Below are positions 1 to 43,114 of a stretch of DNA of 43,114 nucleotides, in pieces. Position 1 is the first letter of the stretch. The number at the start of each line of letters is the position of its first letter. The position numbers and the translations under genes are program-made. The DNA is from a virus (Duplodnaviria; Caudoviricetes): positions 1 to 43,114 of the IMG/VR virus record IMGVR_UViG_3300043690_000007; one strand, 5' to 3'. The notes beneath the pieces are model-generated. The model was not told the DNA's origin, did not search any database, and saw only the letters and a list, made by a program, of their open reading frames with translations.

Positions 1-37
1 CGGGCCTGCAGGAGCCTGCTGGAACGGTTTCCACAGG
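1..37 (+). repeat. Early-region double-hairpin element, copy 0 (3' half; 5' start is at the window end)
   Basis: CCTGCAGG-AG-CCTG..TGGAA CGGT TTCCA CAGG matches the 3' half of the other copies. Confidence 0.85.
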
Positions 38-56
38 AGCCCAGAGGAGGGGCAGC

Positions 57-275
57 ATGAAGGACATGAAAATGGATATGGACGGGGCAATCGCCATGGT
101 CGACACCAATTGCACCCGCATCCCAATGCAGCACATGGCCAGGGCGCTGGCTATGCACTCTTGGAACAATACACCCGCCGATTGGGCCCGACTGGCTGCA
201 GCGCGCTACGTGCTGCGGCATTGGCAGGCCTACCAAGCCGAGTGTAACCGGCGGCGCGATAGGAGGGGGCGGTGA
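57..275 (+). CDS. Hypothetical early phage protein
   Basis: Strong GAGGAGG RBS, ATG start, 72 aa. Confidence 0.75.
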   Translation: MKDMKMDMDGAIAMVDTNCTRIPMQHMARALAMHSWNNTPADWARLAAARYVLRHWQAYQAECNRRRDRRGR

Positions 276-373
276 ACGCTATCGCCTTCGCCTTCGTGGC
301 CTACGTGGTCGCCTGCCTTGTGGTCGGGCTCGCAATCGGAGTGCGGGCCCTGCTACGGGGCGACGATCTGTGA
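272..373 (+). CDS. Small membrane peptide (33 aa)
   Basis: GTGA overlap with upstream stop, AGGAGG RBS; own translation VNAIAFAFVAYVVACLVVGLAIGVRALLRGDDL is one hydrophobic helix. Confidence 0.6.
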   Translation: MNAIAFAFVAYVVACLVVGLAIGVRALLRGDDL

Positions 374-390
374 GGAGAGAGGAGGTGAGC

Positions 391-570
391 ATGTATCGCG
401 TTTGGTGCCGTGAGGATCGAACCCCCGACGAGGAGCCTGGACCCTTGGTCTTGGCCACCAGTCGGATGTTTCCGACTAGGGTCGAGGCGGAGGCGTACGC
501 GGCCACAGTCAACCCCCAGCGCGAGCCCCAAGTGAGGCCCGCCCATTGGGGCGCGACGGGCTGGGAGTGA
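391..570 (+). CDS. Hypothetical early phage protein
   Basis: GGAGGT RBS, ATG at 391; stop codon is the first triplet of repeat copy 1. Confidence 0.75.
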   Translation: MYRVWCREDRTPDEEPGPLVLATSRMFPTRVEAEAYAATVNPQREPQVRPAHWGATGWE

Positions 571-628
571 CGGCAGACACCCTGCAGCGCACGTAGGCTG
601 CAGGAGCCTGCTGGATGGTCCAGACAGG
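568..628 (+). repeat. Double-hairpin element copy 1
   Basis: TGACGGCAGACAC-CCTGCAGC(8)GCTGCAGG-AG-CCTGCTGGATGGTCCAGACAGG. Confidence 0.95.
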
Positions 629-653
629 AAGCCCAGAGGAGGGGCAAAGCACT

Positions 654-1013
654 ATGGCAATAACGACGGTACAGCGGGCCATTATCAATATGGCCACGGG
701 GATGATCTGGGAGGTGTGCGACCCACACGCCCATAACGATGAGTTGGGCCTGATCCAGGACTTTGTCAGCGCCGCAGACAAGCGCGGCGCGGCGGAACAG
801 TTCGACGCGAACTACTCCCACGGGGGCGGGTGGCGCAAGTTCGACGGGTTTAAGTTCGACCCTGAGAAATTGACCCTGAAGTATCCCGGCGACCCTGCCT
901 ATCACTGTCTGTTTCGCTCGCATCTGCGGGACGAGACGATCTTGGTTTTCGGTAACGCCTGGGTGGTCATCCTGCAGAAGGACGGCACCTGGGAAGTATC
1001 CCGTATGGACTGA
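654..1013 (+). CDS. Hypothetical early phage protein
   Basis: GAGGAGG RBS, ATG at 654; protein-like composition (GGGWRKF..KYPGDP..WVVILQKDG). Confidence 0.8.
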   Translation: MAITTVQRAIINMATGMIWEVCDPHAHNDELGLIQDFVSAADKRGAAEQFDANYSHGGGWRKFDGFKFDPEKLTLKYPGDPAYHCLFRSHLRDETILVFGNAWVVILQKDGTWEVSRMD

Positions 1014-1071
1014 CGGCAGACACCCTGCAGCGCGCCTGTGGCGCTGCAGGAGCCTGTCGATGGTCGATGGG
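1011..1071 (+). repeat. Double-hairpin element copy 2
   Basis: TGACGGCAGACAC-CCTGCAGCGC(7)GCGCTGCAGG-AG-CCTGTCGA TGG TCGATGGG. Confidence 0.95.
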
Positions 1072-1096
1072 ACGCCCAGAGGAGGGGCAAAGCAAA

Positions 1097-1324
1097 ATGA
1101 GACGCGGTGGGCCCTACCAGGGGCACAAGAACTGGAACCACTGGAACGTGTGCCTGTGGCTCATGAATGACGAGCCACTGTATCGGCACTGCGTGGCCAT
1201 GGCGCGGCGCTACGGAAAAGACGTGGCGGCACACAAGCTGGCCAAAGAGTTCGACGGCCAGAAAACGCCTGACGGGGCACCCTATAGCAAGTCCGCTATC
1301 AGGGCGGCGCTCGTCGGCCTGTGA
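1097..1324 (+). CDS. Conserved-type small early phage protein
   Basis: RBS, ATG at 1097; YxGxxNWxxWNVxLWxxNDExLY pattern recalled from phage early proteins. Confidence 0.8.
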   Translation: MRRGGPYQGHKNWNHWNVCLWLMNDEPLYRHCVAMARRYGKDVAAHKLAKEFDGQKTPDGAPYSKSAIRAALVGL

Positions 1325-1336
1325 GGAGGTGAGTAC

Positions 1337-1576
1337 ATGAGCAAGGGCAATCATCAGTTTCGAGTGACGGGGCGCTATCCGTTCCCCGTGGACATGCTGC
1401 GGTACGATTGCTGCTGGCCAGCTAGTAGCGAGGATGGCCACAAGATTGAGCAGTCCATCCGGCGCGAAAGCGAGGGGGCGGTGACGGTCACGCTCTACAC
1501 GGGCTATCCGTCAGCCCCGACCGTGGCGCGCTGGAAGTCGTTCGGGTGGACGGTCGATCCAACGTCCTACTACTGA
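1337..1576 (+). CDS. Hypothetical early phage protein
   Basis: GAGGAGGT RBS; FPxDMLRYDxCWP...RWxSFGW pattern. Confidence 0.8.
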   Translation: MSKGNHQFRVTGRYPFPVDMLRYDCCWPASSEDGHKIEQSIRRESEGAVTVTLYTGYPSAPTVARWKSFGWTVDPTSYY

Positions 1577-1650
1577 CGGCAGACACCCTGCAGGGCGGCA
1601 CACCCTGCAGGAGCCTGCTGATGGTGCAGGGGCGCTGGAATGGTCCAGCG
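1574..1650 (+). repeat. Double-hairpin element copy 3, with an extra ATGG-loop hairpin
   Basis: TGACGGCAGACAC-CCTGCAGGG(7)CCCTGCAGG-AG-CCTGC TGATGGT GCAGG, then CGCTGGA ATGG TCCAGCG. Confidence 0.95.
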
Positions 1651-1671
1651 TCGAAACCTTGAGGAGGTTAC

Positions 1672-1896
1672 ATGCCTAAGAGTTGGAAGCCGGTCGTCCA
1701 AGTGGGCGATGGCGGTGACACGGAAAAGTGGAGCGAAAACGGGCTCCGGTTCGCCACGCGAGAGGAGGCGGCGGACAACGCGCGCGACTTGATGCGGCGA
1801 TGGATGCTGGTCCTGCGCTGCGACGCGCACGAGAGCGACGACGAGCCCAATTACCGTTGGGTGGATGGCAAGCTGGAGGCGCTGCCTACAGCCTGA
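1672..1896 (+). CDS. Hypothetical early phage protein
   Basis: GAGGAGGT RBS, 74 aa, stop in repeat copy 4. Confidence 0.8.
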   Translation: MPKSWKPVVQVGDGGDTEKWSENGLRFATREEAADNARDLMRRWMLVLRCDAHESDDEPNYRWVDGKLEALPTA

Positions 1897-1957
1897 CGGC
1901 AGACACCCTGCAGGGGCGCTGGGCCTCTGCAGGAGCCTGCTGGCATGGTGCCAGAGG
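1894..1957 (+). repeat. Double-hairpin element copy 4
   Basis: TGACGGCAGACAC-CCTGCAGGGG(7)CCTCTGCAGG-AG-CCTGCTGGCA TGG TGCCAGAGG. Confidence 0.95.
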
Positions 1958-1981
1958 GGCCCAGAAAGTGAGGAGGTATTG

Positions 1982-2149
1982 ATGCCCGAATGGGAGGTCG
2001 TATTGTCCGAAACCTACCAAGACGTTTGTCGGCTGGAGGTGCCCGGTGGCTACATTTACCGGGTGCGCGAGATGGGATTGGCCGAGGACTCCCCAACCAT
2101 CATCAGCACGGTTTTTGTTCCCTGTGAGGTTCCGGGAAAGGCGGACTGA
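1982..2149 (+). CDS. Hypothetical early phage protein (55 aa)
   Basis: GAGGAGGT RBS, ATG at 1982; RLEVPGGYIYR pattern; stop in repeat copy 5. Confidence 0.75.
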   Translation: MPEWEVVLSETYQDVCRLEVPGGYIYRVREMGLAEDSPTIISTVFVPCEVPGKAD

Positions 2150-2208
2150 CGGCAGACACCCTGCAGCGTCACCCGGCGCTGCAGGAGCCTGCTGGGTGGT
2201 CCAGTAGG
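2147..2208 (+). repeat. Double-hairpin element copy 5
   Basis: TGACGGCAGACAC-CCTGCAGCGTC ACCC GGCGCTGCAGG-AG-CCTGCTGG GTGGT CCAGTAGG. Confidence 0.95.
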
Positions 2209-2230
2209 GTGCAACTGAGGAGGAGCATCA

Positions 2231-2443
2231 ATGGCTGAGAGATATTGGATAGGGCCTGTGCCTGATACGGATGACTTCGGTCTACCGATCACAGACACGT
2301 TCGTGGACGGGGCGACTGTCTACGGGCCCTGGGGCTTCATGAACCCCACGAGCTTCATGACCAAGGGGCGCGGCCTGGGAACGGGGCGCGGCCAGAAGTA
2401 CCGAAAGCAGCCTGACGGGCGGTGGCTGAAGGTAGGTGGCTGA
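2231..2443 (+). CDS. Hypothetical early phage protein
   Basis: GAGGAGG RBS; DGxTxxGPW...GxGLGxGxGQxY pattern. Confidence 0.8.
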   Translation: MAERYWIGPVPDTDDFGLPITDTFVDGATVYGPWGFMNPTSFMTKGRGLGTGRGQKYRKQPDGRWLKVGG

Positions 2444-2724
2444 TGGACAGCAAAATCATCTACGACAAGCACGGTCACGCCGTCACGTTCGTAGGCGCTG
2501 ATGCCGTCGCCCTGTATCGGGCGGCGGCTATCGCGTCGGCGCTGCGGTTCTATGCCAAGACAGGCATGAAGGTGAACACGGCCTACACGCCTACGAACAT
2601 GCTGAAGGCGGCGACCGGGATCACCGGCAAGGCCTACAAGCGCGGCCAATACACCCAGGCGGCGGCTGATCTGAGCGTCTGGGTGGAAACCATGAAGGCG
2701 GCGCTGCCGCACGAGGAGGGGTAA
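2443..2724 (+). CDS. Hypothetical early phage protein
   Basis: TGATG coupling; ITGKAYKRGQY basic motif. Confidence 0.8.
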   Translation: MDSKIIYDKHGHAVTFVGADAVALYRAAAIASALRFYAKTGMKVNTAYTPTNMLKAATGITGKAYKRGQYTQAAADLSVWVETMKAALPHEEG

Positions 2725-2936
2725 TGAGCGCGGCTCGCAAAGCCCAGCGCGAGACGCTGCAGGCCTACATCACAGCCCAGCTAGGCTGGATCAAGGCGCG
2801 CGGCGGCACGCTGCACGGATATCAAGCGTACTACGGCAAGCGGTCGGGCAAACGCTTCTACAAGGCCGATCAAGCCCAGCTAGAGCGGTTCGAGGCGAAG
2901 CTGCGGGAGTTCGACGGGCCGCAACTGGAGGGCTGA
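2724..2936 (+). CDS. Hypothetical early phage protein
   Basis: TAATG coupling, GAGGAGG RBS, stop in repeat copy 6. Confidence 0.75.
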   Translation: MSAARKAQRETLQAYITAQLGWIKARGGTLHGYQAYYGKRSGKRFYKADQAQLERFEAKLREFDGPQLEG

Positions 2937-3001
2937 CCGGCAGACACCCTGCAGGCCTGTCACAGGGGCCTGCAGGAGCCTGCTGGCATGGTGCCTGTAG
3001 G
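2934..3001 (+). repeat. Double-hairpin element copy 6
   Basis: TGACCGGCAGACAC-CCTGCAGGCC(9)GGCCTGCAGG-AG-CCTGCTGGCA TGG TGCCTGTAGG. Confidence 0.95.
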
Positions 3002-3018
3002 AAACTGAGGAGGAGTAA

Positions 3019-3135
3019 ATGTTTGCGCTTGCTTGGCATCTGATCGAGTTGGGGGCGTGCATCGCCATCATTCTCGGCGGGATCACCCTGGTCCTGAACA
3101 TCATCGTCGCGCTGCTCACAGGGAGGGGGCCGTGA
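3019..3135 (+). CDS. Small membrane peptide (38 aa)
   Basis: GAGGAGG RBS; own translation MFALAWHLIELGACIAIILGGITLVLNIIVALLTGRGP. Confidence 0.7.
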   Translation: MFALAWHLIELGACIAIILGGITLVLNIIVALLTGRGP

Positions 3136-3344
3136 GCGCCCGGTCAAAGCTGCCCGTGCCGACGCCAACGCCGCACGAGCTGCAGGCGGCGCGCAACCGG
3201 CTGGGGCTTACCCGGCTGGAGTTTGCCACCCGGCTCAACGTCTATGTTCGCACGCTGGACGGTTGGGAATATCACGGCGTGCGTCCCCCATCGTGCCTCG
3301 CCATCGCGCTGAAGCACATTCTTGAGGAGGCCAACCATGGCTGA
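3132..3344 (+). CDS. XRE-family HTH protein
   Basis: GTGA overlap; LQAARNRLGLTRLEFATRLNVYVRTLDGWE is a typical XRE HTH. Confidence 0.85.
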   Translation: MSARSKLPVPTPTPHELQAARNRLGLTRLEFATRLNVYVRTLDGWEYHGVRPPSCLAIALKHILEEANHG

Positions 3345-3741
3345 TCGCAAGCCCGCTGCGGGCGTCTTCATCGACCAAGACCCGATCATCGACAAGGTGC
3401 GGACAGTCGTCCACAACGACCCGCGCTCTTATGACGGGATCGCCCACGCAACCCATGGCCAGATCACGGGGGCGACAATTCGCAACTGGCTGTGGGGCAA
3501 CACCAAGCGCCCCCAATGGCACAAGGTGACCGCCGTTTTGAACGCCTGCGAGGTGGACGTTCTGACGCGGTACCGGGCGACCGGGCTGGATGTCATCCCG
3601 GACCAATCGCTCGCAAAAGCGTATGCCGATATCCACCGGCAGAACGTGCTTGCGCGCCAGAACGCCATACTGGCCAGGGCGAAGGCGGCTAAGGCCAGGA
3701 GGACCACACTCAAACTGAAGCCAGAGGAGGGCGGACAATGA
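3337..3741 (+). CDS. HTH (XRE-like) DNA-binding protein
   Basis: GAGGAGG RBS; SYDGIA...ITGATIRNWLWGNTKRPQ. Confidence 0.7.
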   Translation: MADRKPAAGVFIDQDPIIDKVRTVVHNDPRSYDGIAHATHGQITGATIRNWLWGNTKRPQWHKVTAVLNACEVDVLTRYRATGLDVIPDQSLAKAYADIHRQNVLARQNAILARAKAAKARRTTLKLKPEEGGQ

Positions 3742-4436
3742 GAGCGTCACAGATCGTAAATGTGAAGGGCAGGTCGAAAGCCTCCCTGTTCTTCAGGGCC
3801 GGGGAGTTTCCCGGCACCCGCTACGTCAAGTTCGACGGAACACTGGCCACGGGGCTGCGGCTGGTCCAGCAAGCGGGGCCGGGGCCAGATATCTACCTCA
3901 TCAACGCCCGCAACCTGTCCATCAGTATTCCCAACGACCATCGGGGCGAGCAGCCAGAGGGGCGCACCGATGGCGGGCAAGAGTTGACGGTTGCCAGCAA
4001 CGCGGACGGCGTGATGGTGCTGGAGCCCTATACCTTCAGGGTGCAGCCGCCCGACGCCAAGCGGCACTTCGTGGGGCCGGGGCCACGCAAGACCAACGCC
4101 GTGGCCACTTGGTCGCGGAAGGATATCAGCGGCGGGCGGCACGTCACGGCTGCGGGCGTCGTGCGGGAGCGCCTAAGCAACGTCCATCGGATCGACGCCT
4201 GGGTGACCGACGACCATGCCCTGCACCTCACCCAACGCGAGGCGCAAGCCTACCTCGCGCACAGGGAGCGGGTGAAGATACTGGATCAACTGTCCGGCCT
4301 GCAGGTCACCCGCGTGTTGCTCGATATAGATGACAATGTCGTCGTCATGTTCGCCAACGGGCAGGCGCTGCGGGTGAGCCCGTTGCCGGGGGGTGAACTG
4401 GTCCTGGGTATCCAGGGCGCGTTCACACAGGTGTGA
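3738..4436 (+). CDS. Hypothetical protein
   Basis: ATGA overlap, GAGGAGG RBS, 232 aa. Confidence 0.7.
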   Translation: MRASQIVNVKGRSKASLFFRAGEFPGTRYVKFDGTLATGLRLVQQAGPGPDIYLINARNLSISIPNDHRGEQPEGRTDGGQELTVASNADGVMVLEPYTFRVQPPDAKRHFVGPGPRKTNAVATWSRKDISGGRHVTAAGVVRERLSNVHRIDAWVTDDHALHLTQREAQAYLAHRERVKILDQLSGLQVTRVLLDIDDNVVVMFANGQALRVSPLPGGELVLGIQGAFTQV

Positions 4437-4696
4437 CCATGGGCAAGCCCTTCAAGGTCGTGATCCAGCCGATCACGCCAGGGCATCCATGCCGACGCTG
4501 GCGACCACGCCCAATGGGCATGGACAGCCAGCCGGTCGATGCCGCGCAGTACATCGCGGTGCAAACGGTGGCACTCGACATTTTCGCCGATTGCACCAAT
4601 GCCGGGATGCCGCTGCAGGACACCCTTGCCGCCATCTACTACAGCGGCGTCCACCACACCCTTGAAACCCTCAAGGAGAAGGGGTCAGCGGCGTAG
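4433..4696 (+). CDS. Hypothetical protein
   Basis: GTGA overlap; last gene of the rightward unit, converging on the helicase. Confidence 0.6.
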   Translation: MTMGKPFKVVIQPITPGHPCRRWRPRPMGMDSQPVDAAQYIAVQTVALDIFADCTNAGMPLQDTLAAIYYSGVHHTLETLKEKGSAA

Positions 4697-5584
4697 CGCC
4701 GTTTCATTGTGCCAGTCGTGCAGGGGGCGGTCCCTCTGCACGACGAACACGCCGCGCTCCCAGCGCAACGGGATGTTGCCGCCGTTCTTCCCATAATTGT
4801 TTTTCATCGTCTTTAGCTCGCGCCGGTCGGGGTCCACCGGGTCGCTGCCGTTCTTGGGCTTGGGCGGGTCTGTCAGGTACATGCGACCGCGCACGTCATT
4901 GTGCCACGCGCCGCTGCCGAACCTGCCGCTGCCGCTATTCAGCCCCTCATTGGAGGGGTGCGCCGACAGGATCACGGCTCCCTGCATTTCGACCGCCAAG
5001 CGCCGCAGCATGAGCAGGAACTGGCTCACCTGCTTTTCATTCACTTCGCTACCGCCGTACACCTTGCGGACGGTATCCAGCGCCAGCACGCGGATGCCGA
5101 GTTCCCGCACCTTGTGGCACAGCTGGTCCCACAGGCCGTACTTCTCCATTTCATCGGTGAATTTGTCGAACCCGGCCAGATAGGACAGCATGTTGAGACG
5201 GGACTGCAGGTACAGATGGTCGGCCATTTCGGCCATGTCGCACTGGTAGAACTGGTTGATGTCCATCTGGCGGATTTGAAGCTCCTCCTCCGAATCCTCG
5301 CAGAAGATACCCAGCACCGGCATTTGGTTGCAGGTATGGCCAACCCACTGGTCACCCAGCGCGAGCGCCGTCAGAAGCTGCTGGATCAGCAACGACTTGC
5401 CCTTGCCGCCGTCACCGCTGAGCATGACCACCTGCCCCTCCGGGATCAGCCCCTCAACCACCCAGCGCCGCTGGGGCTTGGCGCGGCCCTCCCAGCGGGC
5501 CACGGAGAACACCTCGAATTGTTCCAATAAGGTCGCGCGCTGCCACTGGTCGGGCGCGATTACATTCCCGTTATTCATCCCCAT
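4685..5584 (-). CDS. RecA-like AAA ATPase / replicative helicase (AAA_25, RepA-like)
   Basis: Walker A GDGGKGKS, CEDS, Walker B VLALDT, AHPS, GSGAW...R motifs. Confidence 0.9.
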   Translation of the reverse strand: MGMNNGNVIAPDQWQRATLLEQFEVFSVARWEGRAKPQRRWVVEGLIPEGQVVMLSGDGGKGKSLLIQQLLTALALGDQWVGHTCNQMPVLGIFCEDSEEELQIRQMDINQFYQCDMAEMADHLYLQSRLNMLSYLAGFDKFTDEMEKYGLWDQLCHKVRELGIRVLALDTVRKVYGGSEVNEKQVSQFLLMLRRLAVEMQGAVILSAHPSNEGLNSGSGRFGSGAWHNDVRGRMYLTDPPKPKNGSDPVDPDRRELKTMKNNYGKNGGNIPLRWERGVFVVQRDRPLHDWHNETALRR

Positions 5585-5620
5585 AGTCCTGTACTGAGCG
5601 TTTTGCGGTCGATTATTTGG

Positions 5621-5800
5621 TTAATGCTTTGCGCCTGGAGGCGATGGGGGAGGCGGGCGCGGCGGGGGCCACTTCGGGATGCCGTTGACGTTGTGCTGGC
5701 AGGTCGGGCAGGCCCAGCCATGCCCGGCCATCCACTCCAGCCGCTGCCCCCGTGTGCCGCAATGCTCGCACTTGGTCAGGGTCGCGCCGTCAGCCGCCAA
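5621..5800 (-). CDS. Small Zn-ribbon protein with Pro-rich tail (59 aa)
   Basis: Own translation from TTG: ..CEHCG..WACPTCQ..WPPPRPPPPSPP; fills the primase-helicase gap; weak RBS. Confidence 0.5.
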   Translation of the reverse strand: MAADGATLTKCEHCGTRGQRLEWMAGHGWACPTCQHNVNGIPKWPPPRPPPPSPPGAKH

Positions 5801-6725
5801 GGCAGGCGTTCCAGTCTTTGTGCCCCACAGGCTGCTGGATCACGATGTCGAGATCGCGGCGGCGACTCCCCAGCTTGCTCGCGGCCAGGGCGGACAACTT
5901 CTCGCCCGAGGCATCGCTGTCACCGAACAGCACGACCCGCTTGATGTGATCCGGCACGTCCACCGAGCCCATGCGCGCCTCGCCGCACGAGGCCCACACC
6001 GGGATGGAGAACAGCTGCATGGCGGACAGGCCATCCTCGATGCTGCCAGCGATGCCCAGCATGTCGCCCCAGGCGGGGGCCAACCGGACAGCACCGTGCC
6101 CCAACACCCCCAGGCTGGTTTTGTGGCGCTTGCCTTCGATCCTGATGGCGTCTCCCGTGGCCGTGTCTAGCCACACGCGCTGGATGCCGGTCACCGCGCC
6201 TGCCGGGCTCTGGATCGCGCCGACAAGCGCAGGGTAATTGCGCTCGGTCTGGCCATCGTAACATTCTGCAACATAGCCCAGCTGGTCGCGGAGCGGCACG
6301 TTGATGCGGCGGACATGGCGCAGGTAGGTGTGGGCCAGGGTGCCGATCACCGGCTCGCGCTTCATCCAGACATTGTGGGCATGGGCGATCCGGCGGGCGT
6401 CATCCTCGCGTTCGGACAGCACCGGGAATTGAGCCTGGACGCGGTCGCGCTTGGGCAGGTCCACCTCGCGGCCCAGCAGCTTCTCCACCGCTGCGCTGAA
6501 GCTGCAGCCGTCGTTCTGCATCACCCAGTCGATGGCGTCACCGTTCGCGCCACAACCGAAGCAGTGGAAGAAGCCCTTGTCCGTGACGTAGAAGCTCGGC
6601 GTGCGCTCGTTGTGGAAGGGGCACAGCCCCACCAAGTCATGGCCCCGGCGCTTCAGCGCCACGCTCTGGCCGACAATATCTGACAGCTGGACAGCCTTCG
6701 CTGCCTCTACATCCCTCGTGTCCAT
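5790..6725 (-). CDS. DNA primase (CHC2 zinc finger + Toprim)
   Basis: GLCPFHNERTPSF..FFHCFGCG zinc finger; C-terminal FGDSD and KDWN Toprim features. Confidence 0.92.
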   Translation of the reverse strand: MDTRDVEAAKAVQLSDIVGQSVALKRRGHDLVGLCPFHNERTPSFYVTDKGFFHCFGCGANGDAIDWVMQNDGCSFSAAVEKLLGREVDLPKRDRVQAQFPVLSEREDDARRIAHAHNVWMKREPVIGTLAHTYLRHVRRINVPLRDQLGYVAECYDGQTERNYPALVGAIQSPAGAVTGIQRVWLDTATGDAIRIEGKRHKTSLGVLGHGAVRLAPAWGDMLGIAGSIEDGLSAMQLFSIPVWASCGEARMGSVDVPDHIKRVVLFGDSDASGEKLSALAASKLGSRRRDLDIVIQQPVGHKDWNACLGG

Positions 6726-6824
6726 AAGCGCCCCCTCTTTGCCCTTACGCTAGGGCAAGGGAGGGGGGCGGCGTCAATCGAATTAAACGAAACGGATTAG
6801 GTGCGATTACCCAGGTAGAAATAC

Positions 6825-7235
6825 CTACGGGGTCACGTCGTAGACGCTGATCGACAGGCCGGGCGCGGACCAGTACCGCTTGTTGATCGTGGCGCTGACG
6901 ATCTGTGCGTCATCCCGCCACACGATGCCGCTGAGCCCGTCCAACATCTTCAGGATGTTGTCCACATCAGGCTTCTTTGTCGGCAGCTCCAGCCCCTGCA
7001 GGGCGCGCTCGCGGCGCTTCTTGCTCCAGCTGGCTGGGACATCCATCGCGACATCGAGGACCACGCGCAGCGGCACCTCCAGCGGCGGGCGACCCGCCAT
7101 CTGCTCCTGCCCGGCCATGCGAAGCGCCGCCTCGTAGTTCACGGTTTCTTTGGGCGTGTAGGCGTGCCCGGTCTTCCGCATGAAGCGCGGCCTGCCTTTG
7201 CCGCGCACCGGCCCGGCTAGATAGATTTCGATCAT
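6825..7235 (-). CDS. rusA: RusA-family Holliday junction resolvase
   Basis: GKGRPRF N-terminus, KPDVDNILK..D..WRDDAQIV catalytic motif. Confidence 0.92.
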   Translation of the reverse strand: MIEIYLAGPVRGKGRPRFMRKTGHAYTPKETVNYEAALRMAGQEQMAGRPPLEVPLRVVLDVAMDVPASWSKKRRERALQGLELPTKKPDVDNILKMLDGLSGIVWRDDAQIVSATINKRYWSAPGLSISVYDVTP

Positions 7236-7459
7236 TGGTCCTGCTGCTGCCGGTCGAACCAGTTGACGCAGTCGCTGACGGTGACTGCGCCGCCGGTCGC
7301 CACCTCAATGGCGATCAGCGTTTTGACGGCGGGCTCGCGACCGCCGATGACGTGGTAAAGGGTGGTTTTGGACAGGCCGTGTTCTGCGGCCCAGGCGAAG
7401 ATTGAATAACCCTGCTCGTACAGCCACGCATCGAGTGGGTGGGGTTCATCGTTGCTCAT
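7232..7459 (-). CDS. Cro/XRE-like HTH regulator
   Basis: WAAEHGLSKTTLYHVIGGREP..IEVATGGAVT; first gene of a divergent pair. Confidence 0.8.
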   Translation of the reverse strand: MSNDEPHPLDAWLYEQGYSIFAWAAEHGLSKTTLYHVIGGREPAVKTLIAIEVATGGAVTVSDCVNWFDRQQQDQ

Positions 7460-7470
7460 AGGGGGTAATC

Positions 7471-7507
7471 ATATAGCACTAGCATTTCCCGCTGGCGAGA
7501 CTTATAG
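7471..7507. promoter_or_regulatory. Overlapping divergent sigma70-like promoters
   Basis: Minus: CTCGCC-N17-CTATAT (7499-7471); plus: CTAGCA-N17-TTATAG (7479-7507); resembles the rhizobial CTTGAC-N17-CTATAT consensus. Confidence 0.55.
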
Positions 7508-7543
7508 ACCGTGGGTCGAGTAAGCTGAACCAGAGGAGGAGAG

Positions 7544-8338
7544 ATGCTCACAGCCGCCCAGCTGGAGGAGCGCCGCAACGGCGTCGGCTCCAGTGACGCC
7601 CGCAAAATCATGGCCGGGGATTGGTACGATCTTTGGGCCGAGAAGACGGGGCGGGTCATCCCGCCGCCGATCCTAAGCCCGTGGGATGCGCTGCTACGCC
7701 ACCACATCGAGCCCGCGATCCTCGACTACTGGGAGCAGGTTCACGAGTGCGACCTGATCTACCGGGGCGATGCGATCACCCACCCCACCCTGTCGATCAT
7801 CCGCGCGACCCTCGACGGCTATGACGATCAGGAGGGCCGGGTGGTCGATGCCAAGCTGCTCAACCAGTTCACCCCCGACAAGGAGAACTGGATTATCGAC
7901 CGCTACGGCTGGCAGATGGTCCATCAGATGGCGGTCATGGGCTGCGACAAGGGCTCGCTCTACATCAGCATCCACATGGCCAAGCCGTACCGCGTGGACT
8001 GGGAGCGCGATCACTTCCAAGAGGCGATGTATATCGACCGCTGCAAGGAGTTCTGGTCCTACGTCGAGCAGGATAAGGAGCCCCCAGGCGCTCCGCCGGT
8101 CGAGGTTCCTGTGCCGGTCGAGCTGATGCGCACTATCGACATGAGCGACAGCAACCAGTGGGGCGCGTTCTCTGCCGACTGGCTGGAACATGCCGCCGCC
8201 GCCAAGGCCTTCGACCTCGCCGCCAAGGGGCTGAAGGGGCTAGTGCCCAAGGACGCCGGGCGCGTCTTCGGCAAGACGCTAGAGATCACCCGCGACGGGC
8301 GGGGCCTGACCATCAAGAAGCTGGAGCCTAAGCCATGA
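7544..8338 (+). CDS. YqaJ/lambda-exonuclease family recombinase
   Basis: RRNGVGSSDA, LWAEKTG, ATLDG..VVDAK, WQMVHQM motifs. Confidence 0.9.
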   Translation: MLTAAQLEERRNGVGSSDARKIMAGDWYDLWAEKTGRVIPPPILSPWDALLRHHIEPAILDYWEQVHECDLIYRGDAITHPTLSIIRATLDGYDDQEGRVVDAKLLNQFTPDKENWIIDRYGWQMVHQMAVMGCDKGSLYISIHMAKPYRVDWERDHFQEAMYIDRCKEFWSYVEQDKEPPGAPPVEVPVPVELMRTIDMSDSNQWGAFSADWLEHAAAAKAFDLAAKGLKGLVPKDAGRVFGKTLEITRDGRGLTIKKLEPKP

Positions 8339-8973
8339 CCACCGAAGCGATAGAGCCTGCGCCCTGGTGCAAAGATGCGCCGTTCCTCGTCACGCTATTC
8401 GGTGATGGCGCGGGCGCGGTCCTTGTGCGTGGCTGGGACGCGCTTTGCGAGGAACTGATCGCGGCCCATTACCACGATCCGGATCAGGACCAGCGCGAGG
8501 AAGTTCTGGCTTACCTGACGGATTGGGAAAGCTGGGAAAACGATAGCGCCACAGGACTGCCCTACCACCTGAGCCTCACATACGAGGACGGGTCGATCAG
8601 CGTCACACGCGTAACCGAGGACAAAGCCAGCCAGCGCAGCACTGGAGCAGAAGGAGACGAGGGCATGAGCGGATTTATGCTTGAGAGCTTCATTGCTGAG
8701 CAAGACGGGCGACCATTACCCATGCTCGTTGATCTTGGCTACTTCTATGCGAACGGCGCTGTCGATGATGTGGTTCGGGGGCGATACGAGGACGTATTGG
8801 CTGCGGGTGTCTCTCGTCGCAACTGTCAGATCGTTGGGCATGGTCGCCTATTCGTAAAGGTTCCACCGCGGAAGATCGCTTCTTTTGCAGAAGCTTTCCC
8901 GATTCATATCGGTTCGACCTACTGGCGCGCCACTCATCATTGGCGAGGACTCGACAAGGATGATCCAGCATGA
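8335..8973 (+). CDS. Hypothetical protein (atypical codon usage)
   Basis: ATGA coupling on both sides; visibly more A/T at third positions. Confidence 0.65.
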   Translation: MTTEAIEPAPWCKDAPFLVTLFGDGAGAVLVRGWDALCEELIAAHYHDPDQDQREEVLAYLTDWESWENDSATGLPYHLSLTYEDGSISVTRVTEDKASQRSTGAEGDEGMSGFMLESFIAEQDGRPLPMLVDLGYFYANGAVDDVVRGRYEDVLAAGVSRRNCQIVGHGRLFVKVPPRKIASFAEAFPIHIGSTYWRATHHWRGLDKDDPA

Positions 8974-9239
8974 CCAACCGCGACCGCATTGGGGCACCGC
9001 TTCAAATGAGTGCATGGAAACCCATAACCGGCCCGATGAAGGGCAAGTACCTGATCACGAACAACATCACCGCTCGGGATGCGAGCGGACAGATGAGTCA
9101 CGTATGGGTTGGCTACATCATCGAGAATTATTCGGGACCGGATTGGCACGGCAAATTCGTGAGCTTCGACGATGCCGACCGGAAGATCCACGAAATCACG
9201 CACTACGCCGAAATCCCGATGCCCGAGGCCCAGCCATGA
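8970..9239 (+). CDS. Hypothetical protein
   Basis: ATGA coupling; WKPI...ITHYAEIPMP resembles DUF551-like phage proteins. Confidence 0.7.
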   Translation: MTNRDRIGAPLQMSAWKPITGPMKGKYLITNNITARDASGQMSHVWVGYIIENYSGPDWHGKFVSFDDADRKIHEITHYAEIPMPEAQP

Positions 9240-9694
9240 CCGACCGCGACCGCCTATCCGCAATTCGAGAGAGGCACGAGAAGGCAACGCCGGGTGAGTG
9301 GCGCGCGGGAAGTTATCTCGCCGTGCGCGGTCAAACCGGCACCGTGGAGGTTTGGTGTGATGGCAAGTGGAAGGTCCACATCGCAACCGTTTTTCCCGTC
9401 CAGACCGGCTGGGACAGCGACGAAGAAATTCCGCTTCCCGTTATAGCCGAAGATGAAGCCTTCATCGCCCATGCCCACCAGGACATCCCCTACCTACTCT
9501 CCCAACTCTCCGCAGCAGAGAAGGCGCTTGCAGAGGCGAGGGCAGAAGGGATTGAGGCCGCTGCGAAGTGGCACGAGAACGAGGCGAACGAACAGGATAG
9601 CTGGGGAGGTCCGCCAGTTGGCTTGATGCGGCCCGACCAGCACCGCAGAGCAGCCAAGGCCATCCGCGCCCTGAAGGGAGAAGCACAACAATGA
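9236..9694 (+). CDS. Ead/Ea22-like phage protein
   Basis: ATG at 9236; IRERHEKATPGEW...DEAFIAHAHQDIPYLL pattern. Confidence 0.75.
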   Translation: MTDRDRLSAIRERHEKATPGEWRAGSYLAVRGQTGTVEVWCDGKWKVHIATVFPVQTGWDSDEEIPLPVIAEDEAFIAHAHQDIPYLLSQLSAAEKALAEARAEGIEAAAKWHENEANEQDSWGGPPVGLMRPDQHRRAAKAIRALKGEAQQ

Positions 9695-9858
9695 CCGACC
9701 GCCCCTGCGGCCTGTGCAAAGGCATGAAGGTCGTGACCCGGCCAACCAAAATCCCCCAGTCCCACAACCGCATCCGCAAGGGCCTGTGGTGGATCACCGA
9801 GACGTGTGAAGCCTGCAATGGCAGCGGCATTAAAACCCCAAAAGGACCAATCGAATGA
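9691..9858 (+). CDS. Small DnaJ-type zinc-finger protein (55 aa)
   Basis: Own translation MTDRPCGLCKG...TCEACNGSG; ATGA overlap on both sides. Confidence 0.7.
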   Translation: MTDRPCGLCKGMKVVTRPTKIPQSHNRIRKGLWWITETCEACNGSGIKTPKGPIE

Positions 9859-10550
9859 GTGAGTTGAGCGTTACCGTTGAGACATCACCAGAAGTGGGCG
9901 ATCTGTTTGCCGCGCTGGCCCAGGCCCAGGCCGAGATTGAGGGCGCGTCCAAAGACGCCAAAAACGATCATTTTCGCCAGAAGTACGCCACGCTGGCGTC
10001 CATTTACGACGCATCGCGCGCGGCGCTGACCAAGCACGGCATTGCCGTGATCCAGTCGCCGTTCAACGATGGTCAGGACGTGGGCGTGGCAACCACCCTT
10101 GGGGTCGCCAGCGGCCAGTGGCTGCGCGGGCGTATCCAGTGCTGCCCGACCAAGGCGGACGCGCAGGGCGTGGGCTCCGTCATCACCTACATGCGCCGCT
10201 ATGCCCTCGCGGCGATGGTTGGCGTGGCCCAGGAGGATGACGATGCAGAAGGGGCCATGGGGCGCTCCAGCAAGCCGTCAGCGCCGCGCGCAGAACCCAA
10301 GGGGCAGTCGCGGGCAGACCGGAGAGACGCGCAGGACAATGAGGAGCATAAACTGGCCCAGGCGCACTACAGCCGCCTGCGGGAGGCTGTGCTTGCCACG
10401 CTCGATCATGCCGAACTGGACGAGTTGGAAAGGCGCGAGGCGAGCGCGCTGGCGCTGATCAAAAAGGTGAGCCCCACGGGGTACGAGACGATCACCGGCA
10501 TGATCACCGCCAAACACGACTATATCTCGCGCGGACCTGGGGAGCGGTAA
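9855..10550 (+). CDS. erf: ERF-family single-strand annealing protein
   Basis: KDAKNDHF..KYATL; GSVITYMRRYALAAMVGVAQEDDDA signature. Confidence 0.92.
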   Translation: MSELSVTVETSPEVGDLFAALAQAQAEIEGASKDAKNDHFRQKYATLASIYDASRAALTKHGIAVIQSPFNDGQDVGVATTLGVASGQWLRGRIQCCPTKADAQGVGSVITYMRRYALAAMVGVAQEDDDAEGAMGRSSKPSAPRAEPKGQSRADRRDAQDNEEHKLAQAHYSRLREAVLATLDHAELDELERREASALALIKKVSPTGYETITGMITAKHDYISRGPGER

Positions 10551-10567
10551 CCAACGAGGAGGAGGTT

Positions 10568-10825
10568 ATGAAATCTGAGGAAGCGGACAAGAAAGCCAAG
10601 CAGCTGGTGCAGCAGGCTTTCTATGAATCGTCCTACGAAAGCATCGTGAAGGTGGGCATGTCGCTCAACCTGTCACCGCAGGAAGTGGGCGACATCCTGT
10701 GCTGGATGGTCGCCCAATTCATGGTGGACTTCATCAAGCCGGGCCATGAGGAGGCGATCCTGCAGGGCATTGCCGACGAGATCAAACGCCGTCAGGTGCT
10801 GATCGAATGTGAGGGGAGCGCGTGA
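10568..10825 (+). CDS. Hypothetical protein
   Basis: GAGGAGGAGG RBS, 85 aa. Confidence 0.75.
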   Translation: MKSEEADKKAKQLVQQAFYESSYESIVKVGMSLNLSPQEVGDILCWMVAQFMVDFIKPGHEEAILQGIADEIKRRQVLIECEGSA

Positions 10826-11082
10826 TGGCCGACGACGCAAGCACCCCGGCGCTGCAGAAGTTCAAAATCGTCACTCGTGGCGGGCAGCACTACGACATCA
10901 TCTTTCCCGGCGACATGCGGATGTTGCTCATGCACATCAAGGCCCAGGGGGAGTTTATGAACCCCCAGCTGTGGGTTCCGCTGGTCGAGATCAGCCACGT
11001 CATCAACGTGTCGTCTTTCGGGGAGGAGGCTGGGGCCAATGTCGTGCCCATGTTCCAGGGGCCGACTGATGCCCCGCAATGA
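10825..11082 (+). CDS. Hypothetical protein
   Basis: TGATG coupling, GGAG RBS. Confidence 0.7.
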   Translation: MADDASTPALQKFKIVTRGGQHYDIIFPGDMRMLLMHIKAQGEFMNPQLWVPLVEISHVINVSSFGEEAGANVVPMFQGPTDAPQ

Positions 11083-11161
11083 CCTGATCCTCTGGGTCTT
11101 TTTATTCATCGCGCTGATTGTGGCGCTTCATCTAACAGGTTGGCTAGGGTTCGTACCATGA
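11069..11161 (+). CDS. Small membrane peptide (30 aa)
   Basis: Own translation MPRNDLILWVFLFIALIVALHLTGWLGFVP; ATGA-coupled to ssb. Confidence 0.55.
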   Translation: MPRNDLILWVFLFIALIVALHLTGWLGFVP

Positions 11162-11619
11162 GTGAGCAGAAAGAACGCAAGTACCACAACGAGATCAGGC
11201 TCCGGGGCACGCTGGGGCGCGACCCGGAGTTCCGCCGCACCCAGTTCGGCGGGTTCGTCACCATGAGCGTGGCCACCACCGAGAGCTGGAAGGCCGCTGA
11301 CGGCCAGTGGAAGGACGAGACGCAGTGGCACCGGGTCCAGTCGTGGGACCAAGACCATGTCCAGATGGCTGAGGATTGGCGCAAGGGCGACCGCGTCGAG
11401 CTGACCGGCAAGATGGTCTACCGCGAGTGGGAGAAGGATGGGGTCAAGCGCAATCAGGCCGAGATACACGTCAAGAAATGGCACGAGTTCTTCAAGGTCG
11501 AGGATGCCCGGCCCCGGCGACAGGAGCAGACCTATGCGGGCAACACCCGCAGCCGCCCGGCCCCGGCCAGCCGCGACTTCAACGACGGCTTGGACGACGG
11601 CTCAGAAATTCCCTTTTGA
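11158..11619 (+). CDS. ssb: Single-stranded DNA-binding protein
   Basis: LRGTLGRDPE, VATTESWK..TQWHRV, acidic C-terminal EIPF tail. Confidence 0.95.
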   Translation: MSEQKERKYHNEIRLRGTLGRDPEFRRTQFGGFVTMSVATTESWKAADGQWKDETQWHRVQSWDQDHVQMAEDWRKGDRVELTGKMVYREWEKDGVKRNQAEIHVKKWHEFFKVEDARPRRQEQTYAGNTRSRPAPASRDFNDGLDDGSEIPF

Positions 11620-11631
11620 GGAGGCAGGCAC

Positions 11632-11814
11632 ATGAGAATGGTCCGGCGTATCATGACGCTCGATATCACCGTCCCGGCGGACATGGAATTTGTCAGGACG
11701 GATATCGCCAAGCTGATCCAGGCACACATCCACGCCTCATCGCCCAACACCCATTGGGGCAAGGCGCGCTACCCCGTCGTGAAGACGGTGGCCGTCATGG
11801 ATAAGGCCCGATAG
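11632..11814 (+). CDS. Hypothetical protein
   Basis: GAGGAGG RBS, 60 aa. Confidence 0.65.
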   Translation: MRMVRRIMTLDITVPADMEFVRTDIAKLIQAHIHASSPNTHWGKARYPVVKTVAVMDKAR

Positions 11815-11906
11815 GGTAACACCCGATTGAGCCCTATCGTCCTGATCTGGCATGGTTCTCGCCAACGAGAGGGGATGCGCTACTCCAACCCGAAGGAGGA
11901 GCAACA

Positions 11907-12113
11907 ATGCCTTATGATGGAGAGCAGCCCACGGCTGCGACACTTGTGCCGCCCAGGTTCGATATGGCGGAGGTGGCGGAGGCCCACCGGGCCGTGCAGG
12001 CCAGCACCCCGACCCCTGCACAGTACGCGCTGATGCAGCGGTACTATCAGGCGCACCCGATCAGCGGGGGTGGTGGCGGCAGCGGCGTCGTCACGTTCAT
12101 CGTCACGCCATAG
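11907..12113 (+). CDS. Hypothetical protein
   Basis: AAGGAGG RBS, ends just before a hairpin. Confidence 0.55.
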   Translation: MPYDGEQPTAATLVPPRFDMAEVAEAHRAVQASTPTPAQYALMQRYYQAHPISGGGGGSGVVTFIVTP

Positions 12114-12121
12114 CAAGCAAG

Positions 12122-12143
12122 GGGGCCGGGTTCGCCCGGCCCC
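12122..12143. terminator. GC-rich hairpin between convergent units
   Basis: GGGGCCGGG-TTCG-CCCGGCCCC perfect stem; only a short TTGCTT tail on the minus strand. Confidence 0.7.
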
Positions 12144-12440
12144 TACGCTGCCTTCTCCTCTTTCAGCCGCGCGATCAGTTCCCGCCGTTTGTTGGTCTTA
12201 GCGCCCTGCAGGGTGGTTTCATCCACGCGGGCCTGGGTCGATAGGACTGCCGCAAGCGTGTCGCGCTTCAGGCTGGCGATCTTCAGAAAGTCCCGGTCGT
12301 CGCGGCTCACCTGAATGTCCAAAATCCAGTTCGCCTCGCGCAGCGCCTTGTCGGTCAGCTGGGCCAGAAACTCGGATTTCTCTAGTACACCAACTGCCTC
12401 GCGAACCCTTTGCTCTGAATGAGCGGGAGTTGCTTTTTCA
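12143..12440 (-). CDS. Hypothetical helical protein; start uncertain
   Basis: Last ~90 codons of ORF 12143..12820 look protein-like and fill the gap to the terminator; no ATG/GTG/TTG seen near the upstream stop. Confidence 0.55.
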
Positions 12441-13698
12441 GCCGGGCTCCGATGTCCGTCCGGTACATCGGGCTGTTCGGCACCTCCACCTGCTTCAGCA
12501 CCCGGTACGCCCGCCGCGCCGACTGGCTCACCGTCTCCCCCGTGCCCGACGCCACCAGCAGGTAATCCCCTGCCGAGACTAAGCAGGGCGCTGACTGGAT
12601 CGAACCGCCGATCATCTGCGGGGCCTCGCCCAGCTGCAGCTCGCACGGGTGGACGTTCTCCATCAGCTTCGCCGTCAGCCCGTAGACCGGGATGCCGAAC
12701 ACTTCCTTGCGGGTGATGTGGCTGTAGGGGTAGTCGGGGATCGACATGACCACCCCCGTTGCCACCGTGTTCATTTTGAAGGGGCGGGTATCCTCCCCTT
12801 TTGCGAGAGCGGCCAGCCATTCCGCGTGATCTCCCTCAAGTAGGCTCTGCATAATGTTATATGTCGGCCAGCCGGGCCGCATCGTAAACTCCAGCGGCCA
12901 CGGCCTGCCCGCCGCGTCAAGGATACAGTTCACGTCGATATAGCCGACATAGCCGTTCCGGCGCAGCGTGCGCTCCAGCGGCTTCAGCACCATGTCGGCC
13001 AGCTTGGATTGCTCGACGAAGCGGATCACCGTGCCCTGCTCGCCCGTGGCCACGCCCAGGTCGCCATTCATCAACTTCTTGAACTCGAAGTTCTCGCAAA
13101 ATCCGCGGTTAAAACCGTGCGGGCCGCACCATGCCCCCACGGCCATCTCACACACGCCGTCAACTTTTTCCTGCAGAATAAATGCACCCTTATGGCGCTT
13201 GGCGGCCTTCCAGCGTTCGAGCATGTAGACCAAGTCCTGCGGGGTCTTGGCGACATAGGACAGGCTCTTATCGGGCTCGTCACCGCACGGCTTGGAGACA
13301 TAGGCCTCATCGTGCTTTTTGACGCACGAGATCGCGCTGTCGTAGTCGGTGAAGGTCTTAAACGGCGGCACCGCGATGCCGTGATCCTTGAAGACTTGCA
13401 TCCCCAAAGTCCGGTCCAACTCCCACTCTGCCATTGCCGGGGTCGGCCCAACGACTGGAATACCTTCCCTGCGTGCCGGGTCTAGCAACGAGAGAAACTT
13501 GGTGTTGTCCGGCAGGAAGATGAAGTCGGCCCAGCGGGCCCAAGGACGCCAGTCCGCGACCCTTTCGACCAGCCCTCGGCCCACCTGAATGGATTTCGGG
13601 TTGTCGGGCACGTACCACTTCACGTCGTGCCCGTCGTCCCGGCAGCGCATGAGCCAATCGAGCGCGAACGCCCCTTGGTCGATACAGAGTATCCTCAC
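12382..13698 (-). CDS. PurD/GAR-synthetase-like ATP-grasp ligase (divergent)
   Basis: GTG start overlapping upstream TGA; WELDR..G, VSKP, LQEKVDG, KKLMNGDLGVATGEQG, GYIDVN, LEFTMRPGWP. Confidence 0.85.
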   Translation of the reverse strand: MRILCIDQGAFALDWLMRCRDDGHDVKWYVPDNPKSIQVGRGLVERVADWRPWARWADFIFLPDNTKFLSLLDPARREGIPVVGPTPAMAEWELDRTLGMQVFKDHGIAVPPFKTFTDYDSAISCVKKHDEAYVSKPCGDEPDKSLSYVAKTPQDLVYMLERWKAAKRHKGAFILQEKVDGVCEMAVGAWCGPHGFNRGFCENFEFKKLMNGDLGVATGEQGTVIRFVEQSKLADMVLKPLERTLRRNGYVGYIDVNCILDAAGRPWPLEFTMRPGWPTYNIMQSLLEGDHAEWLAALAKGEDTRPFKMNTVATGVVMSIPDYPYSHITRKEVFGIPVYGLTAKLMENVHPCELQLGEAPQMIGGSIQSAPCLVSAGDYLLVASGTGETVSQSARRAYRVLKQVEVPNSPMYRTDIGARLKKQLPLIQSKGFARQLVY

Positions 13699-16600
13699 GG
13701 CGATGCCCTCCGCTCCCGGCCCTGCGGCTTGACGAGATCGCGCCAGTTGCCGCGCGGCTCGTCGCCGTCGTCCTCCAGCAGATCGCGCCACTTCTGGGTT
13801 TTGGGGTCGGTCACGCGGGGGTCGGTGGTCGGGACGGTCTTCCGCCCCTCCTCCGTGCCCGCGTTCTCGGGACGCGCGGCATAGGCCCCGACGCCTGCGG
13901 AAGCTGCGGCGATGTAGTTGCGGATTTGGAACAGGGTCTTGGCGTAAGCGCCCTTGCGGCTGAGGTCGGCTGCAATAACGCGCGTGAACGCGGGGCGGGT
14001 CACGATCCATGTCTCGACGGTGTCGATGAACTGCGGGATCGCGCGCCGCCAGATGCTCTGCTTATTCAGCACGTTACCTGCCGACATGCCCGGCGTCGTG
14101 TTCTCGGGGCCTCCGGTGATGACATAGAGCGCGTCGGCAATCTTGCGAAGGTCGTCGGCCATGCCGTTGGGGAACAGCAAATCCTGCTGCTCCTTGGTCA
14201 TCGTAAAAAGATGCTCCTTGATCGAATTGGCACCCTTGCCCTGGATGACCGGGGCCAAGATACGCTGCAGCGCCGCCCGGCGCAGCATCTGCAACCCCTT
14301 GGAGTTCTCGCCAAATTTGGCAATCGCCGCCTTCAGCATCCGGGTGTTGGTGATGATCTTCTCCGCCGCCTTGATGCCGCTCATGTTCGGGTTTCGCAGG
14401 ATCGCCATCGCGTTTTTCTTGCCCGACATGCGATCAGCAAACTCTTTCGACAGCACCGCCTTCTCGCCCTTAGCGGCCTGCTCCAAGGTCGCCAGCGCGT
14501 TCTTGCCCTCCATCGTTTCGATGGAGCGGTTCACCTCAAAGAGGAGTTGCAGGTCGTGGGCAAAGTCGCCCGGCGTCAGGCTCTCGACCGGGATGATGTC
14601 ATTCTTGGCGGCGAGCTTTTGGGCGTAATCTTTGATCAGCGCCGCGTTCTCGTCGCCGTGGATCGCCCGCAGCAAGCCCGACTTGTCGCGGTCGTTCACC
14701 TCGCGCACGAAAATCTGCGGGTTTACCCGGTCGTCGATGCCGGTCGATACCGCGAGTATCCGGTCAATGTCTGCCGATGCCAGCCGCTTGCTGAGTTCCG
14801 GCCCACCGATATCCTGAATCCGCTTCAGCGTGGACATTTGCCCGCTGTCAGCGGCGAGGTCCAGAATATGGCTGGGGTTGGGCGGCAGACCGGCGCGAAC
14901 GCTGTCCACCATCGCCTGCAGAGCCTCGGAACTGAACTGCTTCATATTGTGGGCGTAATACTCATCGCCCTTATCAATGATGGCCATGGCCCGCCGCACA
15001 GCCTCCGGGTTTTCCGGGTTGTGCATGATGTTATCGACCACAGCGGCCATCATGTTGTACGGCCCCTTCTTGAAGGAAGGGGTCAGGCTCTCCGAATAGC
15101 CCATATCGCGCAGGTATGACCGCAGCGTATGCAGCTCGCGCAGGGTCATGGTCGGCGGGCCGCTGACCGCGCCGCCCTCCTCCTGCACGCCCTCCTCCTC
15201 GCGACCCAACATGCGGTTGAGATCGCGGATGACCGCAGGGAAATTCTTTCTCAGGTCTTCCGGCAGGTCGCGCAGGAAATTCTCGATGGTGTCCTTGGCC
15301 GCGCTCATATCAATCGGGGCATCGCCCGCGATAGGGTAGGCGGGCTCATAGAGCCTGTTCGCCGCCTCCGTCACATGCTTACGCAGGTTCGTGACGGCCT
15401 CAGAGAGATCGCCAGCCAACTGCTTCGGCCTGGGGTACTTCATCATCTTGATTCGGCGGAAGCCCGCCAGCAGCGCCTTGTGGACCTTCTGGCTGTACTT
15501 GGCCTGCATTTCCTTTGCAGCCTTCAGGGACTCCTCTTTCAGCTCCGCGTCCGTCTCGCCCTTCGTCTTGGCCCGGTATTCAATGGCCTGGAGCTTCGCG
15601 TCGAGCTTCGCCTTCTCCTTGTCGTAGTCGGCCCGCGCCTCCTGTTGCAGCTCGTCGCCCGCGTTTTCGTACGACGGCTCAGAGGTCTTCATCCCCTTCA
15701 CCGTGGCCCTGGCCTCCTCCTTTGACATCCCGTCCTTCTCAAAGAGGGCAGCGGACTCATTCTCGACATACCGCTTGGCGGACGCCTGCAGCGGGTCGTA
15801 GTGGGTCACGAGACTGGTCATCTTGACCTGTCGCGGCAGGAACTTGGAGGCGGTGTACGAGCCGGGGTTTACTTCGTAGCCCTTCTGCGCGAGTTCGCGC
15901 GCAATATTCAGCGCGTTGGGCACGAGCAGGGTGTCCGGGTTGGCCCTGTAAATGTATTGCAGGCCCCTCGCCGCTGGCAGCGCGATTTCGGGGCCGAGCG
16001 CACCAGCGCCGCCCGAGAGCGCGGCGATGCTGCCGACCTTCGCGAGCCCCTTCATTTCCTCGTCGGGGGTGCGGTCGTAATAGCCCGACAAGCGCACGAT
16101 TTCGTCGGTGATCCGCTGGCCAGCCGCAGCGCCCGTACCCGCGCCGATCTCCGCGCCCGCGACCGCGCCGGGCAGGCTCCCAGTAGCCGAGCCCAGCGTC
16201 ACGCCGCCAGCGAGCCCAGCCATCGAGCCCAGCGTGCGGGGAGCGCCCGCAATCAGGTCAGAAACCCGGCCTTTGTCGGTATTCAGGCCACCGGGGTACA
16301 TTTTGCGCCCCGAAGGCAGGCGCACATAGAGCCCGTTCGCGTCAGCGCCGATGTGTTCCCGACCGTAGAGGTGTGACAGCAGCTTGACGCGCTCGGGGTC
16401 GTTCGTCAGCGCGTCGTAGAGGACTTGCGCTGAGCCCGGCAGGGTCTGCGAAGCGGTGGCAAGGTCCGATCCGCCGCTCTGGACACTGCGGTCAGGATAG
16501 CGGGTGTACTTGGTCCCAGACTGGGCCATCTGATGCACGGTCGGTTCCGGCACCTTGTCAGCCTCGGCAAGGTTCTTGTCGTGGAACGCCTTGCGCTTGT

Positions 16601-17276
16601 CGCCATTGGCGTTCTCATCCGCGATCTCGCCGGGCGAGGCATGTTCAACGCCCTGCTTGTAGGCACCCCGATTATCGACGTTGGCCGCGCCCTCGTCATA
16701 GAGGACTTTGCCGTCCGGCGTGACCAGCTTGTTGCCTTGCCACTTCGGAGCCTTGCCGTCTACCGCCCACTTGCTCTCGGCGCTGAAGGTCTGGTGATGC
16801 GGGGTCTTCCAGTAGTCGGGCCAGTGCCGCTTGCCGTCAGCGTCATCCACGGCGGACGTGGCGCGCTTGTCGCCCCGCATGAATGCCTGATAGTAGCCGC
16901 GCATGTCATAGTCGGAATCGTACTTGTTCGGCGGGTCGAACGGCACGTTGTATTGCCGCGCCCACTTCTGGAAGTTGGCTTCCTCGTTGGACGGCAGAAC
17001 GGTGATGTAGACACCACCGGGATTGAAGGATTTCTGGCTCCAGGCCTTGTTGCGCTCAAAGGGCGACTGAGAAGGGGCCGCAGGAGCAGGCACAGTGCCC
17101 TGCGGCCCCCCGCTACCTTGAGGAGGAGCGTCTGCATTTTGGGCTCCTGCGGCTGACGGGTCAACCTTCACGAGCCCGCGTTTCAACGCTTCCTCGTACT
17201 GAGCCTTCATTTCCGGGGGCAGAAGACCGCGCTTGTAGGCCTCTGCCAGATACCCGGCGCGATCCTGATCTGCCAT
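13695..17276 (-). CDS. Large internal virion / DNA ejection protein
   Basis: 1193 aa, helical Ala/Lys/Glu-rich, third of three genes after the tail module. Confidence 0.7.
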   Translation of the reverse strand: MADQDRAGYLAEAYKRGLLPPEMKAQYEEALKRGLVKVDPSAAGAQNADAPPQGSGGPQGTVPAPAAPSQSPFERNKAWSQKSFNPGGVYITVLPSNEEANFQKWARQYNVPFDPPNKYDSDYDMRGYYQAFMRGDKRATSAVDDADGKRHWPDYWKTPHHQTFSAESKWAVDGKAPKWQGNKLVTPDGKVLYDEGAANVDNRGAYKQGVEHASPGEIADENANGDKRKAFHDKNLAEADKVPEPTVHQMAQSGTKYTRYPDRSVQSGGSDLATASQTLPGSAQVLYDALTNDPERVKLLSHLYGREHIGADANGLYVRLPSGRKMYPGGLNTDKGRVSDLIAGAPRTLGSMAGLAGGVTLGSATGSLPGAVAGAEIGAGTGAAAGQRITDEIVRLSGYYDRTPDEEMKGLAKVGSIAALSGGAGALGPEIALPAARGLQYIYRANPDTLLVPNALNIARELAQKGYEVNPGSYTASKFLPRQVKMTSLVTHYDPLQASAKRYVENESAALFEKDGMSKEEARATVKGMKTSEPSYENAGDELQQEARADYDKEKAKLDAKLQAIEYRAKTKGETDAELKEESLKAAKEMQAKYSQKVHKALLAGFRRIKMMKYPRPKQLAGDLSEAVTNLRKHVTEAANRLYEPAYPIAGDAPIDMSAAKDTIENFLRDLPEDLRKNFPAVIRDLNRMLGREEEGVQEEGGAVSGPPTMTLRELHTLRSYLRDMGYSESLTPSFKKGPYNMMAAVVDNIMHNPENPEAVRRAMAIIDKGDEYYAHNMKQFSSEALQAMVDSVRAGLPPNPSHILDLAADSGQMSTLKRIQDIGGPELSKRLASADIDRILAVSTGIDDRVNPQIFVREVNDRDKSGLLRAIHGDENAALIKDYAQKLAAKNDIIPVESLTPGDFAHDLQLLFEVNRSIETMEGKNALATLEQAAKGEKAVLSKEFADRMSGKKNAMAILRNPNMSGIKAAEKIITNTRMLKAAIAKFGENSKGLQMLRRAALQRILAPVIQGKGANSIKEHLFTMTKEQQDLLFPNGMADDLRKIADALYVITGGPENTTPGMSAGNVLNKQSIWRRAIPQFIDTVETWIVTRPAFTRVIAADLSRKGAYAKTLFQIRNYIAAASAGVGAYAARPENAGTEEGRKTVPTTDPRVTDPKTQKWRDLLEDDGDEPRGNWRDLVKPQGRERRASP

Positions 17277-17277
17277 T

Positions 17278-18750
17278 TTACGGGAGCCCCAGTGCTTTCT
17301 TGATGTCCTGATCCGACTTGCCGCTCAAATCGCCGGTAGCGCCGCCGCCACCCGGATTCGGCGCGGTGCCGCCTTTCTTTTTCGGCGGCTTGTATTCGAC
17401 TTCCGAGCGCGGGAACTGCCGCAGGATCGCGCCCGCCCGGTTGTAGGTCGAGGTCATCATCATGTCGATCAGGTCCTCAACCGTCTGCACGTTCGAGCCA
17501 ATGTCCACATTGGTGAGGTCTTTGAAGGCTTTCTCTTGCGCGACACTCCAATAGCCATGCTTCTGCTGCATTTCGCGCTCGATTTCCTCGGCCCACTTCT
17601 TCAGGCGCGTCTTGAAGATATTGGCGCTCTGATCGGAGCCGAACACAGCGGTCAGTTTCTGCGCCGCGCGAGCCACTTGGCCTGCCGCGCCGACCTTGAA
17701 ATTGGTCGTCTCAAGCTCATTGATGAAGCCATTCGCGTCCTCGGCCCAGCCGTAGATCGAACCAGCCAGCATTTCCGTGTTGAGCATGGTGCTGTCGAGA
17801 TGCTGCCCCTGGGTGGCCTGGACTTGCGCCCGCACATCAGGGTCGGTGATCTCCTTCCGGGTGGCGAAATCGGTCAGGGAGCCGGTCTTGCTATTATAGA
17901 TGACAGGCGTCTGGTCATTCAGCCACATGATCTGCCCGCCGCCAGTGATGCCGCCAGCGATGGATTTCAGGAGCGCGGCCTGCCGCAGCGTCTCCATATC
18001 GGCGTCGTGGGCGTTCTTAATCTGCTGGTTCGCGAACCACGCCCGGTCGCGGTCACCCCGGATCATGTCCGCGATCAGCGGGTTGATCTTGGCCAGCTCC
18101 TCCAGTTTCTGGTGATAAATCATCTGCTTCGCCATGGGCGACAGATCGCGCGTGTAGGGGGCCGTGTTGAGTTCGTCGCGAATCCGCTGATCAGCGATCT
18201 GGGCCTGCTGATACAACGCCGCCACGTCGTTTCCGCCCGCAGTCGCCGTATCGTAGGACTCACCAATCTGATTGTTGGTGGCGGCACGGCCAGCATCAGC
18301 CCTCTGGCCAATGGTTGGGGCAGCGGGCCTGGGGATCGTCACCACGGGCCGATTTGGGTTGGGCGCGGCAGCGGTCTGCGGCCCCGTGTAGGGCTGGATC
18401 GACGTGAAGCCCTGCGCCGTCGTGTTCGGAAGGGCTGGGGCGGCTGGCTGTGGCGGGTTCTGGCCATTGGCAATGGCCCCAAGCCCAGAGCCTGTCTGGC
18501 CAATGTTGCCGACGTTGCTGCCGTTGGGCGTCTGCCCCTGCCCCTGCAGGCGGGCAAGCGCCTCCGCGACCGCCTGCGGCCCGAACTGGCCGCTCGCGGC
18601 GTCGAGCAAGGCCTGCCGGTCCTGGCCCTCCCAGTACATGCGCTGCCGGTCAGCGTCGGTCAGCTGCTTGGTGTAGTTGCGCTTGACCATGTCGTCCATG
18701 GCCTGGGAGTAGCCGGGGTAGACCGCCGATAGGCCGGATAGGTTCACCAT
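17278..18750 (-). CDS. Internal virion / DNA ejection protein
   Basis: 490 aa, Gln/Ala/Gly-rich; position in ejection trio. Confidence 0.65.
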   Translation of the reverse strand: MVNLSGLSAVYPGYSQAMDDMVKRNYTKQLTDADRQRMYWEGQDRQALLDAASGQFGPQAVAEALARLQGQGQTPNGSNVGNIGQTGSGLGAIANGQNPPQPAAPALPNTTAQGFTSIQPYTGPQTAAAPNPNRPVVTIPRPAAPTIGQRADAGRAATNNQIGESYDTATAGGNDVAALYQQAQIADQRIRDELNTAPYTRDLSPMAKQMIYHQKLEELAKINPLIADMIRGDRDRAWFANQQIKNAHDADMETLRQAALLKSIAGGITGGGQIMWLNDQTPVIYNSKTGSLTDFATRKEITDPDVRAQVQATQGQHLDSTMLNTEMLAGSIYGWAEDANGFINELETTNFKVGAAGQVARAAQKLTAVFGSDQSANIFKTRLKKWAEEIEREMQQKHGYWSVAQEKAFKDLTNVDIGSNVQTVEDLIDMMMTSTYNRAGAILRQFPRSEVEYKPPKKKGGTAPNPGGGGATGDLSGKSDQDIKKALGLP

Positions 18751-18754
18751 GGCT

Positions 18755-19681
18755 TTAGCCCCACGGGTTCATCTGGGAGGGGGAGAGGTGCGGGTCAGTG
18801 GGCGACATCAGCCCGCCGCTGTTCTGGCCCGTCCATTGCTGATAGGCGTTGCCCAGGCCCTGTAGCCCCTGGCCGATGCCCGCGCCGTAGGCTTGGTTCT
18901 GCCCCCAGCCAGCCAGCTGCCCGGCCTGCCCGACATTCAGGTATTTGTCGGCCTGAGCCCCCATCGCACCGTACATATTGCTGGCGTCGTTGTAGGCGCT
19001 CATTTCGCCAAGGCGCTGGTTGTTATAGGTCTGGTAGGGCAAGCCGTAGCCGGTCATGTAGGCCTGCCCGGCAGCGTTGCCGAGTTCCCCGGCCTGCCCG
19101 AAGGTGTTGCCCATCTGGCCCATGTAGCCGCCATAGGCCTGCATCGCCGCCGCCTGCCGCTGCAGCTGCTGGTTCTGCCAGTTGATGTTGAAATTCGAGT
19201 TCGATGCCGCCGTGGTGCCCGCGCCGTAAGGCGTGTTCGAGACACCCTGTGCCGCCTCCAGCGCCATCGTCTGCTGCTCATTTTGCTGCTGTAGCTGATG
19301 GTAGAGCGCGTGCTGCGGATCGAACCCGGTCTGCAGGATCGACCGCGCGTAGGGCATCCCGCCGACAGCGCCGCCGTACAGCTGGCTGGCCCCGGCCTGC
19401 AGCTGCGGGGCGAGGGTGCCGGTGTAATACTGGCCGGTGAGCCCCGCGCCCTGCTGCATCCCAGCGGCGTAGGGATTGTTCGCGATCTGGTTGGCGTAGG
19501 TGTTGCCCAGGCCAGCATTGTTGCTCATCTGAGCAATGCCGCCGGACCAGTAGTTATCGACAGCGCCTTGGTTGACCGGCACGTAGGCGTTGCCGCCCTG
19601 GCCGTTGCCATTCACCATGCCGCCGATGCCGCCCGCCAAGCTGCCGATGGCACTGAGCGCACCCATTGCTACAAGCGCCAT
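18755..19681 (-). CDS. DNA transfer/pilot protein (P22 gp7-like position)
   Basis: Gly/Ala hydrophobic N-terminus MALVAMGALSAIGSLAGGIGG, Q/G/N/Y-rich body. Confidence 0.7.
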   Translation of the reverse strand: MALVAMGALSAIGSLAGGIGGMVNGNGQGGNAYVPVNQGAVDNYWSGGIAQMSNNAGLGNTYANQIANNPYAAGMQQGAGLTGQYYTGTLAPQLQAGASQLYGGAVGGMPYARSILQTGFDPQHALYHQLQQQNEQQTMALEAAQGVSNTPYGAGTTAASNSNFNINWQNQQLQRQAAAMQAYGGYMGQMGNTFGQAGELGNAAGQAYMTGYGLPYQTYNNQRLGEMSAYNDASNMYGAMGAQADKYLNVGQAGQLAGWGQNQAYGAGIGQGLQGLGNAYQQWTGQNSGGLMSPTDPHLSPSQMNPWG

Positions 19682-19765
19682 GACACCCCTCCAGAAACGG
19701 TCAAATCGTCTCTGGAATATGCGCTATTAGCTTGACAAAAGCACGAAGGGATTAATCCGAAAGGC

Positions 19766-20356
19766 CTAGAGGACGGCCCCGTAGATGGCCTGGAAGCCCC
19801 GGTAGTTTTTGAGCGCCCGGTCGATCACCTGGGCGTGATCGCAGGTGATCACCCGGCGGCTGTAGAGGTGGAACCATATCGGGGGCATCACCTCGCCAAG
19901 GCAATGCCTGAACAGCGCGGCGCAGGTGTCCTCGTTGCTCAGGTCTTTATAATCGAATGTCAGCGCGTTGGGATGGCACTCGGCCACGTCGAGCGCATCG
20001 TCCAACTTCTCTAGGAGCTGAATCGGGATCGGCAAGCCAAGGCGCTGCATCGCGGCATAAACCTGGGCTCGGGGCCGACGCACCACCACAATCTTCAGGT
20101 CGGGCACCTCCCTCACGACATCGAGCAGGCGCAACGCCAACATCGTGTCTGAGACGCCGTTGCCGTGGCGCATCGTGTCACAGAGGCTATCGAAGCTGGG
20201 CAGCTGGCTCGTCAGCTCGTGCCAGCATCTACGGTCGCCGTACGACAGGAACTCGGCCAGCCACGCCGTGCGCGAGCGCGGCAGGCCGACAACGGCGAAC
20301 GGGGTCGGGTAGGCGGGCCTAAACTTCGGCGGGGGTGGGGGTGGTGTCTGGGCCAA
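19766..20356 (-). CDS. Sulfotransferase-like P-loop protein
   Basis: FAVVGLPRSRTAWLAEFL (PSB-loop like), CWHE, KIVVVRRP, FDYKDL. Confidence 0.7.
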   Translation of the reverse strand: MAQTPPPPPPKFRPAYPTPFAVVGLPRSRTAWLAEFLSYGDRRCWHELTSQLPSFDSLCDTMRHGNGVSDTMLALRLLDVVREVPDLKIVVVRRPRAQVYAAMQRLGLPIPIQLLEKLDDALDVAECHPNALTFDYKDLSNEDTCAALFRHCLGEVMPPIWFHLYSRRVITCDHAQVIDRALKNYRGFQAIYGAVL

Positions 20357-20801
20357 GGGTCACCTCAAGGAAGATCGCAGCGTTCGTGCCGAAGTTGATC
20401 ATGCTGTGGTACGCCCGATGGTTGATCAGCACGATCTGGCCGACCGGCGGCACCATGCTGTCACCGCCGCTGTAGAGCCATGCGCCTGGGCTCGGCACCA
20501 ACGTGATGTGGAACCGCAGCAGCGTCTCGCCCTCCTGCGACTTGTCCTGATACCAATCATGCACCTCCAGCGGCTGCAGCGAACGCACCTCCGCCAGCCT
20601 GATCTCCTGGCCGGGCAGGGCGATCACCCGCTTGATCCGCTCCAGCAAGGCCCTGGCTGATTTAAAATTGTCCAGAATTGGCTGATTTTGGCCGTTTTCG
20701 ACCAAAGACATCGTGCCCAGCTGCACCGCCTCCTTGTGGCGGACCAGCAGGTTGGCGGTCATCAGCGAAGCATCGACGAACCCAACAGGACGGAGGCTCA
20801 A
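20319..20801 (-). CDS. Asp/Asn beta-hydroxylase-like (2OG-Fe(II) cupin fold) protein, possibly degenerate
   Basis: RFHITL...G..MVPPVGQIVLINHRAYHSMINFG pattern. Confidence 0.7.
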   Translation of the reverse strand: MSLRPVGFVDASLMTANLLVRHKEAVQLGTMSLVENGQNQPILDNFKSARALLERIKRVIALPGQEIRLAEVRSLQPLEVHDWYQDKSQEGETLLRFHITLVPSPGAWLYSGGDSMVPPVGQIVLINHRAYHSMINFGTNAAIFLEVTLGPDTTPTPAEV

Positions 20802-20893
20802 GCAAACACCTTTGCGATCAGGAAGGACAGCCCCAGCGCGGGCATGACGAAGAAGCCCAAGAAGTCGCGGCAGAGCCGCAGCCAGTCACTCAA
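20798..20893 (-). CDS. Small hydrophobic peptide after the endolysin (31 aa)
   Basis: Own translation from TTG: LSDWLRLCRDFLGFFVMPALGLSFLIAKVFA; overlaps both neighbours. Confidence 0.45.
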   Translation of the reverse strand: MSDWLRLCRDFLGFFVMPALGLSFLIAKVFA

Positions 20894-21323
20894 TGTAATT
20901 CCCCACAGGATCGAGAGCGTAGAACTCGTGATTGCCGATCAGCGCGCAGATTTCCTTGTTCTTCGACCATTTAGCCCCGGTGCCGACGCGCTGGTACATG
21001 GTCGCGCCGCGTGACGGGTCGAACAGGATTTCGCCGCCGAAGACCTGAATGGCCACCCCGTAGAGGTGCTGGTACATCGGGTCGTCGGTGAACAGCTTGG
21101 TCATGGCCGACAGCTCGGGGCTGTCAGGGTTCCAGCAGCTGAACTGGTAGGGCTTCTGGCACACCTCCGTGATGCTCGTACCCCATTTAGGGTACGCGAG
21201 CCGGTTGCGGAGGACGAAGGCGACGGCGATCTGGCCCTGGAGGCTCTCGCCCCGGCACTCACCCCACAGGGTGCGCGCCGCCACGTCAGTGTCGCCCTTG
21301 GTGAAAGCGATGGGATCAGCCAC
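20886..21323 (-). CDS. Endolysin, SleB/Hydrolase_2 cell wall hydrolase
   Basis: ARTLWGECRGE..GQIAVAFVLRNR..VCQKPYQFSCWN..GAT.Y..IGNHEFY; GTG start at 21323. Confidence 0.92.
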   Translation of the reverse strand: MADPIAFTKGDTDVAARTLWGECRGESLQGQIAVAFVLRNRLAYPKWGTSITEVCQKPYQFSCWNPDSPELSAMTKLFTDDPMYQHLYGVAIQVFGGEILFDPSRGATMYQRVGTGAKWSKNKEICALIGNHEFYALDPVGNYIE

Positions 21324-21636
21324 CCTGCTGCACCGACCGCACGCCCGCAGACTGGAGCGCAGCGAGGTTCGCGGCCTGCATCCCGACCTGCTTGCCCCAG
21401 GTATAGTGCGCGTCGGCAATGGTCGCCGTCTCGTGCGCCTGCCCCAGCTTCTGGATGAAGCTCCAGCCCAGGCCGATCATTGCCAGTCCGATGGGCACCG
21501 CGATCCGCACGAAATCGGGCACATCGCCCTGCGTGATCACATCATGTGCGACCAGATAACCAGCCGCATAAGTTGCACCATGACGAACCACCGAAGCCAA
21601 GTAAGGCTTGGCCGCACTGACGACACCCTCATCCAT
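21316..21636 (-). CDS. Putative holin
   Basis: SVVRHGATYAAGYLVAH..IGLAMIGLGWS; two hydrophobic segments; directly upstream of endolysin. Confidence 0.75.
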   Translation of the reverse strand: MDEGVVSAAKPYLASVVRHGATYAAGYLVAHDVITQGDVPDFVRIAVPIGLAMIGLGWSFIQKLGQAHETATIADAHYTWGKQVGMQAANLAALQSAGVRSVQQGG

Positions 21637-21697
21637 TTGGATTACCCCATCCCGTTTGCGAGACTATCGCAGACGAGAGGAGTCGAGGGAAGCGGAA

Positions 21698-22261
21698 TTA
21701 CTGAATGTTGGCGCTGAGCGACAGGCGGAATTGCTGGTTGGCGGTGGTCGGCAAAGTTACCTGCGCGCCCCCAGGGTTATAGAAGATCACGGACCAGTAG
21801 ATTGGCGTGCCGACCGGCACTTGGAAGCCGATGCCGGGCATCGGCGCGTCATTGGGGACGGACCCCATCCACGTCGAGCGATCGGAGTAAAACAGCCCAG
21901 TAATCGCCAAATGGCACGTACAGATAAGGTTCGGCCCGCCGACCGCAAGCGAATTGCCCCAATCGCCGCCATCACCGACCGTAGCGGTCGGGGCTGCATA
22001 GTAGAGGCTCACATATGCTTGACACGCGGTCGGCCAATTGAGCCCCGTCGTCGGGGTCTGGAGCCAAGGATCAGTGATCACGGCGCGGGTGCCGCCATCG
22101 GGCAGAGTGAACGAGGGGAAGGTGACGCTGCCCGCCGTCGTCGAGTTGGCGACCAGCACCCCAGCCCCGCTGTTGATCACGTAGCTCGTCGTGTTGTTGG
22201 CCCGCGCATATGTCGAGACAATCTCTGCGGCCAGGGGCCTACCGCCCGCTACCTGCGCCAT
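21698..22261 (-). CDS. Putative virion protein, paralog A
   Basis: RANNTTSY..VANSTTAGSVTFPSFTLPD; beta-rich. Confidence 0.7.
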   Translation of the reverse strand: MAQVAGGRPLAAEIVSTYARANNTTSYVINSGAGVLVANSTTAGSVTFPSFTLPDGGTRAVITDPWLQTPTTGLNWPTACQAYVSLYYAAPTATVGDGGDWGNSLAVGGPNLICTCHLAITGLFYSDRSTWMGSVPNDAPMPGIGFQVPVGTPIYWSVIFYNPGGAQVTLPTTANQQFRLSLSANIQ

Positions 22262-22271
22262 TGCGCGGCTC

Positions 22272-22853
22272 CTACTGCTGGTTGAAGCCGAGCGTCAGCA
22301 CGAACTTCTGGCCCGAGGTGTTCACGCACGTCACCGCCCCAGTGTTGTTCGACGGGTTTTGGAGCAGGAACGCCCAATAGATCGGCGTGCCCACCGGCAA
22401 CTGAAGGCCCGCGCCAAAGGTGCCGTACAACGGGTCGCCAAAGAACTCGGCTGTATCCGAGTACCACCAGCCCCCAGTGCCGAAGCCGTAATCGGCAATG
22501 ACGTGCGCCGAACCAACCGTAATTGCGCCGGTCCACGACGCGCCGTCGCCCACGGCGGCGGTCGGAGGCGCGTCAAACAGAACAATGCGCCCGTTGAGCC
22601 CGCCGGTACGCCAACCGAGGTCGGTCGTGTTGGTCGTCAGATTGCACGCCAAGATCGTCGCCCGCGTTACACCCTGATCGGGCAGCGTGAAGGACGGGAA
22701 CACCACCGAGCCCGCCGTGGTCGAGTTGGCGACGAAGACGCCCGAGCCGAGAGCAATCGGCCCGTAGCTGGTGGTGTTGGCGGGCCGGGTCAGGGTCGAG
22801 CGGACGACGCCGAACAGGGGAGCCGCACTCCCGGCGGGTTGTACGTAAGCCAT
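22272..22853 (-). CDS. Putative virion protein, paralog B
   Basis: RPANTTSY..VANSTTAGSVVFPSFTLPD; aligns with paralog A over its full length. Confidence 0.7.
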   Translation of the reverse strand: MAYVQPAGSAAPLFGVVRSTLTRPANTTSYGPIALGSGVFVANSTTAGSVVFPSFTLPDQGVTRATILACNLTTNTTDLGWRTGGLNGRIVLFDAPPTAAVGDGASWTGAITVGSAHVIADYGFGTGGWWYSDTAEFFGDPLYGTFGAGLQLPVGTPIYWAFLLQNPSNNTGAVTCVNTSGQKFVLTLGFNQQ

Positions 22854-22878
22854 AGAGCGAAACTCCCCTATCGGTTGA

Positions 22879-23199
22879 TTAGAACGCCGGAACCCAGCGG
22901 ATGTTGCCGGATGCGTCGGTGAACTGCAGCCACGCCTGGACGGTCGTGTGCGAGCCGGTCGGCCCGAGCGAGCCCAGCGTCGTCGCGACCGAGCCGTTCG
23001 CCGCAGTCGTCATCGAGGTCGGGATTTGCAGGTTGGTGTTGATCGAGCCGACCAGCGCATTGAGGTCGTTCTGCGCCACCGGCAGGGTGACCGGATTGGA
23101 GCCCGCCGCGCCCGTGAAGTAGGGCAGGGTAGTTGCCATTGCCACCGGGATACAGGTCAGAAGAATAAAAGCCGCGTAGTAGCCAAGAAGTCGTTTCAT
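22879..23199 (-). CDS. Putative short fibre/spike-like protein with signal-like N-terminus
   Basis: GGAGGG RBS; MKRLL + hydrophobic stretch; C-terminal WLQFTDASGNIRWVPAF. Confidence 0.65.
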   Translation of the reverse strand: MKRLLGYYAAFILLTCIPVAMATTLPYFTGAAGSNPVTLPVAQNDLNALVGSINTNLQIPTSMTTAANGSVATTLGSLGPTGSHTTVQAWLQFTDASGNIRWVPAF

Positions 23200-23214
23200 A
23201 GTGTCATCCCTCCA

Positions 23215-23388
23215 TTAAGGCGCAGTATCGCCAACTTGCAGTGTGTCAGAGCGCACAAGCACCAGATTTGGCCCTGGATTGTACGGCGTAACGCCGTCCC
23301 ACAGAAGCGTATTCAGGACCGTGTGTGGGGCAACCGGGTTGCCGCTATCATCGGTCGTCTCAACCGTCGAATAGACCACGTAGCGCAT
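23215..23388 (-). CDS. Small tail-fibre-associated protein (57 aa)
   Basis: TGATG coupling to the Gly-rich fibre; own translation ..VLNTLLWDGVTPYNPGPNLVLVRSDTLQVGD. Confidence 0.65.
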   Translation of the reverse strand: MRYVVYSTVETTDDSGNPVAPHTVLNTLLWDGVTPYNPGPNLVLVRSDTLQVGDTAP

Positions 23389-24437
23389 CAGAAGAACTCC
23401 TCGATCAACAGATACCCCGCGCCGCCGAGCCCGCCAGCCCCGGCAGTCGCGCCGTTCAAGGCAGACCCGCCACCGCCAGCGCCGCTGCCCTGGTTGCCGT
23501 TGCCGCCAGCGCCGCCGTTAGCTGAGGATGCGCCGAAGCCGCCGCCGCCGCCGCCAGCAGGCATGTAAGGGAAATAGGTCGCCGGGGCGTTGCCGCCAGC
23601 ACGCGAGCCGGTCAGCCCGCCCGCCGCTTGGGCGTTACTGCCCGAGGCGCTTGGCGTTGCCTGTGCAAACCCGCCCGCGCCACCGTTGATCGAGGCCGGG
23701 GCTGCGGTCACGCCACCCCCTGAACCACCACCGCCAGGGCCCATAAGCGAACTGCCGCCCGACGTTCCGGCGGCGATGGTGCCACCACCGCCACTAGCGC
23801 CAACACCCCACGTTGAGGCGTTGTTGCCCGCCGCGCCCGAGCCACCGCTCTGACCAAACGACGCCCCGTTCCCGCCGGTCCCGTTGGTCGAGCCGCTGCC
23901 GGTCGCGCCACCGCCGGTCGAGCCGCTGCCGCCACCGCCAGAGTTGCCGCTGATCTGCCCGCCCGCACCGCCACCGCCGCCACCCGCTTGGTAGTAGATC
24001 GTCGGGTTGTTGCCGAATTGAGTTGCCCCGCCCGTACCGCCGTTGCCGCCCGCCGTGCCGTTGACGGTTGCCGCCGCGCCGACCGAGCCGTTGGCTCCGA
24101 TGGTCACCGCCACCGGAAGCGTCAGGTCGCTCACCCGGATGTCCACGAAGGCCGCAGGGCCACCGCCCGCACCGCCACCACCGCCACCCCCAGAACAAGC
24201 CGTGCCCGACGCGGTAAGCGCGCCGCCGCCGCCGCCACCGCCACCGCCCGCGCCGAACACGCGGATCATCTGCGCGCCCTGTGTCGGGGTGTAGGTGCCG
24301 CTCGACGTGAATAGGATCAGATTGGTGATCGCCCGTGAATTGACCGCGCGAGCGAGTGCGTTGAGGTCAGGGATGTTGGCCGGATTCGCCGCCGGATTGG
24401 CCCCGCCGGGGCCGGTGAAATCTGGAATATTACTCAC
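23388..24437 (-). CDS. Glycine-rich tail fibre/adhesin-like protein
   Basis: FTSSGTYTP..IRVFGAGGGGGG..VTIGANG..GGLGGAGYLLIEE. Confidence 0.85.
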   Translation of the reverse strand: MSNIPDFTGPGGANPAANPANIPDLNALARAVNSRAITNLILFTSSGTYTPTQGAQMIRVFGAGGGGGGGGGALTASGTACSGGGGGGGAGGGPAAFVDIRVSDLTLPVAVTIGANGSVGAAATVNGTAGGNGGTGGATQFGNNPTIYYQAGGGGGGAGGQISGNSGGGGSGSTGGGATGSGSTNGTGGNGASFGQSGGSGAAGNNASTWGVGASGGGGTIAAGTSGGSSLMGPGGGGSGGGVTAAPASINGGAGGFAQATPSASGSNAQAAGGLTGSRAGGNAPATYFPYMPAGGGGGGFGASSANGGAGGNGNQGSGAGGGGSALNGATAGAGGLGGAGYLLIEEFF

Positions 24438-24453
24438 GCTCTTACACCCCTCT

Positions 24454-24687
24454 TTATTTGCCCGTGAAAAAGTGCATCGCCAGCTGGACGAGAACGCCGA
24501 CCAAGATCGTGATTACGCCGGTCGCCATCCCCCACTGCGTTTTCTGCAGGTTGTCGAGCTGTTTGCGGATTTCGCCCTGCCTCTCGGCGCAGACTTGTTC
24601 GTGGCTGGTAATTCGCGACACCGCTCCCTCTGCCATGCGCCGGATGTCGTCGATTTCGCGTCGATCTTGAGATGACAATCCGAACAT
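24454..24687 (-). CDS. XhlA/holin-like membrane protein (77 aa)
   Basis: ATG at 24687; HEQVCAER coiled coil followed by a C-terminal TM helix. Confidence 0.7.
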   Translation of the reverse strand: MFGLSSQDRREIDDIRRMAEGAVSRITSHEQVCAERQGEIRKQLDNLQKTQWGMATGVITILVGVLVQLAMHFFTGK

Positions 24688-24710
24688 GGTTGTGACTTCC
24701 CCGACAGGAG

Positions 24711-25634
24711 CTAGTGCCCCCAAGCAATCCAGTAAGCGTTGACGGTCTGATTGAACGGCTGTGCCCCGCCGGTCAGCGTATCGCCCGTCAGCGTGAAACC
24801 GGTCGGGGCGAGGTTCTGGACCGTGGCCGAAGGGAAGTAGCCGGTGCCACTGTTCGCCGCGCGCGTGGCGCTGGCGACGGCCCCGAAGCAACTGCCCGCG
24901 TAGGTCTGGGGGAAGGTAACAGCGACGTTCGACACCGAGCCGCCCGAGGCGGGCAGGACAGCCATGCCCCACTTGAAGATCAGCCCGCCGGTCATCGGCT
25001 GGTTGCCGTTGCCGCCCAGCCCACCGAACACCTGCCCGGTGGTGAAATCCGCGATGGCCGCCGCGCCAAGGTTGGTCAGCGACTGCGCCGTACTGGTCAC
25101 GTCCGACAAGTTGTTCGAGGCGATCAGGTAGCCCGAGGCCGGGTTGGAGTTGAGCAGGGTCCAGCCATTCAGCGCCGGGCTGTAGGTCGCGAACACGATC
25201 TGGTTCGGGGCCAGCGAGGTGGTCGGGATGTAGATCGGCGTGTTGTAGAGGATCACCGCCCCCAGCGTGCCGATCTGGATGCGGATGTTGGGCGCTCCCG
25301 TCACCGTGCCGGGGCACTGGAAGCAAATCGTGAGCCCCAGCGCGTAGGCTGACACCGTGGGGCCGGACGTGCTGGGCGTGAACGTGATGATGTTGGCCGA
25401 GCCGCCCGTGCCCTGGGTCGCCGTACCCGAAATGATCAGCTGGTTGGCCAGCCCAAGGTTGGTCAGGGCACCTGGCGCGTTGGTCGCGCCGGTACCGCCC
25501 AAGGAAATGGGCAGCGGCGTCGTCGGGATCACCAGGGCGTTCACATAGTTCACGATGGCGTTGAAATCCGCCATCACCTGCGAAGCGTCGGCGGTCGTGC
25601 CGTTGGTCAGATTATAGGGCAGGGTTAGTGACAT
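24711..25634 (-). CDS. Tail fibre/spike protein
   Basis: NGTTADASQVMADFN N-terminal anchor; GGTGAT..LTNLGL; NNLSDV; C-terminal GGLIFKWG..VTFPQTY..WIAWGH. Confidence 0.85.
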   Translation of the reverse strand: MSLTLPYNLTNGTTADASQVMADFNAIVNYVNALVIPTTPLPISLGGTGATNAPGALTNLGLANQLIISGTATQGTGGSANIITFTPSTSGPTVSAYALGLTICFQCPGTVTGAPNIRIQIGTLGAVILYNTPIYIPTTSLAPNQIVFATYSPALNGWTLLNSNPASGYLIASNNLSDVTSTAQSLTNLGAAAIADFTTGQVFGGLGGNGNQPMTGGLIFKWGMAVLPASGGSVSNVAVTFPQTYAGSCFGAVASATRAANSGTGYFPSATVQNLAPTGFTLTGDTLTGGAQPFNQTVNAYWIAWGH

Positions 25635-25635
25635 A

Positions 25636-26277
25636 TTAATTTACCCCCGAGCGGCTTTGCTGCTGGTAGCCCTGGATTTGGAAGTTGAGGTAAAGCGTGC
25701 CGATGCGGAGCCCGACCGCGCACACCCCGGTGGCCGAGAAACTGGCCTGCTTGAACACAAGCGGCTGGGTCCAGGCCAGCTGGTAGGGCGCGATGTCCTG
25801 CAGCGTGCCCGCCCACGGTGCTTGGCCCCAGGTGAACTGGCCCCAGATGGTCGGCGTGCCGGTCGGCTGGACCGTCAGCGTCTGGATCGGGTTGTCGTTG
25901 GTGTCCTCCGCAACCACGGTGACCACCGGCTGGGCCCCGATAAAGGCGAAGTCGAGGTTCGCCTCGATGATCAGGTTCTCGCGCAGCTGCTGATTGTCGG
26001 GCAGCAACACCGTTTCCCAGTCGAACTGCATCGGCTGGTTGGCTTCGGTGTAGAGCGAATAGGGCGTCGGGAACGGGTCCGACTGCCAGATGCCAGAGCT
26101 GCTGAACGAAAGCGTCGAGGCCCACGCCCACACCTCCAGGCCCACTTGCGTGGCCTTCATGGTGGTGGTCGAGGTCGAGCTGCCCCAGACTTCGAGCCCG
26201 GTCTGGGTGACCATCAGCTTTGATGGCGCATCACCCCAGACCTCAAGCCCGACCTGTGAGACGTTCGCGGTCGTCAT
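25636..26277 (-). CDS. Chimeric protein: 3x QxGLEVW repeat fused to probable C-terminal part of tail/stabilisation protein
   Basis: Three Q(V/T)GLEVW repeats then GIWQSD..WGQFTWGQAPW..LNFQIQGY. Confidence 0.7.
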   Translation of the reverse strand: MTTANVSQVGLEVWGDAPSKLMVTQTGLEVWGSSTSTTTMKATQVGLEVWAWASTLSFSSSGIWQSDPFPTPYSLYTEANQPMQFDWETVLLPDNQQLRENLIIEANLDFAFIGAQPVVTVVAEDTNDNPIQTLTVQPTGTPTIWGQFTWGQAPWAGTLQDIAPYQLAWTQPLVFKQASFSATGVCAVGLRIGTLYLNFQIQGYQQQSRSGVN

Positions 26278-27780
26278 TTATGCAGCGCACTTCGGCCCAA
26301 GCAGGGCCGCGTTGAGCCCGCCGGGGGTCCACACCGCCGCCGTGTTCGGGTCGGTGTCCTGCTGGGCGACGATGTTGCCCGGCGTCGTCGGCAGCGGGGT
26401 TGCCGCGCTGTCCACCTCAACCGCCGATGATTTGACCGCCAGCGAGCCCGACCGGGCGTTGCTGTCCGACTTATACATAAAGCCGCGCACCTGCACCCCG
26501 AGGATGGCGGTCGGGGTGACCGGCAACGGCGTCAGCGTGTAGAGGTCGGTCTGGCCGATGGTCGAGGACTGCACGGTCGATACCGCGCCGTCCTGGGCGA
26601 GATCGGAGACGTTGGTGTAGTTCGCCGTCGTGTAAACCAGCTGATAGAAAAACTGGCTGATCGACGAACTGGTCATCGTCGGGGCCGGGGTCGGCCACGA
26701 GCCGAAGGTCTGAGCCACCGTGTAGGTGGACGCACTTGCGCCCGGCCCCATCAGGTTCATGCCCGCGTTGCCCTCGACCACAATATAGTATTGCACCGCC
26801 GTCGAGACGGTCGGCGGTGACGAGAAGGTGAAGGTGACAGAGCCGGTGGCCGGGTTGACCACGGTGTTGGTCGTGCCGATCAGGTTGCCCGGCTGGCCCG
26901 CCGCGCCGGTATTGTCGTAGATCGACAGCGCGCACGAGCCGGTCATGTTCGCGCCGAAATTCAGCTTGAGGCTGGCCAGGGTGCCATTGAAGTTGGCCAA
27001 GCCGATCAGCTGGGCATACATCGTGTTGGCGCTATAGGCATTGCCGCCAGAGGCCGTGCCGTAGGTCTGGACCGGCGAGCCCACCGCCGTGAACTGGGTT
27101 TGGCTGGGCCCGTTGGGGCTCATCCAGAACGTCCGCACGTCGTTCGGCAGGAAGTCGGACGGGCCGTTGCCGACCGTCGAGTTGTAGAGCCAAAGGTCTT
27201 GCCACTTCCAGCCGTAGGACATGCCCGCGCCGCTGCCGACGCCAACGATATGCTGGTTGACATAGTTGTTCGACGAGCCGCCACGGGTATTGATGTTGGT
27301 GATAGAGAAGGTGTCGGAAGTCGCGCCGTTCTTGCGGATGTGGACCTCGCCCGCCGTGTTGTGGACCACCACCTTGATGTTCCAGCCGTTCCACTGCTGC
27401 TGGCTGAAGCCCGACGCCCACGATTGCTGCAAGGTGCCGCCGGTCGTGCCCGAATAGACCTTGATCGAGCCGTCACTGTGCGAAAAGAAGATCGTGAACT
27501 GGGTGCTGGCTCCGTCCAGGCCCTGCCAAATCCAGTCGCCAGTCAGCGTGCCAAACGTCTGGGTCATGATGTTGGCGGCGAACAGGAACACTGTTCCATC
27601 ATTGGTGCTGCTCGCCGCCTGCATGGTCGCGGGCGACGACAGGATCGAGAAGCACTGGTTGTCGGTCGAATACCGGCCACCGGGCTGCAGCGCGCAGTTG
27701 CTCACGACCGACCACATATTCTGGGCAGCGTCGGCAATCGCGCCGTAGGGCTTACCGCTGTCTCGAATGATGGTGGACAT
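26278..27780 (-). CDS. Beta-rich putative virion/receptor-binding protein (500 aa)
   Basis: ATG at 27780; Ser/Thr/Gly-rich; lectin-like first half; C-terminal DPNTAAVWTPGGLNAALLG. Confidence 0.75.
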   Translation of the reverse strand: MSTIIRDSGKPYGAIADAAQNMWSVVSNCALQPGGRYSTDNQCFSILSSPATMQAASSTNDGTVFLFAANIMTQTFGTLTGDWIWQGLDGASTQFTIFFSHSDGSIKVYSGTTGGTLQQSWASGFSQQQWNGWNIKVVVHNTAGEVHIRKNGATSDTFSITNINTRGGSSNNYVNQHIVGVGSGAGMSYGWKWQDLWLYNSTVGNGPSDFLPNDVRTFWMSPNGPSQTQFTAVGSPVQTYGTASGGNAYSANTMYAQLIGLANFNGTLASLKLNFGANMTGSCALSIYDNTGAAGQPGNLIGTTNTVVNPATGSVTFTFSSPPTVSTAVQYYIVVEGNAGMNLMGPGASASTYTVAQTFGSWPTPAPTMTSSSISQFFYQLVYTTANYTNVSDLAQDGAVSTVQSSTIGQTDLYTLTPLPVTPTAILGVQVRGFMYKSDSNARSGSLAVKSSAVEVDSAATPLPTTPGNIVAQQDTDPNTAAVWTPGGLNAALLGPKCAA

Positions 27781-27784
27781 AGGT

Positions 27785-28966
27785 TCAGACCCCCGGAATG
27801 AGCGAGTTGAAGACGATGAAGGTGTTCCGCCAGGGCAGGATGTACGCGACGGGGAATGAGTGCGGGCCGGTCCAGATTTTGAGCGTGTAGTCGTACCAAT
27901 ACTCGACGGGGCCCGGCGTCGGCGCGAGCCCGTTCTGGACGCTGATCCGCAGCATGTTGTTGTTGTACGCAGCGACCATCCGGGTGGGCGCGACAGCGTT
28001 GAAGAACGGCACGGTGACGCCATTGCCGTTGGCCCCAATCGGGTCCGAGACGCGGCCCATGAAGTCGATCATGCGAACGCCGTCCGGCGCGACGAACACC
28101 AGCCCCTCATTGGTCGAACAGATGGTGTTCGGGGCCTTGGTCCCGGTCGCCACGTTCATGGAGTTGACGGCCCACGTCTGAAGCGCGTAGTCGCCGGTCA
28201 CCTGATACATGATGTTGGCGGACTTGAAGACGATCAGCGACTGGATGATGCCGCCAAGCTGGTTCTGCAGCGGCAGGCCCGCCATCGCGGTAACCGAGGT
28301 GCGGTCACCGAAGGTCAGCACCTGCAGCACGCCGGGCACCGCCGTATTGCTCACCTGCAGCGGCAGCTGGACATCGGACGCGACTACGGAATTGCCGCAG
28401 GCGTAATAGATGCGGCCACCGAATTGGCACACCGACACCGGCACGGAGGGCAGCGGGTAGATCGACGTGTTGCCGCTGTTCCAGATCGGGCGCGTCGGCA
28501 CGGTCACATCGAACCAGCCGAAATAGCCGTTGTAGGTGTTGAACCCCGGATGGCTGACAATGATCTTGCTATCAACCGCGTCCATGTTGGCGGGCGTCCA
28601 ATCACCCGCCGTGGGCTGCGTGGTCGGCACGTTCTGCGCCGTGATGCCGTACACCTTGATTGGCTGCTGGGTCGCAAGGTTGAACGCAAACGGCTGATCG
28701 CAGCCCGCGTTCAACGAGGAGCCGATCAGCCCATAGAGAATGTCGCTCTGAATGAAGGCGCAGCTGACCAAGCCGGGGTTGGGGATGTTGCCGAGCGGCG
28801 AGAGCTGCACCGCCGCCGGACGCGGCACAAAGACGCCCTCAGTCGAGGGATCGGCCACCAGATTGGACAGCGCCGTCATCGCGCCGGGGAAGGCGGTCGA
28901 GCCATCGACCGCATCGCTTAGGCCTTTAGGTACCCAGCGTTTTGGCTCTGCGTTTCTGAGGGGCAT
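27785..28966 (-). CDS. Tail tube/DNA stabilisation protein (P22 gp10-like), N-terminal part
   Basis: Position after adaptor; beta-propeller-like blades (GRIYYA, LIVFK, GLVFVAPDG, YWYDY..WTGP). Confidence 0.7.
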   Translation of the reverse strand: MPLRNAEPKRWVPKGLSDAVDGSTAFPGAMTALSNLVADPSTEGVFVPRPAAVQLSPLGNIPNPGLVSCAFIQSDILYGLIGSSLNAGCDQPFAFNLATQQPIKVYGITAQNVPTTQPTAGDWTPANMDAVDSKIIVSHPGFNTYNGYFGWFDVTVPTRPIWNSGNTSIYPLPSVPVSVCQFGGRIYYACGNSVVASDVQLPLQVSNTAVPGVLQVLTFGDRTSVTAMAGLPLQNQLGGIIQSLIVFKSANIMYQVTGDYALQTWAVNSMNVATGTKAPNTICSTNEGLVFVAPDGVRMIDFMGRVSDPIGANGNGVTVPFFNAVAPTRMVAAYNNNMLRISVQNGLAPTPGPVEYWYDYTLKIWTGPHSFPVAYILPWRNTFIVFNSLIPGV

Positions 28967-28978
28967 GGGGCTTCCTCA

Positions 28979-29716
28979 TCAGCTCGTGAAGAAGCCGACC
29001 GCCTTGGTGTCGGGCAGCTTGCTGCCGCGACCGAACCGCCGCGCGTCGAGATTGACGGTCTTCGCCCGGCCCTCATCGTCCTGGGCCTGCATCTGCATGT
29101 AGGTGCGGAGCATGGCCCCAGCGCCCATCGAGCCCGGCGCGTCGGTCAGGAACTCCTCTGCGCGGGTGTCGTCAGTGATCGCCATGATCTCGCCCGACAG
29201 CCGCCGCAGCAGATAGCCTTGATGCGGAAACCACGGGATGACGGACGAAGTCTCGGGCGTGACGATGTCGGGCTGCGACTTCACGTAGCGCACCGTCATG
29301 GCGTAGGTGCCGTTCGGCGGTTGCCAAACATACATCAGCGGGTTCGATGCCGGGTTCTGCGCCAGCGGCGAGGTGTCGGTCCAGAACGCCTCTGGGAAGT
29401 TCGACAACCCGGCGGTGGTCACCAGCGCGTCGAACTCGGCCTGCTCGTAGGGCGTCAGGAAGTACGGCACCCCGTCGATGGTGTAGAACACGCCATCGCG
29501 GGTGTGCCGCAGATACGTCAAGGGCAGTTGGTACGGGCCTGATCCGTTGCCGGGGGTCAGGTTGAAGTTGAACGTCCCACGGGTCAGGTCCATGTCCTGG
29601 CTGATCGTCAGCTCAGACAGGATGCTGTTCAGCAGCTGGCCCGCCTGCACGATGAAACCCGGCGCGTGCGCCGTCTGGCACGCAAGGGTGACTATCTGCG
29701 AGGCGGTCAGCGGCAT
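28979..29716 (-). CDS. Head-tail adaptor protein
   Basis: LTASQIVTLA..LLNSIL, YQLP..Y, YVWQPP..YAMTVRY; position after capsid genes. Confidence 0.75.
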   Translation of the reverse strand: MPLTASQIVTLACQTAHAPGFIVQAGQLLNSILSELTISQDMDLTRGTFNFNLTPGNGSGPYQLPLTYLRHTRDGVFYTIDGVPYFLTPYEQAEFDALVTTAGLSNFPEAFWTDTSPLAQNPASNPLMYVWQPPNGTYAMTVRYVKSQPDIVTPETSSVIPWFPHQGYLLRRLSGEIMAITDDTRAEEFLTDAPGSMGAGAMLRTYMQMQAQDDEGRAKTVNLDARRFGRGSKLPDTKAVGFFTS

Positions 29717-29718
29717 CG

Positions 29719-30333
29719 TTACTCCGTTTTGTTGATCAGCGCCGACAGGCGGTCGATCTCGGACTGGAACCAGTTCGACTGCAGCTCGATGGCGCGTAGC
29801 GCGTCAGCATGGCCCTTCAGGGCCTGCTCCCGCTCGTCGGCGTCCTTCGCCTCTTGGTCGATGTCGTGCTGGATTTCACGCTGCAGCGCCTGCACCAGCT
29901 GGGTGGCGTTGCGGCTCATCTGGTAGTCGCCACGGCGCTTCTCGTTGGTCGTGAACGCCGCTTCGTCGGCCAGATGGATTTCACCGATGCGGGCGTTCGC
30001 CTGCTCGATCCGCTGCTTGCGCTTGCGGGCGATCTCCTTGAAGTCCTGCTCCGCGACCGCCATGCGGTGGATGGTCGTCTCGCGCTCGCGGTCCTGCAGG
30101 GTCAGGTTGTGGACCGCCTCATCGCGCTGGGCGATGTACTTCTGGCGCATCCCCGCCGCGCGCAGCTTGTCCAGCTGGGCGTTCAACTGGGCCAGCGTCG
30201 AGTTGCCAGGATTGACCACCTGGAACTCCATCTGCTGGCCTTGGCCGAGCGTGAACGCCATGGTCGTGCCGACCGGGCTATCCGCTTCCGCCGGGGCTTC
30301 CGTGCTGACAGATTTCAATTGTGCCTGTGCCAT
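29719..30333 (-). CDS. Hypothetical coiled-coil protein
   Basis: 204 aa helical; tight operon packing. Confidence 0.7.
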   Translation of the reverse strand: MAQAQLKSVSTEAPAEADSPVGTTMAFTLGQGQQMEFQVVNPGNSTLAQLNAQLDKLRAAGMRQKYIAQRDEAVHNLTLQDRERETTIHRMAVAEQDFKEIARKRKQRIEQANARIGEIHLADEAAFTTNEKRRGDYQMSRNATQLVQALQREIQHDIDQEAKDADEREQALKGHADALRAIELQSNWFQSEIDRLSALINKTE

Positions 30334-30338
30334 TGTCT

Positions 30339-30977
30339 TTAGTGCCGTAGGTTGGTTGAAGTGTTGAGCCGCATTGGGGCGTTCGACACCCGGCCATGCC
30401 GGATGTGCGTATCGCGCTCACGACGATTGGGCTCATTCAGCTCGCCGTGGATTTCGTCCTCATGCCGCCACGCCCACTGCATCTGGTCGATCAGCGCCAC
30501 GTACTCGGCAGGCGTCACCTCATAACGGTGGCCTACAATGAACCGGCGGTTGTCCAGGCGGATTTCGTCCGCGAACTTCGGCAGGCCGATGGTGATGGCG
30601 ATGCGGCGACGATCCGGGGCCGGGCCATGCTTGGGCGCAAGGCCCTCCCCGGCGCGGGCGGTGTTCTCGAAATGCTCCATGAGGGCCAGCTTGGCTTCGG
30701 CCTTCTTGTCGGCCTGGACCTTGTCCTTGGCCGCTTGGCGCAGCTGCTCAAGCTCCTCGTCGGTGAACATGCCCTTGGCAACGCTATCGACGATCTCAGC
30801 CTCATCGTCGGACAGGCGGGTGCCATCGTCCGTCACGTCGGGAACGCTGCCAACGCGCTCGGTGCGCGGCTGGTAGCCCTCATCCACGGCTTCAGCCGGT
30901 GCCGTGTCTAGCAACGGGGCTTCTTCGACGGTTTCAGGCCGGGAGCCCTTGGGGCCCCCGGTGTGCTTCTCAGACAT
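30339..30977 (-). CDS. Hypothetical protein
   Basis: AAAGG RBS, 212 aa, acidic N-terminus. Confidence 0.7.
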   Translation of the reverse strand: MSEKHTGGPKGSRPETVEEAPLLDTAPAEAVDEGYQPRTERVGSVPDVTDDGTRLSDDEAEIVDSVAKGMFTDEELEQLRQAAKDKVQADKKAEAKLALMEHFENTARAGEGLAPKHGPAPDRRRIAITIGLPKFADEIRLDNRRFIVGHRYEVTPAEYVALIDQMQWAWRHEDEIHGELNEPNRRERDTHIRHGRVSNAPMRLNTSTNLRH

Positions 30978-30995
30978 ACTGTGCCTTTCGAGAGG

Positions 30996-31295
30996 TTAGG
31001 AGTGCGACCAACCCGCACCGGCAGCGGCTCGCGCCGACACCAGAACCGGCCAGCCCGTGGCGCTGTCGTATCCGACGTAGTCGCCCGGCAGCACCTTCAG
31101 CACGCCCCTGTTCGGGACGTACAGAAGGCCCATGCGGGAGAACGAGCCGGGCGCAATCGGATGGACGGCGTTGATGTCGTCCTTGATCGCGTTGCAGATC
31201 GTTGCGATGTCCGCATCGGACAGGTTTGTGCCCGACGAGAACGAGACGGCGGTGAGCGTGTTGGTCGCCGCCGTGCCGAGCGTCTTGGTGGCCAT
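30996..31295 (-). CDS. Putative small virion protein
   Basis: TAATG coupling; downstream of capsid gene. Confidence 0.7.
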   Translation of the reverse strand: MATKTLGTAATNTLTAVSFSSGTNLSDADIATICNAIKDDINAVHPIAPGSFSRMGLLYVPNRGVLKVLPGDYVGYDSATGWPVLVSARAAAGAGWSHS

Positions 31296-31555
31296 TAGTT
31301 ACCGCCGCTGGCCCAGCCCTGAATCTGCGCGATCTGGGCCTGGAGGTAGGTCGAGGCCAGCGCCGCCGCAGCGGTAACCGCCGTGTTGACGTTGGATGTG
31401 GACGGGGCATTGAGGCCCGGCACCAGCACGAAGGAACCGGCGTTGGCGTAGGCATCGCCAACCACGGCTTCCAGGGCCTGGGTTTCCGGCACGGTCATCG
31501 CGCCCGCGCCATCGGGGGCCCACTGAATTTTGGCGGTCAAGCTCACAAGGTACAT
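31295..31555 (-). CDS. Putative small virion/decoration protein
   Basis: GGAG RBS; Ala-rich 86 aa after capsid gene. Confidence 0.7.
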   Translation of the reverse strand: MYLVSLTAKIQWAPDGAGAMTVPETQALEAVVGDAYANAGSFVLVPGLNAPSTSNVNTAVTAAAALASTYLQAQIAQIQGWASGGN

Positions 31556-31584
31556 TTCAAACTCCGTGTTCGAGGGCAGCAGGA

Positions 31585-31609
31585 AGGGGGTCGGTTTGGC
31601 CGACCCCCT
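31585..31609 (-). terminator. Hairpin downstream of major capsid gene
   Basis: AGGGGGTCGG-TTTGG-CCGACCCCCT perfect 10-bp stem; no U-tract, so attenuator or stabiliser. Confidence 0.6.
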
Positions 31610-31614
31610 CGCTA

Positions 31615-32973
31615 TTAGCCGTAGGTGGCAGAGAAGGCCGAGGCGCTCTCGATGCGGGCCATGAACTTCACGTTCTCCAACAGGGTGCCCCAGAACATCG
31701 TCCAGCTGACGACGCGGAGCTGATTGTTGGGGTCGGATTTGTCCGCCTTATCAAGGTACTGCATCTTCAGGCCGTCGAGTTCGACCTGGGTGTAGGCGTC
31801 CTCACCGAACACGAAGGTCGGGTAGACCGTGATGCCCGAGGTGTTGCCGGGGTACGCCGGGGGCGTACGGGCCGCGCCGAGGGCCGTGATGACCACCGCC
31901 GTGTTGGCGGGCAGCTGGGTCGCCTGACCGGCGAGCGGGCCCGAGGTCGGACCAGAGGCCGACAGGCCGAGGTTCGACGGCATGGTCGAGGAGGTGCCGA
32001 CGTAGACGCTGTAGGTGTAGCCCGGCACGTTCGGCGTGGTGACCGAGATCGAGCCGTTCGGGCCGGTGACCGAAATCGCCGCCGAGATCGAGTAAATCTG
32101 GCTCTCGAACTGGTTCTGGGTGTCGGTGCCGGTGACCACGATGTAGTAGTTGGTCGGCGCACCGGCCAGCGAGCCCGAGGTGCCCGCCGTGCCCGAGGAC
32201 TGCGACTGGCCGGTCCACGACGGAACCATGTTCGATTCGCAGAAGCGGATCGAGCGCCACTCACCGATTTCGTAGTTATACAGGCGATTGATGTCGCTGT
32301 AGGTCCAGGCGTTCACGACCGTGGCGTTTTCGGAGAAATCGCCGGTCACGTTCGGGTGGACAATCGCCACGTAGTGCGGACGGCCACGCGGCGAGCTGGA
32401 GGCGTTCGCGCCGCCCTTGCCTGCGTCGATCTTGGTGTCATCCTCCGAGGGGCCACCGAACATCGGCGCACCGTTGGTCCGCAGGGCGGTCGCGGTGCGG
32501 TTGACAGTGTGCGGGTCGAGAACGTCACCAGCGGTCAGTGAGCCGCGAGCGCCGCGCGAGTTCACGTAGTTGACGTTGGGCGAGCCCATCAGGGCGAGGT
32601 AGGTGTTGCGCTCGCAGGTTTCCGCGATCTGCAGCGAGCAGAGGCGGATGGCCTGTTGGAAGGGCTTGTGGAAGATGGTCAGCTGCGCCACGTCGGTGAT
32701 ATTGACGCGGTCGCCCCACTGTTGGGCCGTCGCGCTCACCTGCGTGATCTGCATCACTTCGCCGGACGGCGGGACGCCTTCCGAGAGCGGGGCGTAGGGG
32801 AGCGGCAGGCGCTCAAACCGGGTGGCGGTGTACGTGACACCGTTGCCTTCGGGCAGGTTGGCCTTGCCCGCGAACTGGTAGGCGACCAGCTGCTTCTGGG
32901 TCAGCCGCAGGGTCTTTTTCTGGATGTACTTGAGACGATCTGCAGCGAACGTCGAAGCAGTGTTGTTTGGCAT
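31615..32973 (-). CDS. Major capsid protein (N4-gp56 family)
   Basis: PLSEGVPP, QQWGD..ITD, YVAIVHP, YEIGEWRSIRF, DKSDPNNQ..VSW motifs. Confidence 0.92.
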   Translation of the reverse strand: MPNNTASTFAADRLKYIQKKTLRLTQKQLVAYQFAGKANLPEGNGVTYTATRFERLPLPYAPLSEGVPPSGEVMQITQVSATAQQWGDRVNITDVAQLTIFHKPFQQAIRLCSLQIAETCERNTYLALMGSPNVNYVNSRGARGSLTAGDVLDPHTVNRTATALRTNGAPMFGGPSEDDTKIDAGKGGANASSSPRGRPHYVAIVHPNVTGDFSENATVVNAWTYSDINRLYNYEIGEWRSIRFCESNMVPSWTGQSQSSGTAGTSGSLAGAPTNYYIVVTGTDTQNQFESQIYSISAAISVTGPNGSISVTTPNVPGYTYSVYVGTSSTMPSNLGLSASGPTSGPLAGQATQLPANTAVVITALGAARTPPAYPGNTSGITVYPTFVFGEDAYTQVELDGLKMQYLDKADKSDPNNQLRVVSWTMFWGTLLENVKFMARIESASAFSATYG

Positions 32974-33013
32974 CTAGCCCTCCAAAAGTGTCGGAGGGGT
33001 CACCGCCGACAGG

Positions 33014-33808
33014 TTAGAACGTCACGCCCTTCAGCCGCCGCTCCAGCGACTCCAGGCTGTCATCACCGCGTTCCCCCCGCCGTGCGCCCTGGCCCTGGCC
33101 AGTGGCGTTGGTCGGACGGGTCCGCGTTCCCTCAACCCGACGCTGGGAGCTGCCCGAAGGCTTGCGCCCAGTCGCCTTGGCGATTGCCTCCCGCCCGATC
33201 AGGAACGCTAGGGCAACCTCACGGGGTACGTTTTCCCCGGCGTTGCGGCGCTCCGTGACCAACTTCTCCACGTCGTCGGCGTAACGCCGCGCCAAGGGGT
33301 TGGTCTGGGCTATGGAGGCGAAATTTCGCCGGTCCGTATCCTCTGCCGTCCGCATCTGCTGCTGCTGAAACTGGACCTGCATGTCCCGCGCCATCTGATC
33401 GCGGTAGTAGCGGCCAATCTCGGCGGGGGTCATAAGCGCAAGGCGCTCATCTTCTTCCTGCCGCAGACGCTCCAAATCCTGTTGGGTCGGGCGGGGCTGC
33501 TGGGCCTGCGCGAACTGGCGCTTCAGGTCAGCAAGCTCTTGCTCGAACCTGCTGGCACGCTGTTCAGCTTCCTGGGCTCTGCGGCGGCTTTCGCGAACCG
33601 AATTGTTGGATCGCGTATCCCGCTGCGGCTGTTGACGCGGCTCTAGTAAGCCTTCGTCTTCGGCTTCGCCTTCGTCGTCTTCGACGGGGTCGCCCTCGTC
33701 TTGGCCTTCATCGGCATCGGTGGTTTGGCCTTGCTCGCCTTCGCCATCGTCCTCGTCCATGCCAATAGTGGGGTCGAGATCGTCGTCCTCGACTTCAGTC
33801 ATGCTCAT
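33014..33808 (-). CDS. Capsid scaffolding protein
   Basis: Very acidic N-terminus, coiled coil, directly upstream of capsid gene. Confidence 0.8.
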   Translation of the reverse strand: MSMTEVEDDDLDPTIGMDEDDGEGEQGQTTDADEGQDEGDPVEDDEGEAEDEGLLEPRQQPQRDTRSNNSVRESRRRAQEAEQRASRFEQELADLKRQFAQAQQPRPTQQDLERLRQEEDERLALMTPAEIGRYYRDQMARDMQVQFQQQQMRTAEDTDRRNFASIAQTNPLARRYADDVEKLVTERRNAGENVPREVALAFLIGREAIAKATGRKPSGSSQRRVEGTRTRPTNATGQGQGARRGERGDDSLESLERRLKGVTF

Positions 33809-33880
33809 GCGTGCCCATGCTCCAGAGGGTTACGCCCCCCATGCGATGCCGCTTTTACGAAGCAGCGAAACGACAGTGAC

Positions 33881-33912
33881 AAAAAATCTCACCGAGTGAG
33901 AGAATCTGTCAA
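33881..33912 (-). promoter_or_regulatory. Possible terminator hairpin overlapping a TTGACA hexamer
   Basis: Minus strand TTGACA..TCTCAC TCG GTGAGA TTTTTT in the portal-scaffold gap. Confidence 0.35.
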
Positions 33913-34028
33913 CTACTTTCGGAGTAATCCGTCAGGATTTGACGATATTCGACGAAAAACCCCGGCAGTTGCCTGCCGGGGCCAGCTTTCAGGGAGGAAG
34001 CGCGTGGTCAGCGCGCTGCGTCATTGTG

Positions 34029-36179
34029 TCACATACGGCGCGGCATGGACAGCGGCATTTGCTGCGGCGTCAGCGCGCCGGGCGGCTGCTTCATGGCGTG
34101 GGGTCCGGCGGGGGAGGCACCCGGCTGCGGCGCACCGGCACCGGGGCCACCGCCACCACCCTGCGGGCCCTGCGGCATCTGCGGCTGCTGGGCCATCTGC
34201 TTCTGCTCCAGCTGCTGCATGTGCGCCATCATGTGGACGCGGATCGTGCCGTGGATGTCGGGGATCGTCTGCATCAGCTGCTGGTGGGCCTGCAGGTGCT
34301 GGATGTCGTTGTCGAGCGGCGATACCGGCACCGTGAAGCCGTCCGCCAGCATGACATTCTCCTCCATCGGGTCGATGCCCATCATGTCGGTGATGTCTTC
34401 AAAGATCAGCGGCGCGAGGCGCGGGCCGTAGACGTTCTCGACCGCCCGCTCGATGATCGGGATCAGGTTGATCTTGCGGCCCGGCAGAAGCTGCGGCGGG
34501 ATGTTGGTCAGCACGTTCATGAAGCCGATCTGCTGCTGGACCTGCTGGGCGTTCCGCGCCGCCTCGACCCCGACCCAGCGGAACCAATACCGCGTGTCCA
34601 TCTGCAGCGGATCGACCTGCTGCATCAAGGCCTTACGCCCCTGATTGCCGTACATTTTGACCAGCAACGCCCTGTCGCGGAACTGCGTGTCGTACCACGC
34701 AAACCGCTGCACCACCTTGGTCAGCACGCTCTCAGCCGACGTGACCACGTCCGCCGTCGTCAGGATATCGACCTGCTGCTCCTGCGCCACTTCGGCTTGG
34801 TTCATCTTGCGCCGACCGCCGGTCTGGCCGGGGATCATGGACGGGTTGACGCCCAGCGTCTGGAAGACCTGTTGCCTGCAGGCGTTGATGACTTCGAACC
34901 CATCCTTCCAGAGCTGCGGCATATTCACGAACTGGGTGGCGTTCGGGTCCACCTCCCAGACCGCCGCCAAGTCCATGACCATGCTCCCAAGGCGGGGGTT
35001 CCGCATCGGGTCGGTCATGACGATAGGCATCATGGCGTAGGTGGCCGAGTCGAACGACTGGTTGCAGATATCGTTCGCCGCATACTGCCACTTGATCGCG
35101 GCCTTGACGGGCGGAACGCCCTTGACCGCGCCCGACATTTTCTCGACCGGCTCGCTGATCAGCGGGCAGAGGTTGCACCAATAGGGATTTTGCTTGACGC
35201 CCAAGATCAGATCAGGGCGACCCATGTAGGCCCGGCACAGGCGTTTCTCGCCGTCCACCTTCAGCTTGGTCCACACCTCATAGATCAGCGCGTACTTGCC
35301 CGCCGACACGATGCCCGCTTGGGCATTGTGCTTCTTGGCCATGTCGGTGCGCTGCTTGTCCTGCTCCAGCGCGTCGATCAGCTCCTCGCCGCGCGCCTTG
35401 ATGATCTCGCCGTCTTTGATCATCCGCTTGATGTCGTTTTTCGTCCAGCGCCGCAGAATGGTCACGGAACCACCGCGATTGATCGCATCGTCGCTGTCGA
35501 GCGCCGTGTGCGGCAGGATCATCACGTCGATGTCGGAAATCGCCTCGACGGTCGGCACCATGGACGGCACGGTGACAAACTCGACATCGGGCTCTGCAGG
35601 GCCCCCGTCGATATCGACCCCGTGCAGCTGCATCGGGCGCTCGACCTTGTAGGCCACGTCACGCTCGAACTCATTCCACCCGACATAGAGGTTCCACTGC
35701 CCCTCCAGATCGCCGTTCACAAACATGGTCGGCACGACCAGAGAGCGCAGCTTCGACGCCTCGATGTAGTGTTCGAGGATCGCCGTCCATTCGTTGGGCG
35801 CGTGGCCGTCAGGCGTGATCACCTCGACCGCGTGGCCGTTCGCCGGAAACACCTGATTGGTAAAGCGCGTCTTGCGCGCCTTCACCGCGTCGTGGATCAG
35901 TGGAACGTAGACTTCAGCGTTGCCCTGGTAGGACTGATTGGTATTCTCGTCGCAGTTGTAGGCCTCGGCGTAGTCCACCTGGGCATTAACCCGCTGGGCG
36001 CTGTCCTTGAAACCTTTGTCGATACTCTCGTATAGCTCGGTCAGAGCCTCCTCAATGGACTTTTTCTTGCCCAATTCGGCGTTGAGCGGGGTGCGCTTCT
36101 TGCCGTTTACTTCCATGTCAGCGCGCGGAATGTCCTCGTCGTCCTGCTGGGCGGCGTCGTACTGTTCCGGTGTGAGCAT
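34029..36179 (-). CDS. Portal protein (P22-like size)
   Basis: 716 aa directly after TerL; YVPLIHDAV, IYEVW, AIKWQYAANDI..DS; Gln/Pro-rich tail. Confidence 0.88.
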   Translation of the reverse strand: MLTPEQYDAAQQDDEDIPRADMEVNGKKRTPLNAELGKKKSIEEALTELYESIDKGFKDSAQRVNAQVDYAEAYNCDENTNQSYQGNAEVYVPLIHDAVKARKTRFTNQVFPANGHAVEVITPDGHAPNEWTAILEHYIEASKLRSLVVPTMFVNGDLEGQWNLYVGWNEFERDVAYKVERPMQLHGVDIDGGPAEPDVEFVTVPSMVPTVEAISDIDVMILPHTALDSDDAINRGGSVTILRRWTKNDIKRMIKDGEIIKARGEELIDALEQDKQRTDMAKKHNAQAGIVSAGKYALIYEVWTKLKVDGEKRLCRAYMGRPDLILGVKQNPYWCNLCPLISEPVEKMSGAVKGVPPVKAAIKWQYAANDICNQSFDSATYAMMPIVMTDPMRNPRLGSMVMDLAAVWEVDPNATQFVNMPQLWKDGFEVINACRQQVFQTLGVNPSMIPGQTGGRRKMNQAEVAQEQQVDILTTADVVTSAESVLTKVVQRFAWYDTQFRDRALLVKMYGNQGRKALMQQVDPLQMDTRYWFRWVGVEAARNAQQVQQQIGFMNVLTNIPPQLLPGRKINLIPIIERAVENVYGPRLAPLIFEDITDMMGIDPMEENVMLADGFTVPVSPLDNDIQHLQAHQQLMQTIPDIHGTIRVHMMAHMQQLEQKQMAQQPQMPQGPQGGGGGPGAGAPQPGASPAGPHAMKQPPGALTPQQMPLSMPRRM

Positions 36180-38204
36180 CTAGCGCCTCCGTGACGGCAT
36201 GGTACTCGCGTACCGGGTGCCGTCACCGCGCGTACGGTAGTTCCTCTCATCCTGGCCCTCAGCATTGAGGGTCATAAGTCCTGCAAAGGCTTCGATGGCC
36301 TCTATCAGCACACGATATGGGCCTTCCTCCGCGAAGTCAGCAAGATTTCCGTTGCGGAGCAGCACGCGGGCATAGCCGGACGCCATGCCGTTCAGCACCC
36401 AGTGCGCGTTTTCGTCGATTTGCACGTCCGCGAAGCCCCTGGATCGGCGCTGCAGCAGCTCGCGGATCATGCCGCGCCCCATGGCGGGCTCAGTGCCGGT
36501 CGTAATCTCGATGCCGACGCGGATTGCCGCTTGCACAAGCCCGACATTGTTGTGCTGGTTGAAATGATGCGGCGCGCAAATGTAGCGGAGCCCCCGGCGA
36601 CCGCTTTCCAGCGCCGCTTCGTCGATAATGTCGCGCAAAATCGCGCCCGGCTCGCCTTCGCGAACCCAGTCGGCATAGACCCGCATCTGTCCGGCGACGA
36701 ACTGCATCAACGCCCCGGTTACCACACCTGATCCGGCCCCCAAGGCGAGGTACATGGCGCGGTCGGCACGCGGGAGATCGTGCTGGACGTGATCACCGCT
36801 GAAGTCGTCGTACATCGGAGCGCCGGGGCGCATGGTCTGGGCGTAGGCCAGCGCGTTCGGGATGTCGATCCGGCCCTGCGGGAAGCCCAAGAACTGGCTC
36901 ACCAAGTCAGGCAGGGGCTTGGCGAATACCAGTTCCCGCGCCGCTGCATAGGTCTGCAGCCCTCGGATGAAATCCATCTTGCCCTTGGGCGCTTTCATCC
37001 GCTTGATCGGCAGGATCGTGCTGCGGAGAAGCTGTTGCTGCCGGATCGGCTGCATCAACCACTCGTTCAGGCCGTCTTCTTCGACCCCCAAAAAGACCGG
37101 GTGGTGGTTGTCGTTCTCGTTGAACAGGCTGTCCAAGATTTCATTGGGCATGAGCAACTTGCCCCAGGCGTCCCAGACCACGATTTTCGGGCCGACATAG
37201 CTCCAGGCGGCGAAGCCGGTCATCGCAGACTTCGCGCCGACCGTGCGCGCGGGGTCAAACATGCAATAGACGGACTGCCACGTCCGCACGATGGGCTCGA
37301 CGCGGAACATATCCTTGGAGAACGACTTGTCGCTCTCGCTCTCGACCTTCAGCATGTACTCCACCATGAAATCGCGCAGCCGTCCGACGCGCTCGTAGGT
37401 CTTGCGCCGCCGGTCGATCCAGTCGAGCGGGTAGCGGTCAGGCCATGTGGCCTGCCGCTTGCCGTCTTTGTCGATGTATTCGATGGGGTAGGCGAGCGCC
37501 GTCCACTCCGACTGGACGCCCTCGACCTTGGCCTGCTCGATGTCGGCCTTCACCATGCCCATCACGTCGAGCAACTCGCGGTGGGTGCCGTTCATGATGA
37601 TCGTTGCGTCGGGATCGAGCGCCGGGATCAGGGTCGCCAGCAGCCATTTGTGGACGCCCTTGCGCTGCGTCTCGTTCAACCGCTCCTCGGCCTTCTCCAG
37701 ATCGTCAATCAGGACAAGATCAGGACGCCAGTCGCGGAATTTGATGCCGAGCATGGACTGGCCACGCCCGATGGCCAGTATTCGCAGGCCGTTGGACAGT
37801 ACAATTTCCTTATCACCCCAGACCGGCCCCTTCAGATTGCCGAACGTCTCGATGAATAGTTCATTGTTAGTGATGTGGTTCTTGATCGCGTCCAGGCGCT
37901 CTGCCGCCAAGTCTTCGCGAGCGCCGACGATCAGACAGTTGTGATATTCCTCGAACCCGCTCTTGAGGGCGATGGCCTCCTCGGCGTCGGTCGATTTGCC
38001 CAAGCCACGGAAGCCCTCCACCAAGAGGTAGGGCGTCGGCGGGTGGTGCAGGTGTGTGATCAGCTGGTGCCCGGCGGGCGGGGTCTTGTGCCGATGGTTG
38101 AACAGCACCCGATGCGCGAGCGGGCGGTCCTCAAAGAACGCCCGCAGCTCGTCGTCATCATCCTGGGGTGCGGGTGTGGCCGTATTTTCCCCGTAGCTCG
38201 TCAT
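36180..38204 (-). CDS. terL: Terminase large subunit with C-terminal extension
   Basis: Walker A GFRGLGKST, Walker B LVLIDDLE, MNGT coupling motif, nuclease FDPA..VEEDG..DIPNAL. Confidence 0.92.
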   Translation of the reverse strand: MTSYGENTATPAPQDDDDELRAFFEDRPLAHRVLFNHRHKTPPAGHQLITHLHHPPTPYLLVEGFRGLGKSTDAEEAIALKSGFEEYHNCLIVGAREDLAAERLDAIKNHITNNELFIETFGNLKGPVWGDKEIVLSNGLRILAIGRGQSMLGIKFRDWRPDLVLIDDLEKAEERLNETQRKGVHKWLLATLIPALDPDATIIMNGTHRELLDVMGMVKADIEQAKVEGVQSEWTALAYPIEYIDKDGKRQATWPDRYPLDWIDRRRKTYERVGRLRDFMVEYMLKVESESDKSFSKDMFRVEPIVRTWQSVYCMFDPARTVGAKSAMTGFAAWSYVGPKIVVWDAWGKLLMPNEILDSLFNENDNHHPVFLGVEEDGLNEWLMQPIRQQQLLRSTILPIKRMKAPKGKMDFIRGLQTYAAARELVFAKPLPDLVSQFLGFPQGRIDIPNALAYAQTMRPGAPMYDDFSGDHVQHDLPRADRAMYLALGAGSGVVTGALMQFVAGQMRVYADWVREGEPGAILRDIIDEAALESGRRGLRYICAPHHFNQHNNVGLVQAAIRVGIEITTGTEPAMGRGMIRELLQRRSRGFADVQIDENAHWVLNGMASGYARVLLRNGNLADFAEEGPYRVLIEAIEAFAGLMTLNAEGQDERNYRTRGDGTRYASTMPSRRR

Positions 38205-38385
38205 TGATGTAAGAACCTGGGCTGTCGGTTTCCTTCAACCCATCGAAGTGTTCCTGCTCGACCCCGCTGTAGACGTAGGTGCCGCCACGGTTGAACGTGA
38301 CGTGCAGCTCCTTCTTCTCGGGGTCGTACATGAAGTGCCTCACGTTCGACGAATAGGGGGTTTGGTGCCTGAGTTTGGCGGTCAC
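38158..38385 (-). CDS. KTSC domain protein
   Basis: SSNV..YDPEKKELHVTFNRGGTYVYSGV..SPGSYINDELRGKY. Confidence 0.92.
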   Translation of the reverse strand: MTAKLRHQTPYSSNVRHFMYDPEKKELHVTFNRGGTYVYSGVEQEHFDGLKETDSPGSYINDELRGKYGHTRTPG

Positions 38386-38780
38386 AGCAGGGGCGCGACC
38401 GCCACGCCGATCTTCACGGCGTCAATCGCCAGCGGCAAATAGGTCAGCAACCATGCCGCACTGTTGCCGCTATTGGTCGCCGTCACCGGCTTGGTGTCGT
38501 TTGCCGCCAACTGTGATTGGCCTTCCCTGCTGCAGCTCGCGGCTGCGATGGTCTGATACCCCCGGACCTGTGCCAGCGCCCCACCTTTGGCCTGCGCTGC
38601 CGCCGCCGCTAACCCGGCTGTTACCACCGGGCACGCCACCGCTACCGCCTTGGCCGCATCCGGCGATGCCGCTGCCGCCACGGTAGTCGCCGTCGCTACC
38701 ACCGGGGCCGCTGTTTGGAGCTGGGCCGGGCTGCACGCCGTCAACAGGAGGGCGGATAAGAGGATGGTGCGTGACATCAT
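38382..38780 (-). CDS. Lipoprotein
   Basis: MSRTILLSALLLTA-C lipobox; hydrophobic C-terminus. Confidence 0.8.
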   Translation of the reverse strand: MMSRTILLSALLLTACSPAQLQTAAPVVATATTVAAAASPDAAKAVAVACPVVTAGLAAAAAQAKGGALAQVRGYQTIAAASCSREGQSQLAANDTKPVTATNSGNSAAWLLTYLPLAIDAVKIGVAVAPLL

Positions 38781-39057
38781 TCGGGTTGGTCCTTTCGCGG
38801 AAGCCGATGAAGAAAGCCTCTGTGTGGTCGTTCTCGCCCCACAGTAGATCGTAATCGGGCACCACCTCGCCCTCCCGCACCTCGCGGAACACGACGCCGG
38901 TCGCGACGTACTCGAAATGCTGCCGGTCGAAGCGGCACTCGCAGCGGATCACGATCAGGCCCTGCATGACCTGCAGGATCAGATCGCGGTCGTGCTTCAT
39001 GGCATTGAAGCTGATGGTGAAGCGGCCCCGCCGGGGGTCAGGCCCAAAGTCGAACAT
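38470..39057 (-). CDS. Hypothetical phage protein (C-terminal half overlaps lipoprotein gene)
   Basis: TGATG coupling; first ~90 aa globular-looking (IVIRCE..FEYVA..GEVVPDY). Confidence 0.65.
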   Translation of the reverse strand: MFDFGPDPRRGRFTISFNAMKHDRDLILQVMQGLIVIRCECRFDRQHFEYVATGVVFREVREGEVVPDYDLLWGENDHTEAFFIGFRERTNPNDVTHHPLIRPPVDGVQPGPAPNSGPGGSDGDYRGGSGIAGCGQGGSGGVPGGNSRVSGGGSAGQRWGAGTGPGVSDHRSRELQQGRPITVGGKRHQAGDGDQ

Positions 39058-39314
39058 CAGGCGCTCCCCTGCGTCTCGTGCAGGGTGATCGCCTCGGCGT
39101 TGCCCTGCTCAATGTTGCGCTTGATCAGCTGCATCGCCCGCTCGGTCGTCATCGTGCGCTGGTCCTGAAAGGCCAGCACCCGACCGACGACATTGGCCGT
39201 CAGCGCCAGCAGCTCCTCGGCGCTGAGATCACCGACGTGCTTCTTCATCAGCGCAGAGAACGCCAGATGGAAGGCCTGATGCGCCGGGTTCGGCTCGATC
39301 ACCTTGACCTTCAT
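39057..39314 (-). CDS. Hypothetical protein
   Basis: ATGA coupling at 39314; helical. Confidence 0.7.
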   Translation of the reverse strand: MKVKVIEPNPAHQAFHLAFSALMKKHVGDLSAEELLALTANVVGRVLAFQDQRTMTTERAMQLIKRNIEQGNAEAITLHETQGSA

Positions 39315-39604
39315 TCCGACCACCCAAGTTCACCCACAGAAGGCGTTTCCCGCTCGGGAACGAGTGTGTATCCGTCCTCGAACACCTTCTGGGGTGACCA
39401 TGAAATGTAGCCGTCGTCGTAGGCGACGATGTAGTCCAGCAGCGACGGCACGCCACGGGCGCACAACCCGCTGCCGACGCAGCTGCGGAAGATCGCCCCG
39501 TCGTCGCAGCGCATGGCCACCACGTCACCGTTGTTGGCGGGCTCGATCACGATGTCGATGATCTGGGTCGCCCGCACATGCTTATGGCAGAGATAATCCT
39601 TCAT
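39311..39604 (-). CDS. Conserved-type phage protein
   Basis: DYIVAYDDGYISWSPQKVFEDGY motif; GAGG RBS. Confidence 0.75.
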   Translation of the reverse strand: MKDYLCHKHVRATQIIDIVIEPANNGDVVAMRCDDGAIFRSCVGSGLCARGVPSLLDYIVAYDDGYISWSPQKVFEDGYTLVPERETPSVGELGWSE

Positions 39605-39768
39605 GGTGCCTCGCTCCTCAGCTCTAGCTCGTACAGCGCCTCCAGCTTGGCCGCTGCCTCACGCAGCGCCTTGGCCCGGTAGCTCAGCGCCTCGATCTCC
39701 GCCGCCAACGCCATCGCCTTGACGATCTGGAAGCTGGCGGCGATGCCCTCACGGTAGGACCGGCTCAT
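39601..39768 (-). CDS. Hypothetical protein
   Basis: ATGA coupling on both sides. Confidence 0.6.
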   Translation of the reverse strand: MSRSYREGIAASFQIVKAMALAAEIEALSYRAKALREAAAKLEALYELELRSEAP

Positions 39769-39974
39769 CCCCAGTTGCCGCCCCGCTGGTTGTACGCCAC
39801 CCGCACCGCGTCGAACACATAGCGCCACTCGGCCTCCAGCGGATGCTCGCCAAACAGCGCCGCCAGCATCTTGAACACCCGGTCTTTGACAAACTCCTGC
39901 TCGGCCTCTTGTGCGGCCTCCAAGGTGGCGTAGGTGTTGCCGTTGGTCGAGAGCACATGCCCAGAGCGGATCAC
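39765..39974 (-). CDS. Hypothetical protein
   Basis: GTGA coupling, GGAG RBS. Confidence 0.65.
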   Translation of the reverse strand: MIRSGHVLSTNGNTYATLEAAQEAEQEFVKDRVFKMLAALFGEHPLEAEWRYVFDAVRVAYNQRGGNWG

Positions 39975-40297
39975 GGCTTGCGCTCCAAGATCACCTCGAT
40001 CCGGTCGCCGTCATGGGCTTCGACCGTCACCAGCCCGTGCCGGATGTAATGCTCAAACTCCGCCGCGATCTTGACCACCGACATGGTGGACGACTGGGTG
40101 AGTTCTTTGCCGTCCATCTTGAGCGCGTTGTAGAGCTGCGCGTCCTTGACGATGGTCTCGGTGTGATACTTGGTCGCCAGCATCAGCGCCGTCACCCGAC
40201 AACCCTCCTCCGGGGAGAGGCCGAGCGGCGCATCAAGCACCGCATCAACCCCCGTATCCACCAGATCGGGATCACGAAATTCGTTGATCTCGTTCAT
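39971..40297 (-). CDS. Hypothetical protein
   Basis: ATGA coupling, GGAG RBS. Confidence 0.7.
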   Translation of the reverse strand: MNEINEFRDPDLVDTGVDAVLDAPLGLSPEEGCRVTALMLATKYHTETIVKDAQLYNALKMDGKELTQSSTMSVVKIAAEFEHYIRHGLVTVEAHDGDRIEVILERKP

Positions 40298-40641
40298 GCG
40301 GGCTCCACGTCGCTCGGCGTGTCTACAGTGGCGGCGTGTTCGTCACCCACACGTACGTCATCACCGGACGCCACGTCCACCACGTCAGCGTGAAACGTCG
40401 GGTCCGCCACAGGAGCCCCCTCGTGCAGCTCACGGCCAGCCGCTGCTTCAGCATCCGCCACCCCCGTCTCCGCCGCAATCGCCGCGTTCCCCGGCACCGG
40501 GTCCGCCACCACGTTGATGTTCCCCGCCACGAACTGCAGCAGGTGCGTCATCAGATAGTCCAGCTGCTGGAAATTCGTCGGCACGTTGCCGCCCGTGATC
40601 GCCCGCAGCTCGGCCCGGTACTTCGCTAAAATCTCGTCCAT
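40294..40641 (-). CDS. Hypothetical protein, first gene of leftward late unit
   Basis: GGAGGGG RBS before ATG at 40641. Confidence 0.7.
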   Translation of the reverse strand: MDEILAKYRAELRAITGGNVPTNFQQLDYLMTHLLQFVAGNINVVADPVPGNAAIAAETGVADAEAAAGRELHEGAPVADPTFHADVVDVASGDDVRVGDEHAATVDTPSDVEPA

Positions 40642-40806
40642 CACCCCTCCCAAAACGGCCCCCACGCCGGATGTGACAACGTGAGGGCCTTCAAGTCTGA
40701 CTATAGGGATCAAGTGCCCGGCCAACGACAACCGCCAGCCACAGACACACACATGGGGTACCACGAGGGAGGTAGTCTCGCAAGCGGGAATGTTTTCTGG
40801 CGAGCG

Positions 40807-40907
40807 CAGAATTTTCGGAGGTGACCGCCAAACTATCAAACCCGCCCGGCCACCTATCAAATCTCGCGAACGGGAGGAAAAGCTGGGGTGACCAGAATTT
40901 TCGGAGG
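40807..40907 (+). repeat. 15-bp direct repeat CAGAATTTTCGGAGG x2
   Basis: Copies at 40807-40821 and 40893-40907; CTATCAAA twice between them. Confidence 0.8.
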
Positions 40908-41079
40908 CGGGGTCGAAATTTTTCCTTGGCCCCGGCCCCGGCCCCCCTCCCCCGAACGGAGTAGCCCGACCGGCTACCGAGCCCGCCGCCTACCCCTTTC
41001 GAGGTAAGCCGGGGGAGCTACCGCCGACGCGACTGCGGATACACGCCAGAGTTGCGGGATACCCCCTCCCTGGCCAGTC

Positions 41080-41107
41080 ATTTTCCATAATAAATCTTAT
41101 GGTGTCG
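41080..41107 (-). other. dif-like XerCD recombination site
   Basis: Minus strand CGACACCATAA-GATTTA-TTATGGAAAAT: 11-6-11 layout with CATAA/TTATG inner palindrome. Confidence 0.7.
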
Positions 41108-41120
41108 GACTATCCAGCAA

Positions 41121-41133
41121 GATCAAGCACTTA
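41121..41133 (+). promoter_or_regulatory. IHF-like binding site
   Basis: GATCAAGCACTTA vs WATCAANNNNTTR (one mismatch). Confidence 0.5.
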
Positions 41134-41487
41134 GCTCTACACCCTAGAGTTGAGCAAGTGGCACTACCAGTAATAGTGGCTCCTCTCATGTTCTGTCAGC
41201 CAATCGGAGTAACTCCTCCGCATAGGCTCCGGTGCCCTGGCTCGCCAGCCAGCGGAGGATCGTCCTGGCGTCCTGCTGGGCTCGCTGGCGCTCCAGGCGC
41301 TCGGCGGCGCGACCAACCGGCGGCGACCCTTCGTCCTGCAATCGCACCTCCCTTCCCAACGCGCGCTCGTGCGCTCGTGCGCCTGACGCCTGCGCGGCCA
41401 TGCACGCTAGTGCCATTAGGCACCGGCCTATCCCTGAGTGTCGGCCCGCCTAATTGGCGGCGTGCCTCCGATCTGATGGGCCTGACG

Positions 41488-41589
41488 GCCAACAGCCTTC
41501 CTGGCTCCCAGGTCGGAGGGCTTGCGGCCCAGGTGGCTGGTCCGGTCCCTCCGACAACAGCCCACCAAACAGCCAACAGCCTTCCTGGC
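41488..41589 (+). repeat. 18-bp direct repeat GCCAACAGCCTTCCTGGC x2 plus extra AACAGCC units
   Basis: Copies at 41488-41505 and 41572-41589. Confidence 0.8.
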
Positions 41590-42111
41590 ATCCCAACCCC
41601 TGGCCAGAGCGCCGGGGGGCCACCCAGGCCCATCCGGCGACAGCGTAGGGACTGCCGCACTCACGTTGCTAGACACGGCACCCTGTAGGCCTATCGGGGG
41701 CTGCAACGTTCGTATACAGCGCGGCAGAAGGATACACCTCCCCCTACTATCCCCCTCCTCAGTTCTTCTGGGAGGGGTGCTTCCTTAACGCCGTGGGCTT
41801 GGCGGGACGTTCGGGGGCTGGGCCTAGGTCACTGACCGTTCGGCGCTATGTCCCGTACTTCCGTGTTGCGCGGCTGGTCACCCTGGAGTTGCACCATCGG
41901 TGGGGCCGGGCGGTCCAACCTGCCGTACGCAGTCACGCGGGGCGGGCTTGTGGGGGGCCGCTATATCCATCTGGCGTACGCTATCGAGCTAGCCGGCCAG
42001 GCTGGTCTGTCCGCCTATCATGGGTAAGACCGTTGAGGCTTGCAAGAGGCTTGTCTGGGCCTATTCGCGCGGTTTCCGCTTATGTCGCTTGTCGGGCCTG
42101 TGAATAAGGGC

Positions 42112-42140
42112 CTAGCAACGTTACGCAAGTTGCGCTATAT
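42112..42140 (+). promoter_or_regulatory. Putative early promoter with overlapping inverted repeat
   Basis: CTAGCA-N17-CTATAT; GCAAC-N9-GTTGC palindrome overlapping the -35 and spacer. Confidence 0.6.
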
Positions 42141-42173
42141 AGGGAGTGGGCCTTTGGAGGAGGAGCCCAGCGT

Positions 42174-42383
42174 ATGGAGCATATCCCACAAACCAATGCC
42201 CAGCGGAGCGCGGCGTTCAAACGCCGTCGCAAGGCTGAGGGCATCGTCCAGATTAACGTCCGGGTGCCTGAGCGGCACCGGGGCGCAATGCTGCTGCTCG
42301 CAGAGATGCTGCGAGACAACCCGGCCCTGGAGCTGGCCACGCTGCGGGACACCGTCAGCGGGAAGCTCGTCGGCATCAAGTGA
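42174..42383 (+). CDS. Probable ribbon-helix-helix-type DNA-binding protein
   Basis: GGAGGAGG RBS; NAQRSAAFKRRRKAEGIVQINVRVP then helix. Confidence 0.65.
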   Translation: MEHIPQTNAQRSAAFKRRRKAEGIVQINVRVPERHRGAMLLLAEMLRDNPALELATLRDTVSGKLVGIK

Positions 42384-42390
42384 GGCACAG

Positions 42391-42576
42391 ATGAAAGTCA
42401 AACAACGGTGGAAGTGGTCCAAGTGGTATGCGGCATCGGTCGCTGCCCACAATCGCGCACTGGCTCAGGGGGCGAACCCTGCGCCTGCTTACATCAACTG
42501 GCTAGTGCAGGAGCGCGGGCTGTCCCGTGCCGATGCCTACACCTTCGTAGACGCTCAGAGGAGGGCGGTAGCATGA
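42391..42576 (+). CDS. Hypothetical early protein
   Basis: GAGG RBS, ATG at 42391. Confidence 0.65.
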   Translation: MKVKQRWKWSKWYAASVAAHNRALAQGANPAPAYINWLVQERGLSRADAYTFVDAQRRAVA

Positions 42577-42803
42577 GTATGCTTAGGACTGCGTGCCGCC
42601 AATGCGTGGCACGAATGGACGCGCTGCAACTGAAGGGCACGCGCCGCGACAACGAGGCGCTGAGCTACCTGTGCGGCTTCACGGCGGCACTGGAGGCGAC
42701 GGGGCACCCAGACAAGGCACACCTTGAGCGGGTGCTTGTCATGCTGATCGCAACGCGCGGCTTCGCGGAAGTGAAGCGCACCGCTGAAGGGACCGACGAA
42801 TGA
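42573..42803 (+). CDS. Hypothetical early protein
   Basis: GAGGAGG RBS, ATGA coupling. Confidence 0.7.
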   Translation: MSMLRTACRQCVARMDALQLKGTRRDNEALSYLCGFTAALEATGHPDKAHLERVLVMLIATRGFAEVKRTAEGTDE

Positions 42804-43111
42804 GAAAGCCACTGACAAGAGCCCAGCGCGAGGCGCTCAAACGCGTCTATGACCGTGGGCCGCTCTATAATCTGCCGGTCGATGACAGGCACGACATCGC
42901 GCGCTACGTCCATCGCGGGCCGGAACAAGTGAACGCGACGGGCATAGCAGCGAGCCCACTGGGGCACGGGTCGCGCGATGGCTTCGTAAACCCGCTCACC
43001 TATCGCCAATTCCGGCGCAACGTCTACAGGCCCGGTTATGACAACTGCATCATGGTGCCATGGCTCGGTGTGTGGCTTGGCATCGAAAGGGACGGTTACA
43101 CCCACAGCTAA
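42800..43111 (+). CDS. Hypothetical early phage protein
   Basis: LTRAQREALKRVYDR..YRQFRR..WLGIERDGYTHS; TAA stop followed by CGG like other repeat-abutting genes. Confidence 0.8.
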   Translation: MRKPLTRAQREALKRVYDRGPLYNLPVDDRHDIARYVHRGPEQVNATGIAASPLGHGSRDGFVNPLTYRQFRRNVYRPGYDNCIMVPWLGVWLGIERDGYTHS

Positions 43112-43114
43112 CGG

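Follow-up and report, generated by a model that had tools for sequence, protein, structure and literature searches.

The early operon and its repeated spacers

The window analysed here, that is the whole stretch of 43,114 nucleotides of the Caudoviricetes record IMGVR_UViG_3300043690_000007 from a soil phage, contains an early operon of 20 ORFs that runs across the window ends to position 4696. It is headed by a predicted promoter, which we take to be of the alphaproteobacterial RpoD-like type (Table 1). Seven of the 19 operon junctions have gaps of 81-95 nt and all seven hold the repeated element described below; the gaps at the remaining 12 junctions measure -8 to +17. Positions 1-4500 were searched for sigma-70-type promoters, CTATAT-type sites and + strand intrinsic terminators, and none was found. 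A small gene for a helix-turn-helix (HTH)-like protein belongs to the last block of the operon, and genes for RecE-like and Erf-like proteins, which could recombine the repeats, lie further downstream. Searches among the 63 ORFs revealed no phage RNA polymerase, integrase, HUH transposase or RegB match; the closest match of a 1193-aa protein is to ejection proteins of the P22 gp16 type (score 0.90), which we treat as a lead.

Table 1. Coordinates (window numbering) of the element copies and of the genes and promoter discussed in the text
Feature	Position	Strand	Description
Predicted early promoter	42112..42140	+	CTAGCA-N17-CTATAT; heads the 20-ORF operon
Copy 7, 5' part	43109..43114	+	TAA stop of ORF 42800-43111 and start of leader; 22 bases absent from the record come next
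Copy 7, 3' part	1..50	+	3' arm of stem 1, AG, stem 2 (loop CGG), RBS 44-50; next ATG 57
Copy 1	568..642	+	Stop of ORF 391-570; leader 10 nt; stem 1 581-604; AG; stem 2 607-628; RBS 636-642; next ATG 654
Copy 2	1011..1085	+	Stop of ORF 654-1013 to RBS; next ATG 1097 (DUF7249 gene)
Copy 3	1574..1667	+	Stop of ORF 1337-1576 to RBS; extra hairpin with ATGGT loop; next ATG 1672
Copy 4	1894..1976	+	Stop of ORF 1672-1896 to RBS; next ATG 1982
Copy 5	2147..2223	+	Stop of ORF 1982-2149 to RBS; next ATG 2231
Copy 6	2934..3013	+	Stop of ORF 2724-2936 to RBS; next ATG 3019
Small HTH-like gene	3132..3344	+	Last block of operon; phrog_2104 E 2e-8; Pfam HTH_3 E 0.012, below cut-off
RecE-like exonuclease gene	7544-8338	+	
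Erf-like annealase gene	9855-10550	+	

Six complete copies of the element lie inside the window on the + strand and a seventh is split across its ends. An earlier note on this DNA had given the same six starts and had described a leader, stem 1, an AG linker, stem 2 and a GAGGAGG ribosome-binding site (RBS) in each; inspection and alignment bear this out for all six, and the stem-1 extensions and stem-2 inner arms that it listed are correct. Its stated range of 1..3001 stops slightly short of the end of copy 6, which lies at 3013. Four features had been overlooked: a stop codon at the 5' edge of every copy, an alternative fold (see below), a conserved stem-2 loop and a third hairpin in copy 3. 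The stop codon of the upstream gene forms the 5' edge in 7/7 copies (TAA, not TGA, in copy 7), each copy extends from there to the RBS of the next gene, and the distance from stop to stem 1 is always 10-11 nt. The copy alignment shows 31 of ~35 core bases to be invariant, and the 16-mer GGCAGACACCCTGCAG occurs six times on the + strand and never on the - strand or in a reversed control (up to two mismatches allowed). The stem-2 loop reads TGG in six copies and CGG in one, and the additional hairpin of copy 3 has the same loop.

That the seventh copy is real, as had been proposed, follows from assemblies of two independent runs, in each of which one contig (X2, 700 nt; X3, 151 nt) covers both window ends and places exactly 22 bases between the two. 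Because these contigs span both ends with 22 extra bases, the record represents a circle of 43,136 bp that has been opened within copy 7. Of the joining bases, 18/22 agree with those in the leader and the 5' arm of copy 6.

Covariation, strand preference and a predicted alternative fold

The variable parts of the element were said to change in sequence while keeping their pairing, and both stems do covary. The two halves of each stem pair better with each other than with the halves of other copies, with equally good results in only 2/720 permutations for stem 1 (six copies) and 12/5040 for stem 2 (seven copies); over the whole alignment 96% of cells are paired vs 89.6% in shuffles, a level reached by 0/500 shuffles. 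Selection on a + strand structure, likewise suggested before, finds support in the relative stability of the two strands, which favours + for stem 2 in 6/7 copies (one tie) and for stem 1 in 5/6. Folding z-scores of the whole element do not discriminate between the strands (-1.7 to -2.9 for +, -1.1 to -3.5 for -). A + strand cis-acting structured element, favouring the mRNA strand and without a match in Rfam, is supported.

Folding also predicts that the leader is able to pair with the 5' arm of stem 2, forming a long hairpin that excludes the two-hairpin form. In this predicted fold A, the leader and CUGYYG form part of a hairpin with 6-7 bp, a 4x3 internal loop and 8-11 bp (14-20 pairs in total in this phage), and in fold B, which consists of two short hairpins, the 3' arm switches to stem 2. 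The computed probability of fold A is at least 0.96 in 6/6 copies as long as the 3' end of the transcript lies 7-10 nt inside the arm, and the two folds are at most 1.5 kcal/mol apart in 5/6 copies; fold A is predicted to form first during transcription and to be near-isoenergetic with fold B. Leader pairing is retained in copy 2, where the stem-2 arm is CTGTCG, and one extra C in the leader of copy 6 adds a pair to the long fold. The short lower helix of fold A is not significant taken alone in this phage, the leader pairing being no better than that of a shuffled leader in 16-30% of trials.

Searches for homologues and spacers of related phages

We found no sequence homologue of the element in Rfam, IMG/VR, metagenomes or GTDB. 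The Rfam search that had been called for (Rfam 15) returned one match for the entire window, at E 2.7 and 30 kb off, and none in the element even at E up to 5; six loci of relatives had no match at gathering score. Pattern searches of IMG/VR returned 57 single matches for stem 1 and 11 for linker, loop and RBS, the leader pattern found 120 metagenome loci from 54/64 parts, and none of these has the layout of the element; neither of two GTDB matches is a homologue, and one of them (L290) is a plain perfect inverted repeat. Blastn against cultured phages gave 23 records and, among the matches listed (20 rows), all lie in neighbouring genes. Covariance model R1 (65 sources, 5 + 26 whole records) found nothing below E 0.06 outside the window, and single-protein scans detected no close relative. 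The Mesorhizobium phage Cp1R7A-A1 region has two genes in common with this phage, but its repeats are unrelated. Literature on repeated intergenic hairpins and processing sites in phage early regions (mostly open papers, large motif catalogues being covered as far as Rfam) contained nothing on this element.

Phages related through their terminase carry spacers of like layout but other sequence at 10/44 loci. A stop-anchored filter, set only after examples had been seen, retained 14/201 early-side junctions of these relatives vs 6/404 control-locus and 0/134 structural-side junctions (P ~0.001). Their usual form is a long hairpin, with 16-21 pairs in 11/12 cassettes (the twelfth was misfolded by the script), and a shuffled-leader test on 11 cassettes gave a combined P of 6e-5, with 5/11 singly below 0.05. 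The stop codon is paired in the relatives, and its middle base covaries with its partner (A-U 7, G-C 7, G-U 1, unpaired 1 and gap 1 in 17 rows). RNAalifold returned no consensus structure from a MAFFT alignment of 17 of these cassettes, and a covariance model of the element did not detect them, homology between the two being by layout only. The earlier note had recognised no named family; a claim of a new family holds for the sequence only, the layout being found again in related phages and having a likeness to the early processing signals of T7 and to PeSL joints.

PeSL cassettes of the T4-type phages RB49/phi1 are, according to excerpts of the source, repeated modules of stop codon, stem-loop and Shine-Dalgarno sequence among hypervariable small genes, which mediate shuffling and at which gene content changes (PMC2839356). 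The latter is seen here in two relatives with a cassette of other sequence, L198 and L199, whose gene content switches ~10 nt or less from cassette edges at three breakpoints, and a DUF7249 gene is flanked by cassettes in this phage as well as in L199. When the cassette of L198 and L226 was used as a search pattern, 35 loci were returned, the true ones being only the two known before. Together with the presence of RecE and Erf genes, these similarities would fit a joint acting at the DNA level only, in which the repeat provides a stop codon and an RBS, RecE/Erf recombination shuffles the genes and the RNA fold is incidental. We consider this very unlikely, as covarying hairpins with + strand wobble pairs are unnecessary for homologous recombination, the element holds no promoter and the contigs of four runs, which drop rare variants, contain no joints or variants between copies. 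The element also differs from the PeSLs as excerpted by the lack of a sigma-70 promoter (0 promoter-like sites in 1-4500) and of a terminator-like U tract, and by its two hairpins and alternative fold.

A candidate processing signal and competing readings

The interpretation that we favour, tentatively and at somewhat less than an even chance, is that of a T7-type intercistronic processing signal, likely for RNase III, that carries its own 5' cap hairpin. The spacer filling each long gap of the early operon would serve to direct processing of the mRNA: during synthesis of the RNA, the leader and CUGYYG would pair to give fold A, the 3' arm of which may later switch to fold B, and the predicted long irregular hairpin would be nicked by a double-strand-specific nuclease of the host, most probably RNase III. 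A single 3'-side cut near the internal loop would leave stem 1 as the 3' end of the upstream piece, whereupon stem 2 would fold at the extreme 5' end of the downstream piece, before its own RBS; the predicted cut, 2 nt past stem 1, leaves a 5' hairpin without overhang in 6/6 copies (-8.3 to -13.5 kcal/mol). The 20 genes could thus reach the cell as up to eight stable messages. A ribosome on the stop codon would be expected to melt the lower helix and to favour fold B and, as a side effect, the repeats would likely act as crossover points for gene exchange.

According to excerpts of the respective sources, the early T7 precursor is cleaved during transcription at five sites, which yields mRNAs with one or two cistrons (PMC4858673), its R1.1 site has 60 nt and a 4/5 internal loop (PMC6121014), and internal loops restrict cleavage to one strand, leaving protective 3' hairpins (PMC1540722). 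A signal of this type comprises about two helical turns of duplex with an asymmetric internal loop; fold A, in competition with fold B, gives 14-20 pairs and a 4x3 loop. The element shares with these signals its location between small early genes on one host-transcribed polycistronic message and, in the predicted fold A, an irregular hairpin with an asymmetric internal loop, and would give mono- and oligocistronic mRNAs with protective hairpins. It differs in being GC-rich, shorter and without the E. coli-type pair signature, its cleavage being predicted, as well as in beginning exactly at the stop codon and in having a 3' arm with an exclusive second hairpin and a conserved loop. An RNase III-type site had been among four functions offered in the earlier note and is the best fit of these, by way of a long hairpin that had not been seen; its sequence signature was looked for and not found.

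At register GAG^C, both pairs at proximal-box position 2 are A-U/U-A, the type needed by E. coli and Aquifex RNase III, and position 4 is an unfavourable C-G; in model substrates, a C-G pair beside the cut lowers cleavage 7- to 10-fold. Scored with an E. coli in vivo pair matrix (PMC6212723 Table S4), neither the six copies (P 0.18-0.84) nor 12 cassettes of relatives (P 0.07-0.84) do better than their pair-permuted selves, with the reservation that the host enzyme, likely alphaproteobacterial, may follow other rules; the score of the proximal box by itself gave P 0.06-0.11. The two central positions of the predicted cut site are mostly unpaired, and these are paired in ~90% of E. coli RNase III double cuts. 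Fold A's 14-20 pairs also count against RNase III, as the S. meliloti enzyme requires longer helices than that of E. coli. Processing further leaves the invariant unpaired bases, the conserved YGG loop and the loop duplication in copy 3 unexplained.

These last features would suit a two-hairpin protein operator, in that leader and linker are unpaired yet invariant, the R-YGG-U loop is conserved and its hairpin is doubled in copy 3. A dimeric regulator, for instance the HTH-like protein encoded within the operon, would bind fold B and repress translation at the adjoining RBS, much as dimers of Aca2 bind a pair of hairpins, blocking the RBS (PMC13551039, excerpt). We regard this as distinctly unlikely, since the Aca motifs of that excerpt sit in 5' UTRs just past a promoter with a DNA operator, whereas the present copies are intercistronic and none follows the predicted promoter; moreover, 42% identical homologues of the HTH-like protein occur in the relatives L209 and L188, neither of whose records contains the element (best E 1.2 and 2.4). 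HK022 put (PMC9378689, excerpt) resembles the element, as does the Aca2 motif, in being an adjacent hairpin pair in a phage early transcript; judged by eye, the element has no triplex or A9-G35 architecture, and it occurs in seven intercistronic copies, not promoter-proximally. We give very little credence to the previously offered antiterminator of this kind, in which fold B would bind host RNA polymerase and guard the operon against (Rho) termination. Two stems, a very short linker and an early operon under host polymerase, with no phage polymerase found, agree with it, but put as excerpted depends on an A9-G35 pair and includes a triplex at its 5' end and a bulge in stem I, while stem 1 of the element is a simple palindromic helix whose tip varies freely; besides, there are seven copies, the first lies ~970 nt from the predicted promoter, and there is no + strand intrinsic terminator in 1-4500.

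The constant position behind the stop codon argues for an uncut insulator and stabiliser, which we judge unlikely. Stem 1 at the leading edge of the terminating ribosome would block re-initiation and 3' decay, and a fresh RBS would reset translation of the next block. In line with this, junctions without the element overlap or are short, and the stop-to-stem distance is 8-12 nt in relatives, which were chosen by that range. As excerpted, ribosome termination structures (RTSs), like the element, are stable structures directly past the stop codon, enriched at gaps >25 nt, and they block re-initiation in a synthetic operon (PMC7518266). According to the same excerpt they are a statistical, sequence-free feature that requires no fixed sequence, whereas the element is repeated with an invariant core; an insulator would also leave stem 2, its loop and the relatives' paired stop codon unexplained. 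Conceivable but rather improbable is a termination-sensing RNA switch used lineage-wide: on reaching the stop codon, a ribosome would open the lower helix and flip the spacer from the long fold to two hairpins, so that cutting or protein binding at each junction would track translation of the upstream gene. If true, it would provide a new link between mRNA processing and translation termination.

It is scarcely likely that the spacer embeds a mini-cistron, in which AGGAG of the linker would act as Shine-Dalgarno sequence for a start codon in the stem-2 loop and a short ORF would hand ribosomes to the next RBS. AGGAG does lie 7-9 nt ahead of ATG in five copies, GTG in one and ACG in one (copy 7), and the ORF ends at an RBS-overlapping TGA in copies 3, 4 and 6, while in copies 1 and 7 it shares the reading frame of the gene that follows; but the Shine-Dalgarno sequence is sequestered in both folds, ACG speaks against a start in copy 7, copies 2 and 5 misfit, 5/7 at one-third odds is marginal and post hoc, and the relatives' cassettes examined by eye have no such start. 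Slimmest of all is the chance of a self-cleaving ribozyme of unknown class, another of the functions offered earlier, for which nothing in support was found: invariant single-stranded bases between helices would be compatible with it and its products would equal those of the processing model, against which stand the lack of any Rfam match in the element and a sequence that is not kept among relatives. Inspection by eye revealed no hammerhead, HDV, twister or pistol pseudoknot or catalytic core in the element.

Several other candidates were rejected. Stop-codon read-through or hopping conflicts with extensions that are out of frame or closed, differing last sense codons and the TAA of copy 7. 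Integron attC sites are characterised by a GTT/AAC core and an integrase, REP elements by an HUH transposase and N4-type hairpin promoters by a virion RNA polymerase; the copies have no GTT/AAC boxes, and none of these three enzymes was found among the 63 ORFs. Against a RegB-type site, the GGAG is flanked here by helices and lacks the A-rich consensus of the excerpted source (PMC3014915), and there is no RegB match.

Returning to the processing reading, if true it would mean that early messages are processed in the T7 style across a large family of uncultured podophages. The design would be compact, one arm first forming half of a nuclease substrate and afterwards capping the product at its 5' end. 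The specificity of GC-rich (likely alphaproteobacterial) RNase III is poorly known, and the seven natural variants of this genome, with further ones in relatives, offer a convenient series of substrates for it; the element might also be used as a plug-in insulator in operon design.

Note also that the leader, with GG-N10-GC, matches 8/14 positions of the sigma-54 promoter consensus YTGGCACGrNNNTTGCW (PMC13207237), a candidate that we discarded given that 356/905 genomic GG-N10-GC sites score 8 or more. The strict form GGCA-N7-TGCW has two further occurrences elsewhere.

The repeated element and its place between genes

The repeated element is real. All six complete copies claimed by the earlier note were found with the parts it described (leader, stem 1, AG linker, stem 2 and GAGGAGG ribosome-binding site, RBS), and the seventh, which it placed across the window ends, is recovered in contigs of the same phage from two metagenome runs (X2 and X3) that span both ends with 22 bases between. 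Since these contigs join the ends in this way, the record represents a circular genome of 43,136 bp that was opened inside the repeat. The stems were also said to keep pairing while their sequence changes, and the copies' own halves indeed pair better than swapped ones, with permutations as good in 2/720 cases for stem 1 (six copies) and in 12/5040 for stem 2 (seven copies). Among aligned cells, 96% pair in the element vs 89.6% in shuffles. In agreement with the proposed strand specificity of the G-T wobbles, about 10 such pairs at variable positions, counted by eye, form only on the + strand, which is also the more stable one for stem 1 in 5/6 copies and for stem 2 in 6/7; folding z-scores of the whole element did not separate the strands. 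The stem-2 loop is kept (TGG in six copies, CGG in one), the tip of stem 1 varies freely, and the same loop as in stem 2 tops an additional hairpin in copy 3. A two-hairpin operator bound by an HTH protein, Aca2-like (PMC13551039), would account for this conserved loop, but the HTH gene is retained in relatives without the element.

Each copy opens with the stop codon that closes the preceding gene (TGA in six copies, TAA in one) and extends to the RBS of the next. Seven of the 19 operon junctions have gaps of 81-95 nt, each filled by the element, and the remaining 12, which overlap or have gaps of at most 17 nt, are without it. The stop-to-start distance is tighter than for permuted module lengths (P 0.008, copy 3 left out), in a post hoc test on copies of common descent. 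An insulator that also stabilises the RNA and is left uncut (RTS; PMC7518266) would account for the position of the element, but leaves its invariant core unexplained.

Positions of features in the window and in fetched loci (L-numbers, mostly terminase relatives)
Feature	Position	Strand	Remark
Element, copies 1-6	568, 1011, 1574, 1894, 2147, 2934	+	
Predicted promoter CTAGCA-N17-CTATAT	42112-42140	+	heads early operon
CTCGCC-N17-CTATAT site	7476	-	ahead of replication genes
Three sigma-70-like sites	40811-41116	-	
Early-gene RBSs in hairpin loops	43, 635, 1078, 1661, 3007, 3723, 42156, 42557		hairpins of 3-5 bp
542-aa ORF	12385-14010	-	at end of virion module
1193-aa protein	13695-17276	-	
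KTSC-domain gene (E 5e-19)	38158-38385	-	immediately upstream of terminase large subunit
Same-layout cassettes	L193, L196, L198, L199, L201, L202, L203, L207, L226, L255, others		
L198 cassettes	near 5964, 5388, 4671	-	
L267 intergenic modules	1-12083		Mesorhizobium phage Cp1R7A-A1
L290 inverted repeat	2858-2901		Bacteroidales genome

Predicted alternative folds and proposed mRNA processing

The element is best read as a candidate T7-type mRNA processing signal. A cut 2 nt past stem 1 would leave stem 1 with the upstream piece and is predicted to give the downstream piece a flush 5′ hairpin in 6/6 copies. A put-like antiterminator (PMC9378689), an embedded mini-cistron, a sigma-54 site (PMC4591121 and PMC13207237) and a ribozyme all fit the element poorly.

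According to folding predictions, the leader CGGCAG is able to base-pair to the stem-2 5′ arm. The result, fold A, is a single long hairpin interrupted by a 4x3 loop; it is incompatible with stem 2 and hence with fold B, the two-hairpin form. Fold A is predicted first, with a probability of at least 0.96 at 7-10 nt into the arm in 6/6 copies, and the two folds are predicted to lie at most 1.5 kcal/mol apart in 5/6. In the window's phage alone, a shuffled leader equals the real one in 16-20% of trials (five copies), and judged from this phage alone fold A is not proven. The lower helix of fold A takes up the first 6-7 nt past the stop codon, roughly the length that a terminating ribosome keeps single-stranded, so termination there would favour fold B.

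RNase III sequence rules were scored using a matrix derived from E. coli in vivo data (PMC6212723, Supplementary Table S4). When one base of the loop was omitted, the top-scoring register fell 3 nt upstream of the proposed cut register GAG^C in 5/6 copies, best-register scores being -22.7 to -27.6 vs thresholds of -25.5 and -33.8; GAG^C had the top proximal-box score in 6/6 copies (P 0.06-0.11). When gaps were kept and pairs permuted, no E. coli RNase III signature was found in the window's copies (P 0.18-0.84) or in the relatives' cassettes described below (P 0.07-0.84), and the pair beside the proposed cut is an unfavourable C-G. The case for RNase III therefore draws on where the element lies, on its predicted shape and on the T7 precedent, whereas its sequence lends no support. 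The B. subtilis rules are similar to those of E. coli (bioRxiv 10.1101/2023.03.12.532304), and S. meliloti RNase III cuts R1.1, the model site of T7 early mRNA, at other sites and requires longer helices.

Cassettes of the same layout in relatives

Sequence homologues of the element were found neither in Rfam, as the earlier note had proposed to search, nor in IMG/VR, metagenomes, GTDB or, by covariance model, the fetched records, and a targeted literature search within an incomplete full-text collection found no published description. The claim of a new structured RNA thus holds for the sequence family, which is absent from Rfam, but not for the kind of element, already known from T7 early processing signals and PeSL joints.

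Among 80 terminase-fetched loci, there are spacers of the same layout but different sequence: the stop codon is followed after 8-12 nt by a stem of 9-12 bp, next comes an arm that either pairs with the leader at the stop codon or makes a short second hairpin, and the RBS stands last. On the early side, a layout filter matched 14/201 candidate junctions, in 10 of the 44 loci with enough flank, vs 6/404 junctions in control loci of at least 55% GC and 0/134 on the structural side (Fisher P ~0.001); the filter was written after examples were seen and recovers 4/6 of the window's own whole copies. Leader pairing beats shuffles over 11 cassettes (combined P 6e-5; <0.05 in five, nothing in two), with partly related rows and script-set stem limits. 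In a 17-cassette alignment, the central stop-codon base and the base opposite it covary (A-U 7, G-C 7), although RNAalifold returned no consensus structure for this alignment. The long hairpin is the commoner form in the relatives; since some relatives are without the second hairpin and fold B is preferred by two copies in L199, neither fold is the minimum-energy state throughout. No repeated cassette of this kind was found in the closest terminase relatives, L209 and L188.

L198 and L199 share blocks of 80-93% identity, and at three points the end of a block lies no more than about 10 nt from the edge of a cassette. PeSL-like gene shuffling at repeats (PMC2839356) is likely as a side effect; a scan of 1-4500 found no promoter in the element. 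In the early region of L267, numerous modules recur between genes, made of GTTAAC hairpins and of boxes resembling promoters and RBSs; they are PeSL-like and unrelated to the window's element.

One uncatalogued cassette family occurs in several terminase relatives. In L198, L199, L226, L201/L202, L193 and L207, a C/U-stop leader pairs with a GCUYAG-type arm, and a pseudoknot is possible because this arm is also the loop of the second hairpin; six loci gave no Rfam match. L247 and L257 (early side) and L249 have another type of stop-to-RBS spacer, in which linkers of 1-4 nt join two hairpins; stem 2 differs between L247 and L257 by what look like compensatory changes. The perfect inverted repeat of L290 has 14 bases in common with leader and stem 1, the rest of the layout being absent, and this likeness is probably due to chance.

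The phage genome and its early operon

The window is a complete virus record of soil metagenome origin (63% GC), encoding terminase, portal, major capsid, RecE, Erf, SSB, RusA, primase and helicase. RNA polymerase, DNA polymerase and integrase had no match among its 63 ORFs, no cultured relatives above 30% identity were found for the capsid protein, and the best of 690 terminase homologues are 59-60% identical. The early operon comprises 20 small ORFs on the + strand, running from the predicted promoter over the window ends to 4696. This promoter follows the alphaproteobacterial consensus and, together with genes in common with Brevundimonas and Mesorhizobium phages, hints at an alphaproteobacterial host.

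Elsewhere, the 542-aa ORF has weak GARS_A and GARS_C matches (E 3e-5 and 6e-5, below cut-off) and may encode an ATP-grasp protein. The 1193-aa protein is without a match in PHROG and PDB, its nearest named cluster being a P22 gp16-type DNA transfer protein (0.90). Many early-gene RBSs lie in hairpin loops (for example GCCC-AGAGGAG-GGGC), also at junctions without the element, and resemble CsrA/RsmA-type GGA loops.
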